Shown here: positions 1 through 64,000 of the stretch, piece by piece
Layout of the letters: each line of letters starts with the position of its first letter
Position numbering within the stretch: position 1 is the first letter of the stretch
Virus record (IMG/VR): IMGVR_UViG_3300019755_000001
From: a virus
Lineage: Duplodnaviria; Heunggongvirae; Uroviricota; Caudoviricetes
Reading direction: 5' to 3' (one strand)
Length of the DNA stretch: 64,000 bases
The notes under the pieces: model-generated
What the model was told of the DNA's origin: nothing
Database searches by the model: none
Seen by the model: the letters and a program-made list of their open reading frames with translations, nothing else
Position numbers and translations under genes: made by a program

Positions 1-89
1 TAATCTACTATCAACTCATCATTGTTTCTTGCTGCTATGTTTGACAACTCCCCTGACTTAGCTTGCCTAAGTATTGTTGATAACTTCAT
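1..89 (-). CDS. 5' end of a gene that runs off the window edge (N-terminus MKLSTILRQAKSGELSNIAARNNDELIV...)
   Basis: ATG at 87-89 on the minus strand with an AAAGGA RBS about 8 nt upstream. The ORF stays open to position 1. It lies transcriptionally downstream of the terminase gene. Confidence 0.35.
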   Translation of the reverse strand, partial: MKLSTILRQAKSGELSNIAARNNDELIVD

Positions 90-184
90 TTAGCTTATCC
101 TTTGTGGACTAATTGATTAGCCACAAGGCTCAGTCCGTATTTCTCTTATTATACTGTACTGAAACTTAGCCTTAGCTTGTTGAG

Positions 185-2131
185 TTAGAATACGGTACTA
201 TTACCATATTCTTCTGGTTCTTCATAGTCGAAGTCACTGTATATTGACCTGGTGTATCCACCTTGGCTTTCTTGTAGTGGTACGCCTTCACTTGGTGTTT
301 GTGTCTGCATACTCACTTGTAGCATTGTTAGCAAATCAGGCCCGTCATCAGATCGTGTGAACTGCTCGTGTGTTGCGCCTTTTACTTGACTAACCCATTC
401 TTTCATATCTGGTGTGTGCTCCAAATGTGCAGGCAACCACAACTTTTTCTGTTGCATTATCTGTGCAGCAATCCTGAACCTCTCGTGTTTCTTAACCCCT
501 GTTGATCTACTCAGTATACCTTTTCTATCACTATTAGGGTTATTTCGATCTCTTGCAAATGTATAGAAGTCCCCACGTTTCATCATCTCTTGTTCTAGTG
601 AGTACACATGTGCGGTTTGTCCACCATCAAGCTCAACGCCAAGTTCTATGTGCTTACCACGTCTTCTCCAGTTGGATAATTCGTTCATTGTACCTGTATA
701 CTGTTCCGCCATGTTCATCTTACGTAGTGCTAAGTCCAGCATGAATATATCCCCATTATTACTAATAGCCCATGTTGCTCTACCACTGTAATCAGATTGC
801 TCACCACTTGTTGTTGTGTAGTCCGTTGTTACATACAAGTTGTACATGTGTATATTTTTGATTATGTACTGCATGTCTACGAACTGGAAACAATCATCTT
901 GGACTAGTCTATCTGCACCACTTGTTAATCGTAGCATCCTCTCCTGCATGAACTTATTTAATGTCCTGGTCTTTTTAGCATCTCTCACTAAGGCTATAAT
1001 TGACTTACTTGGATGATAGGACTCCCAAGTACTGTTTATGTCCTTAGTAGTCAGTACCTCAGATTCTGCGTCGAAGTCATTAGCTAGTGGAATAACGCAC
1101 GGAGTATAAGCCCCACTAAGCACGAGTCTAGTATTTACGTCTGTGTACGAGAAGGGGGTGAAACAGTTAAGTATCCGTCCTTTACCCCCACCCTTTAGTG
1201 CTGCAACTGAATCCGAGTGGATCACCAACTCTAGGTTTTCAGTAATTGTCTTTGAGTATGCTGCTGATTCATTAAGTATAATATCATCATTAATTATGCA
1301 GCAGATTCTTCTTTGACCGTATCTTATCCCTCTTACCCCTGTTCCTACACCCTGGTACCTAATCAGGAATGACCTATTTTTCCTTGGGCCGTTTCCTTTT
1401 CTAACGAACTCCGACTCTGTTTCTGTGAACCTCATCTCTTCAAAGTACCCCAGCAGGAACTCACTCTCTTCACACATTGCTCTGACTGCAAGGGCATTTA
1501 CTCTTGCACCCCCACGACTCGAGGCAGCTAGTACTAGGTAGAACCACACTTTACCTATGCCGTTTGGTAACTCACCTTTTATTGCACTATACACTCCAAA
1601 GAATGATATAACTACTGAAGACTTAGCAACCCCTCTACTACACATAAATGCTAGTCGTAAGTGATTTATCTCTATAGTATCACAGATTTCCTTACTGTAA
1701 GGGAACATATGCGGATCTGTTATATTGTTTAGTAGTAGATCTACCATGAAGTAGTGGGCTATAGGAGTATCAAACTCGAAGTCCCCTCCCTCTATTAATC
1801 TCATTATCGTAAAGAACTCAAACGCCTCTTGACTTGGTGTATATCCTGGAAATGCAGGGTCATAACTATCTAGTGCAAAGTCCAACTCGAACTCTTTGGT
1901 ATTTATTGCGTGCTCTAATAACTCTTTATTGAATTCTTCATCAGCATCTATGGCTTCATCTGCAATTACTTCTTCTGTGTATTCTATTTCAGCATAATCG
2001 TCTTCGAAGGTGACTGCCGAATACTCATCGACTGCAGGAGGTTGACTGACGTATTTACGTAGCTTTTTTAATACCTCTGGAGGTAGGTCAAAGCTTTCTA
2101 TTTCGGCCAATTCTTCTTTAGTCATCCTCAA
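185..2131 (-). CDS. terL: terminase large subunit (ATPase + nuclease)
   Basis: 648 aa. Walker A-like MCSRGVAKSS resembles T4 gp17 LSRQLGKT, with a Walker B-like ICCIINDD. The C-terminal nuclease region has acidic motifs (TTDYTT...GDIFMLDLA and a final DDGPDLL), typical of the Terminase_6 C-terminal domain. Confidence 0.7.
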   Translation of the reverse strand: MRMTKEELAEIESFDLPPEVLKKLRKYVSQPPAVDEYSAVTFEDDYAEIEYTEEVIADEAIDADEEFNKELLEHAINTKEFELDFALDSYDPAFPGYTPSQEAFEFFTIMRLIEGGDFEFDTPIAHYFMVDLLLNNITDPHMFPYSKEICDTIEINHLRLAFMCSRGVAKSSVVISFFGVYSAIKGELPNGIGKVWFYLVLAASSRGGARVNALAVRAMCEESEFLLGYFEEMRFTETESEFVRKGNGPRKNRSFLIRYQGVGTGVRGIRYGQRRICCIINDDIILNESAAYSKTITENLELVIHSDSVAALKGGGKGRILNCFTPFSYTDVNTRLVLSGAYTPCVIPLANDFDAESEVLTTKDINSTWESYHPSKSIIALVRDAKKTRTLNKFMQERMLRLTSGADRLVQDDCFQFVDMQYIIKNIHMYNLYVTTDYTTTSGEQSDYSGRATWAISNNGDIFMLDLALRKMNMAEQYTGTMNELSNWRRRGKHIELGVELDGGQTAHVYSLEQEMMKRGDFYTFARDRNNPNSDRKGILSRSTGVKKHERFRIAAQIMQQKKLWLPAHLEHTPDMKEWVSQVKGATHEQFTRSDDGPDLLTMLQVSMQTQTPSEGVPLQESQGGYTRSIYSDFDYEEPEEYGNSTVF

Positions 2132-2918
2132 CCTCCACAGTATGCACTATATTCAGTCTCTGTACTTCGTTTATCGACTTTCCGGCTTTGTAGTTAGTCA
2201 TTTGCATCTCTGCCATTTTAGAAATCTGCTCAGCTAGATTATTTTGTGACTCAATTGACGCATCACTCATCCCAATCTTCAGTTCCATCGTATTGTCTTC
2301 CGGCATCTTCACTGCATCGTATGCTGCTATTGTTGCGTTCAGCTGCACTGTCGGACTTACGTAATCGTCTGGTTTTGCTCCTACTCCGTTACTCAAGTTT
2401 ACCATCTTTTGTAGTAATTGGTTACGTAGTGGTGCATGTGTGATGTGTACCCCAACCATTACCAACTTCTGTACTTCTATTACTGCTTTTGTGTTTGAGT
2501 ACATACTAGCGAAGTTATCTACTGTCGCACCTCTGCCCTCAATCTCTACGGTCTTCTCTGGGAACACCACTCTGTATGCCTTTGCACTTCCACCCATTAC
2601 TTCTCGTAGTGTCACATACTTTATTGCGTTCATCAACTTCTCTACGCTGATACCAGGCCCAATCAAGTGTGCATAGCTGCATATCTGCTCTTCGAACAAC
2701 CCTTGGTCCATCCCGGTATCTTGCTCTACTCTATTGATCAGTTTCAGTATCTCGTCTGTGATTGTTACCGAACTGCCCTTTGGCATGAACGACTCTAATC
2801 TCTCACGTGTTAGTAGTTGTTTATTTGTATTCCTTGGAGCCCATTTACTGGCTAATTCCTCTTGGGTGAACTCACCTTGGATCTCGGTTGTCAGCCTATC
2901 TTCTATCTTACTTCCCAT
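2118..2918 (-). CDS. hypothetical protein; terminase small subunit suggested by position only
   Basis: 266 aa ORF immediately upstream of terL with a 14 nt overlap. No diagnostic motif was recognised. Confidence 0.3.
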   Translation of the reverse strand: MGSKIEDRLTTEIQGEFTQEELASKWAPRNTNKQLLTRERLESFMPKGSSVTITDEILKLINRVEQDTGMDQGLFEEQICSYAHLIGPGISVEKLMNAIKYVTLREVMGGSAKAYRVVFPEKTVEIEGRGATVDNFASMYSNTKAVIEVQKLVMVGVHITHAPLRNQLLQKMVNLSNGVGAKPDDYVSPTVQLNATIAAYDAVKMPEDNTMELKIGMSDASIESQNNLAEQISKMAEMQMTNYKAGKSINEVQRLNIVHTVEVEDD

Positions 2919-3099
2919 CTACAGTATTCCTCTCGATCTGTTCTTTGTACCACTTTTTTTCTCTGTCATCAGCATTCCTGCATAACGGTGTTACATTCTT
3001 TAGTTTGCAGTTCACAACACTACCAACTGTTAGTGTCATTGGTAGCCCATCAACTTCTTTGCTTGTGCTGCTCACTTGAGCTTTATAATGAATCTTCAT
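2908..3099 (-). CDS. hypothetical small protein (63 aa)
   Basis: Fills the gap between the PhoH-like gene and the 2118-2918 gene. AAAGG RBS upstream; 11 nt overlap with the downstream start. Confidence 0.3.
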   Translation of the reverse strand: MKIHYKAQVSSTSKEVDGLPMTLTVGSVVNCKLKNVTPLCRNADDREKKWYKEQIERNTVDGK

Positions 3100-3190
3100 T
3101 GAAGTGCCTTTGTTGTTTTTCTTTAGTATACTGTAGTGTTTCTTAAGGAGTGTTGAAGTAGTGTTGACTAAGGCCGAGTGACCTTAGTGT

Positions 3191-4570
3191 TTATTTGCTG
3201 AACAGCCCTTCTGCAAACAGTGCCATATCACTTCTCACAACTTTGTGTAGCGTAATTGCGAACATGTTGATGTCTGTATCTACCATTCTTCGGTTAGCTT
3301 CATCCATCAGCACAGCCAACCCATTGTTGTACTTATTCACGTATTTGTTGTCTATTTGGCGCTGACTACCAATCACTATCACCTTGCAGTTCTTACCAAC
3401 TCTTGTCAGTATTTTCTGTGTAGTTGCTGTGTTTCCATTTTGTGCCTCATCGATGATGAACACTGTATCGTGGAATGTTCTACCTCTCAACCCAGTTGAT
3501 ATCATCGACTCCATACCGCAATCTGCTACTAATTTGTCACGTTTCTCCTCAACCATTTGGTCAATCTCAATCTTCTTCTTGCCTTTTGGGTTAATCTCAC
3601 TTCTTACGATGAAGTCTAGTGTATCTTCCATTGGGCCGAGGTATACGCTCATCTTCTCATCATTTCCTGCTAAGTAGCCAATGTCCTCACCGCTTTCTTC
3701 ATCATTGATTGGGGATCTGATGTACACTATCGAGCTATACTTGTCTCTGTTAGTCTCAACCAACCTAATTGCGTTGCTCAGTGCTACCACATTTTTACCT
3801 GATCCAGCAAGTCCTTCTATTAGTACCAAGTCCATTGTTGGGTCTTGTATTGCTTTACTTGCAAGTAACTGCTCCGAATTGATTGGTCCACATCTTTGCT
3901 TACGCAAGTCTTTCTCTGTGGTATCACCAAGCACACTAACGAACCCATTTGTTACTGTTGCTAACTTCATCTGGTTTGTATTTGGGTTTGTGAATTTATA
4001 GCTATAGTTACCAATTTGGTAGTCTGGGTCAATCCCAAGCACGTCACTGTTGTGTAGTGTTCTGAATTGCTCATCATCTTCTACTGCCAACTCTTTCACG
4101 AACTCAATTGGCACATCCTCAACTGCTTTCAGGCTAGTCACTTCCACCCCTTTTGCTATTGCCTGGAACTTCATATGCAAGTCGTTTGTCATTAGTGGAC
4201 AACCCAACTTCTGTGCAACTTCAATTATTCGCCTGTCATTACCACCGTAATCTGCAGCATCTGCTTCGTACGAATTTAGTGCAACTATCCCCAACATGTA
4301 CTTACTTTGTACAAGCAGTTCAGTTATTGTACCATACTTCGGGTGTCTTGTTACTACGATTTCAGCACTCTCTAGTATTCTAGCTGCAGCTCTTGCCTGG
4401 AAGTTGATTTCCTCGAACCCACCTTTGTGTTTGTCTGTCTCGGATAATACAGTCTCACATAGAATTACCAGTGTGTCTTCTACCAGCATATCTTGTGCGT
4501 TATTTAGCAGGATATTTGTATCCATCACAATTGTTTTCATGTTACTTACCTGCCTTTTTCTTGTTCTCAT
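3191..4570 (-). CDS. phoH: PhoH-like ATPase with N-terminal PIN domain (PhoH2/YlaK-type)
   Basis: 459 aa. The N-terminus (MKTIVMDTNILLNN...) is PIN-like. Walker A LIEGLAGSGKNV and Walker B VFIIDEAQN are in the PhoH arrangement. Confidence 0.8.
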   Translation of the reverse strand: MRTRKRQVSNMKTIVMDTNILLNNAQDMLVEDTLVILCETVLSETDKHKGGFEEINFQARAAARILESAEIVVTRHPKYGTITELLVQSKYMLGIVALNSYEADAADYGGNDRRIIEVAQKLGCPLMTNDLHMKFQAIAKGVEVTSLKAVEDVPIEFVKELAVEDDEQFRTLHNSDVLGIDPDYQIGNYSYKFTNPNTNQMKLATVTNGFVSVLGDTTEKDLRKQRCGPINSEQLLASKAIQDPTMDLVLIEGLAGSGKNVVALSNAIRLVETNRDKYSSIVYIRSPINDEESGEDIGYLAGNDEKMSVYLGPMEDTLDFIVRSEINPKGKKKIEIDQMVEEKRDKLVADCGMESMISTGLRGRTFHDTVFIIDEAQNGNTATTQKILTRVGKNCKVIVIGSQRQIDNKYVNKYNNGLAVLMDEANRRMVDTDINMFAITLHKVVRSDMALFAEGLFSK

Positions 4571-5693
4571 TGCCTAGTTCAGCTTCCCATCGTTCGGCTT
4601 TCTCCGTGTCTGTTAATCCGTCTAACCCTAGTATATCTCTAGTAAATAATTCCGTATTTCCTGTGCTCATTACTTTATCCCCCTTGTACTTGTGTCTAGT
4701 GTACTTTTTTAATATGTGTTGCTCCACCTTGTAAGCGGAAGCGCCATTATCGTATTCTGTTGTATAGATTAGTCTTATCTGGTCTCTATCGAACTGAGTC
4801 CTATATCTCTGCTCTATGCTTTGTGAGGTCAGCCCTATTTTGTAGAGGTCTGTTCCTATTACGTTGAAGTAGTAAACCATACACTTTTTATGGATGTCTC
4901 CTTTACCTCCTCCATAGCTTACACAGTGTTTGCAGCCATAGCCACTTAAGTGCCCTGATGCCAGTTGTTCAAAATCTCCGTGTTCAGGGCATGTTATTGT
5001 AATCTTGTCTCTAGCAGCTGTATACGTAGTCTTATCGTAGGTATACTTATCTCCGTGAACTTTCTTTGCTTTCTGGATAAATTCCTCTTGTGAGCACTCT
5101 TTACTCTTGGCACTAGAGACTACCCCACACTTAGGACACCCTGTACCATTTAAGTGGTTTGTAGGGGATTGACTAAATCTACCATGTTCAGGGCATATAA
5201 TCGTCACAGGAGTAGTTGATAACGTATACTCGACTTCAGCGTAGTCGAACTTGTTTGCGTGTAGTATGTTTGCAGACTCTATGAAACTTACAGTAGTATG
5301 TGTATTATTGCCGCACTTTGTACAACCTTTACCAGCTAGGTGTTGGTCGCAGCGTTGCTCAAACTCTCCATGTACGGAACAGATAATTTTTACTTTATTC
5401 CTAGAGGTCGCATTAATTACTTTGCTGTAATCATATACGTCTCTATGTACTTTACGGGCCCGCTCTATGAAATTCTCGTCAGTCATTTTAATTCTGACTC
5501 CGGCACACACAGGACACCCTTGTCCTCTGCCATAGTGCTTCGAGGGAGACTGCCAGAAGCCTCCGTGCTCAGGACACACTATTTCAATCTTTGTTTTTGC
5601 GTCTATGTATTTCACCTTACTATAATCATACTTATAATTATGCTTATTGTTAGCTCTTTGGATAACTTCTTCAACTGTTAGTGACTTCGCCAT
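4542..5693 (-). CDS. homing-endonuclease-like protein: four N-terminal Cys/His repeats plus a C-terminal T5orf172/GIY-YIG-like domain
   Basis: 383 aa. Four ~48-aa repeats of the form (V/K)H.DxYDYSKV...I.CP.HG.F.Q.P..HL.G.GCP.C. The C-terminus (VYYFN...YKIGLTSQSIEQRY...STGNTELF) matches the T5orf172-type GIY-YIG-like fold. Confidence 0.6.
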   Translation of the reverse strand: MAKSLTVEEVIQRANNKHNYKYDYSKVKYIDAKTKIEIVCPEHGGFWQSPSKHYGRGQGCPVCAGVRIKMTDENFIERARKVHRDVYDYSKVINATSRNKVKIICSVHGEFEQRCDQHLAGKGCTKCGNNTHTTVSFIESANILHANKFDYAEVEYTLSTTPVTIICPEHGRFSQSPTNHLNGTGCPKCGVVSSAKSKECSQEEFIQKAKKVHGDKYTYDKTTYTAARDKITITCPEHGDFEQLASGHLSGYGCKHCVSYGGGKGDIHKKCMVYYFNVIGTDLYKIGLTSQSIEQRYRTQFDRDQIRLIYTTEYDNGASAYKVEQHILKKYTRHKYKGDKVMSTGNTELFTRDILGLDGLTDTEKAERWEAELGNENKKKAGK

Positions 5694-5718
5694 AGTTTGT
5701 ACCTCATTCTTTTTATGT

Positions 5719-6318
5719 TTAATTATATCCTTTTCCGTCTGTATTATAACTTAATTTACGTTTCCTTTTCCATCTGTCTAGTACCTCATCCTTATCTAGC
5801 CACAGATCTTTACCCTCAAGTACTCTATTAATTTCCTTATTACTCAGAAATCCTTTGTATAAGTCATTGAATACACCGGCTAGCAGTTTATCACTAAACT
5901 CCATGTATGCTTTAGTTTCGTGGTGCTTGCCTTGTGTACCTCCAGATGAGCTGTGTATCATAAAACTTGTCCAGTCCCCTATTTCTATCTCATCACAACA
6001 CATCGTAATCATAGTTGCTGCACTAGCTACTGTACCGTCTAGTACTGCTATTACTTTTGCGTTGGATTTCTGTATTGCCGAACGTATACTCAGCATACTA
6101 TCCATATAGCCGCCACCGTTATTCATTATTAATTTTACTGTTTTTGCTTTTGTGTGTTCTAATGTGTGTATTAGTTCGCAGTAATTACCAACTGAGTATA
6201 CCTCTTCTGGTAGGTACGCATATACTGTATCTTTATCCGCTATTATCGGTACTGCTTTTTCCCATTCGCTAGTTGCTCCTGGTGCTTTATCTTCGTTGAA
6301 TGTTAGTTCTAATTCCAT
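5719..6318 (-). CDS. ClpP-like serine peptidase (S14 family)
   Basis: 199 aa. IMNNGGGYMDS...GTVASAATMI...MIHSSSGGTQG aligns with the ClpP core (NSPGG...GQAASMG...MIHQPLGG), including the catalytic Ser and His context. Confidence 0.7.
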   Translation of the reverse strand: MELELTFNEDKAPGATSEWEKAVPIIADKDTVYAYLPEEVYSVGNYCELIHTLEHTKAKTVKLIMNNGGGYMDSMLSIRSAIQKSNAKVIAVLDGTVASAATMITMCCDEIEIGDWTSFMIHSSSGGTQGKHHETKAYMEFSDKLLAGVFNDLYKGFLSNKEINRVLEGKDLWLDKDEVLDRWKRKRKLSYNTDGKGYN

Positions 6319-6393
6319 ATTGGCCCTTTATTGTAGTTTCAGGCAGTCTATCTTAACTACCTGACTACATTATAGGTCACATTGGCTTGTGTT

Positions 6394-7227
6394 TTACTGA
6401 AGTTGACTGTTTTGTTGGATTGTGTAGTCCATTAGTAACTTCTGTGTTGGTCTATCCGTATGTAGTGTCAGTACTCCGTCCATCTTACCAGTCTTGTTGA
6501 TGTAGTGCCGCAGGTGACTTGGTGTTATGTCCTGTAGTTCGTGTTTCTTCAGCATTATCTCTAGTATTGGTGTTGCTAGGTGTATGTTCTCGTACGCATG
6601 TTGGTCTTGTTTATTTGCTTCAGCTGTTGCTTGTTTCTCTAGCACTATTTGCTCTTTTCTACTTTCTACTAGCAAGTCTGTGTGTTCTCTTGTTATTTGG
6701 TCTATATCTTCCTTCTCCAGCCATTCTATTACTTCAGTAGGGTTATCGTCCCAATGTGCCTGCAATTGAGCCACAGCATCACTTCCTAGTTGATTTGGTA
6801 GTATCTCGTATGGGTTAGTCATTAGCTTGTATTTACCAATCTTCACAACCATGCCTGATTCGATTAACCACTTTAGTACTTTACTTGCTACGGGAGCCGA
6901 GCACCCTAACCATTCTGCTATTGATTTGTTTAGTGGTTTGCCCTTACTATCGTACGCGATATTACCAGTCTTTCCACCTCTTGTCTCAGCTATTAGTTTT
7001 CCTAGTGCTGTACTCTTGTGTGTATCTCCTGCTACGTTTAGCATCATTGTCATTACTGCTGGTCCTAGTCTTTTCATGTTACCTGTCTTTGCTCTATTCT
7101 GTCTTACCAGTGTAGTTGTGGTCTCTGTGTATCTTACCACAGTCCCATTCTTGTTGTTTTGTGTATGTCCTACTTGCTCTTGACGTAGTACGTCACCGTG
7201 TATTGTTGCATTTGTATTAACTTGCAT
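6394..7227 (-). CDS. hypothetical protein with a probable winged-HTH segment
   Basis: 277 aa. The segment IAEWLGCSAPVASKVLKWLIESGMVVKIGKYKL looks like an HTH/wing. Confidence 0.45.
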   Translation of the reverse strand: MQVNTNATIHGDVLRQEQVGHTQNNKNGTVVRYTETTTTLVRQNRAKTGNMKRLGPAVMTMMLNVAGDTHKSTALGKLIAETRGGKTGNIAYDSKGKPLNKSIAEWLGCSAPVASKVLKWLIESGMVVKIGKYKLMTNPYEILPNQLGSDAVAQLQAHWDDNPTEVIEWLEKEDIDQITREHTDLLVESRKEQIVLEKQATAEANKQDQHAYENIHLATPILEIMLKKHELQDITPSHLRHYINKTGKMDGVLTLHTDRPTQKLLMDYTIQQNSQLQ

Positions 7228-7577
7228 AGTCTCTTTCGGAATAATTTAGTTGAGTTTGAGTGTCAGTTGCGTCCTAATTCATCTGCACTCTTCAATGAAG
7301 ATCTCTGACGAACACCCGACCATTTTATTTTGGTGGATATTCCAGATGAACTAGGACGCTCGTCAGGAATCTTTCTATGTTGTTAGTATACACCAACCCA
7401 CATTAATGGAAGCTTAACTGGTTGGTATTTTGTTTCTTGTGTAGGCAATTTACCTGATCTATTTATTATGTTTATTTCCTGTCTAGGAAATTATCAACTA
7501 GCCCGAATCCCAGTGGCCATCGGCTTAGTTGGCCTTTTTGTCTCCACAACTCTAATATTACTATATTATTAATAGGT

Positions 7578-7973
7578 TTACAACAAGTTCTCGATCCATT
7601 GTTCGTATCGGTATATGCAATCACAACCAAGCACATTATTGAATTTTGGTGTGTATTTGTATCGCTCTAGTACGATTTGTAGCGCCTCAATCTTCTTCTC
7701 CCAGCCGTATGTCGGGTCTCCACATTCACCAAGCTGCACTACCAATCCAGTTTCAACCCATTCGGTATTCAGTGCTTCGTATGTGTCGATCTGACTATCA
7801 ACTGCTAGTATCAGCATCGTGCCTGTGAACTTACCATCCTTGTGGAGTGTGTATGTTGCCATACTCTTTTGTGTCGGCTCTACATTCCACTTTGGCTTGT
7901 CTGGTGTTATGTCCTGTTTGTTGAAATCTGTGACTTCATTTTCCGTCCAGAAGGAATTACCCAGTCTATCCAC
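7578..7973 (-). CDS. hypothetical protein
   Basis: 131 aa ORF within the minus-strand block. No recognised motif. Confidence 0.45.
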   Translation of the reverse strand: MDRLGNSFWTENEVTDFNKQDITPDKPKWNVEPTQKSMATYTLHKDGKFTGTMLILAVDSQIDTYEALNTEWVETGLVVQLGECGDPTYGWEKKIEALQIVLERYKYTPKFNNVLGCDCIYRYEQWIENLL

Positions 7974-8087
7974 GTAATTTACCTAACAACCATTCTACCA
8001 ATCCTGGTGTTGTTGGTTTTATTTGCGACTTATCTGCTTTTACTTTACTTTTCTTACGTCGGTACATTGTCTGTTGTTTTGATTTTC

Positions 8088-8234
8088 TCATAGCCCTTCT
8101 CTTACTTCCAGTATCATCTGCACACACTCACGCAGTTCGTCTGCTTCGTCTGTTACCAAGTCAATACCTCTTTCATTCAACTTGTTATCTACCAAGTCCA
8201 CTACTTCGTCTACTATCTCTTCTATTTCTATCAT
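8088..8234 (-). CDS. hypothetical small acidic protein (48 aa)
   Basis: Not in the supplied ORF track (<60 aa). ATG at 8232-8234 (minus) with an AAAGGAA RBS 7 nt upstream. Fills the gap between two genes. Confidence 0.35.
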   Translation of the reverse strand: MIEIEEIVDEVVDLVDNKLNERGIDLVTDEADELRECVQMILEVREGL

Positions 8235-8260
8235 GTTATTCCTTTGTTAATATCAGTATA

Positions 8261-9292
8261 TCACATCTCTATTAACGTTGGCTGAACTGTCACATAGTCT
8301 TTAGCCGCTGTCTGTTGGTTAGGATGGAAGCTGTAGTCAGTACTTGAGCTTTTACTCAAGTTGCATGAAGCACAACTCCAAACTACATTGTTTATTGTGT
8401 GTAAGCCTCCTTTACTGATAGGAAATACGTGATCTAAGTGTATATACTTGGGCTTTAAGTAAGTCAATACATTATCACAGTACTTACAGCGGTGCCTTTG
8501 ATCCTCCATTAATGCTTTCAATGCCGGACCTGTTACTGTTCCGTCACTGACTTCTTTTTTCTTACTTGTGTACTTTGCTCTAGCTTCTTTAGCAATTGCC
8601 TGGCCTTTAGCAGACTCTCTGTAACGTTTACAAGTAGCTTTAGCTTTCTCAATGTGTCTCAATCTAGACTCTCTCTTAGCTTGTTTGACTTTAGCGGAGT
8701 TTGCCTTATTATACTCTTGTCTAGCTAGTCGTTGTCGTTCTACCTCTTCCGCCGATCGGTTACTCCTCCGTTCCCTCTCCGACTTTCTATAAGCTTCAAT
8801 GTCTTTATTTCTCCACGCTTTATTTTTTGCGGCTAGTCGTTCTTTATTATTCTCTCTATATTTCTTATCTGATAACCTCTTAACTTCTTTTCGTTGTTGT
8901 TTCTTTGTTGCCTCATTTTTCAACCTTTTATTAAGTTTACCTATTAATAAAAGTGCAGGCGGCTTCTTAAACTTGCAGTAGGTGTGCACAGCATTTAGTA
9001 TACCAAGTCCTAACCTTCTCTGGTATTCGACATAGAGCTTTGCAGTAGGTTTGATTTTCTTCTCTAGCGCACATAAGGGACAACCTAGCTTTCCATTTAG
9101 ATGCTTGTCCATACTAGTTTCCCAATCAGGGTGTCTACCTGTATTACATCGAAGTGTACTAGAGTCTTTAACCCCCTTAAATGTAAATAGAGAGTAGTCG
9201 TATTTATCTCCGTGGATTTGAGCTATCCTGCTAGGCAGTTTATTGTATGTCTTTATAGATACTTTGTTCGTTACAGTTGAGTGTAATTTCAT
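8261..9292 (-). CDS. HNH homing endonuclease with one N-terminal Cys/His repeat module and a Lys/Arg-rich linker
   Basis: 343 aa. The C-terminal HLDHVFPISKGGLHTINNVVWSCASCNLSK is a classic HNH motif. The N-terminal IHGDKYDYS...GKLGCPLC matches the repeat unit of the 4542-5693 and 32916-34061 proteins. Confidence 0.8.
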   Translation of the reverse strand: MKLHSTVTNKVSIKTYNKLPSRIAQIHGDKYDYSLFTFKGVKDSSTLRCNTGRHPDWETSMDKHLNGKLGCPLCALEKKIKPTAKLYVEYQRRLGLGILNAVHTYCKFKKPPALLLIGKLNKRLKNEATKKQQRKEVKRLSDKKYRENNKERLAAKNKAWRNKDIEAYRKSERERRSNRSAEEVERQRLARQEYNKANSAKVKQAKRESRLRHIEKAKATCKRYRESAKGQAIAKEARAKYTSKKKEVSDGTVTGPALKALMEDQRHRCKYCDNVLTYLKPKYIHLDHVFPISKGGLHTINNVVWSCASCNLSKSSSTDYSFHPNQQTAAKDYVTVQPTLIEM

Positions 9293-9445
9293 TATTATGT
9301 TTCTTTCGCCATAGGTTAATTTTTAAGTTTGATAGTGTTCAGAAGAGTTGGCGGACTTCTTATCAAGTACTTACTAAAGAGGTGAGTCCGCCAAGATTGA
9401 CCTCTTTATTAAAAACTTTGTACCTTAATTATACAAAGTATTGGC

Positions 9446-9853
9446 TTACATACAGATTAATTCAGGTGGTTTCACTGCTGGGTAAGCTTTATTTACACAA
9501 TTCGTGAACTCTTTTAGTAAGTCAACTTCACCCATACGCCTAAACTCTGAGTAGCCGTGCAACCTCTCATCCGGGACAAATGTGTATTTTGCTGTTCTGT
9601 CAAGTAGTTCCTTCTCCACTGCATAATTCTCACGGACTTGTTTACTACCAACCACTCGCATTCTCGGTATCTCCCCAAACAGCTCTAGGCATTGAGTCGC
9701 AATCTCAATCGCTCGTGTATTTGGGTTTCTATTAGTAGTGCCAATTTTTAATAGGACTTCCCCTTTTAACCAAATCTTGATCACGTACACCCAACCATTT
9801 TGCTTTGGTCCTTGTTTCTTCTTACGCTTAGCAGCCATCGTACCCTTCCCCAA
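9446..9853 (-). CDS. T5orf172/GIY-YIG-like domain protein (stand-alone)
   Basis: 135 aa. GWVYVIK...LLKIGTTNRNPNTR...GYSEFRR fits the T5orf172 pattern (VYVl...yKIGiT...R...G.TEwF). N-terminus is Lys-rich. Confidence 0.55.
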   Translation of the reverse strand: MGKGTMAAKRKKKQGPKQNGWVYVIKIWLKGEVLLKIGTTNRNPNTRAIEIATQCLELFGEIPRMRVVGSKQVRENYAVEKELLDRTAKYTFVPDERLHGYSEFRRMGEVDLLKEFTNCVNKAYPAVKPPELICM

Positions 9854-10145
9854 ATTGCTCTATCATTGCGCGATGTGTGCCTTTTAGTGTAAGTGACATT
9901 GAGTAATAATCTCCTTGTTGAGCAGTACACTCAAATCCCAGATTGGTGTATTTACTAAACAAGTCTTTCACCAGCCTGTCGTACGGCGGCCCCATTCTTC
10001 CACCAGTACAAGTTGCATCGATCGTGTGTTCCACAATCTCATCTAGCAGCGCATCAGCTTTCTTTTGCTCTATTCTTGCTTTTGGGCCAACCCAGTCTGT
10101 TCTTTGTACTTCTATTTTCTTGTTTATTCCGTAGTAATTCATCAT
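9828..10145 (-). CDS. hypothetical protein
   Basis: 105 aa ORF, co-oriented and overlapping its neighbours. Confidence 0.45.
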   Translation of the reverse strand: MMNYYGINKKIEVQRTDWVGPKARIEQKKADALLDEIVEHTIDATCTGGRMGPPYDRLVKDLFSKYTNLGFECTAQQGDYYSMSLTLKGTHRAMIEQFGEGYDGC

Positions 10146-10447
10146 ATCTCCTCGAATTTGTTATATAGTTCTTCTAGTTCTTGTTCCCTGATCTCATCCA
10201 GGTACTCCATCAACTTGGTAATCTCGTAGTCGGATATCACGTCGTCTCGTATCTTTTCTGTCTTAACTCCACTGTAGCGATCCTCAACTACCTCAACGTG
10301 CCACTTGAAGTCGGCTATTCCTGCTATGTGGTTGTCGTACAATTCGTTACGTGTCTCTACTTTATCAATCCTCTCTTGGATGTATTTTGCTTGTGCGTAA
10401 TTTTCTTTAGTCATTACTGCTCCTTTACTGTCGGCACATCTAGCCAT
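10142..10447 (-). CDS. hypothetical protein
   Basis: 101 aa ORF with ATGA overlap to the downstream gene. Confidence 0.45.
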   Translation of the reverse strand: MARCADSKGAVMTKENYAQAKYIQERIDKVETRNELYDNHIAGIADFKWHVEVVEDRYSGVKTEKIRDDVISDYEITKLMEYLDEIREQELEELYNKFEEI

Positions 10448-10595
10448 TTAACTTCGCCTGTGTTGCTTACCCATTTTTGTTGTAGTACTTGCTTTGTTGC
10501 TGGGTACATACCAACAAGGTCTCCATTGCTACTTAATACCTGAGTACTATCATCTGTTTCCAACCATCTCATCTCTTTTGTACATGTCCAAGGCA

Positions 10596-11075
10596 TCACA
10601 CAACCTTTACTATTATTTTATCTGTGCTAACCACAGCAATTGGCACGTTCATATATGTATCTACACCATTCTCACTCATGTACGCAGGTTGATATTGACC
10701 TCTGTCAGCGATGCTCAGGAGTTTGTCTAGTACGTAGCTAGACACGACAACAAATGCAGGCTGTTTTTCTGAATACCTGATCATGTCAATACCAGCTTGT
10801 ATTGCTTCGCTGTACTCACCAACTTCAGTTGCTAGTTTTGCTACTATCGTGTACCACTCCGTACCATTTCTTGCTGCTATGTAGAACTTGTGTTTCCCAA
10901 GTCTGTACTCCCTGATGTCTATTTCCTCAGTCTTGTACTGAATTTGGGGTACGTTAACTCCATCAGCTGTTATTGGTTTAGCATCTTCGTGTACCATACA
11001 CGATAGTCTATTTATACTATCAGAGGCTACTGTGATTTTCACTTCGTCTTTTTTCATATAGTGTACTTCTATCAT
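10596..11075 (-). CDS. hypothetical protein
   Basis: 159 aa ORF; start abuts the stop of the upstream small ORF. Confidence 0.5.
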   Translation of the reverse strand: MIEVHYMKKDEVKITVASDSINRLSCMVHEDAKPITADGVNVPQIQYKTEEIDIREYRLGKHKFYIAARNGTEWYTIVAKLATEVGEYSEAIQAGIDMIRYSEKQPAFVVVSSYVLDKLLSIADRGQYQPAYMSENGVDTYMNVPIAVVSTDKIIVKVV

Positions 11076-11218
11076 TATTTATCTCCTGTCTGTGTTTTTA
11101 CTATATCTAGCAGCTTTTGCCTGGCCCACACGGCTGTTGGTGTACTGTCTGCTGCCTTCTCAATCTTCTTTTTCTCATCTTGTGTCAGTCTGATCATTAT
11201 TGTTTTATCTCTGTTCAT
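11075..11218 (-). CDS. small protein (47 aa), possibly ribbon-helix-helix-like
   Basis: Not in the ORF track. Protein is MNRDKTIMIRLTQDEKKKIEKAADSTPTAVWARQKLLDIVKTQTGDK. The 'IRLTQDEKKKIEKAA' segment resembles RHH/Arc-type regulators. Confidence 0.35.
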   Translation of the reverse strand: MNRDKTIMIRLTQDEKKKIEKAADSTPTAVWARQKLLDIVKTQTGDK

Positions 11219-11391
11219 CCTAACATCCCATGTACCATTCTTAGTGCTTTTAGTTCACCTTTTGTCTCAGCTACTCTCAACTCATACGTTTTTGTGGGCA
11301 CCATGTAGTCATCAGCTTTTGCCAGTTCTTGTAGTGCGCACTCTAACTGATATTCAGTAGTTATTATAATTTGTTCTAGTTGTTCTTTCAT
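11215..11391 (-). CDS. hypothetical small protein (58 aa); first gene of the leftward operon
   Basis: Not in the ORF track. Protein begins MKEQLEQIIITTEYQLECALQELAKA. AAGGAA RBS 6 nt upstream. Its stop overlaps the next start (ATGA). Confidence 0.4.
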   Translation of the reverse strand: MKEQLEQIIITTEYQLECALQELAKADDYMVPTKTYELRVAETKGELKALRMVHGMLG

Positions 11392-11845
11392 GCTTATTCC
11401 TTTGTTACTAACAGTATACTCTCAATATACTTAACTTCTACTGAATTATTTCCGGAAATTTTATAGGATCGGGTATTTACCAACTTGTCTAGGCCTTACC
11501 TCAACCTCAACCGAGCAGGTGATTTTGGTATTACCAAGTTCTCATAGGCACGCTCTTAACCCTCCGCTCAGCCGGTCTTTTATACCCTATACTACTGATT
11601 TGATAACTCCATTGTTTATTAGTAGGATAATATAGATGATAAGTATGGTATTGATAACGATTATCAGTAAGACGTGTGTCATTTTTAAATTTTCGGGGAG
11701 GGAGGTACTAATATCACTTTTACCGACATACAACCAGACGGCCCCCCCATTGATTTCACCTGCCATTCAATTCATGTACTTCCCTGAACCGTTTACTTTA
11801 CTTGCTTAGGCGTGTCATAGACATAGCTTAATCTAAGGATTTATT
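11392..11845. promoter_or_regulatory. divergent intergenic control region (strand switch)
   Basis: 454 bp without ORFs, sitting between the first minus-strand gene and the first plus-strand gene. Contains GTATA-CTCTCAA-TATAC and other small inverted repeats. Individual promoters could not be assigned confidently by eye. Confidence 0.4.
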
Positions 11846-12130
11846 ATGCGAAGAGCATCTATCTTTCAATCAACCAAACAAGTAGCGCAAACAACTGCGT
11901 CAATCATAGAAGAAACAGCTGGCTTAGTTGTTGACCAAATCAAAGTAACTCGTGAGCTTAACAGTATCGAAGACGGTACTGATATCAAAGAAGCTAAGGT
12001 ACAATCTGTTATGGATGTAGCTAACATTACTGCTGAAGCATATGCTCAACAAACTGCTATTGATAAGATGGACATACCTGATGATGTGAAAGCACAACTA
12101 AAAGCAAACTTACTAAGCGCAATAGCTTAA
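11846..12130 (+). CDS. hypothetical protein
   Basis: 94 aa; first plus-strand ORF, with a GGA-rich RBS. Confidence 0.45.
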   Translation: MRRASIFQSTKQVAQTTASIIEETAGLVVDQIKVTRELNSIEDGTDIKEAKVQSVMDVANITAEAYAQQTAIDKMDIPDDVKAQLKANLLSAIA

Positions 12131-12154
12131 ACAACTTAATATAAAGGATATATA

Positions 12155-12442
12155 ATGGAATTAACAAACAAACAACAACTAATCATAAACAAAATGACTT
12201 CAACTCTTGACAAAGCTTCTAAAGACGCATTGGCTACTATGTTGAAACGTCCTAACTCAGTTCGTGTTGCTAAGATAGCTAACTTCTCAGTATCTGGTAC
12301 TCAGCTTAACCAAATCTTCTCAACTGATGAAATCTATGGTATAACAAATGCTGTGTACTTCTACGCAGAGGACCTATTAGCTCCATCAATGAATGGTGTT
12401 GACGATATTGACTTATTAGCTCAACTTACTGCGGAGGTGTAA
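12155..12442 (+). CDS. hypothetical protein
   Basis: 95 aa ORF. Confidence 0.45.
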   Translation: MELTNKQQLIINKMTSTLDKASKDALATMLKRPNSVRVAKIANFSVSGTQLNQIFSTDEIYGITNAVYFYAEDLLAPSMNGVDDIDLLAQLTAEV

Positions 12443-12528
12443 CATGTTTGATGAGCAATACGACGAAGATAGCAAACAGCTATTCTTCAAATAACCTTAA
12501 CCTTCGGGTTTTGGTTATTCTTTTTTCT

Positions 12529-13239
12529 TTATTCGTTTCCTTCCTTCAGCATGGCATAACCAACCTTTATTACCTCAGTCCTAACTATCTCAGACTCTTT
12601 CTTCAGTACTGCAAGGAACTTATTAACTATCAGCTGCTCTGTTTCTGTTAACTCAGTCCTTGGCTCTAACCCAATCTGTACTTCCGAGTTCTTTATAGTC
12701 CAATTATCTGCTAACCATCTTAGTATAGTACCAAGTGAATCAGTCAAAAATGGTATATCAGTTGTTCCTGTGTTGAATTTCTCTCCATCAAACAACAACT
12801 CTAGTATATCTGGTCTATTGTATGTTACTGCTATCTTCTTTGCTTCGCTTATTCTCTTAACATTTGCCCCAAACATCTTAGCTGCTTCGGCTTGGCTTAT
12901 CTTGTCTGTGCTTCCGAGGATATGCTTGTATGCTCTAATTGCCAATTGACTAGCAGTTTCATGTCTTCTTGTTTCTTTCCCAATTACTACATCCTTAATT
13001 TGTTGTAGTGTACTATTATTTGCCATCTTAACTGCTTTAATAGTACCAATCCCAAGTTCTTGGAGTACCAACCATCTGTGTCTACCATCAACTATCTTCC
13101 CTCTGTATGTTGTAACTGGTTCTAACTGACCGTGTTTGTCTATGTGGTCTTTCAGTGCTTCAAACTGTTCTACGTTCATTCGTGGTGTTGCTAATGCCTC
13201 TGGGTGTAGCACCAAACTCTCTGTTTCTAATATTTCCAT
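12529..13239 (-). CDS. ParB-like nuclease domain protein
   Basis: LVLHPEALATPRMNVEQFEALKDHIDKHGQLEPVTTYRGKIVDGRHRWLVLQELG matches the ParB N-terminal (ParBc/sulfiredoxin-like) fold with the DGxHR signature. Start chosen at Met28 (13239) because of the AAGGATAACACA-ATG RBS. The longer ORF reaches 13320. Confidence 0.6.
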   Translation of the reverse strand: MEILETESLVLHPEALATPRMNVEQFEALKDHIDKHGQLEPVTTYRGKIVDGRHRWLVLQELGIGTIKAVKMANNSTLQQIKDVVIGKETRRHETASQLAIRAYKHILGSTDKISQAEAAKMFGANVKRISEAKKIAVTYNRPDILELLFDGEKFNTGTTDIPFLTDSLGTILRWLADNWTIKNSEVQIGLEPRTELTETEQLIVNKFLAVLKKESEIVRTEVIKVGYAMLKEGNE

Positions 13240-13648
13240 TGTGTTATCCTTTGTGTGTAATCTGTCAGTAGTATACCATAGTTGACTGATTATGTCAAGA
13301 GCGTTAGCAAATAAGAGCAAAACTCGTCTTAAAGCCTTTAGTTAAGGGAAAAACAGCGGGGTTTTGGGCTAATAAATCGGTCATTGACCTATTTTTGAGT
13401 CAGACAGTGACCTAATTTATCTATTTACTAATCCTCTATACATCCTATATACTAATAGCGCAACTGTGGATTTTTTTAGTATGTTTTTCCTTTAGTTGTG
13501 GGGTTTAGGTCGAATAATAGGTTTTATTAATTTCACTCTATTCAATTGGACAGTATGGTTCATTTCACCTGGTTGGATTGTATTTGCAAAAACTCTTTAA
13601 TCCGATACTTTATGTGTTTAGGTAAATAATTTAACTAAAGGACAACTA

Positions 13649-13861
13649 ATGACTGAATCAGACAAAGCCTTTTGGCAAGAAGTAAATAAACAGGATACAA
13701 GAGACATGCTCTATGATTTAGAGGATGAGTGGTTAGATAGCCTACCAGATGAGAAACCAGACTTTCAACCCAATCGTGGACAAGGATTTATCTGCCCTAA
13801 CTGCGGTGTCGAGTGGGAAGACCCAATGGACTTACCTACTTGCCCATGCTTAGAGTATTAA
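13649..13861 (+). CDS. small zinc-ribbon protein
   Basis: 70 aa with CPNCG...CPC. AAAGGA RBS. Confidence 0.4.
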   Translation: MTESDKAFWQEVNKQDTRDMLYDLEDEWLDSLPDEKPDFQPNRGQGFICPNCGVEWEDPMDLPTCPCLEY

Positions 13862-14148
13862 TAACCAACCAACTGTATACTTTCTACACAACCATAACTC
13901 TATAGAGGATTGTGTGGGTTTGTGGGGTGGTTTTACGGTCTACAGCATTGCATTTGTGCAGCATTCCACAACAAAACATGACAAATTGCAATGTTTGAGC
14001 AACACCAAACTTGCACTATGCCACATACACACTCTATTTACTACAACACTACTACAATACTTATAATAACCAAACTGTAAAAGTATTAACCAATTAAAAA
14101 CACCGTCTTGGCCCAAGTTCAAGTACGTGCCTATGAAAGGACATAAAA

Positions 14149-14364
14149 ATGACAATAGAAATAAAGATAACAACATTCAAACAAACAGGTAAATACTACG
14201 ATGAAGATATAATAGAGGTAGACTGTACAGACCAATGGTACTACATTCTAGAAGCAGTTAGAGAACTGAAATCATTAGGTAAAGGACCTCAACCAGATAT
14301 GATTTGGTTACCAAGCCCTATAAAACCTAGACATGATGATTTCCCAGTATTAATAGGAATTTAG
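14149..14364 (+). CDS. hypothetical protein
   Basis: 71 aa; AAAGGA RBS. Confidence 0.4.
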   Translation: MTIEIKITTFKQTGKYYDEDIIEVDCTDQWYYILEAVRELKSLGKGPQPDMIWLPSPIKPRHDDFPVLIGI

Positions 14365-14416
14365 TCGTCTCGACCCAGGCTTAAGTGCCTGTACAAATTA
14401 ACATAAAGGATTTAAC

Positions 14417-14584
14417 ATGAAACAAATAGCAATTCTACTAGCACTACTATGTGCAACTTATGTGTTAGCCGAAGTACTGAGTACCAACAACAAACACAAC
14501 TATAGCAAATCATCAACTACTGTAACTAACATGTTCAGTAAACCAACAAGTGGCTTCAATATGTGGTCATACAACAACAGATAA
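14417..14584 (+). CDS. small protein with N-terminal signal peptide/TM helix (55 aa)
   Basis: Not in the ORF track. MKQIAILLALLCATYVLAEVLS... AAAGGA RBS 7 nt upstream. Confidence 0.35.
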   Translation: MKQIAILLALLCATYVLAEVLSTNNKHNYSKSSTTVTNMFSKPTSGFNMWSYNNR

Positions 14585-14860
14585 GGACTTGATAATGAAA
14601 GACATAATCTTAGCAAAATGGCGTAAACAATCAACTAACCAATTCTTCGGAGATGACAAATGAACCAGTATCAACTAGCAAACTTCAACATATGTCGAGC
14701 CTTACTGGCAGACATAGCAGAAACTCCCACTCCAGCAGAGGAGTTCATAGCAGGCATTGACTTGTCTCAACCAATCAAATAGTACATGATTAACTCCTTG
14801 TATTTTATTTGTTTATGTGATTAATTTCATTAACAACCAACTCAACATAAAGGCAAACAA

Positions 14861-15163
14861 ATGGCAAGAAAAACAGGCATATTCAAATCAGTAGGTGCAT
14901 TAGCACAAACTACTCTCAACTCAACCGAATCAGTAATTGGTTCAACACTCAACACAGTAGATGAGTCTATGCAAGCAATTGCAGGTGTAGCGAAGCAGTT
15001 CAACAACGACTGTAAAGGTGACTTAGTTGACTCAGTAGTAGACTTAGCAACAACTACTAACACAGCGGTAGACAGGTTACGAGAACTGGACTATAGTGAC
15101 GAGCAAATAGCATTAATGCTACCAGACTCTCATATCCACGCTCAACCACAACAAACAGCCTAA
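14861..15163 (+). CDS. hypothetical protein
   Basis: 100 aa ORF. Confidence 0.4.
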   Translation: MARKTGIFKSVGALAQTTLNSTESVIGSTLNTVDESMQAIAGVAKQFNNDCKGDLVDSVVDLATTTNTAVDRLRELDYSDEQIALMLPDSHIHAQPQQTA

Positions 15164-15234
15164 TAACTGTTTGGTATTCACTACTTCTATGACTGGATTG
15201 TATCAGTCAGAACCACAACTCATAAAGGATAAAC

Positions 15235-16074
15235 ATGAACACAATTATTAACAAAACAACATCAGCAGCGGCAGTAAATAAAGCACTTAAAGTACTAAGA
15301 AAGACAGACAAAGACTTAGCTTTATTACTAAGAAAAATCTACACAAACATCAGTGAACAACAGTACACTATAGCACCAACTACTTGTAAAGACTTACTAG
15401 CAGCATACACTGGTGCAGAGGACATTACTGGCCTTGATGCAACAGTACTATTCGACGCTATTAGCTTTGACTTTGCCCAAGCAGTAGAATCAGAATTAGT
15501 AACAGGTGTAACTGCAATTGAAATACCTGCTCCAGTTGAGCCTTCAGTACCAGTAGACTACTCAGCAATGACTGTAGTGCAACTTACTAACGTACTGTTC
15601 GCAGACCTTGGTAGTGAGATAACAGCACAAGTTACTAACATGACTACAGGACTGAAAGTTAAGCTTGACTTACTTGATGAACTGAAACAATTATTAACAG
15701 CTAACTTCGATGATGTTAGAGCAGATGTATTAACAGCTAGACTAGCAAATGCATTAGCATTAACTAAAGAGGACAAAGGTTCAGCTTTACACACAACTGA
15801 TGGTAACTTATCAGTGTACAACTACCTTAACTCTGATGTTAAAACTGAGTCAAAGAACTACTTGTTCATGGCAGATATAATGGCAGATACAACAGCTAGT
15901 CTTGATGTATTAATTCTTGAATCGGCTTTCAGAAGCTACAAAGAGCAGATAGCCGTTGGTGCATTACCAATCCCTGATAGAGCATTAACTCTGGCAGTAA
16001 CTAAAGCAATCAAAGGCATCTGCGCTTTGAAAGATAATAACAAAGACAAACTACTTAGTATGTCATTCGCGTAG
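15235..16074 (+). CDS. hypothetical protein
   Basis: 279 aa; AAAGGA RBS. Confidence 0.5.
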   Translation: MNTIINKTTSAAAVNKALKVLRKTDKDLALLLRKIYTNISEQQYTIAPTTCKDLLAAYTGAEDITGLDATVLFDAISFDFAQAVESELVTGVTAIEIPAPVEPSVPVDYSAMTVVQLTNVLFADLGSEITAQVTNMTTGLKVKLDLLDELKQLLTANFDDVRADVLTARLANALALTKEDKGSALHTTDGNLSVYNYLNSDVKTESKNYLFMADIMADTTASLDVLILESAFRSYKEQIAVGALPIPDRALTLAVTKAIKGICALKDNNKDKLLSMSFA

Positions 16075-16133
16075 AGTAGGGCTTCGGCCTTACTTTAATC
16101 CCAACCAACCCAAATTTAATATAAAGGCAAAAT

Positions 16134-17834
16134 ATGTATCCTAAAATACTATCAACTGAACTTAATCGACTCAATCAACTAACAGACAGCAAAATAGCTG
16201 AACTACTTGAATCTACTGTAACTACTGGCGACACACTGTCTATGCTAGTTGGTAGAGTATGTGAGATGTTGCTTAATACTAAAGCAATCAGATCAATCAA
16301 CAACGGAACTTACAACTTCAAAAAAGCGCTACTTATCCGTATAAACACTGTAGCTAAAGACCTTGACTTCGATACTGTAACTACTAACAAAGTATCTATG
16401 TCATCTGATGGAGAACTTGTGTGCCATCCTGTTACTTCTATAGTTGGAGAGCAGGAGCCTAAAGCATTTAACAAGTCTTGGTATAACGAACCAACAGGAT
16501 ATCAGGATCATGCAATACTTAAAGGTTCTGGTAGAAAATTCAACAACAACTCTACTTCTTTACTTGAAGAGAAGGCAAGTGTTGAGCTAATGGTTAAAGA
16601 CATTCAACCAATGTTCGTTGACCTTTATGCAGTACTGCTTTACGAAGATACTAAAGTAAATGTTGATGATGTTAATTACTTTGACAGACTTACTGAAGTA
16701 GCGTACTGGACTAAATGTAAACTTGGTCAAACATACACTAACTATCGTAAACTAGACAGCAACAGTCGTAACTACCCACTTAACAGATATGGCTTTGCTT
16801 ACGAATATGGTGATAGCTTCGAGAAATGGTTAATCGAGCCTGCTAAACCTTGGTTAGTAGATACTACTGAAGTGGGGCTTGCTAAACAATACCTTAGAGA
16901 GGAATTTGGTGCTAAACGATATGACCATCTTGTGAATAGTGCAATGGACAAAGTAATCGAAGCACTAGCAGACTTAGAAGAATACCAAGCTGGGAAAATA
17001 GTTGACTTTGGTATTAGTCACAAGGAACTTGGTAAACTACTACATATCATTGATGTTGACCAAAATATCATCCAAAACGAGGGTAACTACACAACATCTT
17101 GCGTGTCTTATGACTTTACTAACTCTGGTGGTATAAACGCAGCTAACCAATTTGGTGATGCTAAGTTCTTAGAAGCAACTAACTTACTTGGCAGTGACAC
17201 TAAGTTCGACACACACCAAGCTGTTGCAAACCACTTAGGTATGGAACGTGATGATGCTAAAGCAGTAATGCAAGGGCCTAACCACGGTGGACGAGTTAAA
17301 CCTGAACATAAAGACATGGTTAACTCAATCTTCGGCGAGTCTTACAACTACATCCACATGATGTCTCAGTACGGTATGAAACTAGCAGAATCTGGTATTA
17401 CTGAAGTAATCCTAACTAGACCTGATGGTGTTAACGCAGTATGGTATCCGTACTCAATCAAGTGTAGAGTGCCTATGGAAGATGGTAGTACTGTTGACTC
17501 AACTATGCCTTTCAATCCAGCAATTGGTACACAGAAACACAGAGGACTAGCAGTATCTATCCTACACTCAGCAGATGCATTTACTGAACATTATATCTAC
17601 TCTAACTTACTTGAGATGGGTATAGAAATCAAGACAACACTTGATAACTTCTATGGTCAACCAAGCATCAAAGCATTAGTAGTTGAACTAACATTCGAAG
17701 CATTAGCAATCCTTGAGGGCTATGCAGAGAGACAACTACAAACAATCGAACGAACAACAGGAATCAGCAGAGACAATAACTGGACTCTACCTAACCGTGA
17801 ACTGCCAATCGTAGTAAACAACAACATAATGTAA
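16134..17834 (+). CDS. hypothetical protein (566 aa)
   Basis: Long ORF with an AAAGG RBS. No motif recognised. Confidence 0.55.
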   Translation: MYPKILSTELNRLNQLTDSKIAELLESTVTTGDTLSMLVGRVCEMLLNTKAIRSINNGTYNFKKALLIRINTVAKDLDFDTVTTNKVSMSSDGELVCHPVTSIVGEQEPKAFNKSWYNEPTGYQDHAILKGSGRKFNNNSTSLLEEKASVELMVKDIQPMFVDLYAVLLYEDTKVNVDDVNYFDRLTEVAYWTKCKLGQTYTNYRKLDSNSRNYPLNRYGFAYEYGDSFEKWLIEPAKPWLVDTTEVGLAKQYLREEFGAKRYDHLVNSAMDKVIEALADLEEYQAGKIVDFGISHKELGKLLHIIDVDQNIIQNEGNYTTSCVSYDFTNSGGINAANQFGDAKFLEATNLLGSDTKFDTHQAVANHLGMERDDAKAVMQGPNHGGRVKPEHKDMVNSIFGESYNYIHMMSQYGMKLAESGITEVILTRPDGVNAVWYPYSIKCRVPMEDGSTVDSTMPFNPAIGTQKHRGLAVSILHSADAFTEHYIYSNLLEMGIEIKTTLDNFYGQPSIKALVVELTFEALAILEGYAERQLQTIERTTGISRDNNWTLPNRELPIVVNNNIM

Positions 17835-17864
17835 CCCATTATAACTTAATACAAAGGAAATAAC

Positions 17865-18143
17865 ATGCTAATAACAGCAATAATAAGCAGGAACTTGAGA
17901 GATGTACATACATCATCTCCTAAAGTACTACTCAGAGACTTACAAACAGAAGACGGTCCATACAGAGACCATGCACATGTAGAGCTTACTGATGAGCTAC
18001 ACAAGCTACTTCAGTCTAAACGATTTAACAACAACAAGTCTCATCCAGTTTATCTGGAAGCAGATGAGAAAGTGTACCCATGCGTACATACTGGTGTAGA
18101 GAAACGTACACTACAGAACATTCAATTGAGCAAGCTATCTTAG
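17865..18143 (+). CDS. hypothetical protein
   Basis: 92 aa; AAAGGAA RBS. Confidence 0.4.
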   Translation: MLITAIISRNLRDVHTSSPKVLLRDLQTEDGPYRDHAHVELTDELHKLLQSKRFNNNKSHPVYLEADEKVYPCVHTGVEKRTLQNIQLSKLS

Positions 18144-18248
18144 TTTGTTCTTTTTTTTTCTTTATCCTACCGGAGGTCCCTTAACAGGGTGTTCTCTTGC
18201 AGAGTGCTTTCTTTTTTCTTGTTGATTAAGCAAGCAAAGGAATATTTA

Positions 18249-18737
18249 ATGGATTATATTATTACTATAGTAGTTATCTTTCTACTGTATCAGTTTGTGG
18301 AGTACACCAACAGACCCAAACGAACGAGGAAGAAGTACTACCAATCAAGCAACGAACCAATATTTGGGGGCTTTAACAAGCCTACTGAAACAACCAAACC
18401 AGTCGAGCCTGAACCCGAACCCAAGCAAACATACACGATACCTACTGAACTTAGGTGGAGTGATCAATTTATGTCTCCGGAACAGAAAGCAGAACACTTA
18501 CTTAGTGACTTTTGGTATGACCTTCGTTCTCAACGAATGGTTATTGCCAATAATCAGTGTGAAGTACCTGGTTGTGGTAGTACGCATCGACTCAATTGTC
18601 ATCATACACACTATCTTACTCTTGGTAACGAATCAGTGGAAGATCTTCGAATCGTCTGCCGTTCATGCCACCAGAAAATACACGACAAATTAGGGTGCGA
18701 TAGAGTGACTAAATATCCGATTGAGTGTCTCAAATAA
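18249..18737 (+). CDS. HNH-motif protein with N-terminal transmembrane helix
   Basis: Start moved to Met21 of the tracked ORF, which has an AAAGGAA RBS. The N-terminus IITIVVIFLLYQFV is hydrophobic. The C-terminus CEVPGCGSTHRLNCHHTHYLTLGNESVEDLRIVCRSCHQKIH has HNH zinc-finger-type spacing. Confidence 0.5.
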   Translation: MDYIITIVVIFLLYQFVEYTNRPKRTRKKYYQSSNEPIFGGFNKPTETTKPVEPEPEPKQTYTIPTELRWSDQFMSPEQKAEHLLSDFWYDLRSQRMVIANNQCEVPGCGSTHRLNCHHTHYLTLGNESVEDLRIVCRSCHQKIHDKLGCDRVTKYPIECLK

Positions 18738-18820
18738 ATTCCGTGAAACTTCAATAAACAAAAGGTCAAAAACCTTCAACTCTTCTACAATGAAGGCCTG
18801 TCAAAAACAAAGGATTAAAC

Positions 18821-19018
18821 ATGGAAATTTACTTATATGGCTATGCGGTAGCATTTGTGCTTATGGCTCTACTCAACTGTCATGAGGACCAATACTGGAA
18901 CTCTAACGTATGGCAATTAATTGTTACTCCACTGCTGTCTTGGTTACTTGTTGTATTTACGCTACTTATGTTAGCCTATTATTACCATGACTATAAATCT
19001 TATAACATAAAGGACTAA
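18821..19018 (+). CDS. small membrane protein (2 predicted TM)
   Basis: 65 aa, hydrophobic; AAAGGA RBS. Confidence 0.4.
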   Translation: MEIYLYGYAVAFVLMALLNCHEDQYWNSNVWQLIVTPLLSWLLVVFTLLMLAYYYHDYKSYNIKD

Positions 19019-19019
19019 T

Positions 19020-19565
19020 ATGAACCCAATCCAACTTAACGAACAACAAATAGAAGCACTGAACAACGGAGCAACCAAATTTTGGTTTCCTTTATCAAAC
19101 TTGGCATTGGACCAATACAGCAATTCAGATGACTTAGGACACGACTTTACTTGGGAAAATCCTGAGCACATAGGTCACTGGGTTAGTGGTGTAGAAGTAT
19201 TCTCTCCACTACAACCAAACGAACAGTACTTTGTGCAGGAACAAACTGAGTGTCCTGGTGATTGTAATATGGGACAAGCTTGTCAACTTTGTGGAAGTAA
19301 TGGACAATTTATTGGAACCGTAGATTATATGCCAAATAGCTGTTCTATTAAGTTCACAGCAACTGATGTGGAAGTGAAGCATGTGCAAGATATAGTTTAC
19401 TGGTCAGAGCTAGGGCTATTCCCAGTGAAACAGTACCCTCACCCAGAATCTGGTATTAAAGTGAGTGAGTATAGGCCTAACTATTGGCACGACAGCCAGT
19501 ACCCAGACCAACCATATTCACAAAATCCAGTAGGTTTTCTTATCTCAATTAAGAGAATCTCTTGA
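19020..19565 (+). CDS. hypothetical protein
   Basis: 181 aa with a Cys cluster CPGDCNMGQACQLCG. Confidence 0.5.
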   Translation: MNPIQLNEQQIEALNNGATKFWFPLSNLALDQYSNSDDLGHDFTWENPEHIGHWVSGVEVFSPLQPNEQYFVQEQTECPGDCNMGQACQLCGSNGQFIGTVDYMPNSCSIKFTATDVEVKHVQDIVYWSELGLFPVKQYPHPESGIKVSEYRPNYWHDSQYPDQPYSQNPVGFLISIKRIS

Positions 19566-19590
19566 CAATATGTTACATTTATGTTACAAT
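19562..19590 (+). promoter_or_regulatory. sigma70-type promoter (TTGACA-N17-TACAAT) with an embedded ATGTTACA direct repeat
   Basis: cTTGACAatatgttacatttatgtTACAATact, 28 nt upstream of the RHH gene start. The repeat atgttaca-ttt-atgttaca spans the spacer and the -10 element. Confidence 0.5.
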
Positions 19591-19617
19591 ACTACAACAT
19601 AAACAAAAGGAGTACTA

Positions 19618-19746
19618 ATGTACAAATCAATTAGAGTTTTAGAAGAACAAAGTAAACAGTTTAAATCAGCAGCAGAAGAACGTGGTATGACTATGATAGG
19701 ACTTATGAAAAAAGTCTTAGAGCACCTCGCGAGTGAGAAACTATAA
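19618..19746 (+). CDS. ribbon-helix-helix (Arc/CopG-like) small regulator (42 aa)
   Basis: Not in the ORF track. MYKSIRVLEEQSKQFKSAAEERGMTMIGLMKKVLEHLASEKL has the beta-strand plus two-helix pattern. AAAGGAG RBS. Its stop overlaps the next start (TAATG). Confidence 0.45.
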   Translation: MYKSIRVLEEQSKQFKSAAEERGMTMIGLMKKVLEHLASEKL

Positions 19747-20465
19747 TGGGAAATAACCGAGCAACTAGTAAGATAGGGGAAGTATTCACTACTAATGAAG
19801 GATATGAAGCAACAATCATAGCTGCTGGTAGTAATGGTAGTAAAGTCGTTATCCAAATAGGTACATGGACTAAAGAAGTCAATTATGGAGACATTAAAAG
19901 AGGTCAGGTAGGGTATCCATTACACCCTGCTACCTACGGGAAAGGCTTTATTGGGGTGGGTACCTATTTGAAGAAGAATAGCCTAAAGTGCTATGAGACT
20001 TGGGCAAGGATCCTACAGAGAGTTTACTGCCCTAAGTTCCACGAAAGACAGCCAACTTATAGCAAGGTTACTATGTGTGAAGAGTGGCATAACTACCAAG
20101 TGTTTGCCAAATGGTTCTATGAGAATTATATAGAAGGATTTGAAATAGACAAAGATATTTTATCCGATGAGGGTAAGGCCTATTCGCCAAGTACGTGCGT
20201 GTTTATACCGAAGAGGTTAAACTCTTTTCTTACTAATAAGCAAACAGCTAACACTAGCGGTTACATAGGGGTTAGTAGAACAAGAAACGGACTTAAGTGG
20301 AGAGCCAGCATTAAGATAGACGGAAAAGGAAAAAACTTAGGTGTTTTCGAAGAAGTCGAAGATGCGGTAGACGCATATAAACAAGCCAGACAAGCGCAAG
20401 TAGTGGCTCTCCAGGAGCTATATAAAAACGTACTCTCAAAAGAAGTACTTGACAGATTATGGTAA
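19746..20465 (+). CDS. AP2-domain protein, probable homing-endonuclease family
   Basis: 239 aa. The C-terminal SGYIGVSRTRNGLKWRASIKIDGKGKNLGVFEEVEDAVDAYKQA is a clear AP2 DNA-binding domain. The N-terminal domain is unassigned. Confidence 0.55.
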   Translation: MGNNRATSKIGEVFTTNEGYEATIIAAGSNGSKVVIQIGTWTKEVNYGDIKRGQVGYPLHPATYGKGFIGVGTYLKKNSLKCYETWARILQRVYCPKFHERQPTYSKVTMCEEWHNYQVFAKWFYENYIEGFEIDKDILSDEGKAYSPSTCVFIPKRLNSFLTNKQTANTSGYIGVSRTRNGLKWRASIKIDGKGKNLGVFEEVEDAVDAYKQARQAQVVALQELYKNVLSKEVLDRLW

Positions 20466-20646
20466 AGAATTACCGTGTACGTATTTAAGGACCTGAACAA
20501 GCAGAAAGCTTATTCCAAGTGGTGTGGAAAAATAGCATGGACTATAACTCTAGGGTTTTACATAGGCCTATGTTATTTAGTCTCCACCTTCACATAAAAC
20601 CCTTCGAACCCAATAGGGTTCTTGGTGTCAATCGAAAGGATAACAA

Positions 20647-20844
20647 ATGAGTGATAAACAACTACTAGCAAAGTATTTTGCACAAGGCGGTACGGTAACT
20701 GTCAAGCACGCAGCTGAACCAGTTTACCATCCACACCCAAATCCAGTGAAATGTCCTACTAACCATGTTGAGCATACTGGACCCAAACACGCATTTAACA
20801 GCCTGTACTCACTTGATGAAACAGTACATAATTACGGGAGATAG
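20647..20844 (+). CDS. hypothetical protein
   Basis: 65 aa; AAAGGA RBS. Confidence 0.35.
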   Translation: MSDKQLLAKYFAQGGTVTVKHAAEPVYHPHPNPVKCPTNHVEHTGPKHAFNSLYSLDETVHNYGR

Positions 20845-20845
20845 C

Positions 20846-21073
20846 ATGAAAGTAGAACACACAAATCAACAACCAGAATTTCAACCAATTGAGTTGAAGA
20901 TAACTATCGAATCAGCAGAGGAGCTTAAACGTCTCTATGGAGCCACCAACACAAACCCAAGAGAATTCGGGTATGGTAGTTTTTCAAAAGAAGTTTCTAT
21001 CACAGGTACTATAGACAATACGTTATTTAGTACATTGTATGACATAGCTGAAAAACGCGGCTACATCAAGTGA
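20846..21073 (+). CDS. hypothetical protein
   Basis: Start moved to the internal Met after a GGGAGA RBS; 75 aa. Confidence 0.4.
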   Translation: MKVEHTNQQPEFQPIELKITIESAEELKRLYGATNTNPREFGYGSFSKEVSITGTIDNTLFSTLYDIAEKRGYIK

Positions 21074-21074
21074 C

Positions 21075-22094
21075 ATGCTATTCAAAGCAATAGTATCAGG
21101 AATTGACAAAGACCGTCGACTAATCCTTGAGGACATCATCCAATCAGATTCAAATTTATTTCGGGACCACTGCTGGACTAAACCATTGTCCGATAAGGAG
21201 CTTGGTAAAGCCAGAAAGATACTGAACAAATACGGCGGTGGTAATTCAGAGCCAATCTACTTCTACGCTGATGTATATTGGTACGGACGAAAGAAAGCCC
21301 TAAAGAACATAACAAAATTAACACACGAACAGGAAATAATCATGCAACCAAAACACATTAAAGTAAACAAACGAACTAACAACATCTATATCAGAATGGA
21401 GTACATCAAAGTAACAACAGCAACTATTGAGTCAGTGCAAAACATGGCACTTGATAACGACGAGGTGGAGATTGGTTCTGACCATATCACAATCAAAAGG
21501 GATGTTGGTACACACGAACAAGCAGGTATTATCAAACCTTACCTAGCTAATCTAGTTATTGAAGGATTTGCTTGGGATGACATTATCACAGCAGAGCCAC
21601 CAAAAGAAGAGCAAATACTTGTTAGTAAAGTTGATGTTAACATTCATATCAAATTACCAAAGTGTACAAGAGCATTTACTCAGTACCCTGATGTTAAATC
21701 AATTGCTACTGACTCTGGTATCATTACTAGAGATGTGTTCACTATCCTTAACAACACAGAACAAACCGCAGTAAAGTTACAAGATCCTCTTAGATACGTT
21801 GTAGACGGTCTTACTGTTCCTGGAGCATTTGTTAAAGAAGTTGAACATGTTATGCAAGCAACATTTGATTGTGTATATGAAACTGATGAGTTCTTGCGAA
21901 TCGAAGACAGTTGTATAGTTATCTCACGTAACGGAGAGACTATCTTATTGTCTAACGAGCTTATGTCACTCCACGACCAAACAACAGAAGTAATTCAACA
22001 TGATGGTATGTACTTCTTACCAGAGGACACAGAATTCTCTCAACCAATTAGTACACAACTAATGAAGTTGAAGAAAGTAACAAACAAACTGTAA
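21075..22094 (+). CDS. hypothetical protein
   Basis: 339 aa ORF. Confidence 0.5.
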   Translation: MLFKAIVSGIDKDRRLILEDIIQSDSNLFRDHCWTKPLSDKELGKARKILNKYGGGNSEPIYFYADVYWYGRKKALKNITKLTHEQEIIMQPKHIKVNKRTNNIYIRMEYIKVTTATIESVQNMALDNDEVEIGSDHITIKRDVGTHEQAGIIKPYLANLVIEGFAWDDIITAEPPKEEQILVSKVDVNIHIKLPKCTRAFTQYPDVKSIATDSGIITRDVFTILNNTEQTAVKLQDPLRYVVDGLTVPGAFVKEVEHVMQATFDCVYETDEFLRIEDSCIVISRNGETILLSNELMSLHDQTTEVIQHDGMYFLPEDTEFSQPISTQLMKLKKVTNKL

Positions 22095-22100
22095 GGATTT

Positions 22101-22814
22101 TTGATGGAACCTATACAAAAACGTAAAGAGTACACAAACAAGCCAAGAAGATACAAACACCAAGCTACTGTAGAGACTGTTAACGCAGGTCAACCGTATT
22201 ATATAGCTAGTCCAACATATGGTTACGAAGGATTGCATTTACCAGTTGCTGGAAGTGTGTCAGAACTACCAGACTGTAATCATAAAACCGGTGTAATTGA
22301 TCTTCGTCGATCTGCATTTCCATCTCTTTGGGTAACTACTACAGCAAGTAGATACCAATTTGGCGATAAATTTCACCGTTGTTCGTTATCGGATGAGGGA
22401 GTAGTTTATCAAACATACAATGACAGGTTAGTATTTCTTACTGAAGAAGCTGCTAAACATTACGCCAGTACAGGCGAAGTAAAAGGAATACAAAGGACAA
22501 AATCAGATTTAGAAACAGGAATGGTAGTAGAAAATAGAAACGGCAATAAAGCCTTAGTTCTACTTGACACACAAAACGGAGACATACTATCAGGTACAAA
22601 CCTTTGGGGTTCATTAGAGAATTATAATAAAAATCTCGAAGATAAAGATGGGGACACAGACTATGATATCGTAAAAATTTATCAGCCTCAACACAATAGA
22701 TCTTACTACCATCTTCAAGACCTTGATATTATATGGGAAAGAGAAGAGTCAACAGAGATGACAATGGAAGAAGTGTGTAAAGCACTTGGTAAACAAATCA
22801 AGATTGTTAAGTAA
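22101..22814 (+). CDS. hypothetical protein
   Basis: 237 aa ORF. Confidence 0.5.
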   Translation: MMEPIQKRKEYTNKPRRYKHQATVETVNAGQPYYIASPTYGYEGLHLPVAGSVSELPDCNHKTGVIDLRRSAFPSLWVTTTASRYQFGDKFHRCSLSDEGVVYQTYNDRLVFLTEEAAKHYASTGEVKGIQRTKSDLETGMVVENRNGNKALVLLDTQNGDILSGTNLWGSLENYNKNLEDKDGDTDYDIVKIYQPQHNRSYYHLQDLDIIWEREESTEMTMEEVCKALGKQIKIVK

Positions 22815-22831
22815 CTAGCTTCGTGCTAGTT
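22813..22831 (+). terminator. possible hairpin at the operon end (AACTAGC-ttcgt-GCTAGTT)
   Basis: 7-bp stem overlapping the stop codon. There is no clean U-tract, so this is weak. Confidence 0.3.
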
Positions 22832-23304
22832 TACTTGTGAGTTGCTTATACTGGTGCTAACAACAGTGAGTAACGGCATGTTAGTTATATGGTCTAGCCA
22901 TACCGAGGAGTCATGACCTCATTATATGTTTACCAGCCGGTGATTAATACTAGTTAAACGATCGATAACAACATAAGCAATTCTCAAGTGAACTATTCAC
23001 TCCCAGCCCAGGGTCAGAGAGCAAATAGGTTATGTCTTCCTACACAAAAAGCGATTATCTTAGTACTATTGGAACAATTGTTTTCTACATTTGTTGTACT
23101 ACTTAAGAAATCAAAAAAAAAACTATTTACTGCAAACTATAGAAGAGGAACTATCATCAACCTCTTCTATAACTATGTGTGTTTCATTACAATAAAAGGA
23201 GAGCTTACCTTTGTCTTAAGAAACGCTGTCCCTGCCTACGCATACAAACACCAAGCTCGACACACATATAGTTATAGAAGAATAAATTAATTTAAAGGAC
23301 TAAT

Positions 23305-23892
23305 ATGATAACACTACAACAAGCAAACGAACTGTGTACACTAGCTCACGAAAACCAATGGCGTAGACCTAGAGGGATGAATAAAACTGATAGAATCCTA
23401 TTTTCAGACAAACTAGACTCATTGTCAGAAGAAGATGACTATGACGTTGATGTATATACTATTAATCATCACAGATTTTCATGGTCTGAAGGTGCAGAAG
23501 AGTGGTTTATGGAAGAGCCTTACCATACTCATCCTCAAGCAGTGGCTGCTATGATGAATACAGAGTACCGTAAGATCCTTGCACTCTTACATGATGTAAT
23601 TGAGGATACTGCCTATGAGCTTACTAATTGCATGGTAACAAAAAAATGCTACATAGTTATGCCCGACAAAGAACAGTACGCGATTTCTCATGATCTGTAC
23701 ATAGACTTAGAGTTGCTTACTAAAGACCCAAACCTTACGTACAGAGAGAATATCAGACGTATCAAGGACTCAGGTCGAGCAGACCCCATTGCTGTCAAGA
23801 TTGCTGACAATTGCAATAACTTATCTACTGGTACTGACAAGCAAAAAGAGCGGTACTTAACTGTCTCTCTACCAATCTTATTAAAGGATTAA
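23305..23892 (+). CDS. HD-domain (p)ppGpp hydrolase-like protein (SpoT/Mesh1 small-alarmone-hydrolase family)
   Basis: 195 aa. LAHENQWRR...EPYHTHPQAVAAMM...ILALLHDVIEDT...DPIAVKIADNCNNL parallels the RelA/SpoT hydrolase motifs (HxGQ.R..GePY..HPl.VA, LLHDVvEDT, KLADRLHNM). Confidence 0.55.
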   Translation: MITLQQANELCTLAHENQWRRPRGMNKTDRILFSDKLDSLSEEDDYDVDVYTINHHRFSWSEGAEEWFMEEPYHTHPQAVAAMMNTEYRKILALLHDVIEDTAYELTNCMVTKKCYIVMPDKEQYAISHDLYIDLELLTKDPNLTYRENIRRIKDSGRADPIAVKIADNCNNLSTGTDKQKERYLTVSLPILLKD

Positions 23893-23893
23893 C

Positions 23894-25081
23894 ATGACAT
23901 TACAACAAAAGAAAGAACTGTACGAGCAAGGTAATCATATTTGTTTACTAGAAAATAAGTTTGGTGACACTGATTGGTCAATACACGAAGACCCGAAATG
24001 GAATCCTCAATGGGGCTATCAACTAATCCACAAAAAGCACAGACACATCCTAGATGCTTACTTGGACGGTTGTGAGGTTTACGTTTGCCCTCAAACAGCA
24101 CCAGAGATTATAACAGACTTTATTGAAGGTTATGAAGAGGAATGGGAATACCTTGCAATTCCAGGGTCACTGAAGAACTGCTACTGTGAAGCTACTAACG
24201 TACATTATCAAATACTTTATTCTATAGCAAAGAACCCAGGGTCGTTATTTGACTTTAACTACGCTAAAAGTGAGGAATACTATGTTATATTCCCTAATGG
24301 ACAAAATAGCGAACAATACTCTAAAACATATGCAGTTATAGAAGAAGACATGAATAAAGTCGAATGGAACGAATCAATACAAAACTGGGTATATTGCCCA
24401 AAGGAGACTGAAGATGAAGCCAACAACTATTCATATACTGGAGATAATCACAGCGATAATAGCAGGGATGTTACTATGCAAGAAAATACTATAAACAACT
24501 TCAATGACTACGGGTTCACTGCTGACTTTCCTGGACACCTTACAGGTGAAATGGTTGAATTCTATAACCAGACATACCTCCTTGGGTACTTCTTAGAAGG
24601 TAAGATGAAACATCCTAGAGCACAGTTCTGGAACAAAGATACTGGTAGGATCTGGCAAGGGGAGTGTAACACGATGTACAACCTCACACCAATCGTACCT
24701 GAGTACCCTCTATTTAAGAAGAACGAAGCTGGTGATGTACTAAGAATAGATAGCGAGTTATCAGGCACATGGATGCTGTTAGCTAATAGCGATTTCATAG
24801 GAGATCCTGAGAACTTACAGGAAATTCCTGTGCTTTCTTCAGACTATTGGACTGACATTCCTTACGACTCTGAACGAGGTTTTTACCACGGACAACCTGT
24901 ATGGGTACACTTTGCAGACGACGCTTCTATGATATACTTCTATAATGCAGACAAAGACTTGTTTCACACAGCAGGTGGAGGCTGCATACATTCTAGTAAA
25001 GTAGAACCAATAGCACTAGAAGCACTACAACACATGCCATTCGTTTGGGAGCAGTATCAAGCCTTCATAAAGGAGAAATGA
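23894..25081 (+). CDS. hypothetical protein
   Basis: 395 aa. Its N-terminus MTLQQKKEL resembles MITLQQANEL of the upstream HD-domain protein. Confidence 0.5.
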   Translation: MTLQQKKELYEQGNHICLLENKFGDTDWSIHEDPKWNPQWGYQLIHKKHRHILDAYLDGCEVYVCPQTAPEIITDFIEGYEEEWEYLAIPGSLKNCYCEATNVHYQILYSIAKNPGSLFDFNYAKSEEYYVIFPNGQNSEQYSKTYAVIEEDMNKVEWNESIQNWVYCPKETEDEANNYSYTGDNHSDNSRDVTMQENTINNFNDYGFTADFPGHLTGEMVEFYNQTYLLGYFLEGKMKHPRAQFWNKDTGRIWQGECNTMYNLTPIVPEYPLFKKNEAGDVLRIDSELSGTWMLLANSDFIGDPENLQEIPVLSSDYWTDIPYDSERGFYHGQPVWVHFADDASMIYFYNADKDLFHTAGGGCIHSSKVEPIALEALQHMPFVWEQYQAFIKEK

Positions 25082-25212
25082 TGGCAAATCAAGGATACGT
25101 TTGTAAGAAATGTAAACAGTACAATTCAACAGGTGATCTAACTTGTTGGAGATGCGAAGCTAATTGGTTTGACTAATTGGAAACAATACCAAACATTTAT
25201 AAAGGAGAAGTG

Positions 25213-25422
25213 ATGATATTAGAAAGTCTAGAAGTAAACGGCAAATTCACTGATGCTGAGTTAACAACAAATGCATTACACATAAATGGTAGTAAGCCTG
25301 ACTTAAGGTTTGATGTAGTAGGAGACCATGTCTACACGATAACAAACGGTGTAGATACGGTTGTAGTAGCTGCAGACATGGGAAATAGCCACGGTGTAGT
25401 ACTATCTATCACCAATTACTAA
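25213..25422 (+). CDS. hypothetical protein
   Basis: Start moved to Met13 after an AAGGAG RBS; 69 aa. Confidence 0.35.
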   Translation: MILESLEVNGKFTDAELTTNALHINGSKPDLRFDVVGDHVYTITNGVDTVVVAADMGNSHGVVLSITNY

Positions 25423-25762
25423 AGTAACCAAACAGGCACAGACTTCTAACCACCCGTACGCGATGGAATTAGTGGTGGAGTAGTGTTAAACGACATCATA
25501 ATCGATGGAACCTGTAATCTTACCTAACTATTGAAAGACATAGAGGCGAAACAACGTGAGGTCATTGCTGGAGCAGAAACAACCTGTTCCGTGTGCTATT
25601 GGCGCCTTGCTAGGTAAGCCACTCGCTACAGAGGGTACAACCAGTGATGTCAATGTCATCGCATGCTACGGGAGATCCTGCAGAAGTGTTGGTAAACTGA
25701 GTCTGGTCTTGTCAGAGGAGAATTGGAACGACTCCTGTAAACTAACTAGATTCCACCCGTAT

Positions 25763-25872
25763 GCAGTATTAGCTCAGTTGGTAGAGCACTTTCCAAGTAA
25801 TTGTCTGGAGAACACCCTCTAATTAAGAGGTGCAAGAGAGTTAGGTCCCTGGTTCGAGCCCAGGATACTGCA
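25763..25872 (+). tRNA. tRNA-like gene, 110 nt, with a ~35-42 nt insertion in the anticodon region
   Basis: Perfect 7-bp acceptor (GCAGTAT/ATACTGC). Canonical D-arm (TAGCTCAGTTGGTAGAGC), variable loop AGGTC and T-arm (CCTGG-TTCGAGC-CCAGG), discriminator A. Between the 6-bp helix ACTTTC/GAGAGT sits 42 nt that contains its own hairpin (CACCCTC-TAATTAA-GAGGTG). No canonical 7-nt loop with U33 could be derived. Confidence 0.45.
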
Positions 25873-26056
25873 CAACCTGGTCAGTATTATCGGTACAGGT
25901 GTGAATGTACCAACTTTATTTATGCTGTGGAAGTGGGTAACAATACAGGATCGAGGCCTGTGCCCAGCACCACTCAGTCTTGGAAGCAAGTCTGTTTAAC
26001 TAGCCGTATATAGATAAGTCTGCAGGGTGTAGCTCTGGGGGTAACAGCCCGGGTCG

Positions 26057-26073
26057 CAAGGTTCGAATCCTTG
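26057..26073 (+). ncRNA. isolated T-arm-like hairpin (CAAGG-TTCGAAT-CCTTG); no matching acceptor stem
   Basis: Perfect T-stem/loop consensus, but no complementary 5' acceptor within 120 nt. A GGGTAACA motif is repeated at 25935 and 26035. Confidence 0.25.
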
Positions 26074-26180
26074 AAAGTATACGCAACCTACTACAGTCGT
26101 ACAATCGTTATACTCCTTGGGAGTTGAGTACGCAACCATTCTCGACGGTCCATGTAACGTGCAACATGGAGCTTTTATAT

Positions 26181-26300
26181 GAAAGAGTGACAGAGTAGGG
26201 AGTAGTTAGCAAGCTATTCTGCAATGTGTGAGTGTATATGTAACATCACTCGACGGTTCTTTACACAACCACGTAGGTTGAAATCCTACCTCTTTCACCA
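26181..26300 (+). tRNA. tRNA-like gene, 117 nt plus encoded CCA, with a ~40 nt insertion
   Basis: Perfect 7-bp acceptor (GAAAGAG/CTCTTTC). T-arm GTAGG-TTGAAAT-CCTAC, discriminator A, then CCA. The central region is expanded. It contains GGTT-CTTTACAC-AACC with an 8-nt loop bearing TTA. Confidence 0.4.
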
Positions 26301-26309
26301 ATTTTATAC

Positions 26310-26380
26310 GGACGTTTACCCAATCTGGTCTGAATGTGGCAGGTCGCTCCTGTAGGTCGGTTCAATTCCGACAACGTCCA
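26310..26380 (+). tRNA. tRNA-like gene, 71 nt, non-canonical D/anticodon region
   Basis: Perfect 7-bp acceptor (GGACGTT/AACGTCC). T-arm GTCGG-TTCAATT-CCGAC, discriminator A. The D and anticodon arms could not be folded into the canonical form by eye. Confidence 0.4.
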
Positions 26381-26589
26381 CACACTTTTATATGCCGAGT
26401 ATGTACCGCATGCTATAGTACACAGCGCAACTGGAAGGGAGGGACCTTCTGCTCGGCTCCAACACCTCATTACTAAGCAACTACTGAGTTGTTTATTTAT
26501 GAAGTAACTAATAAAGGACTAATATGGATGACAAACCTACGTCAGAATCATGGTTTAAAACCATTAACAAATACCTCTAAGGATTAACT

Positions 26590-26721
26590 ATGACAAGTAA
26601 AAAAGTAACATACTCTGATATAAATAAAGTCAATAAACTTATAAGAAAGAACAAGGGCAAACTTAAACCTAAATTCTACGAAGGTGGGTCACCAGGCCTT
26701 AAGCAAATACGAAGAGGTTGA
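26590..26721 (+). CDS. small basic protein (43 aa)
   Basis: Not in the ORF track. MTSKKVTYSDINKVNKLIRKNKGKLKPKFYEGG... AAAGGA RBS. Confidence 0.3.
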   Translation: MTSKKVTYSDINKVNKLIRKNKGKLKPKFYEGGSPGLKQIRRG

Positions 26722-26733
26722 CAAAGGACTAAC

Positions 26734-27180
26734 ATGAAACAACTACTACTTTTACTACTAGCTATTAATCTATACGCACTTGACTTCGACTCAATCGTAA
26801 CAGAGGTCAAACAACACGAAGGTTTTAGACACAAACCTTACGTAGACGGCAATCATTACTCAGTTGGGTACGGTACCAACCTATCGTACATCACAAAGGC
26901 CGAAGCTCATTTGCTACTAGTTCATCGTTTATCGATGCGCCAAGCACAGTTACAACAACACGAGTGGTACAATAAACTTAACCCAACTCGTCAATATGTA
27001 CTTTTATCAATGGCTTACCAACTTGGCTATACTGGACTTATGCAGTTCAAACACACAATTTGGCGTATCAAACAAGGATATTATAGAGCAGCAGGCAATT
27101 CTATGCAGGATAGCCTTTGGTTCAAACAATCTGGTAATCGCTCAAGAGAACTAGTGAAACTAATGAAGAAAGGGTATTAA
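26734..27180 (+). CDS. endolysin: GH24 (T4-type) lysozyme with N-terminal signal/SAR segment
   Basis: 148 aa. The N-terminal MKQLLLLLLAINLYALDF is hydrophobic. EGFRHKPYVDGNHYSVGYGTNL matches the lysozyme active-site region (T4 E: [21 protein letters not shown]). Confidence 0.75.
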   Translation: MKQLLLLLLAINLYALDFDSIVTEVKQHEGFRHKPYVDGNHYSVGYGTNLSYITKAEAHLLLVHRLSMRQAQLQQHEWYNKLNPTRQYVLLSMAYQLGYTGLMQFKHTIWRIKQGYYRAAGNSMQDSLWFKQSGNRSRELVKLMKKGY

Positions 27181-27181
27181 C

Positions 27182-27457
27182 ATGAGACTAGTCGAAGGGT
27201 GCAACTACCACACAACTTGGCAATCTAGTAAAGCTATGAGGTTCGTTTTACTAAAAATAAACGGTACTGTCGCTACTCTAGCTACCACACGAACTTGTAA
27301 GCAGTTTACTACTAAGGTCTCTGATCTTATCTTCATCGATACAGATCACAACAATGGCAAAGCAGACCTAATTGAATCAGGGCACTGGAACACAATCAAA
27401 CATTCTTATAATCTATGTGGCGTTCAGCCTGAAGATTATGGGCACACAAAGGAATAA
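27182..27457 (+). CDS. hypothetical protein
   Basis: 91 aa ORF directly after the endolysin gene (ATGA coupling). Confidence 0.4.
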   Translation: MRLVEGCNYHTTWQSSKAMRFVLLKINGTVATLATTRTCKQFTTKVSDLIFIDTDHNNGKADLIESGHWNTIKHSYNLCGVQPEDYGHTKE

Positions 27458-27458
27458 T

Positions 27459-27641
27459 ATGCTAACAACCAATTTATCACCAACAGAAGAAATCAAAGCC
27501 CTACGTGTGCACTGGCAACATTCTACAGACGCACTTAAGGATTCTACTGATTTACCTCAGTCAGTAATTGACGAACACACAACGTTGCAAGCTTACATTG
27601 AAGTAAGGATTGCCAATTTACGAACTCAAATAGGAGCTTAA
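27459..27641 (+). CDS. hypothetical protein
   Basis: Start moved to Met30 of the tracked ORF after an AAAGGAA RBS; 60 aa. Confidence 0.35.
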   Translation: MLTTNLSPTEEIKALRVHWQHSTDALKDSTDLPQSVIDEHTTLQAYIEVRIANLRTQIGA

Positions 27642-27995
27642 TATGTATAGATTACTACGATTAATTTTTATTGGTACTTGGGAATTACCTAAGCAACCAA
27701 AACCATGTAATCATAAATGGAAAGAAATTGCTGCTATGTCAAACAATTACAAGTTTGTGCGAACTCTTCAATGCGAACATTGCGGTGAATTATACGACCA
27801 CGTAACCAAATCTTCATAAGGACAAGCAATGCCATCTAACACATCAGTACCACCAAGCCTGCCTTGGTTGCTAATCCGTATCGAACACTGGGAGACTCAA
27901 CGTGATGGGTCTTGTTGTGATTATTACCAACAATCTTGTGAGCTTATCATAGCCGAACTTCAGTTTGCTATTGAATATGCAAAGGAGCACTCGTC

Positions 27996-28151
27996 ATGAA
28001 TTTATTATTACTAATAATCATACCATCTTTTATTTATGGTCCTATACTAAGTGCTATTGGACACACAATATTCACACCAACTTTTTGGGGATTTGCTTTA
28101 GTATATGCGATACTAGTAGACTACCCAAATCAATTTCTTAGGGAGGGCTAG
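27996..28151 (+). CDS. small hydrophobic membrane protein (51 aa); holin-like by context
   Basis: Not in the ORF track. MNLLLLIIIPSFIYGPILSAIGHTIFTPTFWGFALVYAILV... Located in the lysis neighbourhood. Confidence 0.35.
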   Translation: MNLLLLIIIPSFIYGPILSAIGHTIFTPTFWGFALVYAILVDYPNQFLREG

Positions 28152-28152
28152 T

Positions 28153-28545
28153 ATGGAACTACTTCATCCAAATGCAGACGTACGTATGTCTGGCGCTGAG
28201 TATAACTCTATGCAGTCTGATATAGACAAAGCACGACAGTCGTACGAGCATGTAGCTCAACGTAATCGTGCTATTCCCAAGCTTATTGCTGAACTCAAGT
28301 CAGTTCGATTCGACCTTGCGAAGGAACGTGCACTGAACTCAACCTTGCTCAAGCAACGAATTGCTAGGGATTGTGTTAGTTCAGCCTACAACTCATGCAG
28401 GACTGATCTAGTTAATTCTAAGTCAATTTTACGTGCAACTATCCGTATTGCAGAGCAGTACCAATCTGAGTCGAACCTTCTGAAGGACGAACTCAAACAA
28501 GCATATGAACTAATTGAGCAACTACGTGTTACTCAGTATGCGTAG
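28153..28545 (+). CDS. hypothetical coiled-coil protein
   Basis: 130 aa; GGGAGGG RBS. Confidence 0.45.
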   Translation: MELLHPNADVRMSGAEYNSMQSDIDKARQSYEHVAQRNRAIPKLIAELKSVRFDLAKERALNSTLLKQRIARDCVSSAYNSCRTDLVNSKSILRATIRIAEQYQSESNLLKDELKQAYELIEQLRVTQYA

Positions 28546-28736
28546 GAAGTGAAACAGAACAGCTTATCGCAAATCAGTTAGGAATCTCTCACCTGCCATC
28601 AACGCAAACAGAGCATCGCTGACCTACACTATGTAGTTAGTGTTCTACTTTATTTACCACAGCATTTTCTTTGCTCGTAGAACATTATAGTACGTAGGAG
28701 AAGTCCTTTATACTTAATTTAAACGAAAGGAATTTA

Positions 28737-30032
28737 ATGAATTACAAATACAAGCCTTCCACATATACACCAATAGCCGGAGATATAGTTGAACGAATTA
28801 GCACACAAGAGGGCGCCAATTTAGACGTAGGCTCTATAAACATAGTAAAGAGATTTACTAAATCTGGTAGCAGTCCTGGAATATACCTAGTAAATGATGA
28901 TGGTGCGGGGATGAGGTACTTTAAACATTTCAAAGTTATTGACACCAAACCAGGATCTGAAGCATCAATAGGTTCTCAATTATACTGTTTAGAGGCCACA
29001 GGAGTATTTTTAACCGGGAGCTTAATAACTGTTACTGAAGTAGATGTAGCGAATGGAGTGTATATAGGTTCAAATCACTTATCTCAAGGACAATTAGAGA
29101 GTTTCTTAATAATTCAACAAGCCGAACCGGAACAACAGTGTAAATTCAGAGAAGGTGATATAGTTGACACAACATCAAGTTTATTTGCAGGTAATAACAA
29201 AGAACTAGAAATAATGCAAGTTGATAATCCTGATTCTATTGCTGTTTACATACAGGACAAATCAGATTACTGGTGGGTTGCAGAAGATGAACTAAGACTA
29301 TCAAAAAAGGAACAAATAATGAACAAAGCAAAAGTAGGTGATAGAGTAATAGCTAGAAGGCATGTGGGTATAGGAGACCTAGATGCAGGATCTATTGAAA
29401 CTATTACTAAAGTAGATGGTAACAAAATCTGGGTGTCAAATACAAATAATAGCCCGTGGTATTTAGGGATAGCTTGGGAACTTTATACAGGTGATGCAGA
29501 AATATCTAACACAAAGGATTCAGTGAGTGAGGAACAAACACGACCATTGATAGGTTCATTATGGAATCGTAATGCATACCAAGAACAAGTGACAATAGTA
29601 GAACATAATGGATTATTCCCTAATGACGTTCACTTTAACGGGGATAGATGCTTAAGTTTAGGGCAATTCCTAAAAGATTTCACTCCAATCAGTGCTGTTA
29701 TGGCAACAACAGAAACATCAGAACCGACAATCACTAAGGAACAAACAATGAACACAAATATCGAAATCAAAGTAAACGGCGAAACAATCGAAACAGGGAC
29801 TAAAGTAAGTAAACCAAAGTCTGACTTCAAACTTAAGCCTTCAGTAATGGCACTTTACCACACAGCTGATGGAGTTGAAATCGAGTTGAAGAGATTCACA
29901 GGTAAGTCGGCAACAGCTGATGCACAAGCACATTTAGTAAATATGATTGCTGAACACCCAAATGCAAAAATGACACCATACACAGTTGGTAAGTCAACAA
30001 AAATCAAACACCAATTCGAAGCAGCTAAGTAA
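28737..30032 (+). CDS. hypothetical protein with three internal GD(I/R)V repeats
   Basis: 431 aa with an AAAGGAA RBS. Repeats: GDIVERIS, EGDIVDTT, VGDRVIAR. Confidence 0.5.
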   Translation: MNYKYKPSTYTPIAGDIVERISTQEGANLDVGSINIVKRFTKSGSSPGIYLVNDDGAGMRYFKHFKVIDTKPGSEASIGSQLYCLEATGVFLTGSLITVTEVDVANGVYIGSNHLSQGQLESFLIIQQAEPEQQCKFREGDIVDTTSSLFAGNNKELEIMQVDNPDSIAVYIQDKSDYWWVAEDELRLSKKEQIMNKAKVGDRVIARRHVGIGDLDAGSIETITKVDGNKIWVSNTNNSPWYLGIAWELYTGDAEISNTKDSVSEEQTRPLIGSLWNRNAYQEQVTIVEHNGLFPNDVHFNGDRCLSLGQFLKDFTPISAVMATTETSEPTITKEQTMNTNIEIKVNGETIETGTKVSKPKSDFKLKPSVMALYHTADGVEIELKRFTGKSATADAQAHLVNMIAEHPNAKMTPYTVGKSTKIKHQFEAAK

Positions 30033-30217
30033 TGGATGCAAATTACGATGTAAACAAGTTCAGAAATGAGCCTGTCCATCCAGTTATAGGTATTTTGACT
30101 AATGGGTACGTACTGACAAGTTCACTGATCCCTGTAGTGTGTGCTTGGGCATACTTTGCTCCAGCCACATTTCCGTACGACTTCATTATTAAATCTTACT
30201 ACAGTTTAGTAGGCTAG
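30032..30217 (+). CDS. small protein with hydrophobic C-terminus
   Basis: 61 aa; TAATG coupling to the upstream gene. Confidence 0.35.
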   Translation: MDANYDVNKFRNEPVHPVIGILTNGYVLTSSLIPVVCAWAYFAPATFPYDFIIKSYYSLVG

Positions 30218-30221
30218 TCAC

Positions 30222-30527
30222 ATGGAATTGTCCTACCAATGGTTTTGGTTAGTTAAACTCGGATTGTTCTTGGTAACTGTAGGTGCTACCTACAGGGCAG
30301 TATGGAAGTACAAGTTACAATCTAGAGTATGGAACATTATTCTACTAATACTTTTTATATTTTCCTGGATGATGCCAATTAAGATGAACCCAACAACAAA
30401 CACGGTGAACTACCAAGCAGATAGAGCTATAGCTACTTCGAAAGTACTTCCACCCAAACAAGTGGACGATAGCTTTAAGCAATCTGTTAATGCAGTTCAA
30501 TCAATAAGCAAAGAGGAGCTTAAATGA
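30222..30527 (+). CDS. membrane protein (2 TM); NfeD-like partner by context
   Basis: 101 aa. WFWLVKLGLFLVTVGATY and WNIILLILFIFSWMMPI are hydrophobic. Overlaps the SPFH gene (ATGA). Confidence 0.45.
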   Translation: MELSYQWFWLVKLGLFLVTVGATYRAVWKYKLQSRVWNIILLILFIFSWMMPIKMNPTTNTVNYQADRAIATSKVLPPKQVDDSFKQSVNAVQSISKEELK

Positions 30528-31420
30528 AAAGATTATTTAAAACAGTAGCAGCAAGTGCTGTAGCATTACTTCTACTTACTGGATGTAATGTACAAGTCGA
30601 GCAAGGAACAGTTGCTAAAGTACTTGGACCGACAGGGTTCCAACCAGAGGTTTATCCTCCAGGCGTTGTTAACATTGACAACGGGTTTTTTACTTCTAAT
30701 AGAAAGAAAGAGAAATTAATATTCGTAGAGACTACTACGGAGAAATTTAACGAACCAATAGAAGTACTTCTAAAAGACAAGTTAAAACTTAAGTTTGAAG
30801 TTGTATTTAGAGGTAGAAATACTACTGACAAGAAGAGACTTGATGCTATTTTCAATGACATGAAAATGGATGATGATAGAATCACTACTAGAGAAGTGTA
30901 CAATGTATACGGTAAGATGATCGTAATGAACACAGCCAGAGCAGTCATATCTAAGTACAACGTAGACGAAGTTAATGTCAACTACGAAAGAATTACCGTT
31001 GAGCTCTACCAAGCTTTACTTCCTAAGTTACAAAACATCCCTATGGATATATCAGATGTCACTATTGGGGCTATTGAGTACCCTAAATCTGTTACAGCAG
31101 CAATAGAAGCAGCAAACAAGAGAAGAATGGAGATTACTACTCAACAAGCACAGACTCAAATTGAACTTACTAGGAAAAAAGGTCAAGAAGAGTTAGCAGA
31201 AGCAGATTATAGAATTAAGATGTTAGAAGCTAAGAGAATTAGAGACTACAACGCTATGACTGCTAAAGGAATTACTCCTCAACTTATCACACTTAGAAAA
31301 CTTGAACTACAAGACAAAGAACTTGATGTTAGACTTGCTGAGGCTGAGAGATGGAACGGATCACTTCCAGCAACTGTTATGAATGGTAATATACCAGTTA
31401 TAGCAAATACGAGTAAGTAA
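30524..31420 (+). CDS. SPFH/band-7 (stomatin/prohibitin/HflKC-like) lipoprotein
   Basis: 298 aa. Lipobox LLLLTGC. KVLGPTGFQPEVYPPGV... plus a long C-terminal coiled-coil (QQAQTQIELTRKKGQEELAEADYRIKMLEAK) is characteristic of SPFH proteins. Confidence 0.6.
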   Translation: MKRLFKTVAASAVALLLLTGCNVQVEQGTVAKVLGPTGFQPEVYPPGVVNIDNGFFTSNRKKEKLIFVETTTEKFNEPIEVLLKDKLKLKFEVVFRGRNTTDKKRLDAIFNDMKMDDDRITTREVYNVYGKMIVMNTARAVISKYNVDEVNVNYERITVELYQALLPKLQNIPMDISDVTIGAIEYPKSVTAAIEAANKRRMEITTQQAQTQIELTRKKGQEELAEADYRIKMLEAKRIRDYNAMTAKGITPQLITLRKLELQDKELDVRLAEAERWNGSLPATVMNGNIPVIANTSK

Positions 31421-31644
31421 TGGCGTATTTTATCCTGTATGTGATATCTGTACTGTTATCACTTAGGGTTTGGCAAATAGCTTTACAACTTGATTCTAAA
31501 CCTGTAGCACATCTTGCGTGGTTATGTTACATACCTATCACAAACCTGGTAGTACTACTACTAGGTGTTGGTTCTATCATAACATCTAAATACAACCTGA
31601 TGAACGGATCATTCTTTCGAGACGACTACTTTACAGCTAAGTAA
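31420..31644 (+). CDS. small membrane protein (2 TM)
   Basis: 74 aa; TAATG coupling. Followed by a terminator hairpin. Confidence 0.4.
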   Translation: MAYFILYVISVLLSLRVWQIALQLDSKPVAHLAWLCYIPITNLVVLLLGVGSIITSKYNLMNGSFFRDDYFTAK

Positions 31645-31648
31645 ATCC

Positions 31649-31682
31649 ACTCAGCACCTTCGGGTGTTGTACTGAGTTTATT
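31649..31682 (+). terminator. rho-independent terminator-like hairpin
   Basis: ACTCAGCACC-ttcg-GGTG(ttgta)CTGAGT followed by TTTATT, directly after the operon's last stop codon. Confidence 0.55.
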
Positions 31683-31696
31683 ACAAAGGACATAAC

Positions 31697-31882
31697 ATGA
31701 AGATAATCGACGGAACAAACGAACAAATCAAGTCACCAAACACAATCAGCGTTGACGTACACATCGAACCTGGTGAGTATGTGAACATAGTACTACCATC
31801 TGGTAGGATTCTTACTGTTGATTACAGGGACGCAACTCTATGGGACGTTGACGAATCACTAATCAACTCATTGGAATTATAA
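31697..31882 (+). CDS. hypothetical protein
   Basis: 61 aa; AAAGGA RBS. Confidence 0.4.
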   Translation: MKIIDGTNEQIKSPNTISVDVHIEPGEYVNIVLPSGRILTVDYRDATLWDVDESLINSLEL

Positions 31883-31883
31883 C

Positions 31884-32411
31884 ATGGGTCGTTCAGTAAG
31901 CTACCTATCAAATACACACACAGTTTGTTACTACGACGTATCTTGGATGGGAATGGAGTCAGTGGCGGTTTGTGACGAATGTAACGAACACTACTACGAG
32001 CCTTACCAGGATGACCAGCCTGTTGAACAAACGCATTGTTGTGGAGTTGAACTTGAGTATGCGGATGTGTACAACGAGTCACATTGCGACTGGGATTGGT
32101 TCATGGAATCTATTATCGACCAATTCACTACCAAGTACCCTTCATTGGGCACTTGCGACCGTTGGGAGGGTAACGAGGATCGCATCTTCTTGGAGAACGA
32201 ATTAATAGAGCTAGGAGTCAGTGAATATTGTGGTTTAGTATCTGTATCTATGCGTGCTAAGGACGACTTTTACTCTAGCGAAGCAGGTAAGCTGAATCTA
32301 GCCGCTCGTATGGCTGACTATGTAGGCAAATGGATGGACGCAAATATCGGAGATTATAACAAAGTTGGCACTTTCTCTAACGGAGAGGGTGTCTATGAAC
32401 GAAAGGATTAA
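31884..32411 (+). CDS. hypothetical Cys-rich protein
   Basis: 175 aa, coupled to the upstream gene. Confidence 0.45.
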   Translation: MGRSVSYLSNTHTVCYYDVSWMGMESVAVCDECNEHYYEPYQDDQPVEQTHCCGVELEYADVYNESHCDWDWFMESIIDQFTTKYPSLGTCDRWEGNEDRIFLENELIELGVSEYCGLVSVSMRAKDDFYSSEAGKLNLAARMADYVGKWMDANIGDYNKVGTFSNGEGVYERKD

Positions 32412-32414
32412 CGG

Positions 32415-32582
32415 ATGATTACTCTAACAAACCCTGTTTACTTAGATACAATTGCAAAAGCAATACAGCAGACACCTACGGAAGTCAAACTATCAGCTAA
32501 CAGAGTACACCTTTACTTTGACACAACAGTTTCATCTTATAGCAAGGATGATTTAATTTTAATTTTAGGGAGAGACAAATGA
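32415..32582 (+). CDS. hypothetical small protein (55 aa)
   Basis: Not in the ORF track. GAAAGGA RBS. Stop overlaps the next start (ATGA). Confidence 0.35.
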   Translation: MITLTNPVYLDTIAKAIQQTPTEVKLSANRVHLYFDTTVSSYSKDDLILILGRDK

Positions 32583-32761
32583 CAGTATTAGACTATGACA
32601 CATTCTGTGAAGTACAAGGATTTACTAAACTACACGACGCCTTACAACTCGGCTTAATCGATGACGAAGTTGAGTACCTGAACGATGCATACGAGGAGTA
32701 CACTTCGGAGGCAACAGACTATTTTACAGATATATACAGAGACCAATTAATAGATATCTAA
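32579..32761 (+). CDS. hypothetical acidic protein
   Basis: 60 aa. Confidence 0.35.
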   Translation: MTVLDYDTFCEVQGFTKLHDALQLGLIDDEVEYLNDAYEEYTSEATDYFTDIYRDQLIDI

Positions 32762-32791
32762 GACTTTCTTAGGTATAATTAAGATAGATTT

Positions 32792-32845
32792 CTAATAAAG
32801 AGTATTAAGCAGTTTCAGTCACGTTCTGTTAATACTCTTTATTAG
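32792..32845. repeat. perfect 17-bp inverted repeat (CTAATAAAGAGTATTAA / TTAATACTCTTTATTAG) with a 20-nt spacer
   Basis: Read directly from the sequence, 70 nt upstream of the homing-endonuclease-like gene. A TATAAT hexamer lies at 32774-32779. Confidence 0.5.
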
Positions 32846-32915
32846 GGCTCTATAGAGTATAAAAACGTGACAATTCTTATCCTCTCCTTAAATTTAATGC
32901 TGTCGAAAGAACGAA

Positions 32916-34061
32916 ATGAAATTACATCCAGGTATTACCAATCCTAGATCTATACAGGCTTATAAAAATTTTAAAAAGAAGCTAATTGGTCTGTATGATG
33001 ATAAATGTGATTATAGTGAGGCTGTGTACACAGGTGCTAAAAATCCTATTACGATTACGTGTAAAATACATAATTTTACTTATAAGCAAAGAGCTGAAGG
33101 ACACCTTAAAAGTTCTGGGTGTAGTAGATGTAAAAACGAGGCTGTAGGAAATCGTTTACGTAAATCAGTTTTCAGTTTTATTGCGGAGGCCGTTGAAGTA
33201 CATAATGATTTTTACACCTACTCTAATATTTCTTATCACTCTGCACATGAACCTGTGATCATTACTTGCCCAATCCACGGGGATTTTAAGCAAGTACCTA
33301 CAAATCACCTAAAAGGTGTTGGGTGCAGAAAGTGTGGCATTGCAAAGAGTAGCCAAGCTAAAAAATCCAGTACTCAAGAATTTATACTACAAGCAAAAGC
33401 AGTGCATAATAATACTTACACTTATACAAACGTCGAGTACACAACTGCAAGAGACAATGTAAAAATAACCTGTCCAATACATGGAGACTTTGAACAAACT
33501 CCTAGTAGTCATTTGGTTGGGTCTGGTTGCCCTAGATGTCTAGGTAGGAATAAAACCACGAAAGACTTTATCAAAGAATCACAAAAAGTACATAATAATA
33601 AGTACTATTACTCAAATACAATATACACAAATGCGAAAAGTAAAGTGATAATCACTTGCTCAACGCATGGTGATTTTGAACAAATAGCCTCCGATCACCT
33701 ATCAGGTAGAGGCTGCTCTTCCTGTACGAAAACGGGGTTTGATGGGGCTAAATCAGCTGTACTATATTATCTTTCAATCAATAACGGAGAAGCGTATAAG
33801 ATCGGTATAACAAACCGGACAATTAAAGAGAGATTCGGGCTTGATATGAGTAATATCAGAGTCTTACATCAAATCCATTATAAGTCCGGAAAAGATGCTT
33901 ACAATGAGGAACAGCGAATTCTTAGAGAATTCATTGACCATAAGTATACAGGTCCTGACTTATTGAAGTCAGGTAATACAGAATTATTCAAAACGAATAT
34001 CCTTAACCTAGCTTATGAGAAGTTCAAGGATATGGAATTATTTAGTAGAGAAGGAGATTAA
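32916..34061 (+). CDS. homing-endonuclease-like protein; paralog of 4542-5693 (four Cys/His repeats plus T5orf172/GIY-YIG-like domain)
   Basis: 381 aa. Four repeats (VHN.FYTYSN..Y.....ITCPIHGDFEQ.P..HL.G.GC..C). C-terminus VLYYLSINNGEAYKIGITNRTIKERF...SGNTELF. Confidence 0.6.
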   Translation: MKLHPGITNPRSIQAYKNFKKKLIGLYDDKCDYSEAVYTGAKNPITITCKIHNFTYKQRAEGHLKSSGCSRCKNEAVGNRLRKSVFSFIAEAVEVHNDFYTYSNISYHSAHEPVIITCPIHGDFKQVPTNHLKGVGCRKCGIAKSSQAKKSSTQEFILQAKAVHNNTYTYTNVEYTTARDNVKITCPIHGDFEQTPSSHLVGSGCPRCLGRNKTTKDFIKESQKVHNNKYYYSNTIYTNAKSKVIITCSTHGDFEQIASDHLSGRGCSSCTKTGFDGAKSAVLYYLSINNGEAYKIGITNRTIKERFGLDMSNIRVLHQIHYKSGKDAYNEEQRILREFIDHKYTGPDLLKSGNTELFKTNILNLAYEKFKDMELFSREGD

Positions 34062-34063
34062 TT

Positions 34064-34597
34064 ATGGGACTAGATATGTACCTAACAAAGAAAATTTACG
34101 TGGGTGGCAACTACGAGCACAACAAAATAACAGGATCAATTAACATATTAAAAGATGGTAAGCCATTAGCAGTTGATTTGTCGAAGCTAACTTATATCGA
34201 GGAAGAAGCAATCTACTGGCGGAAAGCGAACGCAATCCACAATTGGTTTATTTCTGAAGTGCAGGATGGTGTTGATGAATGTATGCCTCACTGGGTTTCC
34301 TTCAAGCAATTGGAGTCTCTTAGCAAATTGTGTCAGGAAACACTTGACTTCTTAAGTGAATGCCCGATAATTGACAAAGTAGTTGATGCAGGTTGGAGTT
34401 CATCCGAAGGTCAACTAACGAAAACTATTCAAGTTTATGATGTTGATCTTGAAGATTTACCAATAGTACCAACTTCTGGTTTCTTCTTTGGCTCTTCACA
34501 TATCGATGAGTGGTTTGTTGAGGACTTGGAGTACACAATCAAGTCGATTGCAGAACTCGACCCTAACGCAGAGTACGAATATTGTAGTAGTTGGTAG
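34064..34597 (+). CDS. hypothetical protein
   Basis: 177 aa; GGAGA RBS. Confidence 0.45.
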   Translation: MGLDMYLTKKIYVGGNYEHNKITGSINILKDGKPLAVDLSKLTYIEEEAIYWRKANAIHNWFISEVQDGVDECMPHWVSFKQLESLSKLCQETLDFLSECPIIDKVVDAGWSSSEGQLTKTIQVYDVDLEDLPIVPTSGFFFGSSHIDEWFVEDLEYTIKSIAELDPNAEYEYCSSW

Positions 34598-34598
34598 C

Positions 34599-35090
34599 AT
34601 GACTAGCGAAGCCCAGCTACAACGTACTTGGATCTCATTGTTTAACTTTCTGTACCCAGATTGCCTAGTGAGTCTGTCATTGAACGGGATTACTTTGCCT
34701 GGTTCACCAAAGGTCAAGGCACAGATTATTAACCAAGCCAAAGCAGACGGTATGGTCAATGGCATACCTGACATATTGGTGTATTTACCAAATGCTATTA
34801 GCCTTCACTTGGAGTGGAAACACCCCAACGGCAAAGGTGTTCAATCTGAGGACCAAAAGGACATTGAACATATTCTTGTATCTCTTGGTCACACTTACTA
34901 TCTGGTCAACGACTTAATGACTGGCTTCCAACTGGTTGCTGATCATACAGAACTTCACTATCGACAGGAGCGTTTCCAGCAACTAACTGATTCATTGCCA
35001 AGCACATTAGCTGAACCATTTCTTTACTTCCCTATAGGTACGCCTAGGGATGATGTACTGACTGCGGTTGAACCATATTTTTATTTATAG
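34599..35090 (+). CDS. VRR-NUC domain nuclease (PD-(D/E)xK fold)
   Basis: Start moved to Met38, just after the upstream stop. GIPDILVYLP...HLEWKHPNGKGVQSEDQKDIEHILVSLGHTYYLV matches VRR-NUC (kG.PDlil...EvK...g.ls..Q..w...l...G..v.vv). Confidence 0.5.
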   Translation: MTSEAQLQRTWISLFNFLYPDCLVSLSLNGITLPGSPKVKAQIINQAKADGMVNGIPDILVYLPNAISLHLEWKHPNGKGVQSEDQKDIEHILVSLGHTYYLVNDLMTGFQLVADHTELHYRQERFQQLTDSLPSTLAEPFLYFPIGTPRDDVLTAVEPYFYL

Positions 35091-35099
35091 GAGCATTTC

Positions 35100-35630
35100 A
35101 TGCCAAACAATATTACAACTACACTAACTATTAGCGGACCAGAAGCGGGTACAATTTTACCTAAGTACCAATCATCGGAATCTGAGTTTGATTTTAATTT
35201 AATCATTCCTATGCCGTCTGGGCTTGAGGGAACTACTTCTCCTTGTGAACCTAACGAGGAGCTTATTACCAAGTACGGAGCAGACAACTGGTACACTTGG
35301 AGACTGAAGAACTGGGGAACTAAGTGGAATTGCTACGATATTATTATCTCTGATACAGAAGTACAGTTCGATACAGCTTGGTCTTGTCCAGAGGCTATTA
35401 TTAAGCACTTATCAATTGTTCATCCTGACCATACTTTCACAGCAACTTTTGCTGATGAAGATATTGGGTACAACTGTGGAGTTCTAACATTCACTAATGG
35501 CGAAGGTAAGTTCGACGATATGTCTGTCGGACAGCTTGATTCTGAGGAAGCTTCAATTAGATGGGCCTTAACTACGAAGTATGGTTCTGATGATGACTAC
35601 GAAGAATGGTATGGTGAGGAACAGAACTAG
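35100..35630 (+). CDS. hypothetical Trp-rich protein
   Basis: 176 aa with NWYTWRLKNWGTKWN. Confidence 0.45.
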   Translation: MPNNITTTLTISGPEAGTILPKYQSSESEFDFNLIIPMPSGLEGTTSPCEPNEELITKYGADNWYTWRLKNWGTKWNCYDIIISDTEVQFDTAWSCPEAIIKHLSIVHPDHTFTATFADEDIGYNCGVLTFTNGEGKFDDMSVGQLDSEEASIRWALTTKYGSDDDYEEWYGEEQN

Positions 35631-35793
35631 TTGAGCCTTACTATTGTTTGCAGTAATTCGTCAAACCTCCTCCAACTCTCGCAATTTCAGCACCATATGT
35701 GTAGGCTCCCAAGCCTTAGCAGTTGGTGCGACTGATCTTTATCTTTATTAAGATGAATATCTTTACTAGATATTCCCTTTAATAGATAAACCG

Positions 35794-35886
35794 CGTATAA
35801 CCGTATGTTTGTCGGCATTAATTTCCGCCAATCTGTCGGTGTATAACCTGCTATTTTGTCGGTACTATATTCCACACTTTTGTCGG
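35794..35886. repeat. iteron-like array: four TTTGTCGG/TGTCGG direct repeats at 23-24 bp spacing plus two GTATAACC repeats
   Basis: TGTCGG at 35810, 35834, 35857 and 35881; GTATAACC at 35794 and 35841. The array sits in a 470 bp ORF-free, AT-rich region upstream of the HTH initiator-like gene. Confidence 0.5.
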
Positions 35887-36099
35887 TTTTTAGCGAACTA
35901 TTACTTTTACTTATATCTCTCAGTATTAATCTATCTTTAAGTGCTTACCCAGTATAATCTCTTAGTAGCTTTTAATAAACAGCAGTAGCCCGGTTCGTCC
36001 AGTACCAGTTTCTCCTGTTGTTTATTAAGTGCTATCAGAGGAACGGAACTGGACATTCTTTTTTACTCTCACTTAAATTTTATTAATCCGAAAGATCAC

Positions 36100-36642
36100 A
36101 TGAGTGAATCAACAACAGCCAATGGATGGCAAGCATTAGGTAAACTTCTTTTATGGAGTTTTGGTAAATTACAAGGTAACGACCATTTGGTGTACATGGC
36201 TATCGCACGTAAGTGTGTTGGGTATTACCAGTATACCACGGAACTACTCAGCTACTCTGAACTCAGCAAGCTTACTGGAGTTTCTGTACGTTCTATTGAG
36301 CGTATTGTTCCCAAACTTATTGCTTCTGGTTTTATCATCAAGGTAGCAACTAACCAAATTTCTTACGCTGGTAAGTTACCATATAAGTACCAACTGAATA
36401 TGAAGTTAGCGGAATTTCCATCTCTTGGCAATCTGTACTCTAATCGTATTGACTCAATCGTAACAGAACCAACGCCTGAGCCTAAGTTTATCTGCCCTCC
36501 TGTCGAGGATTATTTCATCATTAACGGACAAATTGCTTTAATCAGCGATCCGCTATTTGCAGGGAAGTTAGCCATTGCTACCAAGGATGGTATCATACCT
36601 AACCCAACTGTCGAACAACTAACCAATCACTTAAGGAACTAA
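36100..36642 (+). CDS. HTH protein, candidate replication initiator / replisome organiser
   Basis: 180 aa. YSELSKLTGVSVRSIERIVPKLIASGFI is a winged-HTH typical of phage initiator N-terminal domains. Its position next to the iterons supports the call. Confidence 0.4.
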   Translation: MSESTTANGWQALGKLLLWSFGKLQGNDHLVYMAIARKCVGYYQYTTELLSYSELSKLTGVSVRSIERIVPKLIASGFIIKVATNQISYAGKLPYKYQLNMKLAEFPSLGNLYSNRIDSIVTEPTPEPKFICPPVEDYFIINGQIALISDPLFAGKLAIATKDGIIPNPTVEQLTNHLRN

Positions 36643-36643
36643 C

Positions 36644-36841
36644 ATGCTGGCATCTGAATTAATTAACGAACTTGAAACACTAGTAGAATTCAATGGGGAT
36701 CTACCAGTAGCCTTCATTTACGAGGATTATCTTGGTGACTGTTATCCTGTTACGGAAATTGATCATATATTGCCTAACTCAGTACTGGACGAACGAATCG
36801 ACTTTACTGCTACACAACCAACCCATTTTGTAATGGACTAA
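36644..36841 (+). CDS. hypothetical protein
   Basis: 65 aa. Confidence 0.35.
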   Translation: MLASELINELETLVEFNGDLPVAFIYEDYLGDCYPVTEIDHILPNSVLDERIDFTATQPTHFVMD

Positions 36842-36850
36842 GGAACTAAC

Positions 36851-37093
36851 ATGAACAGACAACAAGCACACGACAAATTGGCTGAAGCAGTAGACGATCC
36901 ATTCCTAGACAAGTATGACGTCATAAACCAAGCTGAGTATATACTTGACGACGTCTACGACGACATCGAATCACGAGTTTGTGGTAATTGTGACTTTGGA
37001 GGTAGGCAATACTGTAATAACCCAAATTCTTTTTGCGTTCAGTCTATGATTGAACCAACTGACGGCTGCAACCAATTCGAGAGTGCGAAATGA
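36851..37093 (+). CDS. hypothetical Cys-rich protein
   Basis: 80 aa; CGNCDFGG...C...C. Confidence 0.4.
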   Translation: MNRQQAHDKLAEAVDDPFLDKYDVINQAEYILDDVYDDIESRVCGNCDFGGRQYCNNPNSFCVQSMIEPTDGCNQFESAK

Positions 37094-37260
37094 CAATCAC
37101 ACCAATTTACCTAGTTACACAGTTCACACCTGCTGGCACTGCACAACCCATCCTTACCTTCTTCTCTGAGTCGAAGGCTTACGCACACGTTGCTGACTTG
37201 AACGCCAAGGGTACGGAGTACAGCTTTACTATTAACCAAATCAATTTGATTGGTGACTAA
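37090..37260 (+). CDS. hypothetical small protein (56 aa)
   Basis: Not in the ORF track; ATGA coupling. Confidence 0.3.
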   Translation: MTITPIYLVTQFTPAGTAQPILTFFSESKAYAHVADLNAKGTEYSFTINQINLIGD

Positions 37261-37309
37261 CATTTGTAGGGCCTACTCAGTAGGTCTTATCAAGTATTAA
37301 GGAGAATTT

Positions 37310-37561
37310 ATGATCTATTTTATTATTTACTGTGCCGGTTTCGTGCTGTCAATTGTTGCTATCAAGTATTTTAACACAACAGACAGGATTATCACAGGTT
37401 GGTCTGGACCTAATATGAAACCAACTCCATTTGGAGCTGCGTTTGGTATGTCTATTATGTGGCCTTTAATGGTAGTATTGGTAGGAGGCTTTTATTTATT
37501 TACTTGGATTTGGCCAACTAATCTAATTAACCGGTTTACTAACTGGTACGAAGGGAAGTAG
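37310..37561 (+). CDS. small membrane protein
   Basis: 83 aa with two hydrophobic segments; AAGGAG RBS. Confidence 0.4.
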   Translation: MIYFIIYCAGFVLSIVAIKYFNTTDRIITGWSGPNMKPTPFGAAFGMSIMWPLMVVLVGGFYLFTWIWPTNLINRFTNWYEGK

Positions 37562-37562
37562 T

Positions 37563-39377
37563 ATGCAAGAACGGCCTTACCAAACCCAATATGTTGATGG
37601 TATTCAACTTAACCAATCCAACCTGATGATCTCAACCATGCGTTCAGGCAAATCCTATATTTTGGAGCGAATTATTGAGCGTTACTTCACTGGTAAACGT
37701 GTATTAATTCTAGTGGGGATGCGCAATATAGTGCTCCAGTTAGCGGACTACTTCGACGACCATACGTTTATTCTAACCGGTAAACACCACGACGATAACA
37801 AACATATTCAACTTGCGACATTTCAAACCTTTCAGAGAAGGTCAATAGATCTGTCTAGCTACGATTTAGTTGCTATTGACGAAGCACATATGCGGTACGA
37901 CACCAAGTTAGTGAAGGAAATTCGCAGCTTATCTTGTACTCGATTGTTTATGACTGGTACACCACTCAAGCCTAATGGCCGGTTCTTAGATGATTCGATC
38001 GACAACATACTGGAATTCACTAGCATGAAGCAGATGCTATCTGACGGTTATCTTGCACCAACTCGGTTCATCTCTCGGTACAATCTACTGGCAGACGAAT
38101 CATCTATTGGTGTACGGAATGGTGAGTACATCGACACGGACATTGAACGTGTTCTGGACAAGTCTGCTGTTGTTGACCAATTGGTAGCTGATGCGAACCA
38201 ACTCAACTGGGCTACTGAGCACAAGTGTATTCTGTACGTTAACTCAATCCACACAGCGATGAAGGTGTTTGATGCATTCGCAGATCCAGCCAATGTACGT
38301 GTTATTCACTCCAAGCTGAGCAAGTCTCAATTGGAAGTTGTCACGAACTGGTACGAGGACTGTACTAATGGTATTATCATCAATGTTCGTATGCTTACGA
38401 TTGGGTATGATTCACCGACTACTGATACTATATTGTACCTCACACCAACTCGTGTGACTTCGCTGTTCTTGCAATCTGTCTGGCGTGCATCTACGCTCAA
38501 CGGCAACAAACAAGCAACTGTTTACGATTACTCTGGTACTTTATCTCGTATTAACCCATTCTTCAACGATTGGCGTAAGGAAAAGCCAACCTGTCGTGAA
38601 CAGTGTGCGAAGCTGAAGAATCCTATGGAGAGGTTCTTTTGTGAAGCATCTTGTGTATCTGAACCGCCTATGTCGACTTGTGATGGTCAACTACCATACT
38701 CACTAATCGACAACCCATATGTTAGCAACTTCACCATCAGCTCGGGCGAACCTTGTGGAGAAACTGTGCCGGTTTTCAACATGTCTTTCAAGTCAACCGA
38801 GCCGAGTGTTGGTGTTTTACGTAAGTGGTCCAAGTGTAAGTGTGGTTGTGTATCGTATTACGACGTAGCAACTCTCACCGAACCATCGCAGATGATTACT
38901 ATGTACCAAGACGAAGTGCCGAGCAATTGTGTTACTATCTTGTACTCCCAAGAGCACGGTAAAGCACTAGCAATCCTCGACGATCTTAACAAGCCGACTT
39001 ACTCGTTCAAGATGTTCACCAACTCAACTGAGCTGTACGAGCACTGTCTCAAATACTTTAACGACCAGCCGTTTACTATTTTGTCTAACGCCAAGTCTAA
39101 GTTACCGAACGTTGTTGTTGATACTGAACTGAACTACGCTCTACCCCTAGTTAATTGGGAGTCTGAGTCGAACACAGGACTGATCAAGAAGCTAATCCGG
39201 TCGAAGTTGGAGCACATTTGTGAGCATTTTTCAATCCGTAAGGGCTATGCGTATTACCAGATGAAGAACATCACGAGCCAGAACGCTAAACAAATTATGA
39301 ACACACTGAACTCAAGTGACTTATCACGAGCCGCTTTAATCAAGTGTTTCAAAAAAATTGAACCAAAGGACAATTAA
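37563..39377 (+). CDS. SF2 DEAH-box DNA helicase with C-terminal Cys-rich region
   Basis: 604 aa. Motif I ISTMRSGKSYI, motif II LVAIDEAHM, motif III MTGTP. Cys cluster CREQCAKL...CEASC. Confidence 0.7.
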   Translation: MQERPYQTQYVDGIQLNQSNLMISTMRSGKSYILERIIERYFTGKRVLILVGMRNIVLQLADYFDDHTFILTGKHHDDNKHIQLATFQTFQRRSIDLSSYDLVAIDEAHMRYDTKLVKEIRSLSCTRLFMTGTPLKPNGRFLDDSIDNILEFTSMKQMLSDGYLAPTRFISRYNLLADESSIGVRNGEYIDTDIERVLDKSAVVDQLVADANQLNWATEHKCILYVNSIHTAMKVFDAFADPANVRVIHSKLSKSQLEVVTNWYEDCTNGIIINVRMLTIGYDSPTTDTILYLTPTRVTSLFLQSVWRASTLNGNKQATVYDYSGTLSRINPFFNDWRKEKPTCREQCAKLKNPMERFFCEASCVSEPPMSTCDGQLPYSLIDNPYVSNFTISSGEPCGETVPVFNMSFKSTEPSVGVLRKWSKCKCGCVSYYDVATLTEPSQMITMYQDEVPSNCVTILYSQEHGKALAILDDLNKPTYSFKMFTNSTELYEHCLKYFNDQPFTILSNAKSKLPNVVVDTELNYALPLVNWESESNTGLIKKLIRSKLEHICEHFSIRKGYAYYQMKNITSQNAKQIMNTLNSSDLSRAALIKCFKKIEPKDN

Positions 39378-40405
39378 TGACAAAAAAATCAATATCAAGA
39401 AACCTGACAACAAAAACTAACGAATGGTTAAACTCAATTACTGACACAGAATTACGTAATGATCTTAAATCAAATATAATTGTAACTGGAGGAGCTATAG
39501 CTTCAATGTTCTTAAATGAACAAGTTAATGATTATGATATTTATATATCAAATAAACAAGTTCTTATTCGTTTAGCTAACTATTATTGTGAGCAGTTTAA
39601 CAAATCGCAGCCAAGTAATAGCACACCGGCTTGGGTACTGGATGGGGAGGATATCGCCGCATGGAAATCAGGGGATAAATGTATTAGTTCATTTGCTCAT
39701 GGTTATGACCCAGTTCAGTATGAGCCTGCTATGGAGTGGAATGCTGAGGAAGGTAGGCATTTGTCTTATGGGCCTAGTGGTATGTTACTTAATACAGCAC
39801 CAGACCAAGTTAAGATAATTATAAACTCTGATGGTATTGCAGAAGATAACACAGCTGATGAAGTGGATTATGACGTTGAAGAATATGTTGAAAGAACTCA
39901 AAGCAATAACGAACAACCAAAAAACAAATACAGACCTATATTTATTAGTGCAAATGCAATTACATTATCGGATAAGATTCAGATAGTTGTTCGTTTTTAT
40001 GGAGACCCGGAAGAAATCCACTCTAACTATGATTTTGTACACTGTACAGGTTACTGGCATTCGACTAATAAAAAAGTAGTTGCTGATGCTGAAGTGCTTG
40101 AAGCACTAATGAACAAAGTACTAGTATATAGAGGCAGCAAGTATCCAATAGCAAGTATGATCCGTACAAGAAAGTTCATTAAACGAGGGTATCATATCAA
40201 CGCAGGCCAATATTTGAAAATGGCTATGCAAATTAACAAGCTTGACCTTAACAATATTTATGTGCTTGAGGATCAATTAACTGGGGTAGACTCTATTTAC
40301 TTCATGCAGTTTATTAGACAAGTTAGAAAGCAAATAGAATCTGGGAAATCAATTGATTTAACCGGAGACTACGTAACTACTGTTATTGACAGAATATTCA
40401 ATTAA
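39377..40405 (+). CDS. hypothetical protein
   Basis: 342 aa. Confidence 0.5.
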   Translation: MTKKSISRNLTTKTNEWLNSITDTELRNDLKSNIIVTGGAIASMFLNEQVNDYDIYISNKQVLIRLANYYCEQFNKSQPSNSTPAWVLDGEDIAAWKSGDKCISSFAHGYDPVQYEPAMEWNAEEGRHLSYGPSGMLLNTAPDQVKIIINSDGIAEDNTADEVDYDVEEYVERTQSNNEQPKNKYRPIFISANAITLSDKIQIVVRFYGDPEEIHSNYDFVHCTGYWHSTNKKVVADAEVLEALMNKVLVYRGSKYPIASMIRTRKFIKRGYHINAGQYLKMAMQINKLDLNNIYVLEDQLTGVDSIYFMQFIRQVRKQIESGKSIDLTGDYVTTVIDRIFN

Positions 40406-40414
40406 GGATAAATA

Positions 40415-40801
40415 ATGAATCACATCAAACATTTCGAGCAACTGCTCATCATCAACCGTCGATTAGCAGCAACTGGCCTGCCTGTTGTGTTGAACTTAAC
40501 TTATCAATGTAAGAGTAAGTTTTTAGTGCTTTGCCATTTAGAGAAAGACAAAAATATGTATGGTTTATCACACAATGTTGATAAACGAGCATGGCCAACT
40601 ATGGACAGAATAATCGAAGAAGCACACAAACTGTGTCAGCCTCAGTTTATCCCAGTCAAAGCCATTTGTATCAACGCACTTGGACAAACTTTCTGGCTTG
40701 ACGAGCAAACTGAAGTAATTGTCGACTCTATCGCAGCTGATGGAGTTCATTTATCAGATGGTCAAGTTGTTTCAACTGACCGTCTATTCATTAAGGAGTA
40801 A
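40415..40801 (+). CDS. hypothetical protein
   Basis: 128 aa. Confidence 0.45.
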   Translation: MNHIKHFEQLLIINRRLAATGLPVVLNLTYQCKSKFLVLCHLEKDKNMYGLSHNVDKRAWPTMDRIIEEAHKLCQPQFIPVKAICINALGQTFWLDEQTEVIVDSIAADGVHLSDGQVVSTDRLFIKE

Positions 40802-40802
40802 T

Positions 40803-41774
40803 ATGTCACACTTAACTGATGTAGCCACTGCACAGCAAGCTAACTTAATCACAATCAACGGTAAGTCATTTACCAACAACTCCAACGTACCTAGGGAGCT
40901 TAGTCTCATGTTCGCATGGGCCTCAACTCAGTACGACGGCAAACCAACTACAGCAACCAACATATCTGTGTCTGATATTATCGGACCAATGCGTAAGCTA
41001 CTGTACAAGATAACTCACCCGGTTACTACTGATTCTATGGACATTATGTCTATTAGCAAATCAGCAATTGGTACTATCTTACACACAGGCATGGAAGAAG
41101 CCTTAAATTCTGTTGGTGGGTATACGCAGGAAGTACGGTCGGAGACGACTATCCTTGGTGTTACTGTATCTGGTAAATTCGATATTGTCACACCTGATGG
41201 AGAAATCAAGGATCTGAAGAACATATCTAGTTTTGCGTACAAGTTACTTATGCAGGACAAGGATGCAGTTCAACCTGGTCTATCTATCCAGGAGATGTAC
41301 GAGCAATTCCCAAACTACGCCAAATACACAATGCAGATGTCTATGTACAGATACTTGAACCAAGAATTAGTTACTAAGCCTTATGGCTCTATCTTGTTCA
41401 ACTTAACGTCTAGCTCGTTCCAGGATGATTTCCCAACTTACTCAGAGATGAAGTTCCCCCTATTCCCTGTTGAAGAGATTCACCAGTACTTAATTGAGCG
41501 TATCAAACTGATGCAACAGCACTTAGCAGCCGGAACTTACCCTGACTGTACACCGAACGAACGAGGAACTCGTCCGCCTAGTTACAAACTGCAACGAATG
41601 GGAAAAACTGGTAAACTAGCAACTGTTCGCGGGTCGAAATTTGACAACGGTGCTGAGTTCAGGCAGTTTGTCATGACTAAGGGTAAACCTGGCGATGTCG
41701 AAAATATCGAGGAGAGCAGACACATTCTGTGTGAGTATTGCTCATTCAGTCACAGCATATGTGACCAAATATAG
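40803..41774 (+). CDS. RecB-family / Cas4-like PD-(D/E)xK exonuclease
   Basis: Start moved to Met29 after a GGAG RBS. Motifs: GTILHTGMEEAL, GKFDIVTPDGEIKDLK (D...ExK), QMSMYRY (QxxxY), C-terminal Cys cluster CEYCSFSHSIC. Confidence 0.55.
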   Translation: MSHLTDVATAQQANLITINGKSFTNNSNVPRELSLMFAWASTQYDGKPTTATNISVSDIIGPMRKLLYKITHPVTTDSMDIMSISKSAIGTILHTGMEEALNSVGGYTQEVRSETTILGVTVSGKFDIVTPDGEIKDLKNISSFAYKLLMQDKDAVQPGLSIQEMYEQFPNYAKYTMQMSMYRYLNQELVTKPYGSILFNLTSSSFQDDFPTYSEMKFPLFPVEEIHQYLIERIKLMQQHLAAGTYPDCTPNERGTRPPSYKLQRMGKTGKLATVRGSKFDNGAEFRQFVMTKGKPGDVENIEESRHILCEYCSFSHSICDQI

Positions 41775-41783
41775 GAGTTTTAC

Positions 41784-42371
41784 ATGCGAAAATCAACTGT
41801 GGCCAAATACATTAACGAATTTACTAACTGGGTCAACGAGCAACCAGTTTTAATGGGCTACCCAACCTCTATGTCTGATAGGACACTTACTTGGAAATCC
41901 GTTACTTCCCATACTGATTGGGAAGCGTTTGATACTATTTACGTATTGGATGATGAATATTCCACTTTCAGAAAAGCCTTGGCTGAAGGGAAACAATTGC
42001 AGTTTTACGATAAGTGGAAGTGGGACACAGAGATTTGGGATGACTTGAATTATACCAATCCTTCCTTTGCTTTTAGTCCTGATTTGCAATACCGTATCAA
42101 GACAGAACACCAAACTTTTACAGTTGGTACTTGGGTTCGTCATCCTGATGACTATGTATTTCAGTGCAAAGACGACACATGTCCTTATGGTCCTGATTAC
42201 GAACTTTGGGAACCCCAACCTGGGGAATGGTGTTGGTTTTGGAATACTGGTTCAACGACTGCAGTCATTGGACAACTCAAGTCTACTTGCGGTCAATATA
42301 TAACTAAAGGACCGACAAGATGGGATTACTGTCAGCCTTTCATCGGTGAACTACCAGTTCATCTTCAATAA
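41784..42371 (+). CDS. hypothetical Trp-rich protein
   Basis: 195 aa. Confidence 0.45.
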   Translation: MRKSTVAKYINEFTNWVNEQPVLMGYPTSMSDRTLTWKSVTSHTDWEAFDTIYVLDDEYSTFRKALAEGKQLQFYDKWKWDTEIWDDLNYTNPSFAFSPDLQYRIKTEHQTFTVGTWVRHPDDYVFQCKDDTCPYGPDYELWEPQPGEWCWFWNTGSTTAVIGQLKSTCGQYITKGPTRWDYCQPFIGELPVHLQ

Positions 42372-42916
42372 TTTAGTGGTGCCTAGGTTAAATGATCACA
42401 GCCACAAACAACTTTAAGGAGTCTTTGATGAATTTCAGAGGAAGCAAAATCGGATGCGGAGTAATCTGCGGCGTGGTTTCAGGAATGGAATCGTGAAAGG
42501 GGTAGGTGGAATGGGCGGAAGTCCTATGACTGGTGCCGAATGTCGTTGGGAGAACAATGACTCTCCTATCACTGACGGTGGAGACATCTAACTAACTTGA
42601 CAAGTGGTGGAATAAACGAGTTAGAGTCTCGTACTGTCCTTAACTGGGCAGTGTGAATGGTTCACAAAGACACATACCAAGCCGAAGCAATCTTTACGGC
42701 TGTAACTACAGGGAGTCGGTTCAATTCCGATGACACACATTAGGGGTTGTGGAGGGGTTCAAGGCCCTAAACTGTAGTGTCTCAAGGTGTAAGTCCTTGA
42801 GCTTGTCAACAAGGCAGACGTGCCGAGCTTCAGTTTAGTGGTTAATAGCCGATACTTTACTGATTAAACAACAAGCCTCTACCACATTGCACTATGTTTT
42901 GTGGATACGCTTTTAT

Positions 42917-42987
42917 GAAGCATTCGTCTAGTGGTAGGACCACAACATTAAAATCAGTGTACCCAGGTTCGATTCCTGGATGCTTCA
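42917..42987 (+). tRNA. tRNA-like gene, 71 nt, with an enlarged anticodon loop
   Basis: Perfect acceptor GAAGCAT/ATGCTTC. D-arm GTC-TAGTGGTAG-GAC. T-arm CCAGG-TTCGATT-CCTGG, discriminator A. The anticodon region CACAACATTAAAATCAGTG only forms a 3-4 bp stem with a ~9-13 nt loop. Confidence 0.4.
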
Positions 42988-43043
42988 CTTAACCCTTTCC
43001 AAGCTAGGTAAACAGACTAATGCAATTTAGTCGGAGGGTTTAT

Positions 43044-43122
43044 GGACATTTAGCTCAGTGGTAGAGCGCCTGCACTAGCATGAAATAACAGGAGGCCACA
43101 AGTTCAACTCTTGGAATGTCCA
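43044..43122 (+). tRNA. tRNA-like gene, 79 nt, with a ~15-nt anticodon loop
   Basis: Acceptor GGACATT/AATGTCC. Canonical D-arm TAGCTCAGTGGTAGAGCG. The 5' anticodon stem CCTGC is followed by ACTAGCATGAAATAA and then (A)CAGG. T-arm CAAG-TTCAACT-CTTG. 3' end A-CC. Confidence 0.4.
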
Positions 43123-43295
43123 CCTTACACCGCAACATGCTCATGAAAGAGGCGGTATATAAATAGACAAGTGAAGAGCAGGAATGGGGAATTGATAGAA
43201 TCATCCGCAGCCTTAAAGAGCAAGGGAACTATCACGAACAAGTAGGGTCTTATCCAATTGGATTTGTACTTCTACGCAAACAGTAAATTTACGCA

Positions 43296-43361
43296 ACAAC
43301 CAACTAGCCTACAGGTGTAGGATTGCAGCCCTCTGGCTCGAAACCAGTACGTTGGTTGTTG
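43296..43361 (+). ncRNA. mini tRNA-like element: 11-bp terminal helix enclosing two hairpins, one of them T-arm-like
   Basis: CAACAACCAAC...GTTGGTTGTTG forms a perfect 11-bp closing helix. Inside are CCTACA-GG-TGTAGG and CTGG-CTCGAAA-CCAG. Confidence 0.3.
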
Positions 43362-43676
43362 TAGTAAGTTTATATGACCTGAGACGGCCGAGCTTATCAC
43401 TTTCGATATACAGTACTGATGGAATTCAACATCAACTACTGGACGTGCCTTAAACCGTTGATCTGCAGAATCACTGAGTGGCGGCGCACAATGCTCGGTA
43501 AGGTACTAGAGCTATACAAGAGAGTACCTATGGCTACCTCGAAAAGAGTGAAATAATTTACTAGTTTACAGTCATATAAAACTAGTGCAAACAATCAGCT
43601 GATGAAGCACACACCACACCAGGCAAATTGTCGAGGAAGTTATGTGCTTTAGTGAGTTGATAATAAAGGAGTAATT

Positions 43677-44546
43677 ATGAGATTAGTAGACAAAATATTG
43701 AATTATATGACAGGCAGAGAAAGTACAAGTCTTTCAGAGCTGTATAGAACTTTCAGTGAAACAGCAGAAACAACAATCAGAGGAAGAGTAAACGAAGCCA
43801 CTAAATCCAGACAACTTATTAGAATTGCTAGAGGGAAGTACATATTAGCAGGAGACGATATTGATGCGGTTATCATAGAAGGAAATGCTCTTAGTATAGT
43901 TCCACAAATATGCAACACAAACATAAAGTATGACTTGATTTTTTTGGACATTCCTTATAATTTAGGAGGACAAAAAGGGGGCAACAGAAATCTTGCTAAC
44001 TATAATCTTATTGAGCCTGAGACATTTAAAGAGTTTCTGCATTACGCTACTAAGCTATTACGGAACGAGGACTCTTTAGTTTACATGATGATTGCCGGAG
44101 GAAAGTCATCAATCAAAAAAGCAATGAAGTATTTAGAAGCGTTTGATAGTACTGAACTTAAATGTGTAGCAGAAGGCTCTTATACAAAGCTAACAAAAGC
44201 AGGAAAAGTATGTAACATGGGAAAATATAAAATGCCACCAGAGTTAATAAAAGCATATAATAAAAAAGGTATTTCTAGCATATCTCAAGAGAATCTGGAT
44301 TTTAGAATACAAAGACCTCCATTACCTGTTTCAGGAGGATACCCTACACAAAAGCCAAGAGAATTACTTGACAATATAATAGAAAAATCAACAAAGCTTA
44401 AGGACCTTGTACTAGACCCTTTTGGAGGTTCAGGAGAAATGTTATCTGCTGTCTTAAACGCAGGTAGAAGAATACACACTTTTGACATATCTCCTAAAAG
44501 TATAGAAGAGTTTATTTTACCAAAGGCAAGACAGTATGGAATTTGA
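43677..44546 (+). CDS. DNA methyltransferase, beta-class N6-adenine/N4-cytosine, with N-terminal HTH
   Basis: 289 aa. Motif IV DLIFLDIPYN precedes the TQKP motif (GYPTQKPRELL) and motif I VLDPFGGSGEM. This order is typical of the N6_N4_Mtase family. Confidence 0.75.
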   Translation: MRLVDKILNYMTGRESTSLSELYRTFSETAETTIRGRVNEATKSRQLIRIARGKYILAGDDIDAVIIEGNALSIVPQICNTNIKYDLIFLDIPYNLGGQKGGNRNLANYNLIEPETFKEFLHYATKLLRNEDSLVYMMIAGGKSSIKKAMKYLEAFDSTELKCVAEGSYTKLTKAGKVCNMGKYKMPPELIKAYNKKGISSISQENLDFRIQRPPLPVSGGYPTQKPRELLDNIIEKSTKLKDLVLDPFGGSGEMLSAVLNAGRRIHTFDISPKSIEEFILPKARQYGI

Positions 44547-45123
44547 AGGATTAACCGTAGACAGCAAGTTTTTGTGTGTCGCGCCAAATGACTATGCGGT
44601 AGTAGCGAAGTTTTCAGTTATTGTTAATGGTCATTCATTCGAGTACTCACAAAGTCCTCACTGGCTTGCACAACACTACAAGAAACTGAAGGGCAAAGTG
44701 TTTTACTCATCTAATGACCACAACTGGATATTGAACGACATTATCAAGGACAAGGCATGTATTCTAAAGGACAGGGATGAGGATAAGTTCTCACTCAAGT
44801 TAGCTAATGGCAGAGGTTATTATATTGATGTTACGGAGCCACGATTTACAACTTTCTTTAGCGGTCTCAGCAAACTCAGGTTAACCATGACTGATGAGGA
44901 GAACCTATTCGCACTTCGTTGTGTGTTACAGGACGCTCTAATACCCCTGGAGTTTAACGAAGAGGAGTTCATCGAGTGTATGGGCTACGAGGGGAATTAC
45001 CAATCTGTCATGAATGGTGTTCGTGTGTACAATCAGTGCAAGGACAATTTCTTCAAGTTGGCTCTTGGTGATTCACAAATCCGCACACTCTTGGACAAAC
45101 TGTCTGAACAAGGAATTGAGTAA
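44536..45123 (+). CDS. hypothetical protein
   Basis: 195 aa, coupled to the MTase gene. Confidence 0.45.
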   Translation: MEFEGLTVDSKFLCVAPNDYAVVAKFSVIVNGHSFEYSQSPHWLAQHYKKLKGKVFYSSNDHNWILNDIIKDKACILKDRDEDKFSLKLANGRGYYIDVTEPRFTTFFSGLSKLRLTMTDEENLFALRCVLQDALIPLEFNEEEFIECMGYEGNYQSVMNGVRVYNQCKDNFFKLALGDSQIRTLLDKLSEQGIE

Positions 45124-45896
45124 TGCAAATTTTAGTCGGGAGTACAGCACTTAACCACCATTTACCAAATTCACGTAAACCGAACGACATTGACATCTGG
45201 ACCGATAAACCGTTCACCAAGCAACTTGGTTACGACTACAAGTATCTGCCTCGTAATATCTTGATGATGGTTGATGGAAGGTACGTCAACGGCCGACTAA
45301 TCGCTTCACTGGACAGCTTGTACACTATTAAGTGTTCTCACTTAGGTTGGGATAATCCAAATTGGGATAAGCACAAGCTTGATTTACTCAGTCTGAAGCA
45401 GCACGGCTGCAAACTAATCCCAAATCTGTACCAAGCTCTTGTGGAGTTCTGGACAACTGAACTTGATGATAAGTCGTTTCTGTCACTTAGCAAGCCCAAA
45501 CAGGATTTCTTTACTGACAATGTGCCTTACGTGTTTGACCACGATTGGCTACATGAACAGGTATCTCACCCTGCCGAGCCTGTTTACAAGCAGTGCCTAG
45601 TCGACGGAGCTGATGTTCTTATTGACAAGGACAAGTTCAATTCTATGGACTTCGAGCAGCAAGTTAGTATGTTCAGAGAGGAGATCACGGTGATTGCTAT
45701 CGAACGATGGTTAGTCAACCCGAATGTTAAAGGCAAATGGTCCTGGGTACAAGCTTATTTTATGGCTCTCAGGAAAACAATCACGTCATTAACCAAGGGA
45801 TGGGCTACTGAGTTCATAGTAATGAACATTGAGTACTTTACTAAACCTGAGTACGAATATTTTGAATATGCCCTAGAGGCAACAAAGGATTATTAA
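45123..45896 (+). CDS. hypothetical protein with a possible nucleotidyltransferase (Pol-beta fold) signature
   Basis: 257 aa. The N-terminal ILVGSTALNHHLPNSRKPNDIDIWT resembles the GS-x(9-13)-DxD motif of NTase-fold enzymes. Other motifs could not be confirmed. Confidence 0.3.
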   Translation: MQILVGSTALNHHLPNSRKPNDIDIWTDKPFTKQLGYDYKYLPRNILMMVDGRYVNGRLIASLDSLYTIKCSHLGWDNPNWDKHKLDLLSLKQHGCKLIPNLYQALVEFWTTELDDKSFLSLSKPKQDFFTDNVPYVFDHDWLHEQVSHPAEPVYKQCLVDGADVLIDKDKFNSMDFEQQVSMFREEITVIAIERWLVNPNVKGKWSWVQAYFMALRKTITSLTKGWATEFIVMNIEYFTKPEYEYFEYALEATKDY

Positions 45897-46243
45897 TGAG
45901 TTTACCAATAGAAATACAAGAGATAGTAGATAAATGCGAAGCAGCTGGCTATAGTGGTGCAGTTATTGCTTTATTCGACACAGATTACGAACTAGAGACT
46001 CCTAGTAGTGATTGGGATGCTGAAAGAAATTTCAGAAAAAACCTATTTGATGAAATTAACCACAAAATTATGGTATGTGAAGAAGGCGAAGGCGAGTACT
46101 GTTATTCTGTTATCAGAATCGGGGACAAGTTCTTCAAAGCTGAGTGGTCTTACTACTCGTACAACGGTTGTGACTTTGACTATATCGAGGATACAATCAA
46201 GGAAGTTACACCTAAAGAGAAGACTATCACAGTTTACGAATAA
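45896..46243 (+). CDS. hypothetical protein
   Basis: 115 aa. Confidence 0.45.
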   Translation: MSLPIEIQEIVDKCEAAGYSGAVIALFDTDYELETPSSDWDAERNFRKNLFDEINHKIMVCEEGEGEYCYSVIRIGDKFFKAEWSYYSYNGCDFDYIEDTIKEVTPKEKTITVYE

Positions 46244-46404
46244 TGACTTACCGAAAGCAAGTCCAGTCAGCCACACTACAGCAACTTTACCACGAACGCA
46301 GGGAGCTGACATGGGTTATAGCCAATTCAATTAACCAATATGATATTGATTTAGCAAATATTCGTCTGCCTTTGGTGGAACAAACAATCTCACAAAAGGA
46401 GTAA
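46243..46404 (+). CDS. hypothetical small protein (53 aa)
   Basis: Not in the ORF track; TAATG coupling. Confidence 0.3.
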   Translation: MTYRKQVQSATLQQLYHERRELTWVIANSINQYDIDLANIRLPLVEQTISQKE

Positions 46405-46406
46405 TT

Positions 46407-46556
46407 ATGGACAGTATACACGACCCACTAACTCAAGCAATCATTTACAGGGCGGAGATCTTGGAACGTCTGGAGTTAACAATACACCAATCTGAGCGTG
46501 ATAATTTAGTCAGTGTATTAACTAAACTAGATACATACATATTGGAGCAATCATGA
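46407..46556 (+). CDS. hypothetical small protein (49 aa)
   Basis: Not in the ORF track. AAAGGAG RBS; ATGA overlap with the polymerase gene. Confidence 0.35.
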   Translation: MDSIHDPLTQAIIYRAEILERLELTIHQSERDNLVSVLTKLDTYILEQS

Positions 46557-49210
46557 TTAATTTACTGCTCACTGAATTTATTCCAGGATACACCCAATCA
46601 ATTAACCAGTACATCAAGTCGGAGTTTGATCTTGAACCAACTGACTTGAACATCATCATGGTCGGCTCGTTACCACGTGATGACGGCAAGTACTTGATTG
46701 ACCATTTAGTCGGTACGGTTGTTACGGATTACTGGCAATTCAAATCAACTGACAACGTTCGACGAATTGACGACATGGCAACTGTATCTGATGTTGGTGA
46801 TATTGTAGCATCTCATTTCATCACACCAAAAGTTTGGTACACTGATGAAGTAGAAGTAGCCCAACGCTGGCTGGCTAAGTTACCAAGCACTTTTGCTTAC
46901 GATACAGAAACTCGTGGTCTAGCAATCAAGGACATTGGTGACATTACTATGCACTCATTTAGTATCCCCAAAGGGAACTCTATTGTGCTTATTGACTCTC
47001 CAGTTATTCGTGCGCTAATCTTTGATTTTCTTATAACTACTGAGCAATCTGTGGTTTGCCATAATCTTGCTTTCGATATGAGACCAATTTATCGAGCTAC
47101 TAGTAAGTTCATCAAGAACTACGAGGATACTCAACTAATTGCTCAAGCATATATGAACAACGCCAAGCAGCCTTTATTTAGCTTGAAAGCTTTAGCTGGC
47201 GGATTATTAGGTGATTGGGCTTCAGCAAAAACCTCTTTTGAACTTTATGAAGACTCTACTGACTATGACAATCCCAACCTAGTATATGTCGGCTCTAATC
47301 CTGATGTAACGAAGTACAACTTACCTCTTATTTACTACGCAGGGGTAGATACAACCGCTACAATCCATTTGTGGAACAAGTTTTCACGAATCGATCCTGA
47401 GTTTGAATCAGTGGATATTGGGGACTTATTACCAATTCCTGAACCAAGGTACCATGAGGAATCCCCACGTTTCTTCTATGAGAACGTACTGAAGCCTCTT
47501 ATCCGTACAAATATTGAACTATTGGAAACACCAATGCCTATTGATATGGGTATTGTTGAGGAGATTAAGCAGGAGGCATTGGATCAGAAGGAGCCCGCAT
47601 TTGATAAGCTGCAGAATTTCCCAGCTGTTATGGAGTATATGGCAACAGTCAAAGCACAACTAATTACCAAGTTAACTGAACCTTTACTGGAGCAGAAGCG
47701 TAACTGGCCTGTTCGTGTATATAAACACACACCAGCTGATCGTACGTTTGTGATGAACAAACTAACTGGCGAATCTCGTGATTCCTGGAAGATTGTTGAT
47801 ATTAAGCAGTACTTGAAGGAGGAAGAAGCACCTGACCCACTAGTTCAAGCAATTCTTGATAAGTCGGATAGCTTGCCTACTAACTCACGTATGCAAATTC
47901 TCATGAAGAGTCATCGTACCCTGAACCAAACCAAGTTGCAACATAAGCTTGATAATCCTGAGCAGTATCTTGACCCTAAGCAAACTGTAATTAATCCAAA
48001 TGCGTCACAGCAAATGCGTGGATTATGGAAGTCTTTGGGCCTTGAGTCTGATGTACTTACTCCGAAGAAGGAGGAATCTTTCAGTAAGGAAGTACTTGAG
48101 TCCATTGTGAAAACAACGTCTAACCAAACCGCGAAAGAGGTGATTCAGCAAGTCTTGGAAATTGCAGCTACTAAGAATTTACTTTCACAGTACATCCCTG
48201 CCTACGAACATAGCAGCAAAGATGGTTTTTGTTATCAATCAATGAAGTGTCCTGGTACCAAATCTTACCGTATTTCTGGAGCTGTTGGGAAGGTTGATAA
48301 ATCTGTTATTTCAGATGAACCTCTGTCTGGTTTTGGTGCGTCAATGGTAACACAACCAGGAATCACCAAGCGAGCAGTTGTTGCTCCTGACGGATTTATT
48401 ATTGCTACGTCGGATTATGCAGGTCTTGAGGGAGTAATTGGGGCGTGTATTACACATGACCCAAACAAAGTGGCTATCTTTAACGATGGTTTGGATCTTC
48501 ACTGTCTTAACGCAGCTTCTTTCTTCCAACCGGAAGTAGAGGAGTTACTTGGTCGTCCTGTGGAACAAACTCTGGAGTTCAACAAGTTCTTCAATGCGTT
48601 CAGGAAGGAACACAAGTCTGCCGACAAACTACGTTCAGCTGCTAAGTCTCCCAATTACCTTCTTGAGTATGGTGGGTATCCTCCCAAACTCTCGAAAGAT
48701 TTGGGTTGTAGTCTAGCTGTTGCACAGAGTATCTTTGATAAGTTCCATTATGAGACGTTTTTAGGTACTACCAATTACCGTGAGGATTATGTGTTACCTA
48801 CTGTTGTAAAACAAGGGTACTTACATCTTGGTCTGGGTGCGCGAATTTACTCTAGCAATCCCCAGAAGGATATACGTACTGTTACGAATGCAGGATATCA
48901 ATTCTGGTCTATATTAACTCTCATTGGACTGTACCTTATCAAGGAACGAATTAAGTCGGCTGGGTATGAGCATGATATTTTTATCTACTCAACTATACAC
49001 GATTCTATTACAGCATATGTACGACAGGACCCAGCTATTATTAAGTGGTATAATGACAACCTTATTGAGTGTATGGTACCGGATTTTCTTATTGACCAGG
49101 AAGTAACTCTTGAGTCTAATGTGGATATTGGCCCATCGTATGATAAATGTGTGGAACTACCAAACGAATGTTCTATTGAACATATTAATCAAGTCTTAGC
49201 TACTTTTTAG
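46553..49210 (+). CDS. DNA polymerase I family (family A) with 3'-5' exonuclease domain
   Basis: 885 aa. Exo I motif FAYDTETRGL. Pol motif B RSAAKSPNYLLEYGG (R..AK..N....YG). Motif C region YSTIHDSI. Confidence 0.85.
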   Translation: MINLLLTEFIPGYTQSINQYIKSEFDLEPTDLNIIMVGSLPRDDGKYLIDHLVGTVVTDYWQFKSTDNVRRIDDMATVSDVGDIVASHFITPKVWYTDEVEVAQRWLAKLPSTFAYDTETRGLAIKDIGDITMHSFSIPKGNSIVLIDSPVIRALIFDFLITTEQSVVCHNLAFDMRPIYRATSKFIKNYEDTQLIAQAYMNNAKQPLFSLKALAGGLLGDWASAKTSFELYEDSTDYDNPNLVYVGSNPDVTKYNLPLIYYAGVDTTATIHLWNKFSRIDPEFESVDIGDLLPIPEPRYHEESPRFFYENVLKPLIRTNIELLETPMPIDMGIVEEIKQEALDQKEPAFDKLQNFPAVMEYMATVKAQLITKLTEPLLEQKRNWPVRVYKHTPADRTFVMNKLTGESRDSWKIVDIKQYLKEEEAPDPLVQAILDKSDSLPTNSRMQILMKSHRTLNQTKLQHKLDNPEQYLDPKQTVINPNASQQMRGLWKSLGLESDVLTPKKEESFSKEVLESIVKTTSNQTAKEVIQQVLEIAATKNLLSQYIPAYEHSSKDGFCYQSMKCPGTKSYRISGAVGKVDKSVISDEPLSGFGASMVTQPGITKRAVVAPDGFIIATSDYAGLEGVIGACITHDPNKVAIFNDGLDLHCLNAASFFQPEVEELLGRPVEQTLEFNKFFNAFRKEHKSADKLRSAAKSPNYLLEYGGYPPKLSKDLGCSLAVAQSIFDKFHYETFLGTTNYREDYVLPTVVKQGYLHLGLGARIYSSNPQKDIRTVTNAGYQFWSILTLIGLYLIKERIKSAGYEHDIFIYSTIHDSITAYVRQDPAIIKWYNDNLIECMVPDFLIDQEVTLESNVDIGPSYDKCVELPNECSIEHINQVLATF

Positions 49211-49319
49211 CTGAGCAACAACGCCTCGATTGAGGCAATTACCAGCACAAACTAGCTGAACTTAGATAGACACAGCCATTTTCGGATGGTTGCAGTGTAT
49301 TTATTACAAAGGATAACAC

Positions 49320-49577
49320 ATGCACGTTAACGATATTACGCCCTCACTAGGCAGAGTTTATTGCGACTTTAATTTACCAATTACAGGTACTGGAATGTTT
49401 CGTACTCTTGATGGAGAAATAGTTAAACTGTCAACTTCTGTCACATGGTACGCATTTTGTCCTACTTATCATCTGGATTATAACGAACATACGATTTCAG
49501 TCACAAACAAAGATAGCATACCAGAAGCAGAGTTAGCTTTGTGTATGTTAATTAACCAATCAAAGGATAACAAATGA
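49320..49577 (+). CDS. hypothetical protein
   Basis: 85 aa; AAAGGA RBS. Confidence 0.4.
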   Translation: MHVNDITPSLGRVYCDFNLPITGTGMFRTLDGEIVKLSTSVTWYAFCPTYHLDYNEHTISVTNKDSIPEAELALCMLINQSKDNK

Positions 49578-49903
49578 CTTACGATTACGAACTACGACTC
49601 AAGCCTTGGCGTGAACTCACGTTACTGGCAGACTTTATCGACGCTGATGGAATTCATTATAACAATGCAGTTCTTTCTTCTGCGCAATATCACCACATAG
49701 TTAAACATCCTTATTATGCACTTGATACAGGATTCATGGGAGTGTTAGTATATTTTGATTCAGAAGGACAGCAAATGACAGCTGATTTACCTACGAATGG
49801 AGGTTGTTTTGATTACTATCGTACAACCAAATCAGCTGTTTGTCAATCAACTTTTAACAAACCTACACCAAACCCAGGCGATTCGTCTGAAGAACATTAT
49901 TAG
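49574..49903 (+). CDS. hypothetical protein
   Basis: 109 aa. Confidence 0.45.
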   Translation: MTYDYELRLKPWRELTLLADFIDADGIHYNNAVLSSAQYHHIVKHPYYALDTGFMGVLVYFDSEGQQMTADLPTNGGCFDYYRTTKSAVCQSTFNKPTPNPGDSSEEHY

Positions 49904-49911
49904 GAACATAC

Positions 49912-50628
49912 ATGAACGAAACAATTAACACACTATTAGTACAATCAACTGAGGAGTACATGCAGAGCGACAAGCTTAAGCAGTACATTAACGAACAAGC
50001 CGAATCTTGCGTGAACGAAGCTGTCAAGGAAGCCTTCAGATGGAATGGTAACTTAAAGACACAGATTGAGGATGTTGTAAAGAACCAATTGTCTTTCAAC
50101 ACATCTGACCTTGGAATGGAAGGGACTAACAAGTTCTTAACTGAAATCTTAACTAACAAACTGAAGCAAGTTGTTAGAGTTGAGTCAAAGCAGCAAATTG
50201 AGGACAGTATTAACCAAATCTTATCACCTATCGACAAAGTGGTATCATTGAATGCACTGCAAGGTAAATTACTGGAAGCAGCGGACACATCTGACCATTG
50301 TGGTTGTGGTGATTCACCTGACCTTGACTATTACAGGGAGTACATAGGACTTGACGAAGTGTTTACTTTCATTGTTGAGCCGAATGACAACCCAAGCTAC
50401 GAATGGGTTGATGTGTACTTCGACAAAGATACTTACAAATCAACTTACGAATGTAAATACAGTTTAACTGTGCACAAATCTGGTAGAACAACTTACAAAG
50501 TCGACCAACAGGACTGTAAAGCGATGGACATGATGTCCGACCCATATAAGTGGGATATCGAGGACTTAGTTTATTCTATGTTCTTAAACAACTGTACTCT
50601 GGATTATGAGGAACTTTTACACTACTAG
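49912..50628 (+). CDS. hypothetical protein
   Basis: 238 aa. Confidence 0.5.
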   Translation: MNETINTLLVQSTEEYMQSDKLKQYINEQAESCVNEAVKEAFRWNGNLKTQIEDVVKNQLSFNTSDLGMEGTNKFLTEILTNKLKQVVRVESKQQIEDSINQILSPIDKVVSLNALQGKLLEAADTSDHCGCGDSPDLDYYREYIGLDEVFTFIVEPNDNPSYEWVDVYFDKDTYKSTYECKYSLTVHKSGRTTYKVDQQDCKAMDMMSDPYKWDIEDLVYSMFLNNCTLDYEELLHY

Positions 50629-50638
50629 GAGCATACAA

Positions 50639-51079
50639 ATGGAAATAGAACCAATTTACCCACTAACACAAGCACAATACGACGAGTTACGTGCTGTCCA
50701 AACTGAACCGGACGCAATCTTACGCGAGACTAACGAGCAACTGACGAAGAAGCTGGAGGAAGCCGAACGTAAGCTGAGGGAAGGCAGTTTCGAACATGCC
50801 AGACTTGATTCACCAATCATGGTCAACGACGAGGTATTAGCACCTAGGTCTATCACTGACTTTGTTACTATGTTTAACTCATTAGTTCATTACCACCGAC
50901 CAGCAACTATCAAAGACGCTGACCGAGTAGTTTATGAGTATACGGAACAACTTGCGAGCACATTTTTGTATGATAACTTCTTTAAGTCACAAGCCGAACT
51001 CAAACGATACCGAACTGGCATTGTCAAGAAAGGACTGTATTCAATGAAAGCTAAGCAGATGGTGAAATCAGATGATTAG
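50639..51079 (+). CDS. hypothetical protein
   Basis: Start moved to Met12 after an AGGAG RBS; 146 aa. Confidence 0.45.
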   Translation: MEIEPIYPLTQAQYDELRAVQTEPDAILRETNEQLTKKLEEAERKLREGSFEHARLDSPIMVNDEVLAPRSITDFVTMFNSLVHYHRPATIKDADRVVYEYTEQLASTFLYDNFFKSQAELKRYRTGIVKKGLYSMKAKQMVKSDD

Positions 51080-51467
51080 TAAAGAGCTATTGAGTGAGGT
51101 TTTAGGAAGTCCTATTACAATACTATGTTTTGATGAAGTTAAATGTGAGATAAGAAATAGTATTACTTTTGAAAATTATCAACTTGGAGTATCATATAGT
51201 TATTTGTACGGCAATAAAGAGACTAGATTTATGCCTATACATGAATTAGCCCATACGTGTAAGGTATGGGCATTGGATAATGACGCCTTCATTAACTCTA
51301 ACTTGTTAATCGACCGTGTTTCTGGGGCTTGTGCAAGTTACTCAGTTTACTCTAATGAGGAAAATTGCGTGTCTTGTGGTGAGCCAGAAGTAGCGAAGAA
51401 CTTCTTTGCAGATTCAGAACCAGAAGCAGTATTCGCAGCATGTGAGTGGATTAGGAAACAATTATGA
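51072..51467 (+). CDS. hypothetical protein
   Basis: 131 aa. Confidence 0.45.
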   Translation: MISKELLSEVLGSPITILCFDEVKCEIRNSITFENYQLGVSYSYLYGNKETRFMPIHELAHTCKVWALDNDAFINSNLLIDRVSGACASYSVYSNEENCVSCGEPEVAKNFFADSEPEAVFAACEWIRKQL

Positions 51468-51608
51468 TCACAGCATTCACAATCTGGTGCGAATCTCAAG
51501 CCAAACCTACTTTTGAATGGACAGGTATTTACATTGGCACAGTTATTGTTGACGTTACTGGAATTGTAGTAACTTATGACATTATCAAATTAATTATAGG
51601 AGCATAAT

Positions 51609-52199
51609 ATGGGAGCAGAATTTTTATCAAATCATTACAAGTACTGCACAAAGCAGGAACTCGAGGAGCAAGTTACTCGTGACACTGAACAAATGGCTAA
51701 TGAGTATGGTTGTGAGTACTCTGGTACATGGGCGTCAAAAGATCAAGGAATTATCTACTTAGATCAAGTATTTACTTCCCTGGATGAAGCAAATGATCAA
51801 ATTTATTGTCACAATGACAAATGGGGTCCTCTTTGGGCCTGTAAGGTTGTCATATCGGAACCAAGTACAGGTGAATCAAATAAACTCAAGGCAGCTGAAT
51901 CACAGTTCTTTGAAGCTAGAGACAGCATACCAAAGCTTGAGCAATCAATTATCAATTCTATGCGTAACGTTAAAGCAACACGTAGAACTTGTAAGAGTTG
52001 TACATCAGCAATTGCAACTAACTTCATCAACTCATTGAACTGTCCGGTTTGTGGTAACAAGCTATGTTCACCAACTGATCATACTCGACTGAAGTCAGCA
52101 CACAAGAAGCTCGAAAGAGCAACCACTAATCTACAACACATCCGATCCACTAGCAAAGCAGAAATGTATTGGGTAGTAGGCGGTAATTGTAGCTCATAG
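51609..52199 (+). CDS. hypothetical Cys-rich protein
   Basis: 196 aa; AGGAG RBS. Confidence 0.5.
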   Translation: MGAEFLSNHYKYCTKQELEEQVTRDTEQMANEYGCEYSGTWASKDQGIIYLDQVFTSLDEANDQIYCHNDKWGPLWACKVVISEPSTGESNKLKAAESQFFEARDSIPKLEQSIINSMRNVKATRRTCKSCTSAIATNFINSLNCPVCGNKLCSPTDHTRLKSAHKKLERATTNLQHIRSTSKAEMYWVVGGNCSS

Positions 52200-52210
52200 A
52201 AAGGATATAC

Positions 52211-52828
52211 ATGAGCAATATTGAATCAAAAATAGCAACCGACCTTCAGCACCTTGTTAACCAGTACGAAGCCGAACTAGGTTTTTTACAGAACCGTAAC
52301 ATGCGTCAATTTGACACATCTGGTCTACCATCAATCATGCAGGACATGATCAAGTTAGCTACTAGCAAATCACCATCATTCTCGAACGTGTCTGCACTGA
52401 GTGTAGCCAATTTCGTTCTTAGCCATTTATTTGGACAGTGTCGACCAGTAATCAACGACCCAATTTATTCGGACGATGTTATTGGTATCAACACATATGG
52501 AATGGTAATCAGTAAGTCTGGTTCTGGTAAGGACTCAACTTACCAAGCTTTATCGAAGGCAACTGCATCAGCACTTGAGCTAATCAACTCTATGCAACGT
52601 GACGAAGCCGAGGAGAAAGCCAAACTATCTTACTGCAAAGCGATGAAGGCAGCTAACCCTGAGTTTGACGAGAGCACAGTGACTATCGAGGACTTCAAGG
52701 ACGAAGTACCGAAGTTGGAGATGGCTATTACCAGTCTTGCCTCAACTCGTGGCGGACTTACTTCATCGATGAACCGAATGGCGAAGTCTCAATTTGGTAC
52801 TAAGTCAATCTTCAGCTCGGAATTGGGT
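52211..52828 (+). CDS. exon 1 candidate of an intron-split P-loop protein (or stand-alone 206-aa ORF)
   Basis: GMVISKSGSGKDST is Walker-A-like, similar to T7 gp4 SGSGMGKST. The last sense codon GGT ends in U at 52828, immediately before the in-frame TAA. Confidence 0.45.
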
Positions 52829-54026
52829 TAACTAACCAGCCCCTCGTACTCGTGAGAGTATGTAGCAAAATTCTTTAATTGTCTGGAACGTCTTGTTAGG
52901 CGTACACTAGGATATTACCACGAAAGTAGGTAACGAACCCTGAAAATGTGTACGATAGAGAAAATCAGCAGCGAAGCATCGTAGTATTAATTTACCGATG
53001 AACGTTCAACGAACATCCCGTCAGGGAGTAGAACCTCTAGTTATAAAATGAGGAAGAAATAGGAATAAACTAACTTATTTAAGTTACAAATAAATATTTT
53101 CTGCTATAATGTTATTAAACATAATAGGAGAACATAATGGAAGAAATACATAAAGATATCAAAGGCTTTGAGGAATTATACTCAATTACCAGTAAAGGTA
53201 GAGTTTACTCTAAACGTAGTAAGATCTATTTAACACTGGCAAAGTCTATCCAACCGCAAACAACCTATCTTAGGGTGACATTACAAGACAATGGCAGAAT
53301 CGAGAGATTCTTAGTCCACCGACTTGTAGCATCACACTTCATAGACAACCCAACTAACAAACCGTGCGTAAACCATATTGACAATAACGGGTCTAACAAC
53401 TCAGTTAACAATATCGAGTGGTGTACCTATTCAGAGAACCTCGTACATGCTCAATTACAGGGTAGGCTATTTGAGTCTCAGTCTAAAGGCGGACAAGCAG
53501 CAAATGCTAAAGTTCAAGCAGAAATCGCTGAACAAGTAGCAGAGTTAACTGGTCGTACATTTGGTTTATGGGAAGTCACAGGATTTCACGGACGTGAAGA
53601 GATTGGGACGCAAGGAATGTTCAGATTTAATATGAATGTAACTTGTACAGGGTGTGGAACGGATTCAGTAGTTGATAAAAATCAATTAATCTCTGGTAAA
53701 TCTGAAGGTTGTTTAAGTTGTAGGACTAAACAAGCTGGAAGAGAACGTTCAGTTAGGACATTGGAGAAACTCAAAGGCACATATAAGGATCACTGGCATA
53801 TACTGGATTACTACTTCGACGATGAAGTACAAGTCTTAACTTGTCAATGTACTTTATGTGGTGATACTACTGATAAAAAGAAATCTAGTCTTATAGGACG
53901 GCCTATGAGAAAATGTAAAATTTGTAAAAATAAATAATTTAGTTTAAGATATGTTCTAATCTTACAGGAGACTGTAAGCGAGTTAAAAGCTCGGAGTAAG
54001 TGTAACGCCTTACTTGAATATAAATG
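52829..54026 (+). mobile_element. candidate group I intron (~1.2 kb) carrying an HNH homing endonuclease ORF
   Basis: Core-like elements: P AATTGTCTGGAACG (52877-52890); Q AATCAGCAGCG (52963-52973); R GTTCAACGAACA (53004-53015); S AAGATATGTTCT (53946-53957). R GAACA pairs with S TGTTC. A GCCCC guide at 52841 can pair with the exon-1 end GGGU. Terminal G at 54026 leaves exon 2 in frame. Confidence 0.45.
53137..53937 (+). CDS. HNH homing endonuclease (NUMOD4 + HNH_3 type, I-HmuI-like)
   Basis: 266 aa; AGGAG RBS. NUMOD4-like GFEELYSITSKGRVYS. HNH_3 motif FLVHRLVASHFIDNPTNKPCVNHIDNNGSNNSVNNIEWCTYSEN. C-terminal Zn-ribbon Cys pairs. Confidence 0.8.
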   Translation: MEEIHKDIKGFEELYSITSKGRVYSKRSKIYLTLAKSIQPQTTYLRVTLQDNGRIERFLVHRLVASHFIDNPTNKPCVNHIDNNGSNNSVNNIEWCTYSENLVHAQLQGRLFESQSKGGQAANAKVQAEIAEQVAELTGRTFGLWEVTGFHGREEIGTQGMFRFNMNVTCTGCGTDSVVDKNQLISGKSEGCLSCRTKQAGRERSVRTLEKLKGTYKDHWHILDYYFDDEVQVLTCQCTLCGDTTDKKKSSLIGRPMRKCKICKNK

Positions 54027-55694
54027 ATGGCAATCCAGTCTAACTCCACTATCATGGAAGTTCTTGAGCTTTTCTCAGTTCTTTTCGATATGGGGCAGTC
54101 TGTTGCACCGGAGTTCAAGGGCCTGGAGTCGAAGGAAGAAGCAGTTGATAACGCTTATACTAATTTACTTGGTATTAGTTCACCAACTCCATTCTACCAA
54201 GCAGATGGTAACGTTCGTAAGTTGCTGGTACCAATGTTAACTACTTCATTAGCTCGTAGAATTACTGTTGTTTTCTCTAATGCTAAAGAAGAGTTTGAGA
54301 ACAAGGTAATCCCAGGAACTCCTGCAGAGAACCGTACTCGACAAGCCGAAGCTAGGCAGAATGTTAGGGAACTTACTCTATCAATCGACGAACTTATGTT
54401 AACTGCTATCAAGTCAATTATGGACGACGGACAAATCATGTTCGACGAGGATGCAGCAATTGTATACGACGACTACAAGTCATATACCAACACACTGAGC
54501 GAATTACTTCTGTTGAAGGATGGTGAATCTGTGGAAGGTATCGAGATGGCAGGTAGAGCGTTCAAGATGGGCAGGATCGCAGCAACTTGGGCAATGGCAC
54601 AGAACAAACGAACTATTGACAAGCAAACACTAATCGCAGCAATTTACTTCTGTGACTACACTGCGGAGCATCTTAAACGTTTTGCAGCAACTCTGGAACT
54701 CAAAGACTATGAGCTGTTCATCAACGATTGGGAGCAAGGTTTTTTCGACAATATTTTACCAATTGACGAAGCAATCACTCGTGGATACATAACTACTCGG
54801 CAAGTGAACAAGGCAGCCCTTGAGGGATTTCTTAAGCCTGTTAACTCACGTTTAGCTGGTACAGCAACTGTTTCATACAACGACAAGGACAACGCATTTG
54901 TGTTTATTCCAGTTGTTACTAATACGGTATCCGGTGATTATTCATTCAGAGCAATCTCAACTTTCTCTGACGAACGACCAATCCATGCGATTCACGAAAA
55001 TCGTCCAGCCGAGTCTCTTGGCAAGTTGACTAGCAAGTTATCATCATTCAATCCATTTGTTGATGATACTACCAAATTCATCTGCCTGTCTGTTACTGAT
55101 TCATTTCTGTCTATGCAGCAAGTGAACACATACTTAGCCGATACACAGCACTTTATCAGCACAGTAGAACCGAATAACAACCACTCATTCAACTTGGTTA
55201 TTCCGTTGAACACGGTTATTAGCAAGTCTGAGTACAAGTTTGTTTGTTTATCAGTTGCCGAGCAGATGATGTTGAAAGCCTTACCAGAATTACACGAAGC
55301 GGAGTCTATTTACCACGGGGTGAACGATTCTGTTCAACTTACTCATCAACCTGATGCGAAGTTGTTTGATGTGTCTGGTATTGTCGGTAATTACGCAAGT
55401 GGGTCTGATGTACCATTGCTAACTGTTAAGTCGAAGACGAAGCCAGCAAAGAACATTGTTGATAAGTATTTAAAAGATGACATCCTAGCCCATCGAGGCG
55501 ATATTGTCGACATGCTTGATGCATCTGACAATCCACTATTACTGATGGCAGGATTGTATTACGATATGGCTTGTCATTATGTGCCAACTGAACGTGCTAC
55601 TGACGTTGTCAACAACATTAACTCAAGCCTTATTGAGTCAATCCCATCAGCGGTGATTACTGAATTTGTAATCGAACCATTTCAATCTATTTAG
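54027..55694 (+). CDS. exon 2 candidate (556 codons) of the intron-split protein; function unknown
   Basis: The ORF opens exactly after an in-frame TAA at 54021-54023 and has no RBS. This is consistent with expression only after splicing to 52828. Confidence 0.45.
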   Translation: MAIQSNSTIMEVLELFSVLFDMGQSVAPEFKGLESKEEAVDNAYTNLLGISSPTPFYQADGNVRKLLVPMLTTSLARRITVVFSNAKEEFENKVIPGTPAENRTRQAEARQNVRELTLSIDELMLTAIKSIMDDGQIMFDEDAAIVYDDYKSYTNTLSELLLLKDGESVEGIEMAGRAFKMGRIAATWAMAQNKRTIDKQTLIAAIYFCDYTAEHLKRFAATLELKDYELFINDWEQGFFDNILPIDEAITRGYITTRQVNKAALEGFLKPVNSRLAGTATVSYNDKDNAFVFIPVVTNTVSGDYSFRAISTFSDERPIHAIHENRPAESLGKLTSKLSSFNPFVDDTTKFICLSVTDSFLSMQQVNTYLADTQHFISTVEPNNNHSFNLVIPLNTVISKSEYKFVCLSVAEQMMLKALPELHEAESIYHGVNDSVQLTHQPDAKLFDVSGIVGNYASGSDVPLLTVKSKTKPAKNIVDKYLKDDILAHRGDIVDMLDASDNPLLLMAGLYYDMACHYVPTERATDVVNNINSSLIESIPSAVITEFVIEPFQSI

Positions 55695-55695
55695 C

Positions 55696-56481
55696 ATGAT
55701 CCGTCTATCAATCCGTCACGTCCCTGGGTTTACCAAGGAGGATAGGGAATACCAAACGCATTTCAACCGGTATGTAGAACGTCACTTCAGTGATTTACCC
55801 AAGCTCTTGCGGAACGATTATATCTACTCACCGTTTTCATTCCTCGGATACAAGCGTGGTACGGAGAACATTTGTAGTACTACCAACTTTGTAGTGCTGG
55901 ATGTGGACACAACCACAGTATCGATTACGGAACGGCATGCTGAGCTACTGGCCGAGGAACTAACCCACATCGTGGCAACTACTTCTGACCCAACCAACAT
56001 GCACAAGTACCGTATCTTATTCCCACTGGATAAGCAAGTTACCGACCTGGAGTATCGACGAGTTGTTCGTGGAATCGCGTCTAACGGACTGGTCACGGAC
56101 ATGGACGTTGGTGCATCTGTCAAGGCAGGTGGCTTTATGTTCAGCTACTCAGGCTCGACTGTTCTTACTCATTTTACTGGCAATTCATTGTCTGTTGATG
56201 ACTATATGGTCGAGGACGAGCAAGTTGACTATTCCAGTATGAACCCCCAGGAACTACTGGACAACTTCGAAGCCGAGTTCAGCTCATACCGCAACGCATT
56301 GCCTGGCAAACGTACCAAGTCCTTATTCAGTGTAGCCTTCAAGTTACGTGAATCTGGTTGTACGTTCGAGCAAATCGCAACTGGTGTGCATGCAGTCAAT
56401 CGCATGTTTCTTACCCCTAAATCTGAGTATGACGTAAATCGCCGAGTTCTCAGCAAATTCAAACACAAAGGACAAACATGA
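55696..56481 (+). CDS. archaeo-eukaryotic-type primase (prim-pol) with PriCT-like C-terminal domain
   Basis: 261 aa. NFVVLDVDTTT (DxD) and YRILFPL resemble AEP catalytic motifs. The C-terminal GKRTKSLFSVAFKLRESGCTFEQIATGVHAVNRMF resembles PriCT_1. Confidence 0.45.
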   Translation: MIRLSIRHVPGFTKEDREYQTHFNRYVERHFSDLPKLLRNDYIYSPFSFLGYKRGTENICSTTNFVVLDVDTTTVSITERHAELLAEELTHIVATTSDPTNMHKYRILFPLDKQVTDLEYRRVVRGIASNGLVTDMDVGASVKAGGFMFSYSGSTVLTHFTGNSLSVDDYMVEDEQVDYSSMNPQELLDNFEAEFSSYRNALPGKRTKSLFSVAFKLRESGCTFEQIATGVHAVNRMFLTPKSEYDVNRRVLSKFKHKGQT

Positions 56482-57377
56482 ATCTAAGTGAATTAACAAT
56501 CACACAAGCCAAGCAGTATACTAGTCACTTCCCCCTTTTATTAGTCGGGTCGAATTCTAGTGGAAAATCATTCGCAGTTGAGTCTATGGACCCAGCCGAC
56601 AAGGCTAGGACTGTAGTACTGAACTGGGATCTTAAGCCAATCGGAGACGGTTCGGAGACTGAGTTCCACAGCCTGTATCAAGCAGCATCAACTTCTGAGA
56701 ACCTTGACAAGCAAATTACTCTACTTACTGCCAAAGGTAAGGAACTAGCAGCAGAGGATGCTAAACACCCAGCTCTACCAAGATTGAGAGCACAAGTGAA
56801 GGAACTGAAGAAGCTGAAGGCACAATCATTCTTCATCGACGATATCGAAGCAATCGACAAGGTTGTTGCTGTTATCCTGGAACTGACTTTCAACAACGAT
56901 GTTGACAGACTAGTGACAGACACATTAACTGCAATGACGGACTTCTGTGAAGCATGGGCTAACCATAACTTCGACGGAAGGGAAGTATGGGCTAACTACG
57001 GTGTTGCTCATCAGAGGATTTTACAAGCAATCAAGGAAGCAACTATCTTTGGTTACAAGTACACATACGTTATGGCGCACCATGACTTCATCCCAGCTGC
57101 ACAGTACGCAACTACACCTAAGCAAGTTATCGCTGTTAAGGGTGGTATTATGAAAAACAACGTGGAAACACACTACAACACAATCGTATTTGCACACGTT
57201 ACTGAGGATGCAAGCAGAGTATTCGAGTGTGACAACGACAGCTCACTGGACACATCGAGAACGAAGGTAGTTGACGGTAAATTTAGCTTTGCCAGAACTT
57301 CACTTGACGACTTGGAACAGATATTTGCCGGTCTGAAGGTAGTTGTCGATGGCGAACTGGTACCAAAGGAGTCGTAA
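56478..57377 (+). CDS. P-loop ATPase (replication-associated)
   Basis: 299 aa. Walker A LLVGSNSSGKS. Walker B-like FFIDDIEAID. Confidence 0.45.
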   Translation: MNLSELTITQAKQYTSHFPLLLVGSNSSGKSFAVESMDPADKARTVVLNWDLKPIGDGSETEFHSLYQAASTSENLDKQITLLTAKGKELAAEDAKHPALPRLRAQVKELKKLKAQSFFIDDIEAIDKVVAVILELTFNNDVDRLVTDTLTAMTDFCEAWANHNFDGREVWANYGVAHQRILQAIKEATIFGYKYTYVMAHHDFIPAAQYATTPKQVIAVKGGIMKNNVETHYNTIVFAHVTEDASRVFECDNDSSLDTSRTKVVDGKFSFARTSLDDLEQIFAGLKVVVDGELVPKES

Positions 57378-57640
57378 TGTCAACTTTAACTGGTAAGCAA
57401 ATCAGGCAACTGTTGAAGGAATTTCAGCCCAAGCCAGGCTACATCCACAACAAATCGACTGGTAAACCATTTACTAGGGCCGAGTTTGAGCTGTTGTTTG
57501 ACTCACTGGAGTCTGATGTGGACATTCTTGGTGACGACTTTGCCGAACTTGGCGACTCAGTTGCCAAACGGTTCACACACTTTCTCAAGGTCGGTACTGA
57601 GGCCGATATTGAGTTTATTACCAATTTATTGCGGGATTAA
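57377..57640 (+). CDS. hypothetical protein
   Basis: 87 aa; coupled to the upstream gene. Confidence 0.4.
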   Translation: MSTLTGKQIRQLLKEFQPKPGYIHNKSTGKPFTRAEFELLFDSLESDVDILGDDFAELGDSVAKRFTHFLKVGTEADIEFITNLLRD

Positions 57641-57742
57641 CACACTGCACGCCAACGACGGCTGACTTAACACAAATTTATTAGTGCTAATAGCAACAAC
57701 TGAACCACATTGTGGGGAATATCACATTAAGGAATTATAATT

Positions 57743-58543
57743 ATGGCATCATTCATTGCTAAAGCGTACTCAAATATGGGAGACGCAGAGAAGAAAAAAA
57801 TTGGAGTTGTAGGAACAAGAATCAACTCAGATGGGGACCACAAAGTGAAGATCGTTTCAGCTTACGAGGGTGACTACGAGGGTCAACCAAACTTTAACGT
57901 AACATTCGAAGACGCACAAGGAAAGACTGTTGAATGGACTGGATACTTAACTTCTGAGGTTACAGAGAAGGACGGAGCTGTTCAAGCTGGTATGTACTCA
58001 GTTAATGGTGTACAAACACAATTGAATAACAAAGGTGACAGATATGATAACTTAAAGACTATGGGTATCGTTAAGAACCTATGTAAGATCGTTGGTACAA
58101 CACTTGAGGAAGCAGCCGGAACAATTACTGATGGAAATGTTACTGCATTCGGTAAGACTATTGTTGCACCAATCTGGAATGACTTAATTGGTAGAGAGTT
58201 AACTATTGTTACTAGCTACGAAATTACTGCTGACAAGAAAGACCCGAAGAAAGTATACAGAAACCAAAAGGTGTCTATGTCTCACTTATTCACTGCAACT
58301 GGTTTATCACAAGTTGAAGCAGACGCAGGGAAAACTGAACCATCAGCAATCCACGCTATCGTGAAGTTAGCTAAGCAACCAGCGGCACAGTACGCTGATA
58401 TTGGTTACGGTATCAAGTTCTCAGACAAGTCAAAAGCAGCTTGTATCAGTGAGCTTAAGGTAATCGCATCTGGTGGCCAAGCTCCAGCAGTTGAGTCAGC
58501 ATCAGCAACTAACACAGTAGCAGACAACGAGCCGGAATTCTAG
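57743..58543 (+). CDS. hypothetical protein (possible ssDNA-binding protein, by context only)
   Basis: 266 aa with an AAGGAA RBS, inside the replication module. No motif confirmed. Confidence 0.4.
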   Translation: MASFIAKAYSNMGDAEKKKIGVVGTRINSDGDHKVKIVSAYEGDYEGQPNFNVTFEDAQGKTVEWTGYLTSEVTEKDGAVQAGMYSVNGVQTQLNNKGDRYDNLKTMGIVKNLCKIVGTTLEEAAGTITDGNVTAFGKTIVAPIWNDLIGRELTIVTSYEITADKKDPKKVYRNQKVSMSHLFTATGLSQVEADAGKTEPSAIHAIVKLAKQPAAQYADIGYGIKFSDKSKAACISELKVIASGGQAPAVESASATNTVADNEPEF

Positions 58544-58544
58544 G

Positions 58545-58745
58545 ATGAACCTACCAGCAATCCTTGACGAGAGGGAACAACTACTCGTCGCGGAGTTGGG
58601 TGCTATAGCTGCTCTTAGGGTAGCTGTGAGCAAAGACTCATCAGTTACTGTTAGGCAGTGTTCTAAGTTACTTGACGATACGTCGGTACAGCTTAGAAAA
58701 GACCTAATCGCATTCGACAAAACACTGGCAGTCAGCAATGACTAA
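58545..58745 (+). CDS. hypothetical protein
   Basis: 66 aa. Confidence 0.35.
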   Translation: MNLPAILDEREQLLVAELGAIAALRVAVSKDSSVTVRQCSKLLDDTSVQLRKDLIAFDKTLAVSND

Positions 58746-59112
58746 CCCTAATCAATATCTTAACAAGGCAATTCAATTGGAAATCATCAAATCACAAATC
58801 GACATCACACTAGGTAAGCAAGAGCTTTTAACTATCGTAACTGAGGCATTAGCAGCAGAGGACAATTCAGCAATCAGAAGAGTGCTGCAACCATTCTTAT
58901 CTGGTAAGTTCCCGCAGTTCCCAGACTTTACTAACGTTACTTTATCAGAAATCAACGAGGACGGTACAGCAAACGTTACACTGAAAGTGCCTGTTGTGAG
59001 AGCAAGCAAGCCTGGTGTAGACGAGCAGTCTCCTAGTGACTTGGACATTCCTGTAGAGGAACCAGTTAACGAACAGGATGCTGAAGCACCAATCGACGAT
59101 CCTGCAGAGTAA
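58738..59112 (+). CDS. hypothetical protein with acidic C-terminus
   Basis: 124 aa. Confidence 0.4.
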   Translation: MTNPNQYLNKAIQLEIIKSQIDITLGKQELLTIVTEALAAEDNSAIRRVLQPFLSGKFPQFPDFTNVTLSEINEDGTANVTLKVPVVRASKPGVDEQSPSDLDIPVEEPVNEQDAEAPIDDPAE

Positions 59113-59303
59113 TGTCTAGGTACGAAACTATGGCAATCGAAGAGTGTTTTATCGAAGATCTTACAGCCAATCACGACTTTGACGAAGTTCAAGCATTCAA
59201 TGCTTGGGAGCAACACAAGGACAAACTTTTCTCACAAATGTGGGACGAGTTTAGTTTCATCCTAAGCGAAACAGTCGGAGCTCCAGACGAGTATAACGAC
59301 TAA
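59112..59303 (+). CDS. hypothetical protein
   Basis: 63 aa. Confidence 0.35.
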   Translation: MSRYETMAIEECFIEDLTANHDFDEVQAFNAWEQHKDKLFSQMWDEFSFILSETVGAPDEYND

Positions 59304-59307
59304 CCAA

Positions 59308-59329
59308 CTAACCAATTTCGATTGGTTAG
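59308..59329 (+). terminator. terminator-like hairpin CTAACCAAT-ttcg-ATTGGTTAG
   Basis: Perfect 9-bp stem 5 nt after the stop codon. The T-rich tract starts ~10 nt downstream, so it is not a textbook terminator. Confidence 0.4.
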
Positions 59330-59391
59330 CAGAGCCTATTTATTATCCTTTTTAGGCCCTGTTAATCAATCCCAACCAACAAGGAACACAC

Positions 59392-59676
59392 ATGAACTTA
59401 CAACCAACACAAGACTTTATTGACAAACAAATCGAACAGCAAAATATCTTACAGGTAGCGGACATTCTCACTACCCTCAATCGTAGTGGTTACAAATTAG
59501 TACCAGACTGGGAGATTATTAATGATGAGGCTTTTCTTGCGCAAGTTATTGACGACCTTGTAGAGTACCAGAATTACTCACAAGCAGAAGCCGAAGAAAC
59601 AGCCCCAGACATGGCCAATACATTAATAGAGGCAATGTGGGACGAATACTCTCATGTTCTTAGTGAGGACTCTTAA
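59392..59676 (+). CDS. hypothetical acidic protein
   Basis: 94 aa. Confidence 0.4.
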   Translation: MNLQPTQDFIDKQIEQQNILQVADILTTLNRSGYKLVPDWEIINDEAFLAQVIDDLVEYQNYSQAEAEETAPDMANTLIEAMWDEYSHVLSEDS

Positions 59677-59906
59677 TGCAATATGACAAACAAATACAAG
59701 CCGGTCCATACTGGTTGTCAATCGACACTGAAGCTCAGTACGGCTACTTCGAACACGATGATTATGGTGAGGACGACGGAGGTAGTTTCGAAATGGAACA
59801 CGACGTTGTTACTGATATGGATGGTTGCTATGTAATCCCACGAACTGTTGCCAAAGCCATACAGGACTTTGGTTTTACTATTGACCAAGAGGAGTTTTGC
59901 GCATGA
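59676..59906 (+). CDS. hypothetical protein
   Basis: 76 aa. Confidence 0.4.
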   Translation: MQYDKQIQAGPYWLSIDTEAQYGYFEHDDYGEDDGGSFEMEHDVVTDMDGCYVIPRTVAKAIQDFGFTIDQEEFCA

Positions 59907-60032
59907 ACTATTTAATTATTTACGAACACGAAGTACCTGATTGGGTTTACCAATCTTATCTCGAGCTAGCACATGCCGAAGTACACGACGGCTATGTTAA
60001 GTTCTACACAATTAATCCACAGGAGGTTTACC

Positions 60033-60401
60033 ATGCTAACTAACAAATCTATTATCCAAACAATCTGTAACTTTACTGATGAGCCCTTTTCATTGTCTGA
60101 ACTGAAAGAACTTGACGAGCATATTGAGGACAAGTACGAGAGTAAGGAATTCTATATCGAACTACCAAATAATGGCTACGAGTACAGAATTATCTCTGAG
60201 TACTGGATTGACGATATCCTAGAGGATTCTCTGGAGGATCTAATCACAGACTGTTACCAACTTGGTGAAGGGTCTGAATGGCTTATGCGATATATTGACT
60301 GGAAGCAGATGGCGAAGGACACTGACTACGGAGAACATTTCAGTTCTTACGACGGTTCTGAGGAATCAGATAACTACTATTACTATTTTAGGACTAACTA
60401 A
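60033..60401 (+). CDS. hypothetical protein
   Basis: Start moved to Met21 after a GGAGG RBS; 122 aa. Confidence 0.4.
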   Translation: MLTNKSIIQTICNFTDEPFSLSELKELDEHIEDKYESKEFYIELPNNGYEYRIISEYWIDDILEDSLEDLITDCYQLGEGSEWLMRYIDWKQMAKDTDYGEHFSSYDGSEESDNYYYYFRTN

Positions 60402-60703
60402 TGAAAGCAATTAACAAACAGCTCAAGATTGGTATATCAATCCAATCTATGGTGTCAGCTAGTGGTAATGCAGTACCTAATCAGTTCATCATCCACTCAG
60501 CTCACGGCAGAATGTTTCGTTCTTACCAATCGAATATAGCCTTCATTCCACACGACGAACCTGGGAAGGTTTACCTTGGAGCTGATTGGGATTATTCTAG
60601 GACTACTATGAAGTACCTTAACCAATTCCTCAACGGACAATGTGCTGCTGACACTAGAGCCAAACTTGCGTCTGGTCAGTACATATTGGAGCCTAGGTTA
60701 TGA
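60401..60703 (+). CDS. hypothetical protein
   Basis: 100 aa. Confidence 0.45.
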   Translation: MKAINKQLKIGISIQSMVSASGNAVPNQFIIHSAHGRMFRSYQSNIAFIPHDEPGKVYLGADWDYSRTTMKYLNQFLNGQCAADTRAKLASGQYILEPRL

Positions 60704-60900
60704 GTTACGAACCAGACAACGGCATCCGAATCTGTGACAACTGTGGATCAGAGATGACAGAAGGTTATTGTTGGGGCGATGGCGAAGGTTACGCTTGCTC
60801 GGACGAGTGTCTGTATGTCGACGGCTATACCGAACAACAACACGAACTTGACTACGAAGCAGGGTATGTTTACTGGACCGAATGGCATGCCGGAAACTAA
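60700..60900 (+). CDS. small Cys-rich zinc-ribbon protein
   Basis: 66 aa; CDNCGS...C...C. Confidence 0.4.
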   Translation: MSYEPDNGIRICDNCGSEMTEGYCWGDGEGYACSDECLYVDGYTEQQHELDYEAGYVYWTEWHAGN

Positions 60901-60914
60901 TTAAAGGAATATAC

Positions 60915-61073
60915 ATGAACAAACAAGAAGCATTACAGGAACTATCTTACCTAATTTGGGATGTGTCTCATCCTGATGAGTGGGATACAAACAGCGTTAA
61001 GGAATGGGAGTCCTTACAAATTAGCATAGCCAAACTCATTACCTACATAGAATCCTTGCCTGATGAGTTATAA
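60915..61073 (+). CDS. hypothetical small protein
   Basis: Start moved to the Met after an AAAGGAA RBS; 52 aa. Confidence 0.35.
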   Translation: MNKQEALQELSYLIWDVSHPDEWDTNSVKEWESLQISIAKLITYIESLPDEL

Positions 61074-62556
61074 GTTAACCAACGAGCAGCAAGCGATTGT
61101 TGACTTCATCTCCAACCCAACTGATACTTTACTCAAAGTACAAGCAGTTGCCGGAGCATCGAAGACTACAACCCTAACCGAAGCAGCTAAGCAACTTCAA
61201 CTGTCACATCCAGGCAAGGAGTTTAAATATTTAATTTTTGGTCGAGCAGCTAGTGAGGAAGCACGTACAGCATTCGGTACTAATGCAGTTGTATCAACCA
61301 TTCACCAACTTGCTTATGCACATACCATCCGTACTTCTAATATGAATGTCTCACGTAAGGGCTATTTGTCTTACCACGATGTTCCCAAGTCTATCAAACG
61401 ACCATTTGGGATTGATTACAACGTGTTTCAGCTGATTAATCAGTTTACTTCGTCTCGATTCTTGGAACTTGGTCAGTTTATCAATGACTTTCCACGAACG
61501 GAACGACCATCTACTGACATGGTTCACTATGCACGACTGTATATGAATCACATGCTGAAGGGTACTATGCCTTGCACACACGATTTCTATCTGAAGGTAT
61601 TCCATCGTAAACTGATGAATGGCAACCTTCAACTCGACGAGGTTGATGTGTTAGCTGTTGACGAAGCCCAGGATCTTACTCCAATCACTCTCGACATATT
61701 CGACAACTACCCGGCCAAACTGAAGGTTGTTGTTGGTGATGAGTTTCAGTCTATTTTCGGATGGATGGGGTGTATCAATGCATTCGAGTACTACGCAGGT
61801 CAGGGCACAACTCTTCAGTTAACCAAGTCCTTTCGTGTGAATGTAGCTGATGCCAAACTAATCCAGAACTTCACTAACTCAACTTTTGCACCGGATATGG
61901 TATTCGAGGGTTTCGACTCACCTGAACCAACTAATCCGTCTTACGCATATTTAACCCGTACTAACTCCGAGTTGATTGCCAAGATGATGGAACTGAACAA
62001 GTGCGGAACTCCGTACAAGCTATCTAGCACAACGAAAGTCGACCAGATGTTCAAATTACCTCTTGGTATTCTGTATCTTAAACCTGGGTATAACCAGAAA
62101 TCGCCTGAATTGATGGACTTGCAGAAGGACGTCGACAACTGGCATTCTAGCCACAAACTCAAGCGACTGTACAAGAACAAGTACACTATGTTGTTGGGTC
62201 TACACAAAGGTAACTCAACTATCGAGCAAGCAGTTAAACTGGTGTTGCAGTGTAAGGATACGGATGCACTAATCGCAGCAAGGGAAGCAGCAGAAGCTCA
62301 CAAGAAGTCTTCAGCCAATCTCAGCTTGATGACAGTACACACAGCCAAGGGCGGAACATTTACCCACGTCGAACTTGATGATGGTATTGGCAAGTCTATT
62401 GACGATACTCTAGCATTGCTACGAACTGGCAACCACACATTAACAGCAACCGAACGTGAGTCATTGATGATTGCATATGTAGCAGTAACTAGACATACTG
62501 CAACATTAAAAAATGCTGATTTTTTATACCAAGGAGGAGCAAATGATACCGATTAA
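61063..62556 (+). CDS. UvrD/Rep-family (SF1) DNA helicase
   Basis: 497 aa. Walker A AVAGASKTTTL. Motif II VLAVDEAQDLTP. Motif VI-like VHTAKGGTFTHV. Confidence 0.75.
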   Translation: MSYKLTNEQQAIVDFISNPTDTLLKVQAVAGASKTTTLTEAAKQLQLSHPGKEFKYLIFGRAASEEARTAFGTNAVVSTIHQLAYAHTIRTSNMNVSRKGYLSYHDVPKSIKRPFGIDYNVFQLINQFTSSRFLELGQFINDFPRTERPSTDMVHYARLYMNHMLKGTMPCTHDFYLKVFHRKLMNGNLQLDEVDVLAVDEAQDLTPITLDIFDNYPAKLKVVVGDEFQSIFGWMGCINAFEYYAGQGTTLQLTKSFRVNVADAKLIQNFTNSTFAPDMVFEGFDSPEPTNPSYAYLTRTNSELIAKMMELNKCGTPYKLSSTTKVDQMFKLPLGILYLKPGYNQKSPELMDLQKDVDNWHSSHKLKRLYKNKYTMLLGLHKGNSTIEQAVKLVLQCKDTDALIAAREAAEAHKKSSANLSLMTVHTAKGGTFTHVELDDGIGKSIDDTLALLRTGNHTLTATERESLMIAYVAVTRHTATLKNADFLYQGGANDTD

Positions 62557-62641
62557 GCACCAACCTTACCTATTTTGGGCAGGAGTTGCAGCAGCTATTG
62601 GCGCAATATTTTTGCAGCACATAACAAGTTAAGGAGATTAA

Positions 62642-62833
62642 ATGCAAATTAACATAACATATAAAGACCATCCATTCCCCCAAATTTATGGAAAAGTGTC
62701 TGAACAAGAGGCTATCAGATTAGCACAAACTAAAGAGGATGTGCGAATGTTTGTCTATTCACACAAACCGACTAGGATTGCTATGGTGACTATCAATAAT
62801 GGTAATCTTGTAATAGGACAGTACCGTGCCTGA
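62642..62833 (+). CDS. hypothetical protein
   Basis: 63 aa; AAGGAG RBS. Confidence 0.4.
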   Translation: MQINITYKDHPFPQIYGKVSEQEAIRLAQTKEDVRMFVYSHKPTRIAMVTINNGNLVIGQYRA

Positions 62834-63077
62834 TATAATCAACACAATCCGCCAATTGGAGCAAGAGTTTTACTGCTCTCATGGGCCTAATCACAAACCT
62901 TCCGTGCTTACTATGGACTACGATTCGTGGTGTGAACTTATGAGCCACGAGAGTATTCGCATCTATTACAGACAATCCTATGAACTAAAGGAGTTGGGAC
63001 CAGACAAGTTTATGGACTTAACAGTCGGTATTTTACGTAGTAATCCAACTGATAAACCATTTATCAAAGTGACTTAA
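62826..63077 (+). CDS. hypothetical protein
   Basis: 83 aa. Confidence 0.4.
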   Translation: MPDIINTIRQLEQEFYCSHGPNHKPSVLTMDYDSWCELMSHESIRIYYRQSYELKELGPDKFMDLTVGILRSNPTDKPFIKVT

Positions 63078-63215
63078 TATCTGGCATTCGACTTCAACCT
63101 CTACCATGTGTAACCACAAAGTAAGTTTAATGGATTTAAGTTGATGTAAGTCCTTCTTTCGGATTAAGCTTTTGTAAGCTATAATCTCAACCAATTAATT
63201 TTAAAGGAAACAAAT

Positions 63216-63488
63216 ATGAACAAACAACAATTTATCGCACAAGTTGCGGACAAGAACACAATGACTAAAAAAGACGCTGCGGCTGCAGTTGAAGCGGTAT
63301 TAAGTACAATTACAGATGCATTAGCTTCTGGTGACTCAGTTCAGTTTATCGGTTTTGGTACATTCTCAACTGGTGTAAGAGCTGCTAGAGAAGGTATCAA
63401 CCCATCAACTGGTGACAAAATCCAAATTGCTGAAACAGTTTCACCGAAGTTTAAAGCTGGGTCGAAGCTGAAAAAAGCGGTTAAGTAA
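63216..63488 (+). CDS. hup: HU/IHF-family DNA-binding protein
   Basis: 90 aa. GFGTFSTGVRAAREGINPSTGDKIQIAETVSPKFKAGSKLKKAV is a near-consensus HU arm. Confidence 0.8.
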   Translation: MNKQQFIAQVADKNTMTKKDAAAAVEAVLSTITDALASGDSVQFIGFGTFSTGVRAAREGINPSTGDKIQIAETVSPKFKAGSKLKKAVK

Positions 63489-63489
63489 A

Positions 63490-64000
63490 GTGAGTATTAA
63501 TGTAGTTAAGCATGACGGAACTACCGAACCATTGGATCTAGCAAAAGCTTCAGCAAGTCTTGAGTGGTCTATGGAAGGTGTCCCTGGTGTATCACAGTCG
63601 GAGGTTGAAGTTCAGTCGAAGTTGCATTTCTTCGATGGAATTGAGACTAGCTACATCACTGACATATTTATCAAAACATGTGACGATTTAGCAGACTTGA
63701 GAAACCCGAACTACGACCAAGTAGCCAGAAACCTCAAGTTACAACGACTGTACAAACGAGTTTTCAACTCAGTTGAGCCTCAATCACTTGCCGATTTCAT
63801 ACAAGCCAGAGTTGATGCAGGTCATTATTCACAGAACATTCTGCCTAGAGCAGATTATGTGGATTATGACGAACTGGAGAAGGTTATTGACCATTCTAGG
63901 GACTTTACATTCACTAGTTCTGGGCTAGATGCACTAATTAACGGATATGGAGTGTGTAAGTATGAAACACCTCAGTTTATGTTCATGGCAATTGCTATAG
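63490..64000 (+). CDS. nrdA: ribonucleotide reductase class Ia alpha subunit, N-terminal part (ATP-cone); continues beyond the window
   Basis: VVKHDGTTEPLDLAKASASLEWSMEGVPGVSQSEVEVQSKLHFFDGIETSYITD aligns with E. coli NrdA VTKRDGSTERINLDKIHRVLDWAAEGLHNVSISQVELRSHIQFYDGIKTSDIHE. Probable GTG start at 63490. Confidence 0.8.
   Translation, partial: MSINVVKHDGTTEPLDLAKASASLEWSMEGVPGVSQSEVEVQSKLHFFDGIETSYITDIFIKTCDDLADLRNPNYDQVARNLKLQRLYKRVFNSVEPQSLADFIQARVDAGHYSQNILPRADYVDYDELEKVIDHSRDFTFTSSGLDALINGYGVCKYETPQFMFMAIAI

Follow-up and report, generated by a model that had tools for sequence, protein, structure and literature searches.

We found that positions 35730 to 36642 of a 64,000-nucleotide stretch of tailed-phage DNA (IMG/VR record IMGVR_UViG_3300019755_000001; hereafter, the window) probably make up a replication origin of the lambda type together with its initiator gene, with the origin, which would fire from an array of phased repeats, lying outside the gene. 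A sequence-only reading of this DNA had proposed an iteron-driven origin like that of lambda O/ori. The proposal agrees with our results: the protein belongs to O-like families, the spacing of the repeats is conserved, the repeat core and the recognition helix change together, and the geometry is similar to that of ori-lambda. All the computable predictions of iterons with a cognate initiator came out as expected, which supports this reading. The cassette is probably a fairly ordinary replication origin. The features are listed in Table 1.

Table 1. Positions of the features of the candidate origin cassette and of the downstream replication genes in the window
Feature	Position	Strand	Remarks
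GC-rich terminator-like hairpin	35690-35729	+	Inverted repeat; closes the upstream operon; conserved 5' flank from about 35655
Left AT-rich low-stability patch	35730-35790		ATCTTT repeats and palindrome ATATCT-TTACT-AGATAT (35757-35773)
Conserved box TTTAATAGATAAACCGCGTATAA	35778-35800	+	Abuts the first repeat unit
Candidate iteron array	35796-35886	+	Four 23-24-bp units, each an A/T-rich spacer and a 15-bp core
Unit 1 core CCGTATGTTTGTCGG	35801-35815
Unit 2 core CCGCCAATCTGTCGG	35825-35839
Unit 3 core CTGCTATTTTGTCGG	35848-35862
Unit 4 core CCACACTTTTGTCGG	35872-35886
Right AT-rich patch, candidate DNA-unwinding element	35887-35936		Follows TTTTTA, which ends the array; holds TATTACTTTTACTTAT (35899-35914)
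Promoter-like P2, TTAAG-N11-TATAAT	35937-35958	+	Faces the initiator gene
Structured leader	35966-36064	+	Hairpin A/A' 35966-35988/36012-36034; loop B 35997-36006; B' 36045-36054; T-run 36059-36064
Conserved motif CACTTAAATTTTATTAA	36070-36086	+	Just 5' of the start codon; kept in the window, L001, L002, L006 and L011
Initiator-like gene (gp36100), 180 aa	36100-36642	+	N-terminal winged helix-turn-helix and small variable C-terminal domain
SF2 helicase (ResIII and Helicase_C)	37563-39377	+	Candidate partner of the initiator C-domain
Exonuclease	40719-41774
PolA	46553-49210
Primase-helicase	52211-55694

The repeat array and its flanks

Four copies of the hexamer TGTCGG lie on the + strand, at 35810, 35834, 35857 and 35881. 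The steps of 24, 23 and 24 bp confirm the four direct repeats of (T)TTGTCGG with 23-24 bp phasing that had been claimed; three of the four copies extend to TTGTCGG and two of the four to TTTTGTCGGT. As such, the hexamer is not enriched (19 observed on both strands of the window versus 14.3 expected), and the cluster is what is unusual. Clustering by itself is weak evidence, because some hexamer was present four times within 100 bp in 31 of 200 Markov-simulated 64-kb sequences. When phasing at 21-25 bp was required, none of 400 simulated sequences contained such an array, and the TGTCGG array was the only one in the real 64-kb window. The sequence GTATAACC, previously described as a two-copy repeat, is present at 35795 and 35841, where it consists of the A-rich spacer and the opening bases of repeat units 1 and 3; its three copies in the window (two expected) are not significant alone. 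The several inverted repeats reported for the non-coding region are also there.

Each unit is built as a 6-3-6 imperfect palindrome behind an A-rich spacer. All four units have a perfect right half-site, TGTCGG, and the left half-sites of units 1 to 4 agree with the reverse complement of this sequence, CCGACA, at 4, 5, 3 and 2 of 6 positions. With left half-sites as poor as these, binding by dimers is uncertain in the window. L001 has kept the array, as have L003, L015 and L016, the last three with better palindromes; in L016, L018 and L020, the 6-3-6 symmetry is near-perfect.

The spacer that carries the array is 469 bp long. The earlier description of a 470 bp AT-rich region was correct only in part, as the spacer is not uniformly AT-rich (GC 0.37 versus about 0.40 in the window); two AT-rich patches flank the array, whose own duplex stability is average or high. 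Nor does the array lie "immediately upstream" of the HTH gene, as 213 bp of non-coding DNA separate its end from the initiator ATG. No TGTCGG array was found inside the gene (36100-36642). Two small ORFs across the array (35809-35940, + strand; 35687-35875, - strand) were rejected as coding because they are not kept in relatives with other repeats, and a 51-aa minus-strand gene called across the array of L001 was rejected for the same reason.

The hairpin that precedes the array (fold, -23.6 kcal/mol; z = -3.35) is found at the equivalent place in all relatives. Its inner stem changes on both sides, from AGGCT/AGCCT in the window to GGTCC/GGACC in L003. The left patch is 75-78% AT, and its duplex instability is in the 99.3-99.5th percentile of the window. 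Palindromes with a conserved TTTAC/TTTCA-type loop and differing stems are present in L003, L012, L015, L016, L018, L020 and L022; we rejected the loop as a -35 element, as it lies 12 to 15 nt from the conserved box, depending on the lineage. A near-identical box, AATAGATWAAnyCGCGTAWAA, precedes unit 1 in L001, L003, L012, L015-L020 and L022 despite their differing repeat cores, and is absent from L006 and L011. Exact-pattern scans of IMG/VR gave no match for the hairpin and, for the box, one chance match inside an unrelated gene (L014). On the right side, positions 35900-35939 are 80% AT and form the ninth least stable 40-mer of the window (99.8th percentile of instability). By eye, positions 35631-36099 contain no TTATCCACA-like 9-mer that could be a DnaA box, the best being a 6/9 match inside the conserved box. 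An Rfam search of positions 35400-36300 returned noise, with no score near any gathering cut-off, and the spacer contains no tRNA.

The initiator-like protein and its co-variation with the repeats

The 180-aa winged-HTH protein that had been proposed is encoded by a real ORF and scores above the Pfam cut-off for HTH_36 (27.8 bits versus 25; E 2.1e-6). The winged HTH spans residues from about 8 to 112, with the recognition helix at 63-76 and a wing that contains GKLPYKYQLN, and the C-domain spans residues from about 116 to 180. The match to Phage_rep_O (E 0.0032) is, at 18.4 bits, below the Pfam cut-off of 28.7; of 25 homologues of gp36100, 10 have a recorded match to the same family. PHROG 678, "replication initiation O-like", was matched at E 1.3e-8. 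The Pfam and PHROG matches included no terminase families, and Pfam gave no match to Rep_3 at E <= 0.01. The AF2 model (mean pLDDT 78) predicts one winged helix and a small alpha/beta C-domain, and fold matches in BFVD include "Bacteriophage lambda, GpO, N-terminal" (5.7e-5). Alignment with lambda O by hhalign over the RKTYGW motif gave E 6.5e-4 at a probability of just 27%, and no similarity to the C-terminal half of lambda O was detectable. Sequence and fold searches of the PDB returned generic winged-helix regulators only (among them Fur, MarR and DnaD-N, the DnaD N-domain at E 0.02).

Among cultured phages, no close relative was found by megablast, nor by tblastn with the HTH protein. No genome in GTDB carries the initiator, and a search of IMG/VR with the single HTH protein gave none. 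About 20 metagenomic loci carry the initiator gene, and all but one share the same upstream layout. The order is the terminator-like hairpin, the AT-rich palindrome and box, three to six units of about 23 bp, an AT-rich stretch, TTAAG-N11-TAYAAT, a small RHH-like gene or a structured leader, and then the HTH gene. Upstream of the gene, relatives with only 39-59% protein identity retain both the array and its spacing, and lineages with unrelated cores have almost the same spacings (24/23/24, 24/23/22/22/27, 23/23/22/27 and 23/23/23). The number of repeats differs between close relatives (three in L008, five in L009).

The repeat core changes together with the start of the recognition helix. Proteins with VRSIER, KRTVER or IRTIER are paired with the core TGTCGG; IRTIED is paired with CGTGG, IDAVKR with GTGTA-N5-TACAC, LGGVKK with GTCTAC-TTA-GTAGAC, and IKTVQR with GGACA-N3-TGACC. 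The core does not track the type of the RHH-like gene, as L016 and L020 share the RHH type and differ in their repeats, and L003 and L021 do likewise. This comparison suggests that the specificity for the repeats is set by the N-domain of the initiator and that the C-domain may be exchangeable.

Two lineages bear further on the pairing. The N-domain of L006 is 24% identical to that of the window type, and its repeats differ and have a spacing of 21 bp; identity is 91-94% for the C-domain and 90% for the SF2 helicase, and the AT-rich 16-mer TATTACTTTTACTTAT is common to it and the window though the repeats are not. The repeats of L011 are deleted, and the most conserved motif of its protein has decayed too, a co-loss that fits a functional pair, with the promoter and leader kept. 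L011 apparently manages without the array within the +/-6 kb examined, so that its genome may not need the cassette or may have another that makes it redundant.

The downstream genes were correctly anticipated as helicase, nuclease and polymerase; they are the SF2 helicase, the exonuclease and PolA, and a split primase-helicase of the DUF3987 type follows. The SF2 helicase lies just downstream in every relative with the window-type C-domain, and a DUF3987 primase-helicase adjoins instead where the C-domain is of the other type. Near the gene, we recognised no lambda-P-like loader and found no terminase or ParA/ParM gene. The GC/AT skew showed no signal at 35.8 kb, its sole feature being a gene-orientation switch near 13-14 kb. 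The best known relatives of the polymerase are from Alteromonas phages AD45 (about 31% identity), and that the host is a marine gammaproteobacterium is only a guess.

Promoter-like elements and the leader

The P2 motif has four matches in the window versus 0.45 expected, a number reached by none of 100 shuffles. L001, L003-5, L008-13, L015, L017-19 and L024 each have a match of the P2 type (TTAAG-N11-TAYAAT) on the gene strand, ahead of the RHH or HTH gene. A weak promoter-like box, TTAAT-N12-TATAAC (35779-35801), is abutted by unit 1. The array does not overlap P2; the gap is about 50 bp, and about 66 bp lie between the end of the last unit and the -10 element of P2. A scan for sigma-70 promoters and terminators was uninformative, with counts equal to those of shuffled sequences.

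The leader, which contains inverted repeats, folds at -29.6 kcal/mol (z = -2.9), and segment B in its apical loop is complementary to the downstream segment B'. The same A-B-A'-B' topology is found with unrelated sequence in L006 (z = -6.9) and L011 (z = -3.4), where B and B' are perfect 12-mers and 10-mers, respectively, and thus in three lineages in all; the leaders were aligned with MAFFT, which is not structure-aware. The strand of the leader is not assignable, because the minus strand folds with nearly equal energy. A candidate antisense promoter opposite the leader was rejected, as by eye it is not conserved. By pairing with the downstream segment, the loop might give rise to a pseudoknot, or let the leader change from one structure to another, and so gate the expression of the initiator.

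Other relatives have a small RHH-like ORF in place of the leader, and in many of them it directly precedes and overlaps the initiator gene; the assignment as RHH is based on one sub-threshold Pfam match (19.7 versus 20.5 bits) and the sequence pattern. The window has no RHH gene at the cassette. We tentatively suggest, as a possibility that we hold to be rather doubtful, that the initiator is controlled in cis by either of two interchangeable elements, an RHH repressor gene or a candidate RNA leader of about 100 nt, and that the origin-initiator unit as a whole changes its place within the replication module and swaps specificity domains. Such control would resemble plasmid copy control, as in ColIb-P9 repZ and pMV158 copG/RNAII. 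As in pMV158 copG-repB, a small RHH-like gene stands before the initiator in many relatives, and the window has the structured leader instead; the two may be alternative ways to limit the supply of initiator. Unlike the present protein, RepB of pMV158 is an unrelated rolling-circle HUH nuclease, and no antisense promoter is conserved here. If true, the suggestion would mean that plasmid-like copy-control logic operates in a virulent phage.

Origin, operator and known systems

Ori-lambda has four 18-bp dyad-symmetric iterons at 20/24/23 bp and an AT-rich tract, and the Stx-phage variants of the lambda-type origin have six iterons (PMC7466680). The present arrays are similar, with four to six direct units of internal dyad symmetry at a spacing of 20-24 bp and an adjoining AT-rich tract, and nearby transcription may contribute as in ori-lambda. 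The likeness to lambda O consists in a winged helix of the O/HTH_36 type at the N-terminus, an N-domain that would set origin specificity, and a C-domain that may be exchangeable. Unlike ori-lambda, which is inside the gene, the present origin would be upstream of the gene in non-coding DNA, with AT-rich patches on both sides of the array and with the conserved box and hairpin before it. The protein has 180 aa versus 299 in lambda O, its likely helicase partners are the phage SF2 or DUF3987 enzymes, with no lambda-P-like loader recognised nearby, the phage appears virulent, and the initiator has no relatives in bacterial genomes.

The suggested likeness to plasmid Rep/iteron systems holds for the mechanism. 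As in RepA of pPS10, pi of R6K and RepE of F, direct initiator sites lie by an AT-rich unwinding element, next to an initiator gene that probably regulates itself, and the repeat number varies between close relatives. It does not extend to the protein, which has no Rep_3 match and, as modelled, one winged helix with a small C-domain instead of the WH1-WH2 pair; furthermore, the units are palindromic here, which suggests dimers rather than monomers. In Bacillus phage SPP1, oriL lies inside gene 38. G38P/oriL and DnaD-like organisers share with the present cassette a winged-helix origin binder on repeated boxes that hands over to a phage helicase, a similarity at the generic fold level only.

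We infer the following course of events from these comparisons. The N-terminal winged helix of gp36100 would bind the four 23-24-bp units, its recognition helix reading the variable core (TGTCGG), probably as dimers on the 6-3-6 imperfect palindromes, and the conserved A-rich spacers may be touched by the invariant wing. With the units set a constant 2.2 or so helical turns apart, the bound protein could wrap the DNA into an O-some-like complex, which would strain one of the two flanking AT-rich patches until it opens. The variable C-domain would then recruit the phage helicase, either the adjacent SF2 enzyme or the DUF3987 primase-helicase, with no lambda-P/DnaB route, and replication would start at the array. 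Binding would probably also control the transcription that begins at the weak promoter-like box adjoining unit 1. The supply of initiator would be set by the P2 promoter and the structured leader, the latter replaced by an RHH-type repressor gene in other lineages.

The main alternative, though an unlikely one, is that the array is an operator only and gp36100 a transcription factor that binds it to repress or time the expression of the replication genes and of its own operon, with replication starting elsewhere or by a recombination- or transcription-dependent route. The array, directly downstream of the weak box and upstream of P2, could act in this way because it lies between two promoter-like elements, but the well-conserved P2 is not overlapped by it. 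The fold neighbours in the PDB are mostly transcription regulators, whereas the closest families of the protein are replication initiators. The retention of promoter and leader in L011 after the loss of the repeats suits an operator, and co-variation proves binding specificity, not origin function; however, four to six phased sites with highly unstable AT-rich flanks are origin-like, and a C-domain that tracks the helicase type is not readily explained if the protein is a plain repressor. In many lineages, moreover, the operon already has a separate candidate repressor of the RHH type. The operator-only alternative, which had been raised with the original proposal, is thus weakened.

It is very improbable that another protein binds the repeats, for packaging (small-terminase-like, on pac/cos), as a partition centromere, or as an RHH operator. 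Small terminases and centromere-binding proteins likewise bind phased repeats by a winged helix or an RHH fold, but the neighbours here are helicases, nuclease, polymerase and primase, with no terminase or ParA/ParM nearby, and the PHROG matches are initiators, not terminases. An RHH-like gene adjoins the array in many relatives; its type is not tracked by the core, however, and the window is without it. Nor were any relatives detected in bacterial genomes or plasmid-like contexts. Lastly, chance or recent local duplication without function, to which the unphased clusters in the simulations and a two-unit super-period in L001 (a 45-nt repeat 47 bp apart in the array) might point, is effectively refuted by the comparative data, in which the spacing is kept across lineages with 39-59% identical proteins and unrelated cores, and by the lack of phased clusters in the simulations.

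The lambda-type origin thus preferred would be a concrete candidate origin and initiator for a marine phage lineage of roughly 100 kb without a cultured close relative. The lineages form a natural specificity-swap series, in which the scaffold and the 23-bp spacing are constant and at least seven repeat cores are paired with different recognition helices. This series may be of use in studying how winged-helix initiators read DNA and in building orthogonal origin-initiator pairs. The origin cassette would be a mobile modular unit, whose N-domain travels with the iterons and whose C-domain travels with the helicase. Otherwise, the finding confirms, and does not change, the known picture of iteron origins.

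Repeat array and initiator-like gene

The sequence-only reading had described four phased TGTCGG repeats upstream of an initiator-like gene, and these repeats were confirmed, with a spacing of 24/23/24 bp. The hexamer is not enriched overall in the window (19 copies versus 14.3 expected), and four copies of a hexamer cluster without phasing in a fair share of simulated sequences (31 of 200). Clusters phased at 21-25 bp were obtained in none of 400 Markov-1 simulations, and the TGTCGG array is the sole one in the window. Each unit consists of an A/T-rich spacer and a 15-bp core (CCGTATGTTTGTCGG, CCGCCAATCTGTCGG, CTGCTATTTTGTCGG, and CCACACTTTTGTCGG in units 1-4). The right half of the core is perfect in all four units, and the left half matches the reverse complement, CCGACA, at 4, 5, 3, and 2 of the 6 positions, respectively. 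The two GTATAACC copies have no significance alone; they cover the spacer and the first bases of units 1 and 3. The region had also been called AT-rich; this holds for two flanking patches of very low duplex stability, but not for the array proper. Three further stretches of up to 100 bp also contain a hexamer four times, none phased at 21-25 bp; one of these clusters (AGTGTT) overlaps the promoter-like motif at 3125-3146.

Positions of features in the window and in loci of metagenomic relatives (L handles)
Feature	Position	Remarks
AGTGTT, TAGCTT, AACTAT clusters	3135-3186, 8581-8677, 23121-23171	
TTAAG-N11-TAYAMT	3125-3146 (-), 11413-11434 (-), 35937-35958 (+), 63164-63185 (+)	
DUF723/zinc-finger/T5orf172 endonuclease-like gene	32916-34061	381 aa; PHROG 681
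DUF1281_C-like gene	end 35630	176 aa
Intergenic region	35631-36099	469 bp; GC 0.37
TTCGTCAAnCCTCnTCCAACTCTCGCAnTTTCA and hairpin	35655-35729	
Low-stability patches	35730-35790; 35890-35940 (99.8th percentile)	
TGTCGG copies	35810, 35834, 35857, 35881 (+)	
Leader	35966-36064	hairpin z -2.9
Initiator gene (gp36100)	36100-36642 (+)	180 aa
SF2 helicase	37563-39377	
PD-(D/E)XK-type exonuclease	40719-41774	
Methyltransferase		between exonuclease and PolA
tRNA-like gene	43044-43124	81 nt
PolA	46553-49210	
DUF3987 primase-helicase	52211-52831 + 54024-55694	split
HNH endonuclease	53137-53937	
UvrD-like helicase	61063-62556	
L006 RVT_1 gene; leader	3298-4086; 5860-5945	hairpin z -6.9 (L006/L007)
L011 RVT_1 gene; leader	4088-4876; 5875-5960	hairpin z -3.4
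L011 initiator gene	5757-6858	fused
Arrays of L008; L009; L017	5716-5780; 2532-2650; 773-890	3; 5; 5 units

The 180-aa protein gp36100 scored above the Pfam HTH_36 cut-off, with a sub-threshold Phage_rep_O match over the same residues. Among PHROGs, the best match is 678 ('replication initiation O-like', 1.3e-8), and the next two are also initiators. The AF2 model (mean pLDDT 78) is a winged helix with helices at 27-42 and 52-59, a recognition helix at 63-76, a beta-wing at 79-99, and then a small C-terminal alpha/beta domain. The PDB neighbours are generic winged-helix proteins, including the DnaD N-domain; a viral structure library gave as top matches (E 5e-5 to 1e-3) HTH_36 proteins together with one 'lambda GpO N-terminal' and two 'replication initiator' proteins. 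The family profile aligns exactly at the LTKRQFKVLLAILRKTYGW...ITDSQLSEITKLPV segment of lambda O, weakly (E 6.5e-4, probability 27%).

The helicase, nuclease, and polymerase genes described downstream were found as an SF2 helicase, an exonuclease, and PolA. In L008 and L018, one 751-aa ORF encodes the whole DUF3987 primase-helicase. In the window, its residues 3-205 and 206-751 (by tblastn) fall in two ORFs separated by an HNH endonuclease gene, a pattern suggestive of a homing-endonuclease or intron-type element inserted into an essential replication gene. Another endonuclease-like gene lies about 1.6 kb upstream of the putative origin cassette, and L011 has a homologue nearby; genes of the homing-endonuclease type appear to be concentrated near this module. 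L006 and L011 carry a 262-aa reverse-transcriptase gene some 2 kb upstream of the cassette, and no counterpart was noticed at the equivalent place in the window. ARAGORN reported the tRNA-like gene as 'tRNA-???' (anticodon not called).

Layout and predicted binding specificity in relatives

A protein search gave 25 homologues of the initiator, all metagenomic, and their contigs together with a metagenome scan provided about 20 loci for comparison, one of them on a 100.6-kb IMG/VR genome. No close cultured phage was found; the PolA of the window and that of Alteromonas AD45 phages share about 31% identity. No initiator relatives were found among 185,579 bacterial and archaeal species genomes, and this absence fits a virulent phage lineage.

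The upstream region of L002 is masked by Ns. All readable loci except L011 have the same order of elements: a GC-rich hairpin directly after the preceding gene, with lineage-dependent changes in both arms of its stem; AT-rich DNA containing ATCT-type repeats and a palindrome (loop TTTAC/TTTCA conserved, stems variable); the box AATAGATWAAnyCGCGTAWAA, which hardly varies; an array of three to six units of almost constant spacing; TTTTTA followed by AT-rich DNA; the TTAAG-N11-TAYAMT motif; either a structured non-coding leader or a 55-61-aa ORF that has a good Shine-Dalgarno sequence and overlaps the initiator start; and the initiator gene. The near-identical phages of L008, L009, and L017 differ in copy number despite having the same initiator. 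Before the terminator-like hairpin, a stretch of about 35 nt (TTCGTCAAnCCTCnTCCAACTCTCGCAnTTTCA) is conserved as DNA in the window, L001, L006, and L011 and to some extent in L003 and L015; it is non-coding on the plus strand and has no Rfam match. The motif TTAAG-N11-TAYAMT occurs four times in the window (0.45 expected), each on the local coding strand, and relatives have it at the corresponding position. The motif is promoter-like, although about 11 bp separate its upstream element from the -10, unlike the spacing of sigma-70 promoters; it may be akin to activator-dependent phage middle promoters.

Repeat units and recognition helices
Locus	Spacing (bp)	Core	Helix start
Window, L001	24/23/24	TGTCGG	VRSIER, KRTVER, IRTIER (down to L016)
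L003, L015	24/23/22/22/27	TGTCGG	
L016	24/23/22/22	CCGWCA-TTT-TGWCGG	
L008		CCGCAG-N3-(T)CGTGG	IRTIED
L009, L017	23/23/22/27	CCGCAG-N3-(T)CGTGG	IRTIED
L018, L019	23/23/23	GTGTA-N5-TACAC	IDAVKR
L020	23/23/24	GTCTAC-TTA-GTAGAC	LGGVKK
L012	23/23/22	GGACA-N3-TGACC	IKTVQR
L021		TGTATCA-ATT-TGATACA	
L006	21/21/21	AGGTYGTCTC	

The cores, mostly 6-3-6 palindromes, vary between lineages, and in the alignment of all initiators the first recognition-helix residues track them. The small upstream ORFs resemble ribbon-helix-helix (RHH) proteins (one sub-threshold RHH_1 match, 19.7 versus 20.5 bits; the others by pattern), and their type does not track the repeats: L016 and L020 have a common type (MKSKS..RVKMTLLLD) and unlike cores, as do L003 and L021 with another type, and in the window the repeats occur without any such ORF. 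Because the core co-varies with the recognition helix and not with the RHH type, the winged-helix protein is the predicted binder. The wing GKLPYKYQLN and the A-rich spacers are both nearly invariant, and the wing may contact these spacers.

In L011, the repeats, palindrome, and box are cleanly absent, and the promoter motif and leader are kept. Its initiator carries a fused T5orf172 (GIY-YIG-like) domain at the N terminus, and the near-invariant RxxVGYxQYT motif is lost or degenerate. Site and protein appear to have decayed jointly, and this genome would have to start replication another way.

Leader and cassette

A long hairpin spans roughly the 100 nt that follow the promoter motif in the window, L001 (shuffle z -2.75), L006/L007, and L011, at the place of the RHH-like gene of other lineages. 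A 10-12-nt apical-loop segment is complementary to a segment 8-12 nt past the hairpin (A-B-A'-B'; 9/10 in the window, 12/12 in L006, 10/10 in L011). As the leader sequences are unrelated between the three lineages, the topology is what is conserved. A simple terminator is unlikely in all lineages, since only the window lineage has a U-run. The two strands fold about equally well; the leader is likely a regulatory RNA, a pseudoknot or switch.

L006 provides a natural case of domain swapping: its repeats are unlike those of the window, and identity to the window is 24% in the N-domain, 91-94% in the C-domain, and 90% in the SF2 helicase; the AT-rich 16-mer TATTACTTTTACTTAT adjoining the array is common to both. 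Each of two C-domain types has its own neighbour gene. The window type adjoins the SF2 helicase, and the L008 type lies between the DUF3987 primase-helicase and a 259-aa gene. As these two genes are contiguous in the window (52.2-56.5 kb), the origin-initiator unit occupies differing genome positions and behaves as a cassette.

Proposed assignment as a lambda-type origin

The lambda record has four 18-bp iterons (39034, 39054, 39078, and 39101; spacing 20/24/23 bp), each dyad-symmetric (TCCCTC-N-GAGGGA), and an A-rich tract comes after them. Lambda O occupies its sites as dimers, unwinding takes place at the AT-rich tract, and the origin is activated by transcription; in Stx phages the iterons number six (PMC7466680). 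The window array is like ori-lambda in repeat number, spacing, symmetry, and AT-rich neighbour. However, it lies outside the initiator gene, whereas the lambda iterons and A-rich tract are all within gene O; gp36100 is shorter than lambda O, and a P-like loader is not evident. The plasmid Rep_3 initiators are unrelated to gp36100.

The proposal of iterons with an initiator is supported by family membership, kept spacing, and the co-variation. We consider it fairly probable that the array and gp36100 form a replication origin with its own initiator, working as an O-some-like complex. This complex would melt one flanking AT-rich patch, and the C-domain would recruit the phage helicase. The repeats might instead be solely an operator array; this seems unlikely in view of the initiator family of gp36100, the linkage between C-domain and helicase, the gap between array and conserved promoter, and the occurrence in many lineages of an RHH protein as a separate candidate repressor. 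Autoregulation through the weak promoter-like sequence in the box (35779-35801) is a probable side function of the origin. A packaging or partition role is poorly supported and very improbable, and a chance array, also poorly supported, is scarcely credible.

The window array and gp36100 thus probably represent a new member of the lambda-type iteron origins, in an uncharacterised phage lineage, and the comparative series of loci is useful for studying binding specificity.

Follow-up and report, generated by a model that had tools for sequence, protein, structure and literature searches.

tRNA-like genes with aberrant anticodon arms in a hypervariable spacer of a tailed phage

A non-coding spacer of ~1.3 kb (positions 42372-43676) in the DNA of a tailed phage carries two genes, here called B and C, in which a canonical tRNA body is joined to an anticodon arm so wrecked or oversized that, as far as one can judge from sequence, their products almost certainly cannot decode. 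The window analyzed is a stretch of 64,000 nucleotides (Caudoviricetes; IMG/VR record IMGVR_UViG_3300019755_000001). Our best reading, to which we give a probability of about 0.4 as a whole, is that ordinary phage tRNA genes, of Glu-type and Ala-type, gave rise to B, C and a degenerate copy at 42651-42739, that the spacer forms an island of small RNAs within a hypervariable accessory spot of a phage of roughly 100 kb, and that B and C would yield non-decoding tRNA-like RNAs, processed like tRNAs and possibly serving as decoys. That these genes are tRNA pseudogenes in decay is nearly as likely.

Structure of the tRNA-like genes

The spacer follows a 195-aa ORF ending at 42371 and is succeeded directly by a DNA methyltransferase gene (Pfam N6_N4_Mtase) starting at 43677; the flanking genes all lie on the plus strand, as do the tRNA-like modules. 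The first-pass annotation had described an ORF-free 1.3 kb between replication genes and this methyltransferase, and nothing longer than 49 aa is indeed found there. When the spacer is reread with TGA, TAG or TAA as sense, no long ORF appears (the longest open frame has 146 codons), which rules out a protein gene hidden under a reassigned stop codon. Its features, some of them shared with two mosaic relatives, L014 and L018, are the following:

42373..42410, plus strand: conserved leader just 3' of the upstream gene, UUAGUGGUGCCUAGGUUAAAUGAUCACAGCCACAA
42428-42496 and 42511-42591, plus strand: two tiny ORFs in different frames, halves of one small Gly-rich ORF
42651..42739, plus strand: degenerate tRNA-like candidate with T arm GUCGG-UUCAAUU-CCGAU and 5/7 acceptor pairs
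42812..42895, plus strand: block X, a conserved non-coding block with 90% identity to L018:9057-9140
42917..42987, plus strand: tRNA-like B, a tRNA-Glu-type body matching Rfam RF00005
43044..43122, plus strand: tRNA-like C, a tRNA-Ala-type body (GAGCGCCUGC...CAGGAGG) matching Rfam RF00005
43244..43279, plus strand: small hairpin holding a palindrome at 43252-43263, then UUGUACUUCUACGCAA
43294..43361, plus strand: "mini" element, an 11-bp closing helix around two hairpins (a three-way junction)
43374..43435, plus strand: element Y, motif GACCUGAGACGGCCGAGCUUAUCACU..UCGAUAUACA and then a hairpin with loop GAAUUCAA
43560..43586, plus strand: hairpin ACUAGUUU...AAACUAGU, fold z-score -2.5
43587..43676, plus strand: conserved 5' leader with stem AAGCACA...UGUGCUU and the ribosome-binding site of the next gene

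Against the Rfam tRNA model RF00005, B scores 41.9 bits (E 1.7e-5 for the 64-kb window) and C 50.7 bits (E 6.4e-8), both above the gathering score of 29 bits. Each has the canonical body (7-bp acceptor, D arm with G18G19, T arm with a UUCRA loop), and neither has the canonical anticodon arm (5-bp stem, 7-nt loop, U33, purine 37). For B, the perfect acceptor, D and T arms reported in the first pass are all there, with 7/7, 4/4 (one G-U) and 5/5 pairs and canonical D and T loops; the gene has a 4-nt variable loop, A73, a U at -1, no encoded CCA and a 3' trailer CUU. The Rfam alignment keeps two of five anticodon-stem pairs in register and flags the other three as non-standard, while the minimum-energy fold (z-score -3.8 vs shuffles) forms an out-of-register 5-bp stem with a 6-nt loop. 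ARAGORN misses B by default and reports it only with introns allowed or the threshold lowered.

The same claim of perfect arms was made for C and stands for its acceptor (7/7) and D-stem (4/4); the T-stem pairs at 4/5, with an A49.G65 mismatch. The Ala-like backbone and oversized anticodon loop are as described, the arm being CCUG-CACUAGCAUGAAAUAA-CAGG, that is, a 4-bp stem and a 16-nt loop, with 16 nt in the Rfam alignment where 9 are expected. C has A73, no encoded CCA, a 3' trailer CCU and A:U at position 3:70, so that the alanine identity pair G3:U70 is missing. It is the only element reported by ARAGORN at default settings, as "tRNA-???" with no assignable anticodon, and the phage genes nearest to it are tRNA-Ala (74% identity). 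Aligned with the true tRNA-Glu of a distant relative, L015, B departs chiefly at positions 26-38, and what sets B and C apart from true tRNA-Glu and tRNA-Ala lies within about positions 26-39. Covariance models pick up a copy only if its acceptor, D and T arms are intact, so that this apparent confinement of damage to the anticodon arm is in part an effect of ascertainment. The idea of tRNA-derived genes with anticodon-arm defects that elude standard tools is upheld by Rfam matches to which ARAGORN assigns no anticodon; descent from tRNA-Glu and tRNA-Ala by alignment, aberrant anticodon arms and lack of CCA are also what one finds in a tRNA pseudogene.

The loop of C contains UAG, UGA and UAA and resembles a phage translation-start region (ACUAGCAUGAAA). 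As an antisense sequence it finds no target: its sole near match, at 26727-26743, is of the same sense and not significant, and an 8-mer complement at 43582-43589 is within chance. A comparison of the enlarged loops of this and a second non-coding cluster in the window (cluster 1) for shared motifs had been proposed; nothing convincing is seen by eye.

One could suppose that these are true tRNAs, decoding-competent after a processing step such as removal of a mini-insert, or by unconventional decoding. For the cluster-1 element 25763-25873, ARAGORN with introns does yield a tRNA-Cys(GCA), whose CUGCAAG loop is clean once 37 nt are removed; the L018 orthologue of C receives a tRNA-Leu(CAG) call with the threshold at its default, and L018 encodes an RNA ligase nearby. 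For C itself, however, every combination of loop prefix and suffix leaves C, A or G at position 33 upon enumeration, and one contiguous deletion never yields a 7-nt loop with U33 and purine 37; B requires a 2-nt "intron" and still retains two mismatched stem pairs. The group I core (RF00028) has no match in the window, nor in the spacer at E<=10, and the inserts here are of 0-9 nt. No RNA ligase, Pnkp or RtcB domain was found among the 67 window ORFs scanned, CCA and the alanine identity pair are missing, and we know of no splicing system for short tRNA inserts in bacteria. We consider functional decoding highly improbable.

The tRNA-like domains of tmRNA and of the bacterial and phage Y RNA (YrlA) share with B and C a tRNA top half without an anticodon arm, and the tmRNA domain is Ala-type, like C; B and C differ in having their 5' and 3' ends in the normal tRNA position, and C in lacking G3:U70. 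A tmRNA is rejected on the ARAGORN tmRNA search, on the absence of an Rfam tmRNA match and on the A:U at 3:70 of C. YrlA likewise has no Rfam match in the window or spacer, and no Ro60 (TROVE) domain is present among the best 25 of the 29 families matched by the scanned ORFs (for Ro60 in phages, see PMC12135203).

Retention of C and degenerate copies in the window

Orthologues of C were located in both mosaic relatives:

L014:5704-5783: C orthologue
L018:9184-9254: C orthologue

Both keep the acceptor stem, D arm and T arm, and the anticodon arm of the L018 copy is completely different. They stand as islands in spacer that does not otherwise align, the similarity breaking off within a few bases of either gene end. 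C has been retained as a discrete module in three mosaic lineages. One acceptor pair has changed in a compensatory manner (G2-C71 to U2-A71), and T-stem positions 49 and 50 vary with pairing retained. Over the three copies, which are all that are available, two changes break a pair, one gives G-U and one pair is compensatory; of the four acceptor substitutions, two are pair-breaking. The window and L014 share an identical run of 33 nt, which falls short of significance (p about 0.08); L014 is a close relative on that side, its neighbouring protein being 93% identical.

That C has outlasted several recombination events with tight module borders and one compensatory pair speaks against decay of a former working tRNA array, of the kind seen in distant relatives, in which selection was relaxed and the genes eroded in a spacer alongside other dead sequence. 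In favor of decay, on the other hand, each C orthologue has a further defect, the L014 copy having a non-canonical T loop (UACGAAU) and falling below Rfam detection at E<=1. True tRNAs of the distant relatives L015 and L017 score 51-76 bits vs 41.9-50.7 for B and C, and CCA is encoded in 0/6 tRNA-like copies (five of the six begin with C at position 74) as opposed to 5/5 true tRNAs of L015. The 5' leaders of the tRNA-like genes (..UAU then G) match those of true tRNAs in both distant relatives. In a variant of the decay reading, the localized lesions could have been left behind when insertions in the anticodon loop were imprecisely lost, for instance group I introns, which do circulate in this phage group.

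The distribution among relatives is sporadic, a further point for decay. B was sought in L014 and L018 and is absent, being found in this phage only; neither the degenerate candidate nor the mini element has a counterpart elsewhere, and five relatives (L007, L025, L027, L028 and L030) have no tRNA-like gene at this locus. None of 50,697 phage records matches the spacer or its 14-kb neighbourhood at the DNA level. When C was sought by exact and gapped DNA patterns, nothing was found in viral contigs or GTDB genomes, and in metagenome contigs only L023, a twin of L018, and one chance match, L024. Searches guided by neighbouring proteins (the methyltransferase, a 395-aa protein next to cluster 1, the downstream 195-aa family and PolA) yielded nothing in viral or genome contigs, and a covariance model built on C recovers, apart from true tRNAs, no members but element A and B. 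Further assemblies of this phage show 100% identity over 3.7-21 kb, and hence provide no population variation to use.

The degenerate candidate at 42651-42739, put forward in the first pass as a weaker case, is indeed weak. It has no Rfam match at E<=10 and a fold z-score of -0.66, with a 5-bp hairpin around a 12-nt loop (AGCCG...CGGCU); its T arm, on the other hand, contains an exact 16-mer in common with a cluster-1 element (26356-26371). The two non-coding clusters hold four modules that combine a perfect acceptor stem with a perfect T arm, all four on the coding strand, where 0.08 would be expected (Poisson p about 1.5e-6). This enrichment rests on the zero-mismatch scan only, since a scan allowing one acceptor mismatch gives 28 modules where shuffles give about 40, and so no excess.

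Every tRNA-like gene found in the 64-kb window is of this aberrant kind. One can arrange them in a gradient of degeneracy, from A, B and C through the element at 26310 to that at 42651, as decay would have it; against it, the interiors of A, B and 26310 are ruined while their 7-bp acceptor stems are Watson-Crick throughout and their T arms perfect, and about 2.6 kb of useless DNA in two clusters would be unusual for a phage genome. The original suggestion, that two clusters make a systematic feature more likely than random decay, divides in two: the excess of modules and the keeping of C in three lineages favor something systematic, while the extra defects of the orthologues, the missing CCA, a broken small ORF and the absence of the cluster from many relatives count against dismissing decay.

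The surrounding spacer

The broken ORF lies near the 5' end. The two tiny ORFs, listed in the first pass with good ribosome-binding sites, are no genes of their own: they are halves of a single small ORF, which L014 has intact (5592-5678, MTGYGNQFTGMESKEGGDAAPINGFGGI); they end in ...SGMES and ...DSPITDGGDI, are collinear with the L014 ORF and are broken by TGA and TAG. The coordinates first given hold for 42428-42496, and the second ORF runs from 42511 to 42591, not 42515-42595. With an adjacent ORF in this state, the spacer evidently tolerates dead sequence, which is again in keeping with decay.

The mini element does possess the 11-bp helix claimed for it, as an inverted repeat (I7) of 100% complementarity between 43294-43304 and 43351-43361, and it folds 3.3 standard deviations better than shuffles (z-score -3.27). 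Its proposed tRNA-like character fares less well, there being no Rfam family at E<=10 and no homologue in any relative locus compared. The palindrome ATCCAATTGGAT is present, at 43252-43263 and not 43242-43253; the small hairpin around it is 82% identical to L018:9255-9303, and its stem reads AUCC/GGAU here and AUCU/AGAU there, a single C-G to U-A exchange. Block X, for which Rfam has no match, is in L018 a 71-nt stretch closed by GGUAGA/UCUACC. At the position of the hairpin at 43560..43586, L014 and L018 have a different one, GYACAUG...CAUGYGC, before GCAAAGCAAU.

Both borders of the spacer are conserved. The leader at 42373..42410 is 97% identical to L018:8858-8892 and 90% to L014:5538-5594, and that at 43587..43676 matches L014:6046-6135 at 90% identity, standing there in front of the 195-aa gene and not of the methyltransferase. 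These leaders are compatible with a role of the modules in cis, as RNase P and 3'-end entry sites at which a long plus-strand transcript would be cut between the replication genes and the methyltransferase/polymerase block, the excised RNAs being roleless, much as tRNAs punctuate mitochondrial transcripts. The modules do share the strand of all flanking genes, a promoter and terminator scan of the spacer predicts none, and the parts that remain intact (acceptor and T arm, U-1, G1, A73) are only those that RNase P requires. Relatives with the same flanking genes nevertheless do without any tRNA-like module, and one module would suffice, which leaves several per cluster unexplained; we regard such a role as improbable, if slightly less so than functional decoding.

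Least probable of all is a DNA-level element lying between replication genes, for instance an origin of replication or a hot spot for recombination, with the tRNA-like sequences as incidental passengers. In its favor, the spacer lies between helicase/exonuclease genes and the polymerase in the domain annotation of the window and is extremely mosaic among relatives, and element Y, found also in L018, L025 and L027, is conserved in sequence yet not exceptional in folding energy. The hairpin stems of Y differ by lineage and still pair (UGAUG/CAUCA, GAGG/CCUC, CUUGAG/CUCAAG). Against it, no iterons or tandem repeats were found in the spacer, the GC-skew strand switch falls elsewhere, at about 13-15 kb, and conservation of the cloverleaf goes unexplained.

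Judging by domain content, the variable spot in this phage group carries counter-defence-type cargo: a Gad2-like nucleotidyltransferase and the methyltransferase in the window, the RNA ligase in L018, and the NAD-salvage genes Prs and NAMPT in L025. The downstream 195-aa protein gave an unusable AlphaFold model (pLDDT 46), and a PDB profile search with the neighbouring protein returned no meaningful match.

Decoys or relics

In the best reading, B and C would be transcribed together with the flanking plus-strand genes, cut by RNase P at U-1/G1 and trimmed at the 3' end by the host, and would accumulate as stable L-shaped RNAs unable to decode. Acting in trans, such tRNA mimics may occupy a host factor that recognizes the tRNA body, for example a tRNA-targeting defence nuclease; this is the mode of action we prefer, speculative as it is, and the altered anticodon arm might make the RNAs non-substrates or traps. 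For this reading speak the intact bodies, the localized change, the retention of C, the kept pairing, the enrichment, the leaders, the absence of a protein gene, the cargo and precedent; against it stand the lack of a predicted promoter or terminator, the small number of C copies with their pair-breaking changes, the defective L014 copy, the non-significant 33-nt run, the restriction of B and the mini element to this phage, the sporadic distribution, the ascertainment effect and the broken neighbouring ORF.

A more elaborate scheme, which we consider unlikely, would make of these genes a set of tRNA-scaffold RNAs, whose acceptor, D and T arms confer stability and tRNA-type processing while the anticodon arm is swapped for a custom loop; they would serve as decoys for, or inhibitors of, immune nucleases of the host that target tRNA or mRNA. 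Such RNAs would be the natural counterpart of the engineered "tRNA scaffold".

tRNA-targeting nucleases (PrrC, RloC, PARIS, Septu/PtuAB, retron effectors, Schlafen-like proteins, OLD) are a major theme of phage defence, and to our knowledge the sole RNA counter-measure so far is a working replacement tRNA. Phage tRNAs counter such defences, including by escape from host anticodon nucleases (van den Berg et al., 2023; PMC10264068); the tRNA-Lys of T5 neutralizes PARIS (PMC11464382), and phage tRNA-Tyr acts against retron and Septu effectors (PMC11555353, PMC13096335). B and C resemble these anti-defence tRNAs in being phage-borne, tRNA-derived and altered in the anticodon arm, amid accessory and counter-defence genes. 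The anti-defence tRNAs, however, are functional decoders with normal 7-nt loops and point changes, whereas B and C have an unpaired stem or a 16-nt loop. Lacking a canonical anticodon loop, they are rejected as nuclease-resistant functional anti-defence tRNAs; with such an arm they could not replace a depleted tRNA, and only decoy action would be possible, a proposed role for which there is as yet no established family.

tRNA pseudogenes and "undetermined" tRNAs in phage arrays are flagged by tRNAscan-SE and ARAGORN. B and C share with them sub-par covariance scores, the lack of an anticodon and CCA, and sporadic occurrence; they differ in that all tRNA-like genes in 64 kb are of this kind, with perfect acceptor and T arms, and in the presence of C in three lineages. 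The stable RNAs C and D of T4 (species 1 and 2) are non-decoding RNAs with partly tRNA-like ends, encoded in the tRNA gene cluster and processed with the tRNAs. They are likewise small stable RNAs of a phage tRNA region, but are unrelated in sequence to B and C, longer and not full cloverleaves. The vtRNAs (TMERs) of murid gammaherpesvirus 68 and the MALAT1 mascRNA are tRNA-shaped RNase P/tRNase Z processing modules that are not aminoacylated. Unlike B and C, they are eukaryotic, transcribed by Pol III or Pol II and linked to miRNA hairpins (for TMERs, see bioRxiv 10.1101/2022.05.09.491269). In the literature that we searched, no phage tRNA-like gene with an enlarged anticodon loop is described.

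Should B and C prove to be relics, they would testify that one phage lineage has lost an entire tRNA array and would caution against inferring function from "tRNA-like" matches. If they are functional, non-decoding tRNA bodies would constitute a second, decoy-type strategy of counter-defence, and a class of phage small RNA that standard annotation misses or discards as pseudogenes.

tRNA-derived genes within a non-coding spacer

The spacer at 42372–43676, flanked by a 195-aa ORF on one side and a DNA methyltransferase gene on the other, contains no ORF longer than 49 aa, in line with its initial description as ORF-free, and no long one emerges when any single stop codon is read as sense. The elements of interest, here and in the window's other non-coding cluster (cluster 1), are as follows.

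tRNA-like elements of the two clusters, all on the coding strand
25763–25872: A, cluster-1 tRNA body (Rfam, 44.6 bits) interrupted by 37 nt after position 32, before position 33
26181–26296: possible 116-nt candidate in cluster 1, encoding CCA
26310–26379: 70-nt element in cluster 1, its acceptor stem GGACGUU resembling that of C
42651–42739: degenerate candidate
42917–42987: B, tRNA-like gene
43044–43122: C, tRNA-like gene
43294–43361: "mini" element

The Rfam tRNA model scores B at 41.9 bits and C at 50.7 bits (gathering score, 29 bits), while the rest of the spacer gives no match to any Rfam family at E ≤ 10. ARAGORN at default settings finds C alone, as "tRNA-???" with a 2-base anticodon; if introns are permitted B is reported too, as Phe(AAA) interrupted by a 2-nt intron, two stem pairs still being mismatched. 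The first-pass annotation credited both genes with perfect acceptor, D and T arms, which is correct for B and for the acceptor stem and D arm of C, the T stem of which pairs at only four of five positions. The in-register anticodon stem of B forms 2/5 pairs (in its minimum-energy fold a 6-nt loop is closed by an out-of-register stem), and the anticodon arm of C is CCUG-CACUAGCAUGAAAUAA-CAGG.

C carries a tRNA-Ala signature (GAGCGCCUGC...CAGGAGG), its closest known phage genes are tRNA-Ala (74% identity), and in the related phage locus L014 its orthologue shows the D loop of tRNA-Ala as well (AGCUGGGA). Relative to tRNA-Ala, eight nucleotides (the loop plus G39) have been replaced by 15, and A3:U70 is present instead of the alanine identity pair G3:U70. 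In its D arm and 4-nt variable loop B is of the tRNA-Glu kind; measured against the true tRNA-Glu of a distant relative, L015, change is concentrated at positions 26–38, with 4/5 identity surviving on the 3' side of the anticodon stem. The lesions of both genes are thus local. It is safe to say that B and C are tRNA-derived genes, unable to decode as they stand.

When every single contiguous deletion in C was enumerated, none gave a 7-nt loop with U33, which counts against C being a tRNA with a removable insert. A is read by ARAGORN as Cys(GCA) once its 37-nt insert is removed. That the elements are cryptic true tRNAs is an explanation that trails behind the two weighed below. Read in the same sense, the enlarged loop of C (CACUAGCAUGAAAUAAC, 43073–43089) is similar to GACUAACAUGAAACAAC (26727–26743), where translation of the gene at 26734 starts, a likeness that, at 3 mismatches, is not significant.

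The window was also scanned for T arms of five perfect base pairs and a T-loop-like heptaloop that run directly into a perfect 7-bp acceptor stem. Both strands (128 kb) yielded five matches versus 3.4 in shuffles; four of the five fall on the coding strand of the two non-coding clusters, where 0.08 would be expected (p ~1.5e-6). C, a fifth such element, was missed because of its single T-stem mismatch. The observation is real and beyond chance, and these four modules support the earlier suggestion of a systematic feature. The context ..UAU/G precedes A, B, C and the C orthologues, as it does the true tRNAs of the distant relatives L015 and L017, whereas an encoded CCA occurs in 0/6 tRNA-like copies versus 5/5 true tRNAs in L015.

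Orthologues of C and other conserved pieces

Protein-guided look-ups recovered nine related contexts. An orthologue of C is present in L014, and in L018 and its twin L023; in the window, L014 and L018 alike, C forms an island of ~90% identity within an otherwise unalignable spacer, the similarity setting in at most a few bases from G1 and stopping at A73. The enlarged loop is identical in the window and L014, but the two are closely related on that side (neighbouring protein, 93% identical), and a 33-nt identical run, given 9 differences over 83 columns, is not significant (p ~0.08). The L018 copy retains the 5' half, T arm and acceptor but has an entirely different anticodon arm (GCCACCGUCAGGAGGUUGG), and is called Leu(CAG) by ARAGORN (Rfam, 38.7 bits). 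Comparison of the three copies shows G2-C71 exchanged for U2-A71, and variation at positions 49 and 50 of the T stem that leaves them paired; two other acceptor changes break pairs. In the L014 copy the T loop is non-canonical, and Rfam gives no match at E ≤ 1. No fetched relative has a counterpart of B, the mini element or 42651–42739, and the fetched 12–22 kb of L007, L025, L027, L028 and L030 contain no tRNA or tRNA-like gene; normal tRNAs are present in L015 and L017.

Several lesser features fared less well. The mini element does have an 11-bp helix (43294–43304/43351–43361) around two hairpins, with a fold 3.3 sd better than shuffles; it nevertheless adds little. The candidate at 42651–42739 is indeed as weak as was proposed (no Rfam match; fold z = -0.66), its T arm having an exact 16-mer in common with a cluster-1 element. 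The first-pass annotation misplaced a palindrome, which lies at 43252–43263, and the second of two tiny ORFs, which lies at 42511–42591. These ORFs (42428–42591) are not separate genes, and add little: they are halves of one 28-aa Gly-rich ORF, intact at L014:5592–5678 (MTGYGNQFTGMESKEGGDAAPINGFGGI) and broken in the window by in-frame TGA and TAG codons and a frame change, the first half being Cys/Gly-rich (GCGVICGVVSG).

Other conserved non-coding blocks of the spacer
Leader downstream of the preceding gene: 97% identity with L018
42812–42895: block X, conserved with relatives
Small hairpin: conserved with relatives, with one C-G to U-A exchange
43374–43435 (L018:9533–9602; L025:9732–9800; L027:8323–8390): element Y, conserved non-coding motif
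43587–43676 (L014:6046–6136): 90-nt leader with ribosome-binding site and ATG, conserved with L014

Element Y, which occurs in four lineages and so in more than any other part of the spacer, consists of GACCUGAGACGGCCGAGCUUAUCACU..UCGAUAUACA and then a hairpin with loop GAAUUCAA, the stem of which varies in sequence by lineage with pairing kept; no Rfam family matches it, and it folds with ordinary energy. The 90-nt leader precedes the methyltransferase (43677–44546) in the window and a 195-aa gene in L014. The methyltransferase therefore looks to have been inserted exactly between the conserved leader and the original gene (window 44536–45123).

A structured element common to L014 (~5850–5890) and L018 (~9296–9335) is absent from the window, where the equivalent site is the mini three-way junction. 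An outer stem (AUCCUC/GGGGAU) encloses a hairpin that reads GG(A)CAC...GUGCC in L018 but, by a C-G to G-C exchange, GG(A)CAG...CUGCC in L014. A repeated motif, GTTnnAGTGnnTTnATnAnAAAGGA, stands directly 5' of three start codons (window 31666–31710, 43646–43690 and 49289–49333) and may be a candidate phage promoter or translational operator.

A variable region with counter-defence-type cargo

Neither the spacer nor a 14-kb neighbourhood could be matched at nucleotide level to any of 50,697 phage genomes on deposit. The window, part of an uncultivated phage, carries essentially all its genes from ~13.6 kb onward on the plus strand, including a helicase, a PD-(D/E)XK-type exonuclease, the methyltransferase and a family A polymerase. 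Several public assemblies hold the same phage (100% identical over 3.7–21 kb; longest contigs 99–108 kb). The hypervariable spot of this phage group lies between exonuclease and polymerase. Besides small-RNA modules, its cargo in the window is the methyltransferase together with a Gad2-like nucleotidyltransferase (the latter a precomputed Pfam PF26128 match not reproduced by separate hmmscan), in L018 an RNA ligase, and in L025 Prs and NAMPT; L028 and L030 lack any sizeable non-coding gap at the equivalent site.

Variable region upstream of the spacer
Window 39377–40405; L018:6786–7859; L025:6025–8722; L017:13870–15866: counter-defence-type cargo, differing among relatives

The L017 cargo is NADAR and NAPRTase adjoining tRNA-Asp, and a reverse transcriptase gene (Pfam RVT_1) borders the fetched L018 locus (L018:1–379). 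In the polymerase (window 46553–49210; L018:10579–13263; L014:6723–8624) the N-terminal ~110 residues are almost invariant in the three phages and the remainder 43–46% identical, a sharp mosaic boundary within the gene. Group I introns (Rfam RF00028) occur at L007:3384–3677 and L014:9384–9657 (55.9 and 68.2 bits), the latter adjoining an HNH gene within the split polymerase region; none was found in the window.

Function or decay

Two readings of these elements have almost equal support. One, in our view nearly as likely as the preferred reading below, is that they are tRNA relics in decay. Low scores, the loss of CCA in every copy, the extra defect in each orthologue, the degeneracy gradient across the elements, the broken adjoining ORF and the sporadic distribution all favour it, as does the fact that detection favours intact bodies. 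Cis-acting processing signals and a DNA-level element trail behind.

Literature searches turned up no account of tRNA-like phage genes whose anticodon loops are enlarged. The nearest concept is that of phage tRNAs evading anticodon nucleases (PMC10264068), where the change is by point changes in the anticodon loop, in contrast to the enlarged loop of C. Our preferred reading, to which we give a probability of about 0.4, is that the elements specify non-decoding tRNA-like RNAs that would be excised like tRNAs and may act as mimics or decoys. Perfect acceptor and T arms beside ruined interiors, the keeping of C as a tight module through recombination, one compensatory acceptor pair, and the common coding-strand orientation with a tRNA-type 5' context support a function, as does the setting in an accessory, counter-defence region.

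Follow-up and report, generated by a model that had tools for sequence, protein, structure and literature searches.

A putative mobile group I intron with an HNH endonuclease gene in its P8 loop interrupts the primase-like gene of an uncultured N4-like phage

Introduction

When a homing-endonuclease gene lies between two co-oriented reading frames, are these frames separate genes, or one gene interrupted by an element that is removed from its RNA? This question is raised by a locus in 64,000 nucleotides of DNA (the whole stretch analysed, hereafter the window) from an uncultured, N4-like phage, about 100-108 kb in size (IMG/VR record IMGVR_UViG_3300019755_000001). A preliminary description had noted two such frames around an I-HmuI-type HNH gene and proposed a group I intron splitting a P-loop ORF, and the coordinates and shared strand of the three ORFs were borne out (52211-52831, 206 aa; 53137-53937, 266 aa; 54024-55694, 556 aa; all on the + strand, as are all features below). 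Here we show that the gene is split at exactly 52828/54027 (a slash marks the junction) and that the RNA in between holds a covarying core homologous to accepted group I introns. Taken together, the junction, the core and the I-HmuI relative of the endonuclease support the intron proposal at the level of sequence, and make it highly probable that a mobile group I intron of IA type, with an HNH gene in its P8 loop, occupies 52829-54026 and splits a DUF3987/N4-type primase gene.

Results

The flanking reading frames form one gene

We found that the ORFs at 52211 and 54024 are, as had been suspected, one gene according to both the profiles and the homologs of the fused protein. Exon 1 (52211-52828; 206 codons) is defined by its ORF, a gap-free homolog alignment and a DUF3987 match; its product contains the Walker-A-like SKSGSGKDS, and it ends in GGT, whose final base U52828 is the predicted 5' splice site, followed by TAA at 52829-52831. 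Exon 2 (54027-55694; 555 codons and a stop) is defined by its ORF, the in-frame join and the gap-free alignment. Joining 52828 to 54027 keeps the frame and yields 761 aa, the length predicted earlier, and this protein aligns without gaps through ...SSELG/MAIQSN... to about 65 uninterrupted protein clusters of 750-768 aa (55-63% identity, covering 99-100% of the fused protein), which read ASELG(L/M)AIQSN here. Relative to these homologs, the interruption falls precisely between two codons and neither adds nor removes a residue. The DNA of an intron-less relative (L002) reads GAACTTGGT/ATGGCAATTCAA, nearly the same as the window after in-silico joining, GAATTGGGT/ATGGCAATCCAG; with G54026 as the terminal intron base, the join is collinear with homologs and intron-less DNA alike.

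Profile searches point the same way. The fused protein matches phrog_2135 in a single stretch (residues 64-424, 91.4 bits, 8.7e-26; exon 2 alone, 64 bits), and only the fused protein passes the Pfam DUF3987 cut-off of 27 bits (31.5 bits, versus 18.1 for exon 1 alone). Moreover, tblastn gave single alignments spanning the junction to N4-like phage primase genes, with 23-24% identity to those of N4-like Alteromonas, Salmonella and Erwinia phages. The profile match over the domain thus identifies the host gene as a predicted DUF3987/N4 gp43-type 'DNA primase' (phrog_2135). Megablast of window positions 52000-56500 against phage records gave no match, and the phage is therefore absent from that collection. 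In relatives, the host gene shows an intein-like insert in its P-loop; if truly an intein, it would make this gene a repeated target of selfish elements.

The apparent start of the second ORF, ATG at 54024, constitutes the final three bases (AUG) of the intron, and the called exon 2 ORF of contig L004, which carries an orthologous intron, likewise begins at the terminal AUG. As described before, this ORF opens right behind an in-frame TAA (54021-54023, directly followed by ATGATG) and lacks a ribosome-binding site: the 20 nt upstream belong to a hairpin and contain no purine-rich Shine-Dalgarno sequence.

The intervening RNA has the architecture of an IA-type intron

The intron (52829-54026, 1198 nt) starts with the in-frame UAA and ends with G54026, and its assignment to group I, subgroup IA type, is based on partial Rfam matches, covariation, a covariance model (R1, see below) and a homologous intron of 1199 nt that occupies this site in contigs L004-L009, the architecture recurring in these six metagenome contigs. 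Sequences resembling the P (AAUUGUCUGG, about 52877), Q (AAUCAGCAGC, about 52963), R (GUUCAACGAACA, 53004-53015) and S (AAGAUAUGUUC, 53946-53956) elements were found where they had been reported and in the right order, and are the stretches that Rfam Intron_gpI aligns with high posterior probability. R pairs with S to form P7, GAACA (53011-53015) with UGUUC (53952-53956), and the end of exon 1 can pair with an internal guide, GGGU (52825-52828) with GCCC (52839-52842), both as first proposed. The minimum-free-energy fold extends the latter to a P1 (52825-52842) in which GGGU and the first intron U (52825-52829) pair with AGCCC (52838-52842), U52828.G52839 being the wobble pair at the 5' splice site. 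P1 is short, with 5 base pairs only, and P10 with exon 2, as read from the sequence, is weak (three pairs, one base out of register). The exon end UUGGGU/U and the guide AGCCCC are also found in the introns of L004 and Pseudoalteromonas phage H101.

P1 is followed by a P2 hairpin (52845-52862, CGUACUC GUGA GAGUAUG) seen in the fold, in which 4 of 7 pairs are changed on both sides among three sequences. The P3 5' strand UUCUU (52871-52875) pairs with AAGAA (53054-53058) in a pseudoknot with P7, according to fold and covariation, and in the curated helix table both partners differ in 4 of its 5 pairs when five introns are compared. Between them, 52876-53015 comprises J3/4, the P4-P5-P5a-P5b-P5c-P6-P6a domain, in which a GAAA tetraloop occupies 52922-52925, J6/7 and the P7 5' strand; model R1, blastn and covariation define this region, whose helices show 90-100% pairing and numerous compensatory changes. 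P7.1 (53016-53027) and P7.2 (53034-53053) occupy 53016-53053, between P7 and the P3 3' strand. P8 is a perfect 7-bp complement of AAACUAA (53067-53073) and UUAGUUU (53939-53945), reads AGACUAA with UUAGUUU in L004 and is present with different sequences in phages KLEP7, H101 and KASIA; its 865-nt loop L8 holds the entire endonuclease gene. The P8 3' strand, J8/7 (AAGAUA, 53946-53951) and the P7 3' strand (53952-53956) make up 53939-53956, where Rfam posterior probabilities are near 1 over AAGAUAUGUUCUAAUCU. One P7 pair is A-U in the window, U-A in L004, KLEP7 and KASIA, and C-G in H101. The 3' part (53961-54026) contains P9 (53961-53978, GAGA loop), P9.1 (53979-53993), P9.2 (53995-54014), which is rewritten through compensatory changes in L004, KLEP7 and H101, and the tail UGAAUAUAAAUG to G54026.

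The RNA therefore has both the P3-P8 and P4-P6 domains, ordered P, Q, R and S elements and a P7 formed by R and S, and the J3/4, J6/7 and J8/7 junction sequences are all intact. The insertion of P7.1 and P7.2 after P7 and before the P3 3' strand is a hallmark of subgroup IA; together with P9.1 and P9.2, and with P7.2 and P9.2 covarying, it places the intron in subgroup IA, in an IA2-like form that is probably IA2 rather than another IA subtype.

Covariance models detect the core on either side of the endonuclease gene

Whether Rfam recognizes a group I intron here had been named as a decisive check. No RF00028 match reached the gathering score (50 bits) in the window, which formally counts against the proposal, although two sub-threshold Intron_gpI matches (19.1 and 21.7 bits) flank the endonuclease gene and align 52796-53128 (P1 to the P3 3' strand) and 53845-53978 (J8/7, P7 3' strand and P9). 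In a permissive scan of the 64-kb window these were the only Intron_gpI matches, individually weak (E 0.3 and 1.8). The shortfall probably arises because the 865-nt ORF-bearing loop splits the model match in two, and we do not take it as a refutation of the intron; the match is split likewise in ORF-containing introns of contigs L021 and L025, and the ORF-less relatives in KLEP7 and H101 score 73.2 and 77.1 bits against the threshold of 50. Model R1, built only from the KLEP7, H101 and KASIA introns (two of which pass the Rfam threshold, the third, from KASIA, lying in a gene with predicted introns absent from cDNA), gave a single match in the window, at 52876-53015, over its full length (116.4 bits, E about 1e-27).

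Compensatory changes argue for a maintained intron

The curated table was hand-assembled for three distant relatives, which favours pairing; two comparisons are free of this bias. In a MAFFT alignment of five introns made without supervision, 84.9% of cells pair, compared with 34-46% when partners are slid, and both-side pair changes number 41 against 8-15; none of 500 shuffles reached the observed pairing values. Between the window and the orthologous intron of L004, 79 pairs show 13 compensatory, 3 one-sided and no disruptive changes, among them P7, GAACA with UGUUC in the window and GAUCA with UGAUC in L004. The two are 83-84% identical in their ribozyme parts, compared with 69-72% in the exons (61% protein identity) and 71% in the endonuclease gene, so that roughly 390 non-coding bases around this gene are better conserved than the exons.

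These data bear on two other readings, both of which we consider very unlikely. A free-standing HNH gene could have been inserted, the 206-aa and 556-aa polypeptides reassembling without RNA splicing; T4-like phages do have genes split by free-standing endonuclease genes with reassembly at the protein level (e.g. nrdA of Aeromonas phage Aeh1 with mobE), gene callers list the pieces as distinct ORFs in all contigs, and an ATG happens to open exon 2. However, that ATG coincides with the conserved AUG at which the intron ends, without a Shine-Dalgarno sequence and directly behind the P9.2 hairpin, the flanking bases that outlast the exons in conservation hold the covarying group I core, and the break is codon-exact. 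Similarly, a decayed, non-splicing intron, with the host gene a pseudogene or working only through fragments, would fit the weak P1 and P10 and the missing gathering-score match, yet compensatory changes with no disruptive ones while the exons diverged, intact junction sequences, exons that keep long open frames highly similar to uninterrupted homologs, and recurrence of the phage genotype in several sequencing runs all speak for a maintained element. Least probable is a true group I intron with other splice sites, such as a 3' site after G54029 or G54030: G residues at 54026, 54029 and 54030 lie near the 3' end and the best P10-like pairing as read from the sequence (UGG, 54028-54030, with CCA, 52836-52838) lies one base out of register, but both sites were rejected for want of homolog collinearity, since only 52828/54027 reproduces homolog length and ELG-M-AIQ and also matches the intron-less DNA TTGGT/ATGGCAAT, use of G54029 deletes a conserved residue, and the L004 site ...AUAAUG/UUAGCA gives ELG-L-AIQ as in most homologs.

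The loop gene resembles I-HmuI

The gene in L8 (53137-53937, 266 aa) is predicted to encode an I-HmuI-type homing endonuclease, as first described, on the agreement of Pfam, phrog and PDB comparisons. Its N-terminal half carries NUMOD4 (31 bits, cut-off 23.4) and a weak HNH_3 match below cut-off (17.4 bits, cut-off 24.8), and its C-terminal half four CxxC pairs; it matches phrog_59 (6.6e-40), its best solved relative is I-HmuI (PDB 1U3E, E 5e-14), and its L004 ortholog is 68% identical. It has the ribosome-binding site of its own that had been ascribed to it, AGGAG at 53126-53130, 6 nt before the ATG. Candidate expression signals may extend over 53083-53130 in L8, where a sigma-70-like GTTACA-16-TGcTATAAT (53083-53110, 10/12 matches with TG) and a hairpin (53104-53127) overlapping the AGGAG are found; L004 retains both hexamers and the hairpin, although promoter-like sites are not more frequent than in shuffled sequence.

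An exact-pattern scan of viral contigs for the J8/7-P9 motif found nothing, and the single exact match of the 20-mer GTAGCAAAATTCTTTAATTG, on the other strand of a tail-fibre-like coding region (L010), is due to chance. A metagenome scan with the 3' motif returned known contigs, a truncated copy in L019 and two introns, in L020 and L021, that are unrelated to the window intron apart from the 34-nt P7-P9 motif; this motif therefore marks the intron type in general, not this intron in particular. Endonuclease relatives in viral contigs L011-L018 match in the N-terminal domain only (37-47% identity), and model R1 had no match in these contigs at E up to 1.

Discussion

We infer the following course of splicing and homing from these features. 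The pre-mRNA would fold into the P1-P9.2 core, external guanosine would attack 3' of U52828, which pairing with the guide GCCC (52839-52842) keeps in P1, and the released exon 1 would then attack 3' of the terminal G54026, joining the exons as ...GGU/AUG GCA... in a single frame (...SSELG/MAIQSN...). Unspliced RNA would give only a 206-aa fragment because UAA forms the first three intron bases, and exon 2 lacks a separate ribosome-binding site. If it acts like I-HmuI and the endonucleases of other phage introns, the protein would cut or nick intron-less alleles of a highly conserved gene segment during co-infection, and repair would copy the intron into the cut allele.

Known systems share much of this arrangement. 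In Bacillus phage SPO1, the DNA polymerase gene, likewise a replication gene, holds a group I intron that encodes an HNH nicking endonuclease, and residues 6-128 of the window protein match residues 4-121 of its I-HmuI (1U3E). However, SPO1 differs in its Gram-positive host and target gene, I-HmuI has 174 aa compared with 266 aa and no counterpart of the four-CxxC half, and blastn revealed no similarity between the two intron RNAs. The T4 td intron (IA2, with P7.1/P7.2, P9.1/P9.2 and I-TevI) follows a 5' exon ending in UUGGGU, opens with an in-frame UAA and ends in ...AUAAUG. Its endonuclease is of the GIY-YIG type and lies in a different loop from that of the window, and blastn of the window intron against T4-type phages gave no significant similarity.

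Closer relatives emerged from blastn of the ORF-deleted intron, which found group I introns in other phages. That of Pseudaeromonas phage KLEP7 is 81% identical over P3-P5 (E 6e-17) and that of H101 71%, and similar to the window both have P7.1, P7.2 and a UAACGAC-containing P9.2 loop; unlike the window intron they carry no endonuclease gene, and they split a tape-measure and a portal gene, respectively. Neither is annotated in its genome record. The first terL intron of Shewanella phage vB_SspS_KASIA (L027, 1943-2265) has the P3-P7 core in common (72.5% identity by blastn), but KASIA is a siphovirus whose intron hosts are terminase and DNA polymerase genes, and the P2, P7.1/P7.2 and P9 extensions are unlike those of the window. 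The annotation of its terminase gene joins three pieces, HNH endonuclease genes lie within or beside the split terL and DNA polymerase genes, the homologous terL intron appears to have no ORF of its own, and the predicted introns are absent from sequenced cDNA (PMC8541194). Through the homologous intron in its terminase gene, KASIA gives an indirect hint that the window intron may splice as well. Among N4-like phages, Vibrio phage pVa5 (a thymidylate synthase intron with an HNH gene; PMC5746245), Escherichia phage KarlSchell_Bas89 and the KBNP1711/LAMP region have group I introns with internal endonuclease genes in DNA-metabolism genes. In Bas89 the DNA polymerase I CDS is annotated as a join with the endonuclease gene inside (Rfam 48.1 and 34.7 bits), and the region shares 77% identity with the window intron in the 3' part of the latter. 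The hosts of these known N4-like introns are thymidylate synthase and DNA polymerase genes rather than a primase-like gene, and a non-exhaustive literature search gave no report of an intron in a gp43-type primase/DUF3987 gene.

At present we can only offer as a tentative and rather doubtful idea that one IA-type lineage moves among essential but unrelated genes in phages of marine and aquatic Gammaproteobacteria. Its hosts would be primase-like (window), portal (H101), tape-measure (KLEP7) and terminase genes (KASIA and Av-05), and DNA polymerase genes elsewhere. The guide and exon end shared by the window, L004 and H101 introns in unrelated genes would fit reverse splicing into UUGGGU sites; if true, this would mean ectopic spread by that route rather than by endonuclease-driven homing alone.

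The locus is a well-preserved case of a well-known kind of mobile element, and it leaves the knowledge of intron biology unchanged. It adds a primase/helicase-like gene to the group I intron targets of N4-like phages, links it to a related intron lineage that the annotation of two or more published phage genomes overlooks, and illustrates how ORF-bearing introns are missed by threshold-level Rfam scans. For annotation, what would be called two 'hypothetical' ORFs and a 'stray' HNH gene would be a single replication protein of 761 aa, with a mobile ribozyme interrupting its gene.

One gene split in two

Three co-oriented ORFs lie on the plus strand where the preliminary description placed them, namely 52211-52831 (206 aa) on the exon 1 side, 53137-53937 (266 aa, HNH endonuclease) and 54024-55694 (556 aa) on the exon 2 side. 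Exon 1 ends in ...UUG GGU with a UAA immediately after, and the third ORF starts with AUGAUG directly 3' of an in-frame UAA (54021-54023); as had been described, we found no purine-rich ribosome-binding site upstream of it. The middle ORF has the site claimed for it, an AGGAG 6 nt before its AUG. The intervening 1.2 kb has a G+C content of 0.34-0.38 compared with 0.42-0.44 in the flanking ORFs.

Alone, exon 1 gave a sub-threshold 18.1 bits against DUF3987 (cut-off 27 bits), and exon 2 matched positions 181-383 of the phrog_2135 'DNA primase' profile. The fused product (52211-52828 + 54027-55691) is 761 aa long, scores 31.5 bits against DUF3987, which is above the cut-off, and gives one match to phrog_2135, covering residues 64-424 and profile positions 34-383 (91 bits). 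Moreover, single tblastn alignments span the junction in the primase genes of N4-like phages of Alteromonas, Salmonella, Shigella and Erwinia, and a large protein collection yielded about 65 clusters of homologs that lack the interruption (750-768 aa), with 55-63% identity over 99-100% of the fused sequence. Their alignment is gap-free at the junction (SSELG-MAIQSNS in the window, ASELG(L/M)AIQSNS in the homologs), which supports the in-frame splice and the protein of about 761 aa proposed earlier. Intron-less viral contigs are continuous through the site: the contig L002, whose DNA here includes GAACTTGGTATGGCAATTCAA, reads GAACTTGGT followed by ATGGCAATTCAA, and the spliced window would read GAATTGGGT followed by ATGGCAATCCAG. 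Other G residues near the intron 3' end were rejected as splice sites, as each would delete a conserved residue.

Two of the host protein's relatives, the longest found (P0002, 1045 aa; P0067, 1071 aa), carry an insert of about 300 aa (~317 and ~305 aa, respectively) within the Walker-A-like motif, at a site equivalent to about 52517-52540 in the window (SKSG-SGKDS). The P0002 insert (...SKSG-CVDATTEF...IFLTGN-SGKDS...) begins with Cys and ends with Asn before Ser and so looks like an intein; in that case some phages would have an intein, and others a group I intron, in the same gene.

A group I intron between the two exons

At the gathering score two tRNAs are all that Rfam detects in the 64-kb window, with no Intron_gpI match, but a permissive search finds Intron_gpI (RF00028) twice, on the plus strand and flanking the HNH gene, with no other such match in the 64 kb. 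The first partial match (52796-53128, 19.1 bits) runs from P1 to the P3 3' strand and takes in AAUUG-UCUGG, AAUCAGCAGC and GUUCAACGAACA, and the second (53845-53978, 21.7 bits) covers J8/7, the P7 3' strand and P9 (AAGAUAUGUUCUAAUCU-UACAGGAGACUGUAAG). The match is split because the model cannot bridge the 865-nt P8 loop, and it is split likewise in the ORF-bearing introns of L021 (an unrelated metagenome contig) and L025. Once the loop is deleted, the structure of minimum free energy contains P1 with its U52828.G52839 wobble, P2, the P4-P6 domain, P7.1, P7.2, P8, P9, P9.1 and P9.2. The pseudoknotted core is completed by P3 (52871-52875/53054-58) and P7 (53011-15/53952-56), the latter being the GAACA/UGUUC pairing already recognized between R and S. 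The presence of P7.1 and P7.2 between P7 and the P3 3' strand places the intron in subgroup IA.

Six metagenome contigs from relatives (L004-L009), with a host protein 61% identical to the window's, share the architecture and the identical site: exon 1 encodes 214 aa and exon 2 555 aa, and the intron between them contains an HNH gene for 267 aa. Compared with the 1199-nt orthologous intron, identity is 83-84% in the ribozyme parts, 69-72% in the exons and 71% in the endonuclease gene. Across 79 base pairs we count 13 compensatory double changes, three one-sided changes that preserve pairing and none that breaks a pair; P7 GAACA/UGUUC, for example, becomes GAUCA/UGAUC and P5 UCUU/GAGA becomes UCCA/UGGA, while P9.2 is mostly rewritten.

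Distant relatives of the intron

A blastn search of phage genomes with the ORF-deleted intron recovered related introns, the one in Pseudaeromonas phage KLEP7 being 81% identical over P3-P5 (E 6e-17). The others lie in Pseudoalteromonas phages H101 and HM1, in the terminase genes of Shewanella phage KASIA and Escherichia phage Av-05, and in the DNA polymerase region of the N4-like Escherichia phages KarlSchell_Bas89, KBNP1711 and LAMP. The ORF-less introns of KLEP7 and H101 score 73.2 and 77.1 bits against RF00028. The annotation of KASIA joins the terminase gene from three pieces, and that gene's predicted introns are missing from sequenced cDNA (PMC8541194). When the window-derived structure was applied to an unsupervised MAFFT alignment of five introns, 84.9% of cells were paired compared with 34-46% with partners slid, and 41 pairs changed on both sides compared with 8-15; these values were reached in 0 of 500 shuffles. 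In addition, a covariance model built from the KLEP7, H101 and KASIA introns only (R1, J3/4 through the P7 5' strand) has a single match in the window, at 52876-53015, over its full length (116.4 bits, E ~1e-27).

Both ORF-less introns are unannotated in their published genomes, where the gene halves are entered as separate CDSs: in H101 (KR534323.1, 1959-2257) the portal gene is split (phrog_113 positions 28-288 and 298-423), and in KLEP7 (OM654377.1, 2449-2727) the tape-measure gene (phrog_5255 positions 185-430 and 454-719). R1 finds this intron lineage a second time in L009 (67.6 bits), at 4791-4928, in a 560-nt gap downstream of the primase-like genes. In L008 (region 122-1124) a 235-aa HNH gene breaks up the DNA polymerase A gene, and R1 matches weakly at 167-240; the DNA polymerase ORF of the window itself (46553-49210, 885 aa) has no such break. 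On the minus strand of L021 (JAEIGA010629881.1) two group I introns lie side by side (Rfam 54.9 and 38.8 bits); one of them is truncated and the other contains a LAGLIDADG-like ORF. A 34-nt motif, AAGAUAUGGUCUAAUCUUACAGGAGACUGUAAG, is common to these and the window intron, and this P7-P9 motif is therefore widespread among such introns.

The endonuclease gene in the P8 loop

That the middle ORF is an I-HmuI-type gene holds: the best solved relative of its product is I-HmuI (1U3E, E 5e-14, residues 6-128), and it matches NUMOD4 (31 bits), phrog_59 (6.6e-40) and, weakly, HNH_3. Four CxxC pairs in the C-terminal half are kept in the L004 ortholog. The gene lies wholly inside L8, ending 1 base before the P8 3' strand. 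Upstream of it, the 53083-53130 region of L8 also contains a sigma-70-like GTTACA-16-TGcTATAAT and a 10-bp hairpin with one mismatch (53104-53127) that overlaps the gene's Shine-Dalgarno sequence; L004 retains both hexamers and the hairpin. We infer that the candidate promoter and hairpin might function in endonuclease expression. Transcripts from such a promoter would lack the hairpin's 5' arm, and the layout is reminiscent of I-TevI expression control in T4.

Genome context

Gene order is as in N4-like replication modules, with DNA polymerase A at 46553-49210 followed by the split primase-like gene (52211-55694, plus strand), a 261-aa ORF directly downstream of exon 2 (55696-56481) and a gene for a Sak4-like AAA_24 protein. 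The 261-aa ORF shows 23-28% identity to part of the C-terminal region in homologs of the host protein and matches the C-terminal third of phrog_2135 (positions 482-709 of 713), and thus the N4-type primase seems, on these matches, to be differently divided or duplicated in this lineage. The same genotype is found again in metagenome contigs 99-108 kb long, and SRR7051473 is among the samples that contain this phage.

Elsewhere in the window, a 110-nt tRNA-like gene (25763-25872, Rfam tRNA 44.6 bits) has canonical acceptor, D and T arms, but in the anticodon-arm region 46 nt take the place of an expected 13; neither ARAGORN nor the default Rfam gathering pass finds it, and it may be either an intron-containing tRNA or a tRNA-like element. 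The tRNA gene at 43044-43122 has a 16-nt anticodon loop (CCUG-CACUAGCAUGAAAUAA-CAGG), to which ARAGORN assigns no anticodon, and that at 42917-42987 a mismatched anticodon stem.

A probable self-splicing, mobile intron

[quoted passage not shown] The literature searched contained no report of one in this primase-like gene; even so, this element is a typical representative of a well-known class. Taken together, the split gene, the group I core and the I-HmuI relative confirm what the preliminary description observed and support its interpretation, and a self-splicing, mobile group I intron is the best-supported reading. Guanosine would attack after U52828 and the exons would be ligated after G54026, so that full-length primase-like protein would be made only from spliced mRNA, and the intron would spread through homing mediated by its endonuclease, inserting into the ...SELG(L/M)AIQSN... 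segment, which is highly conserved.
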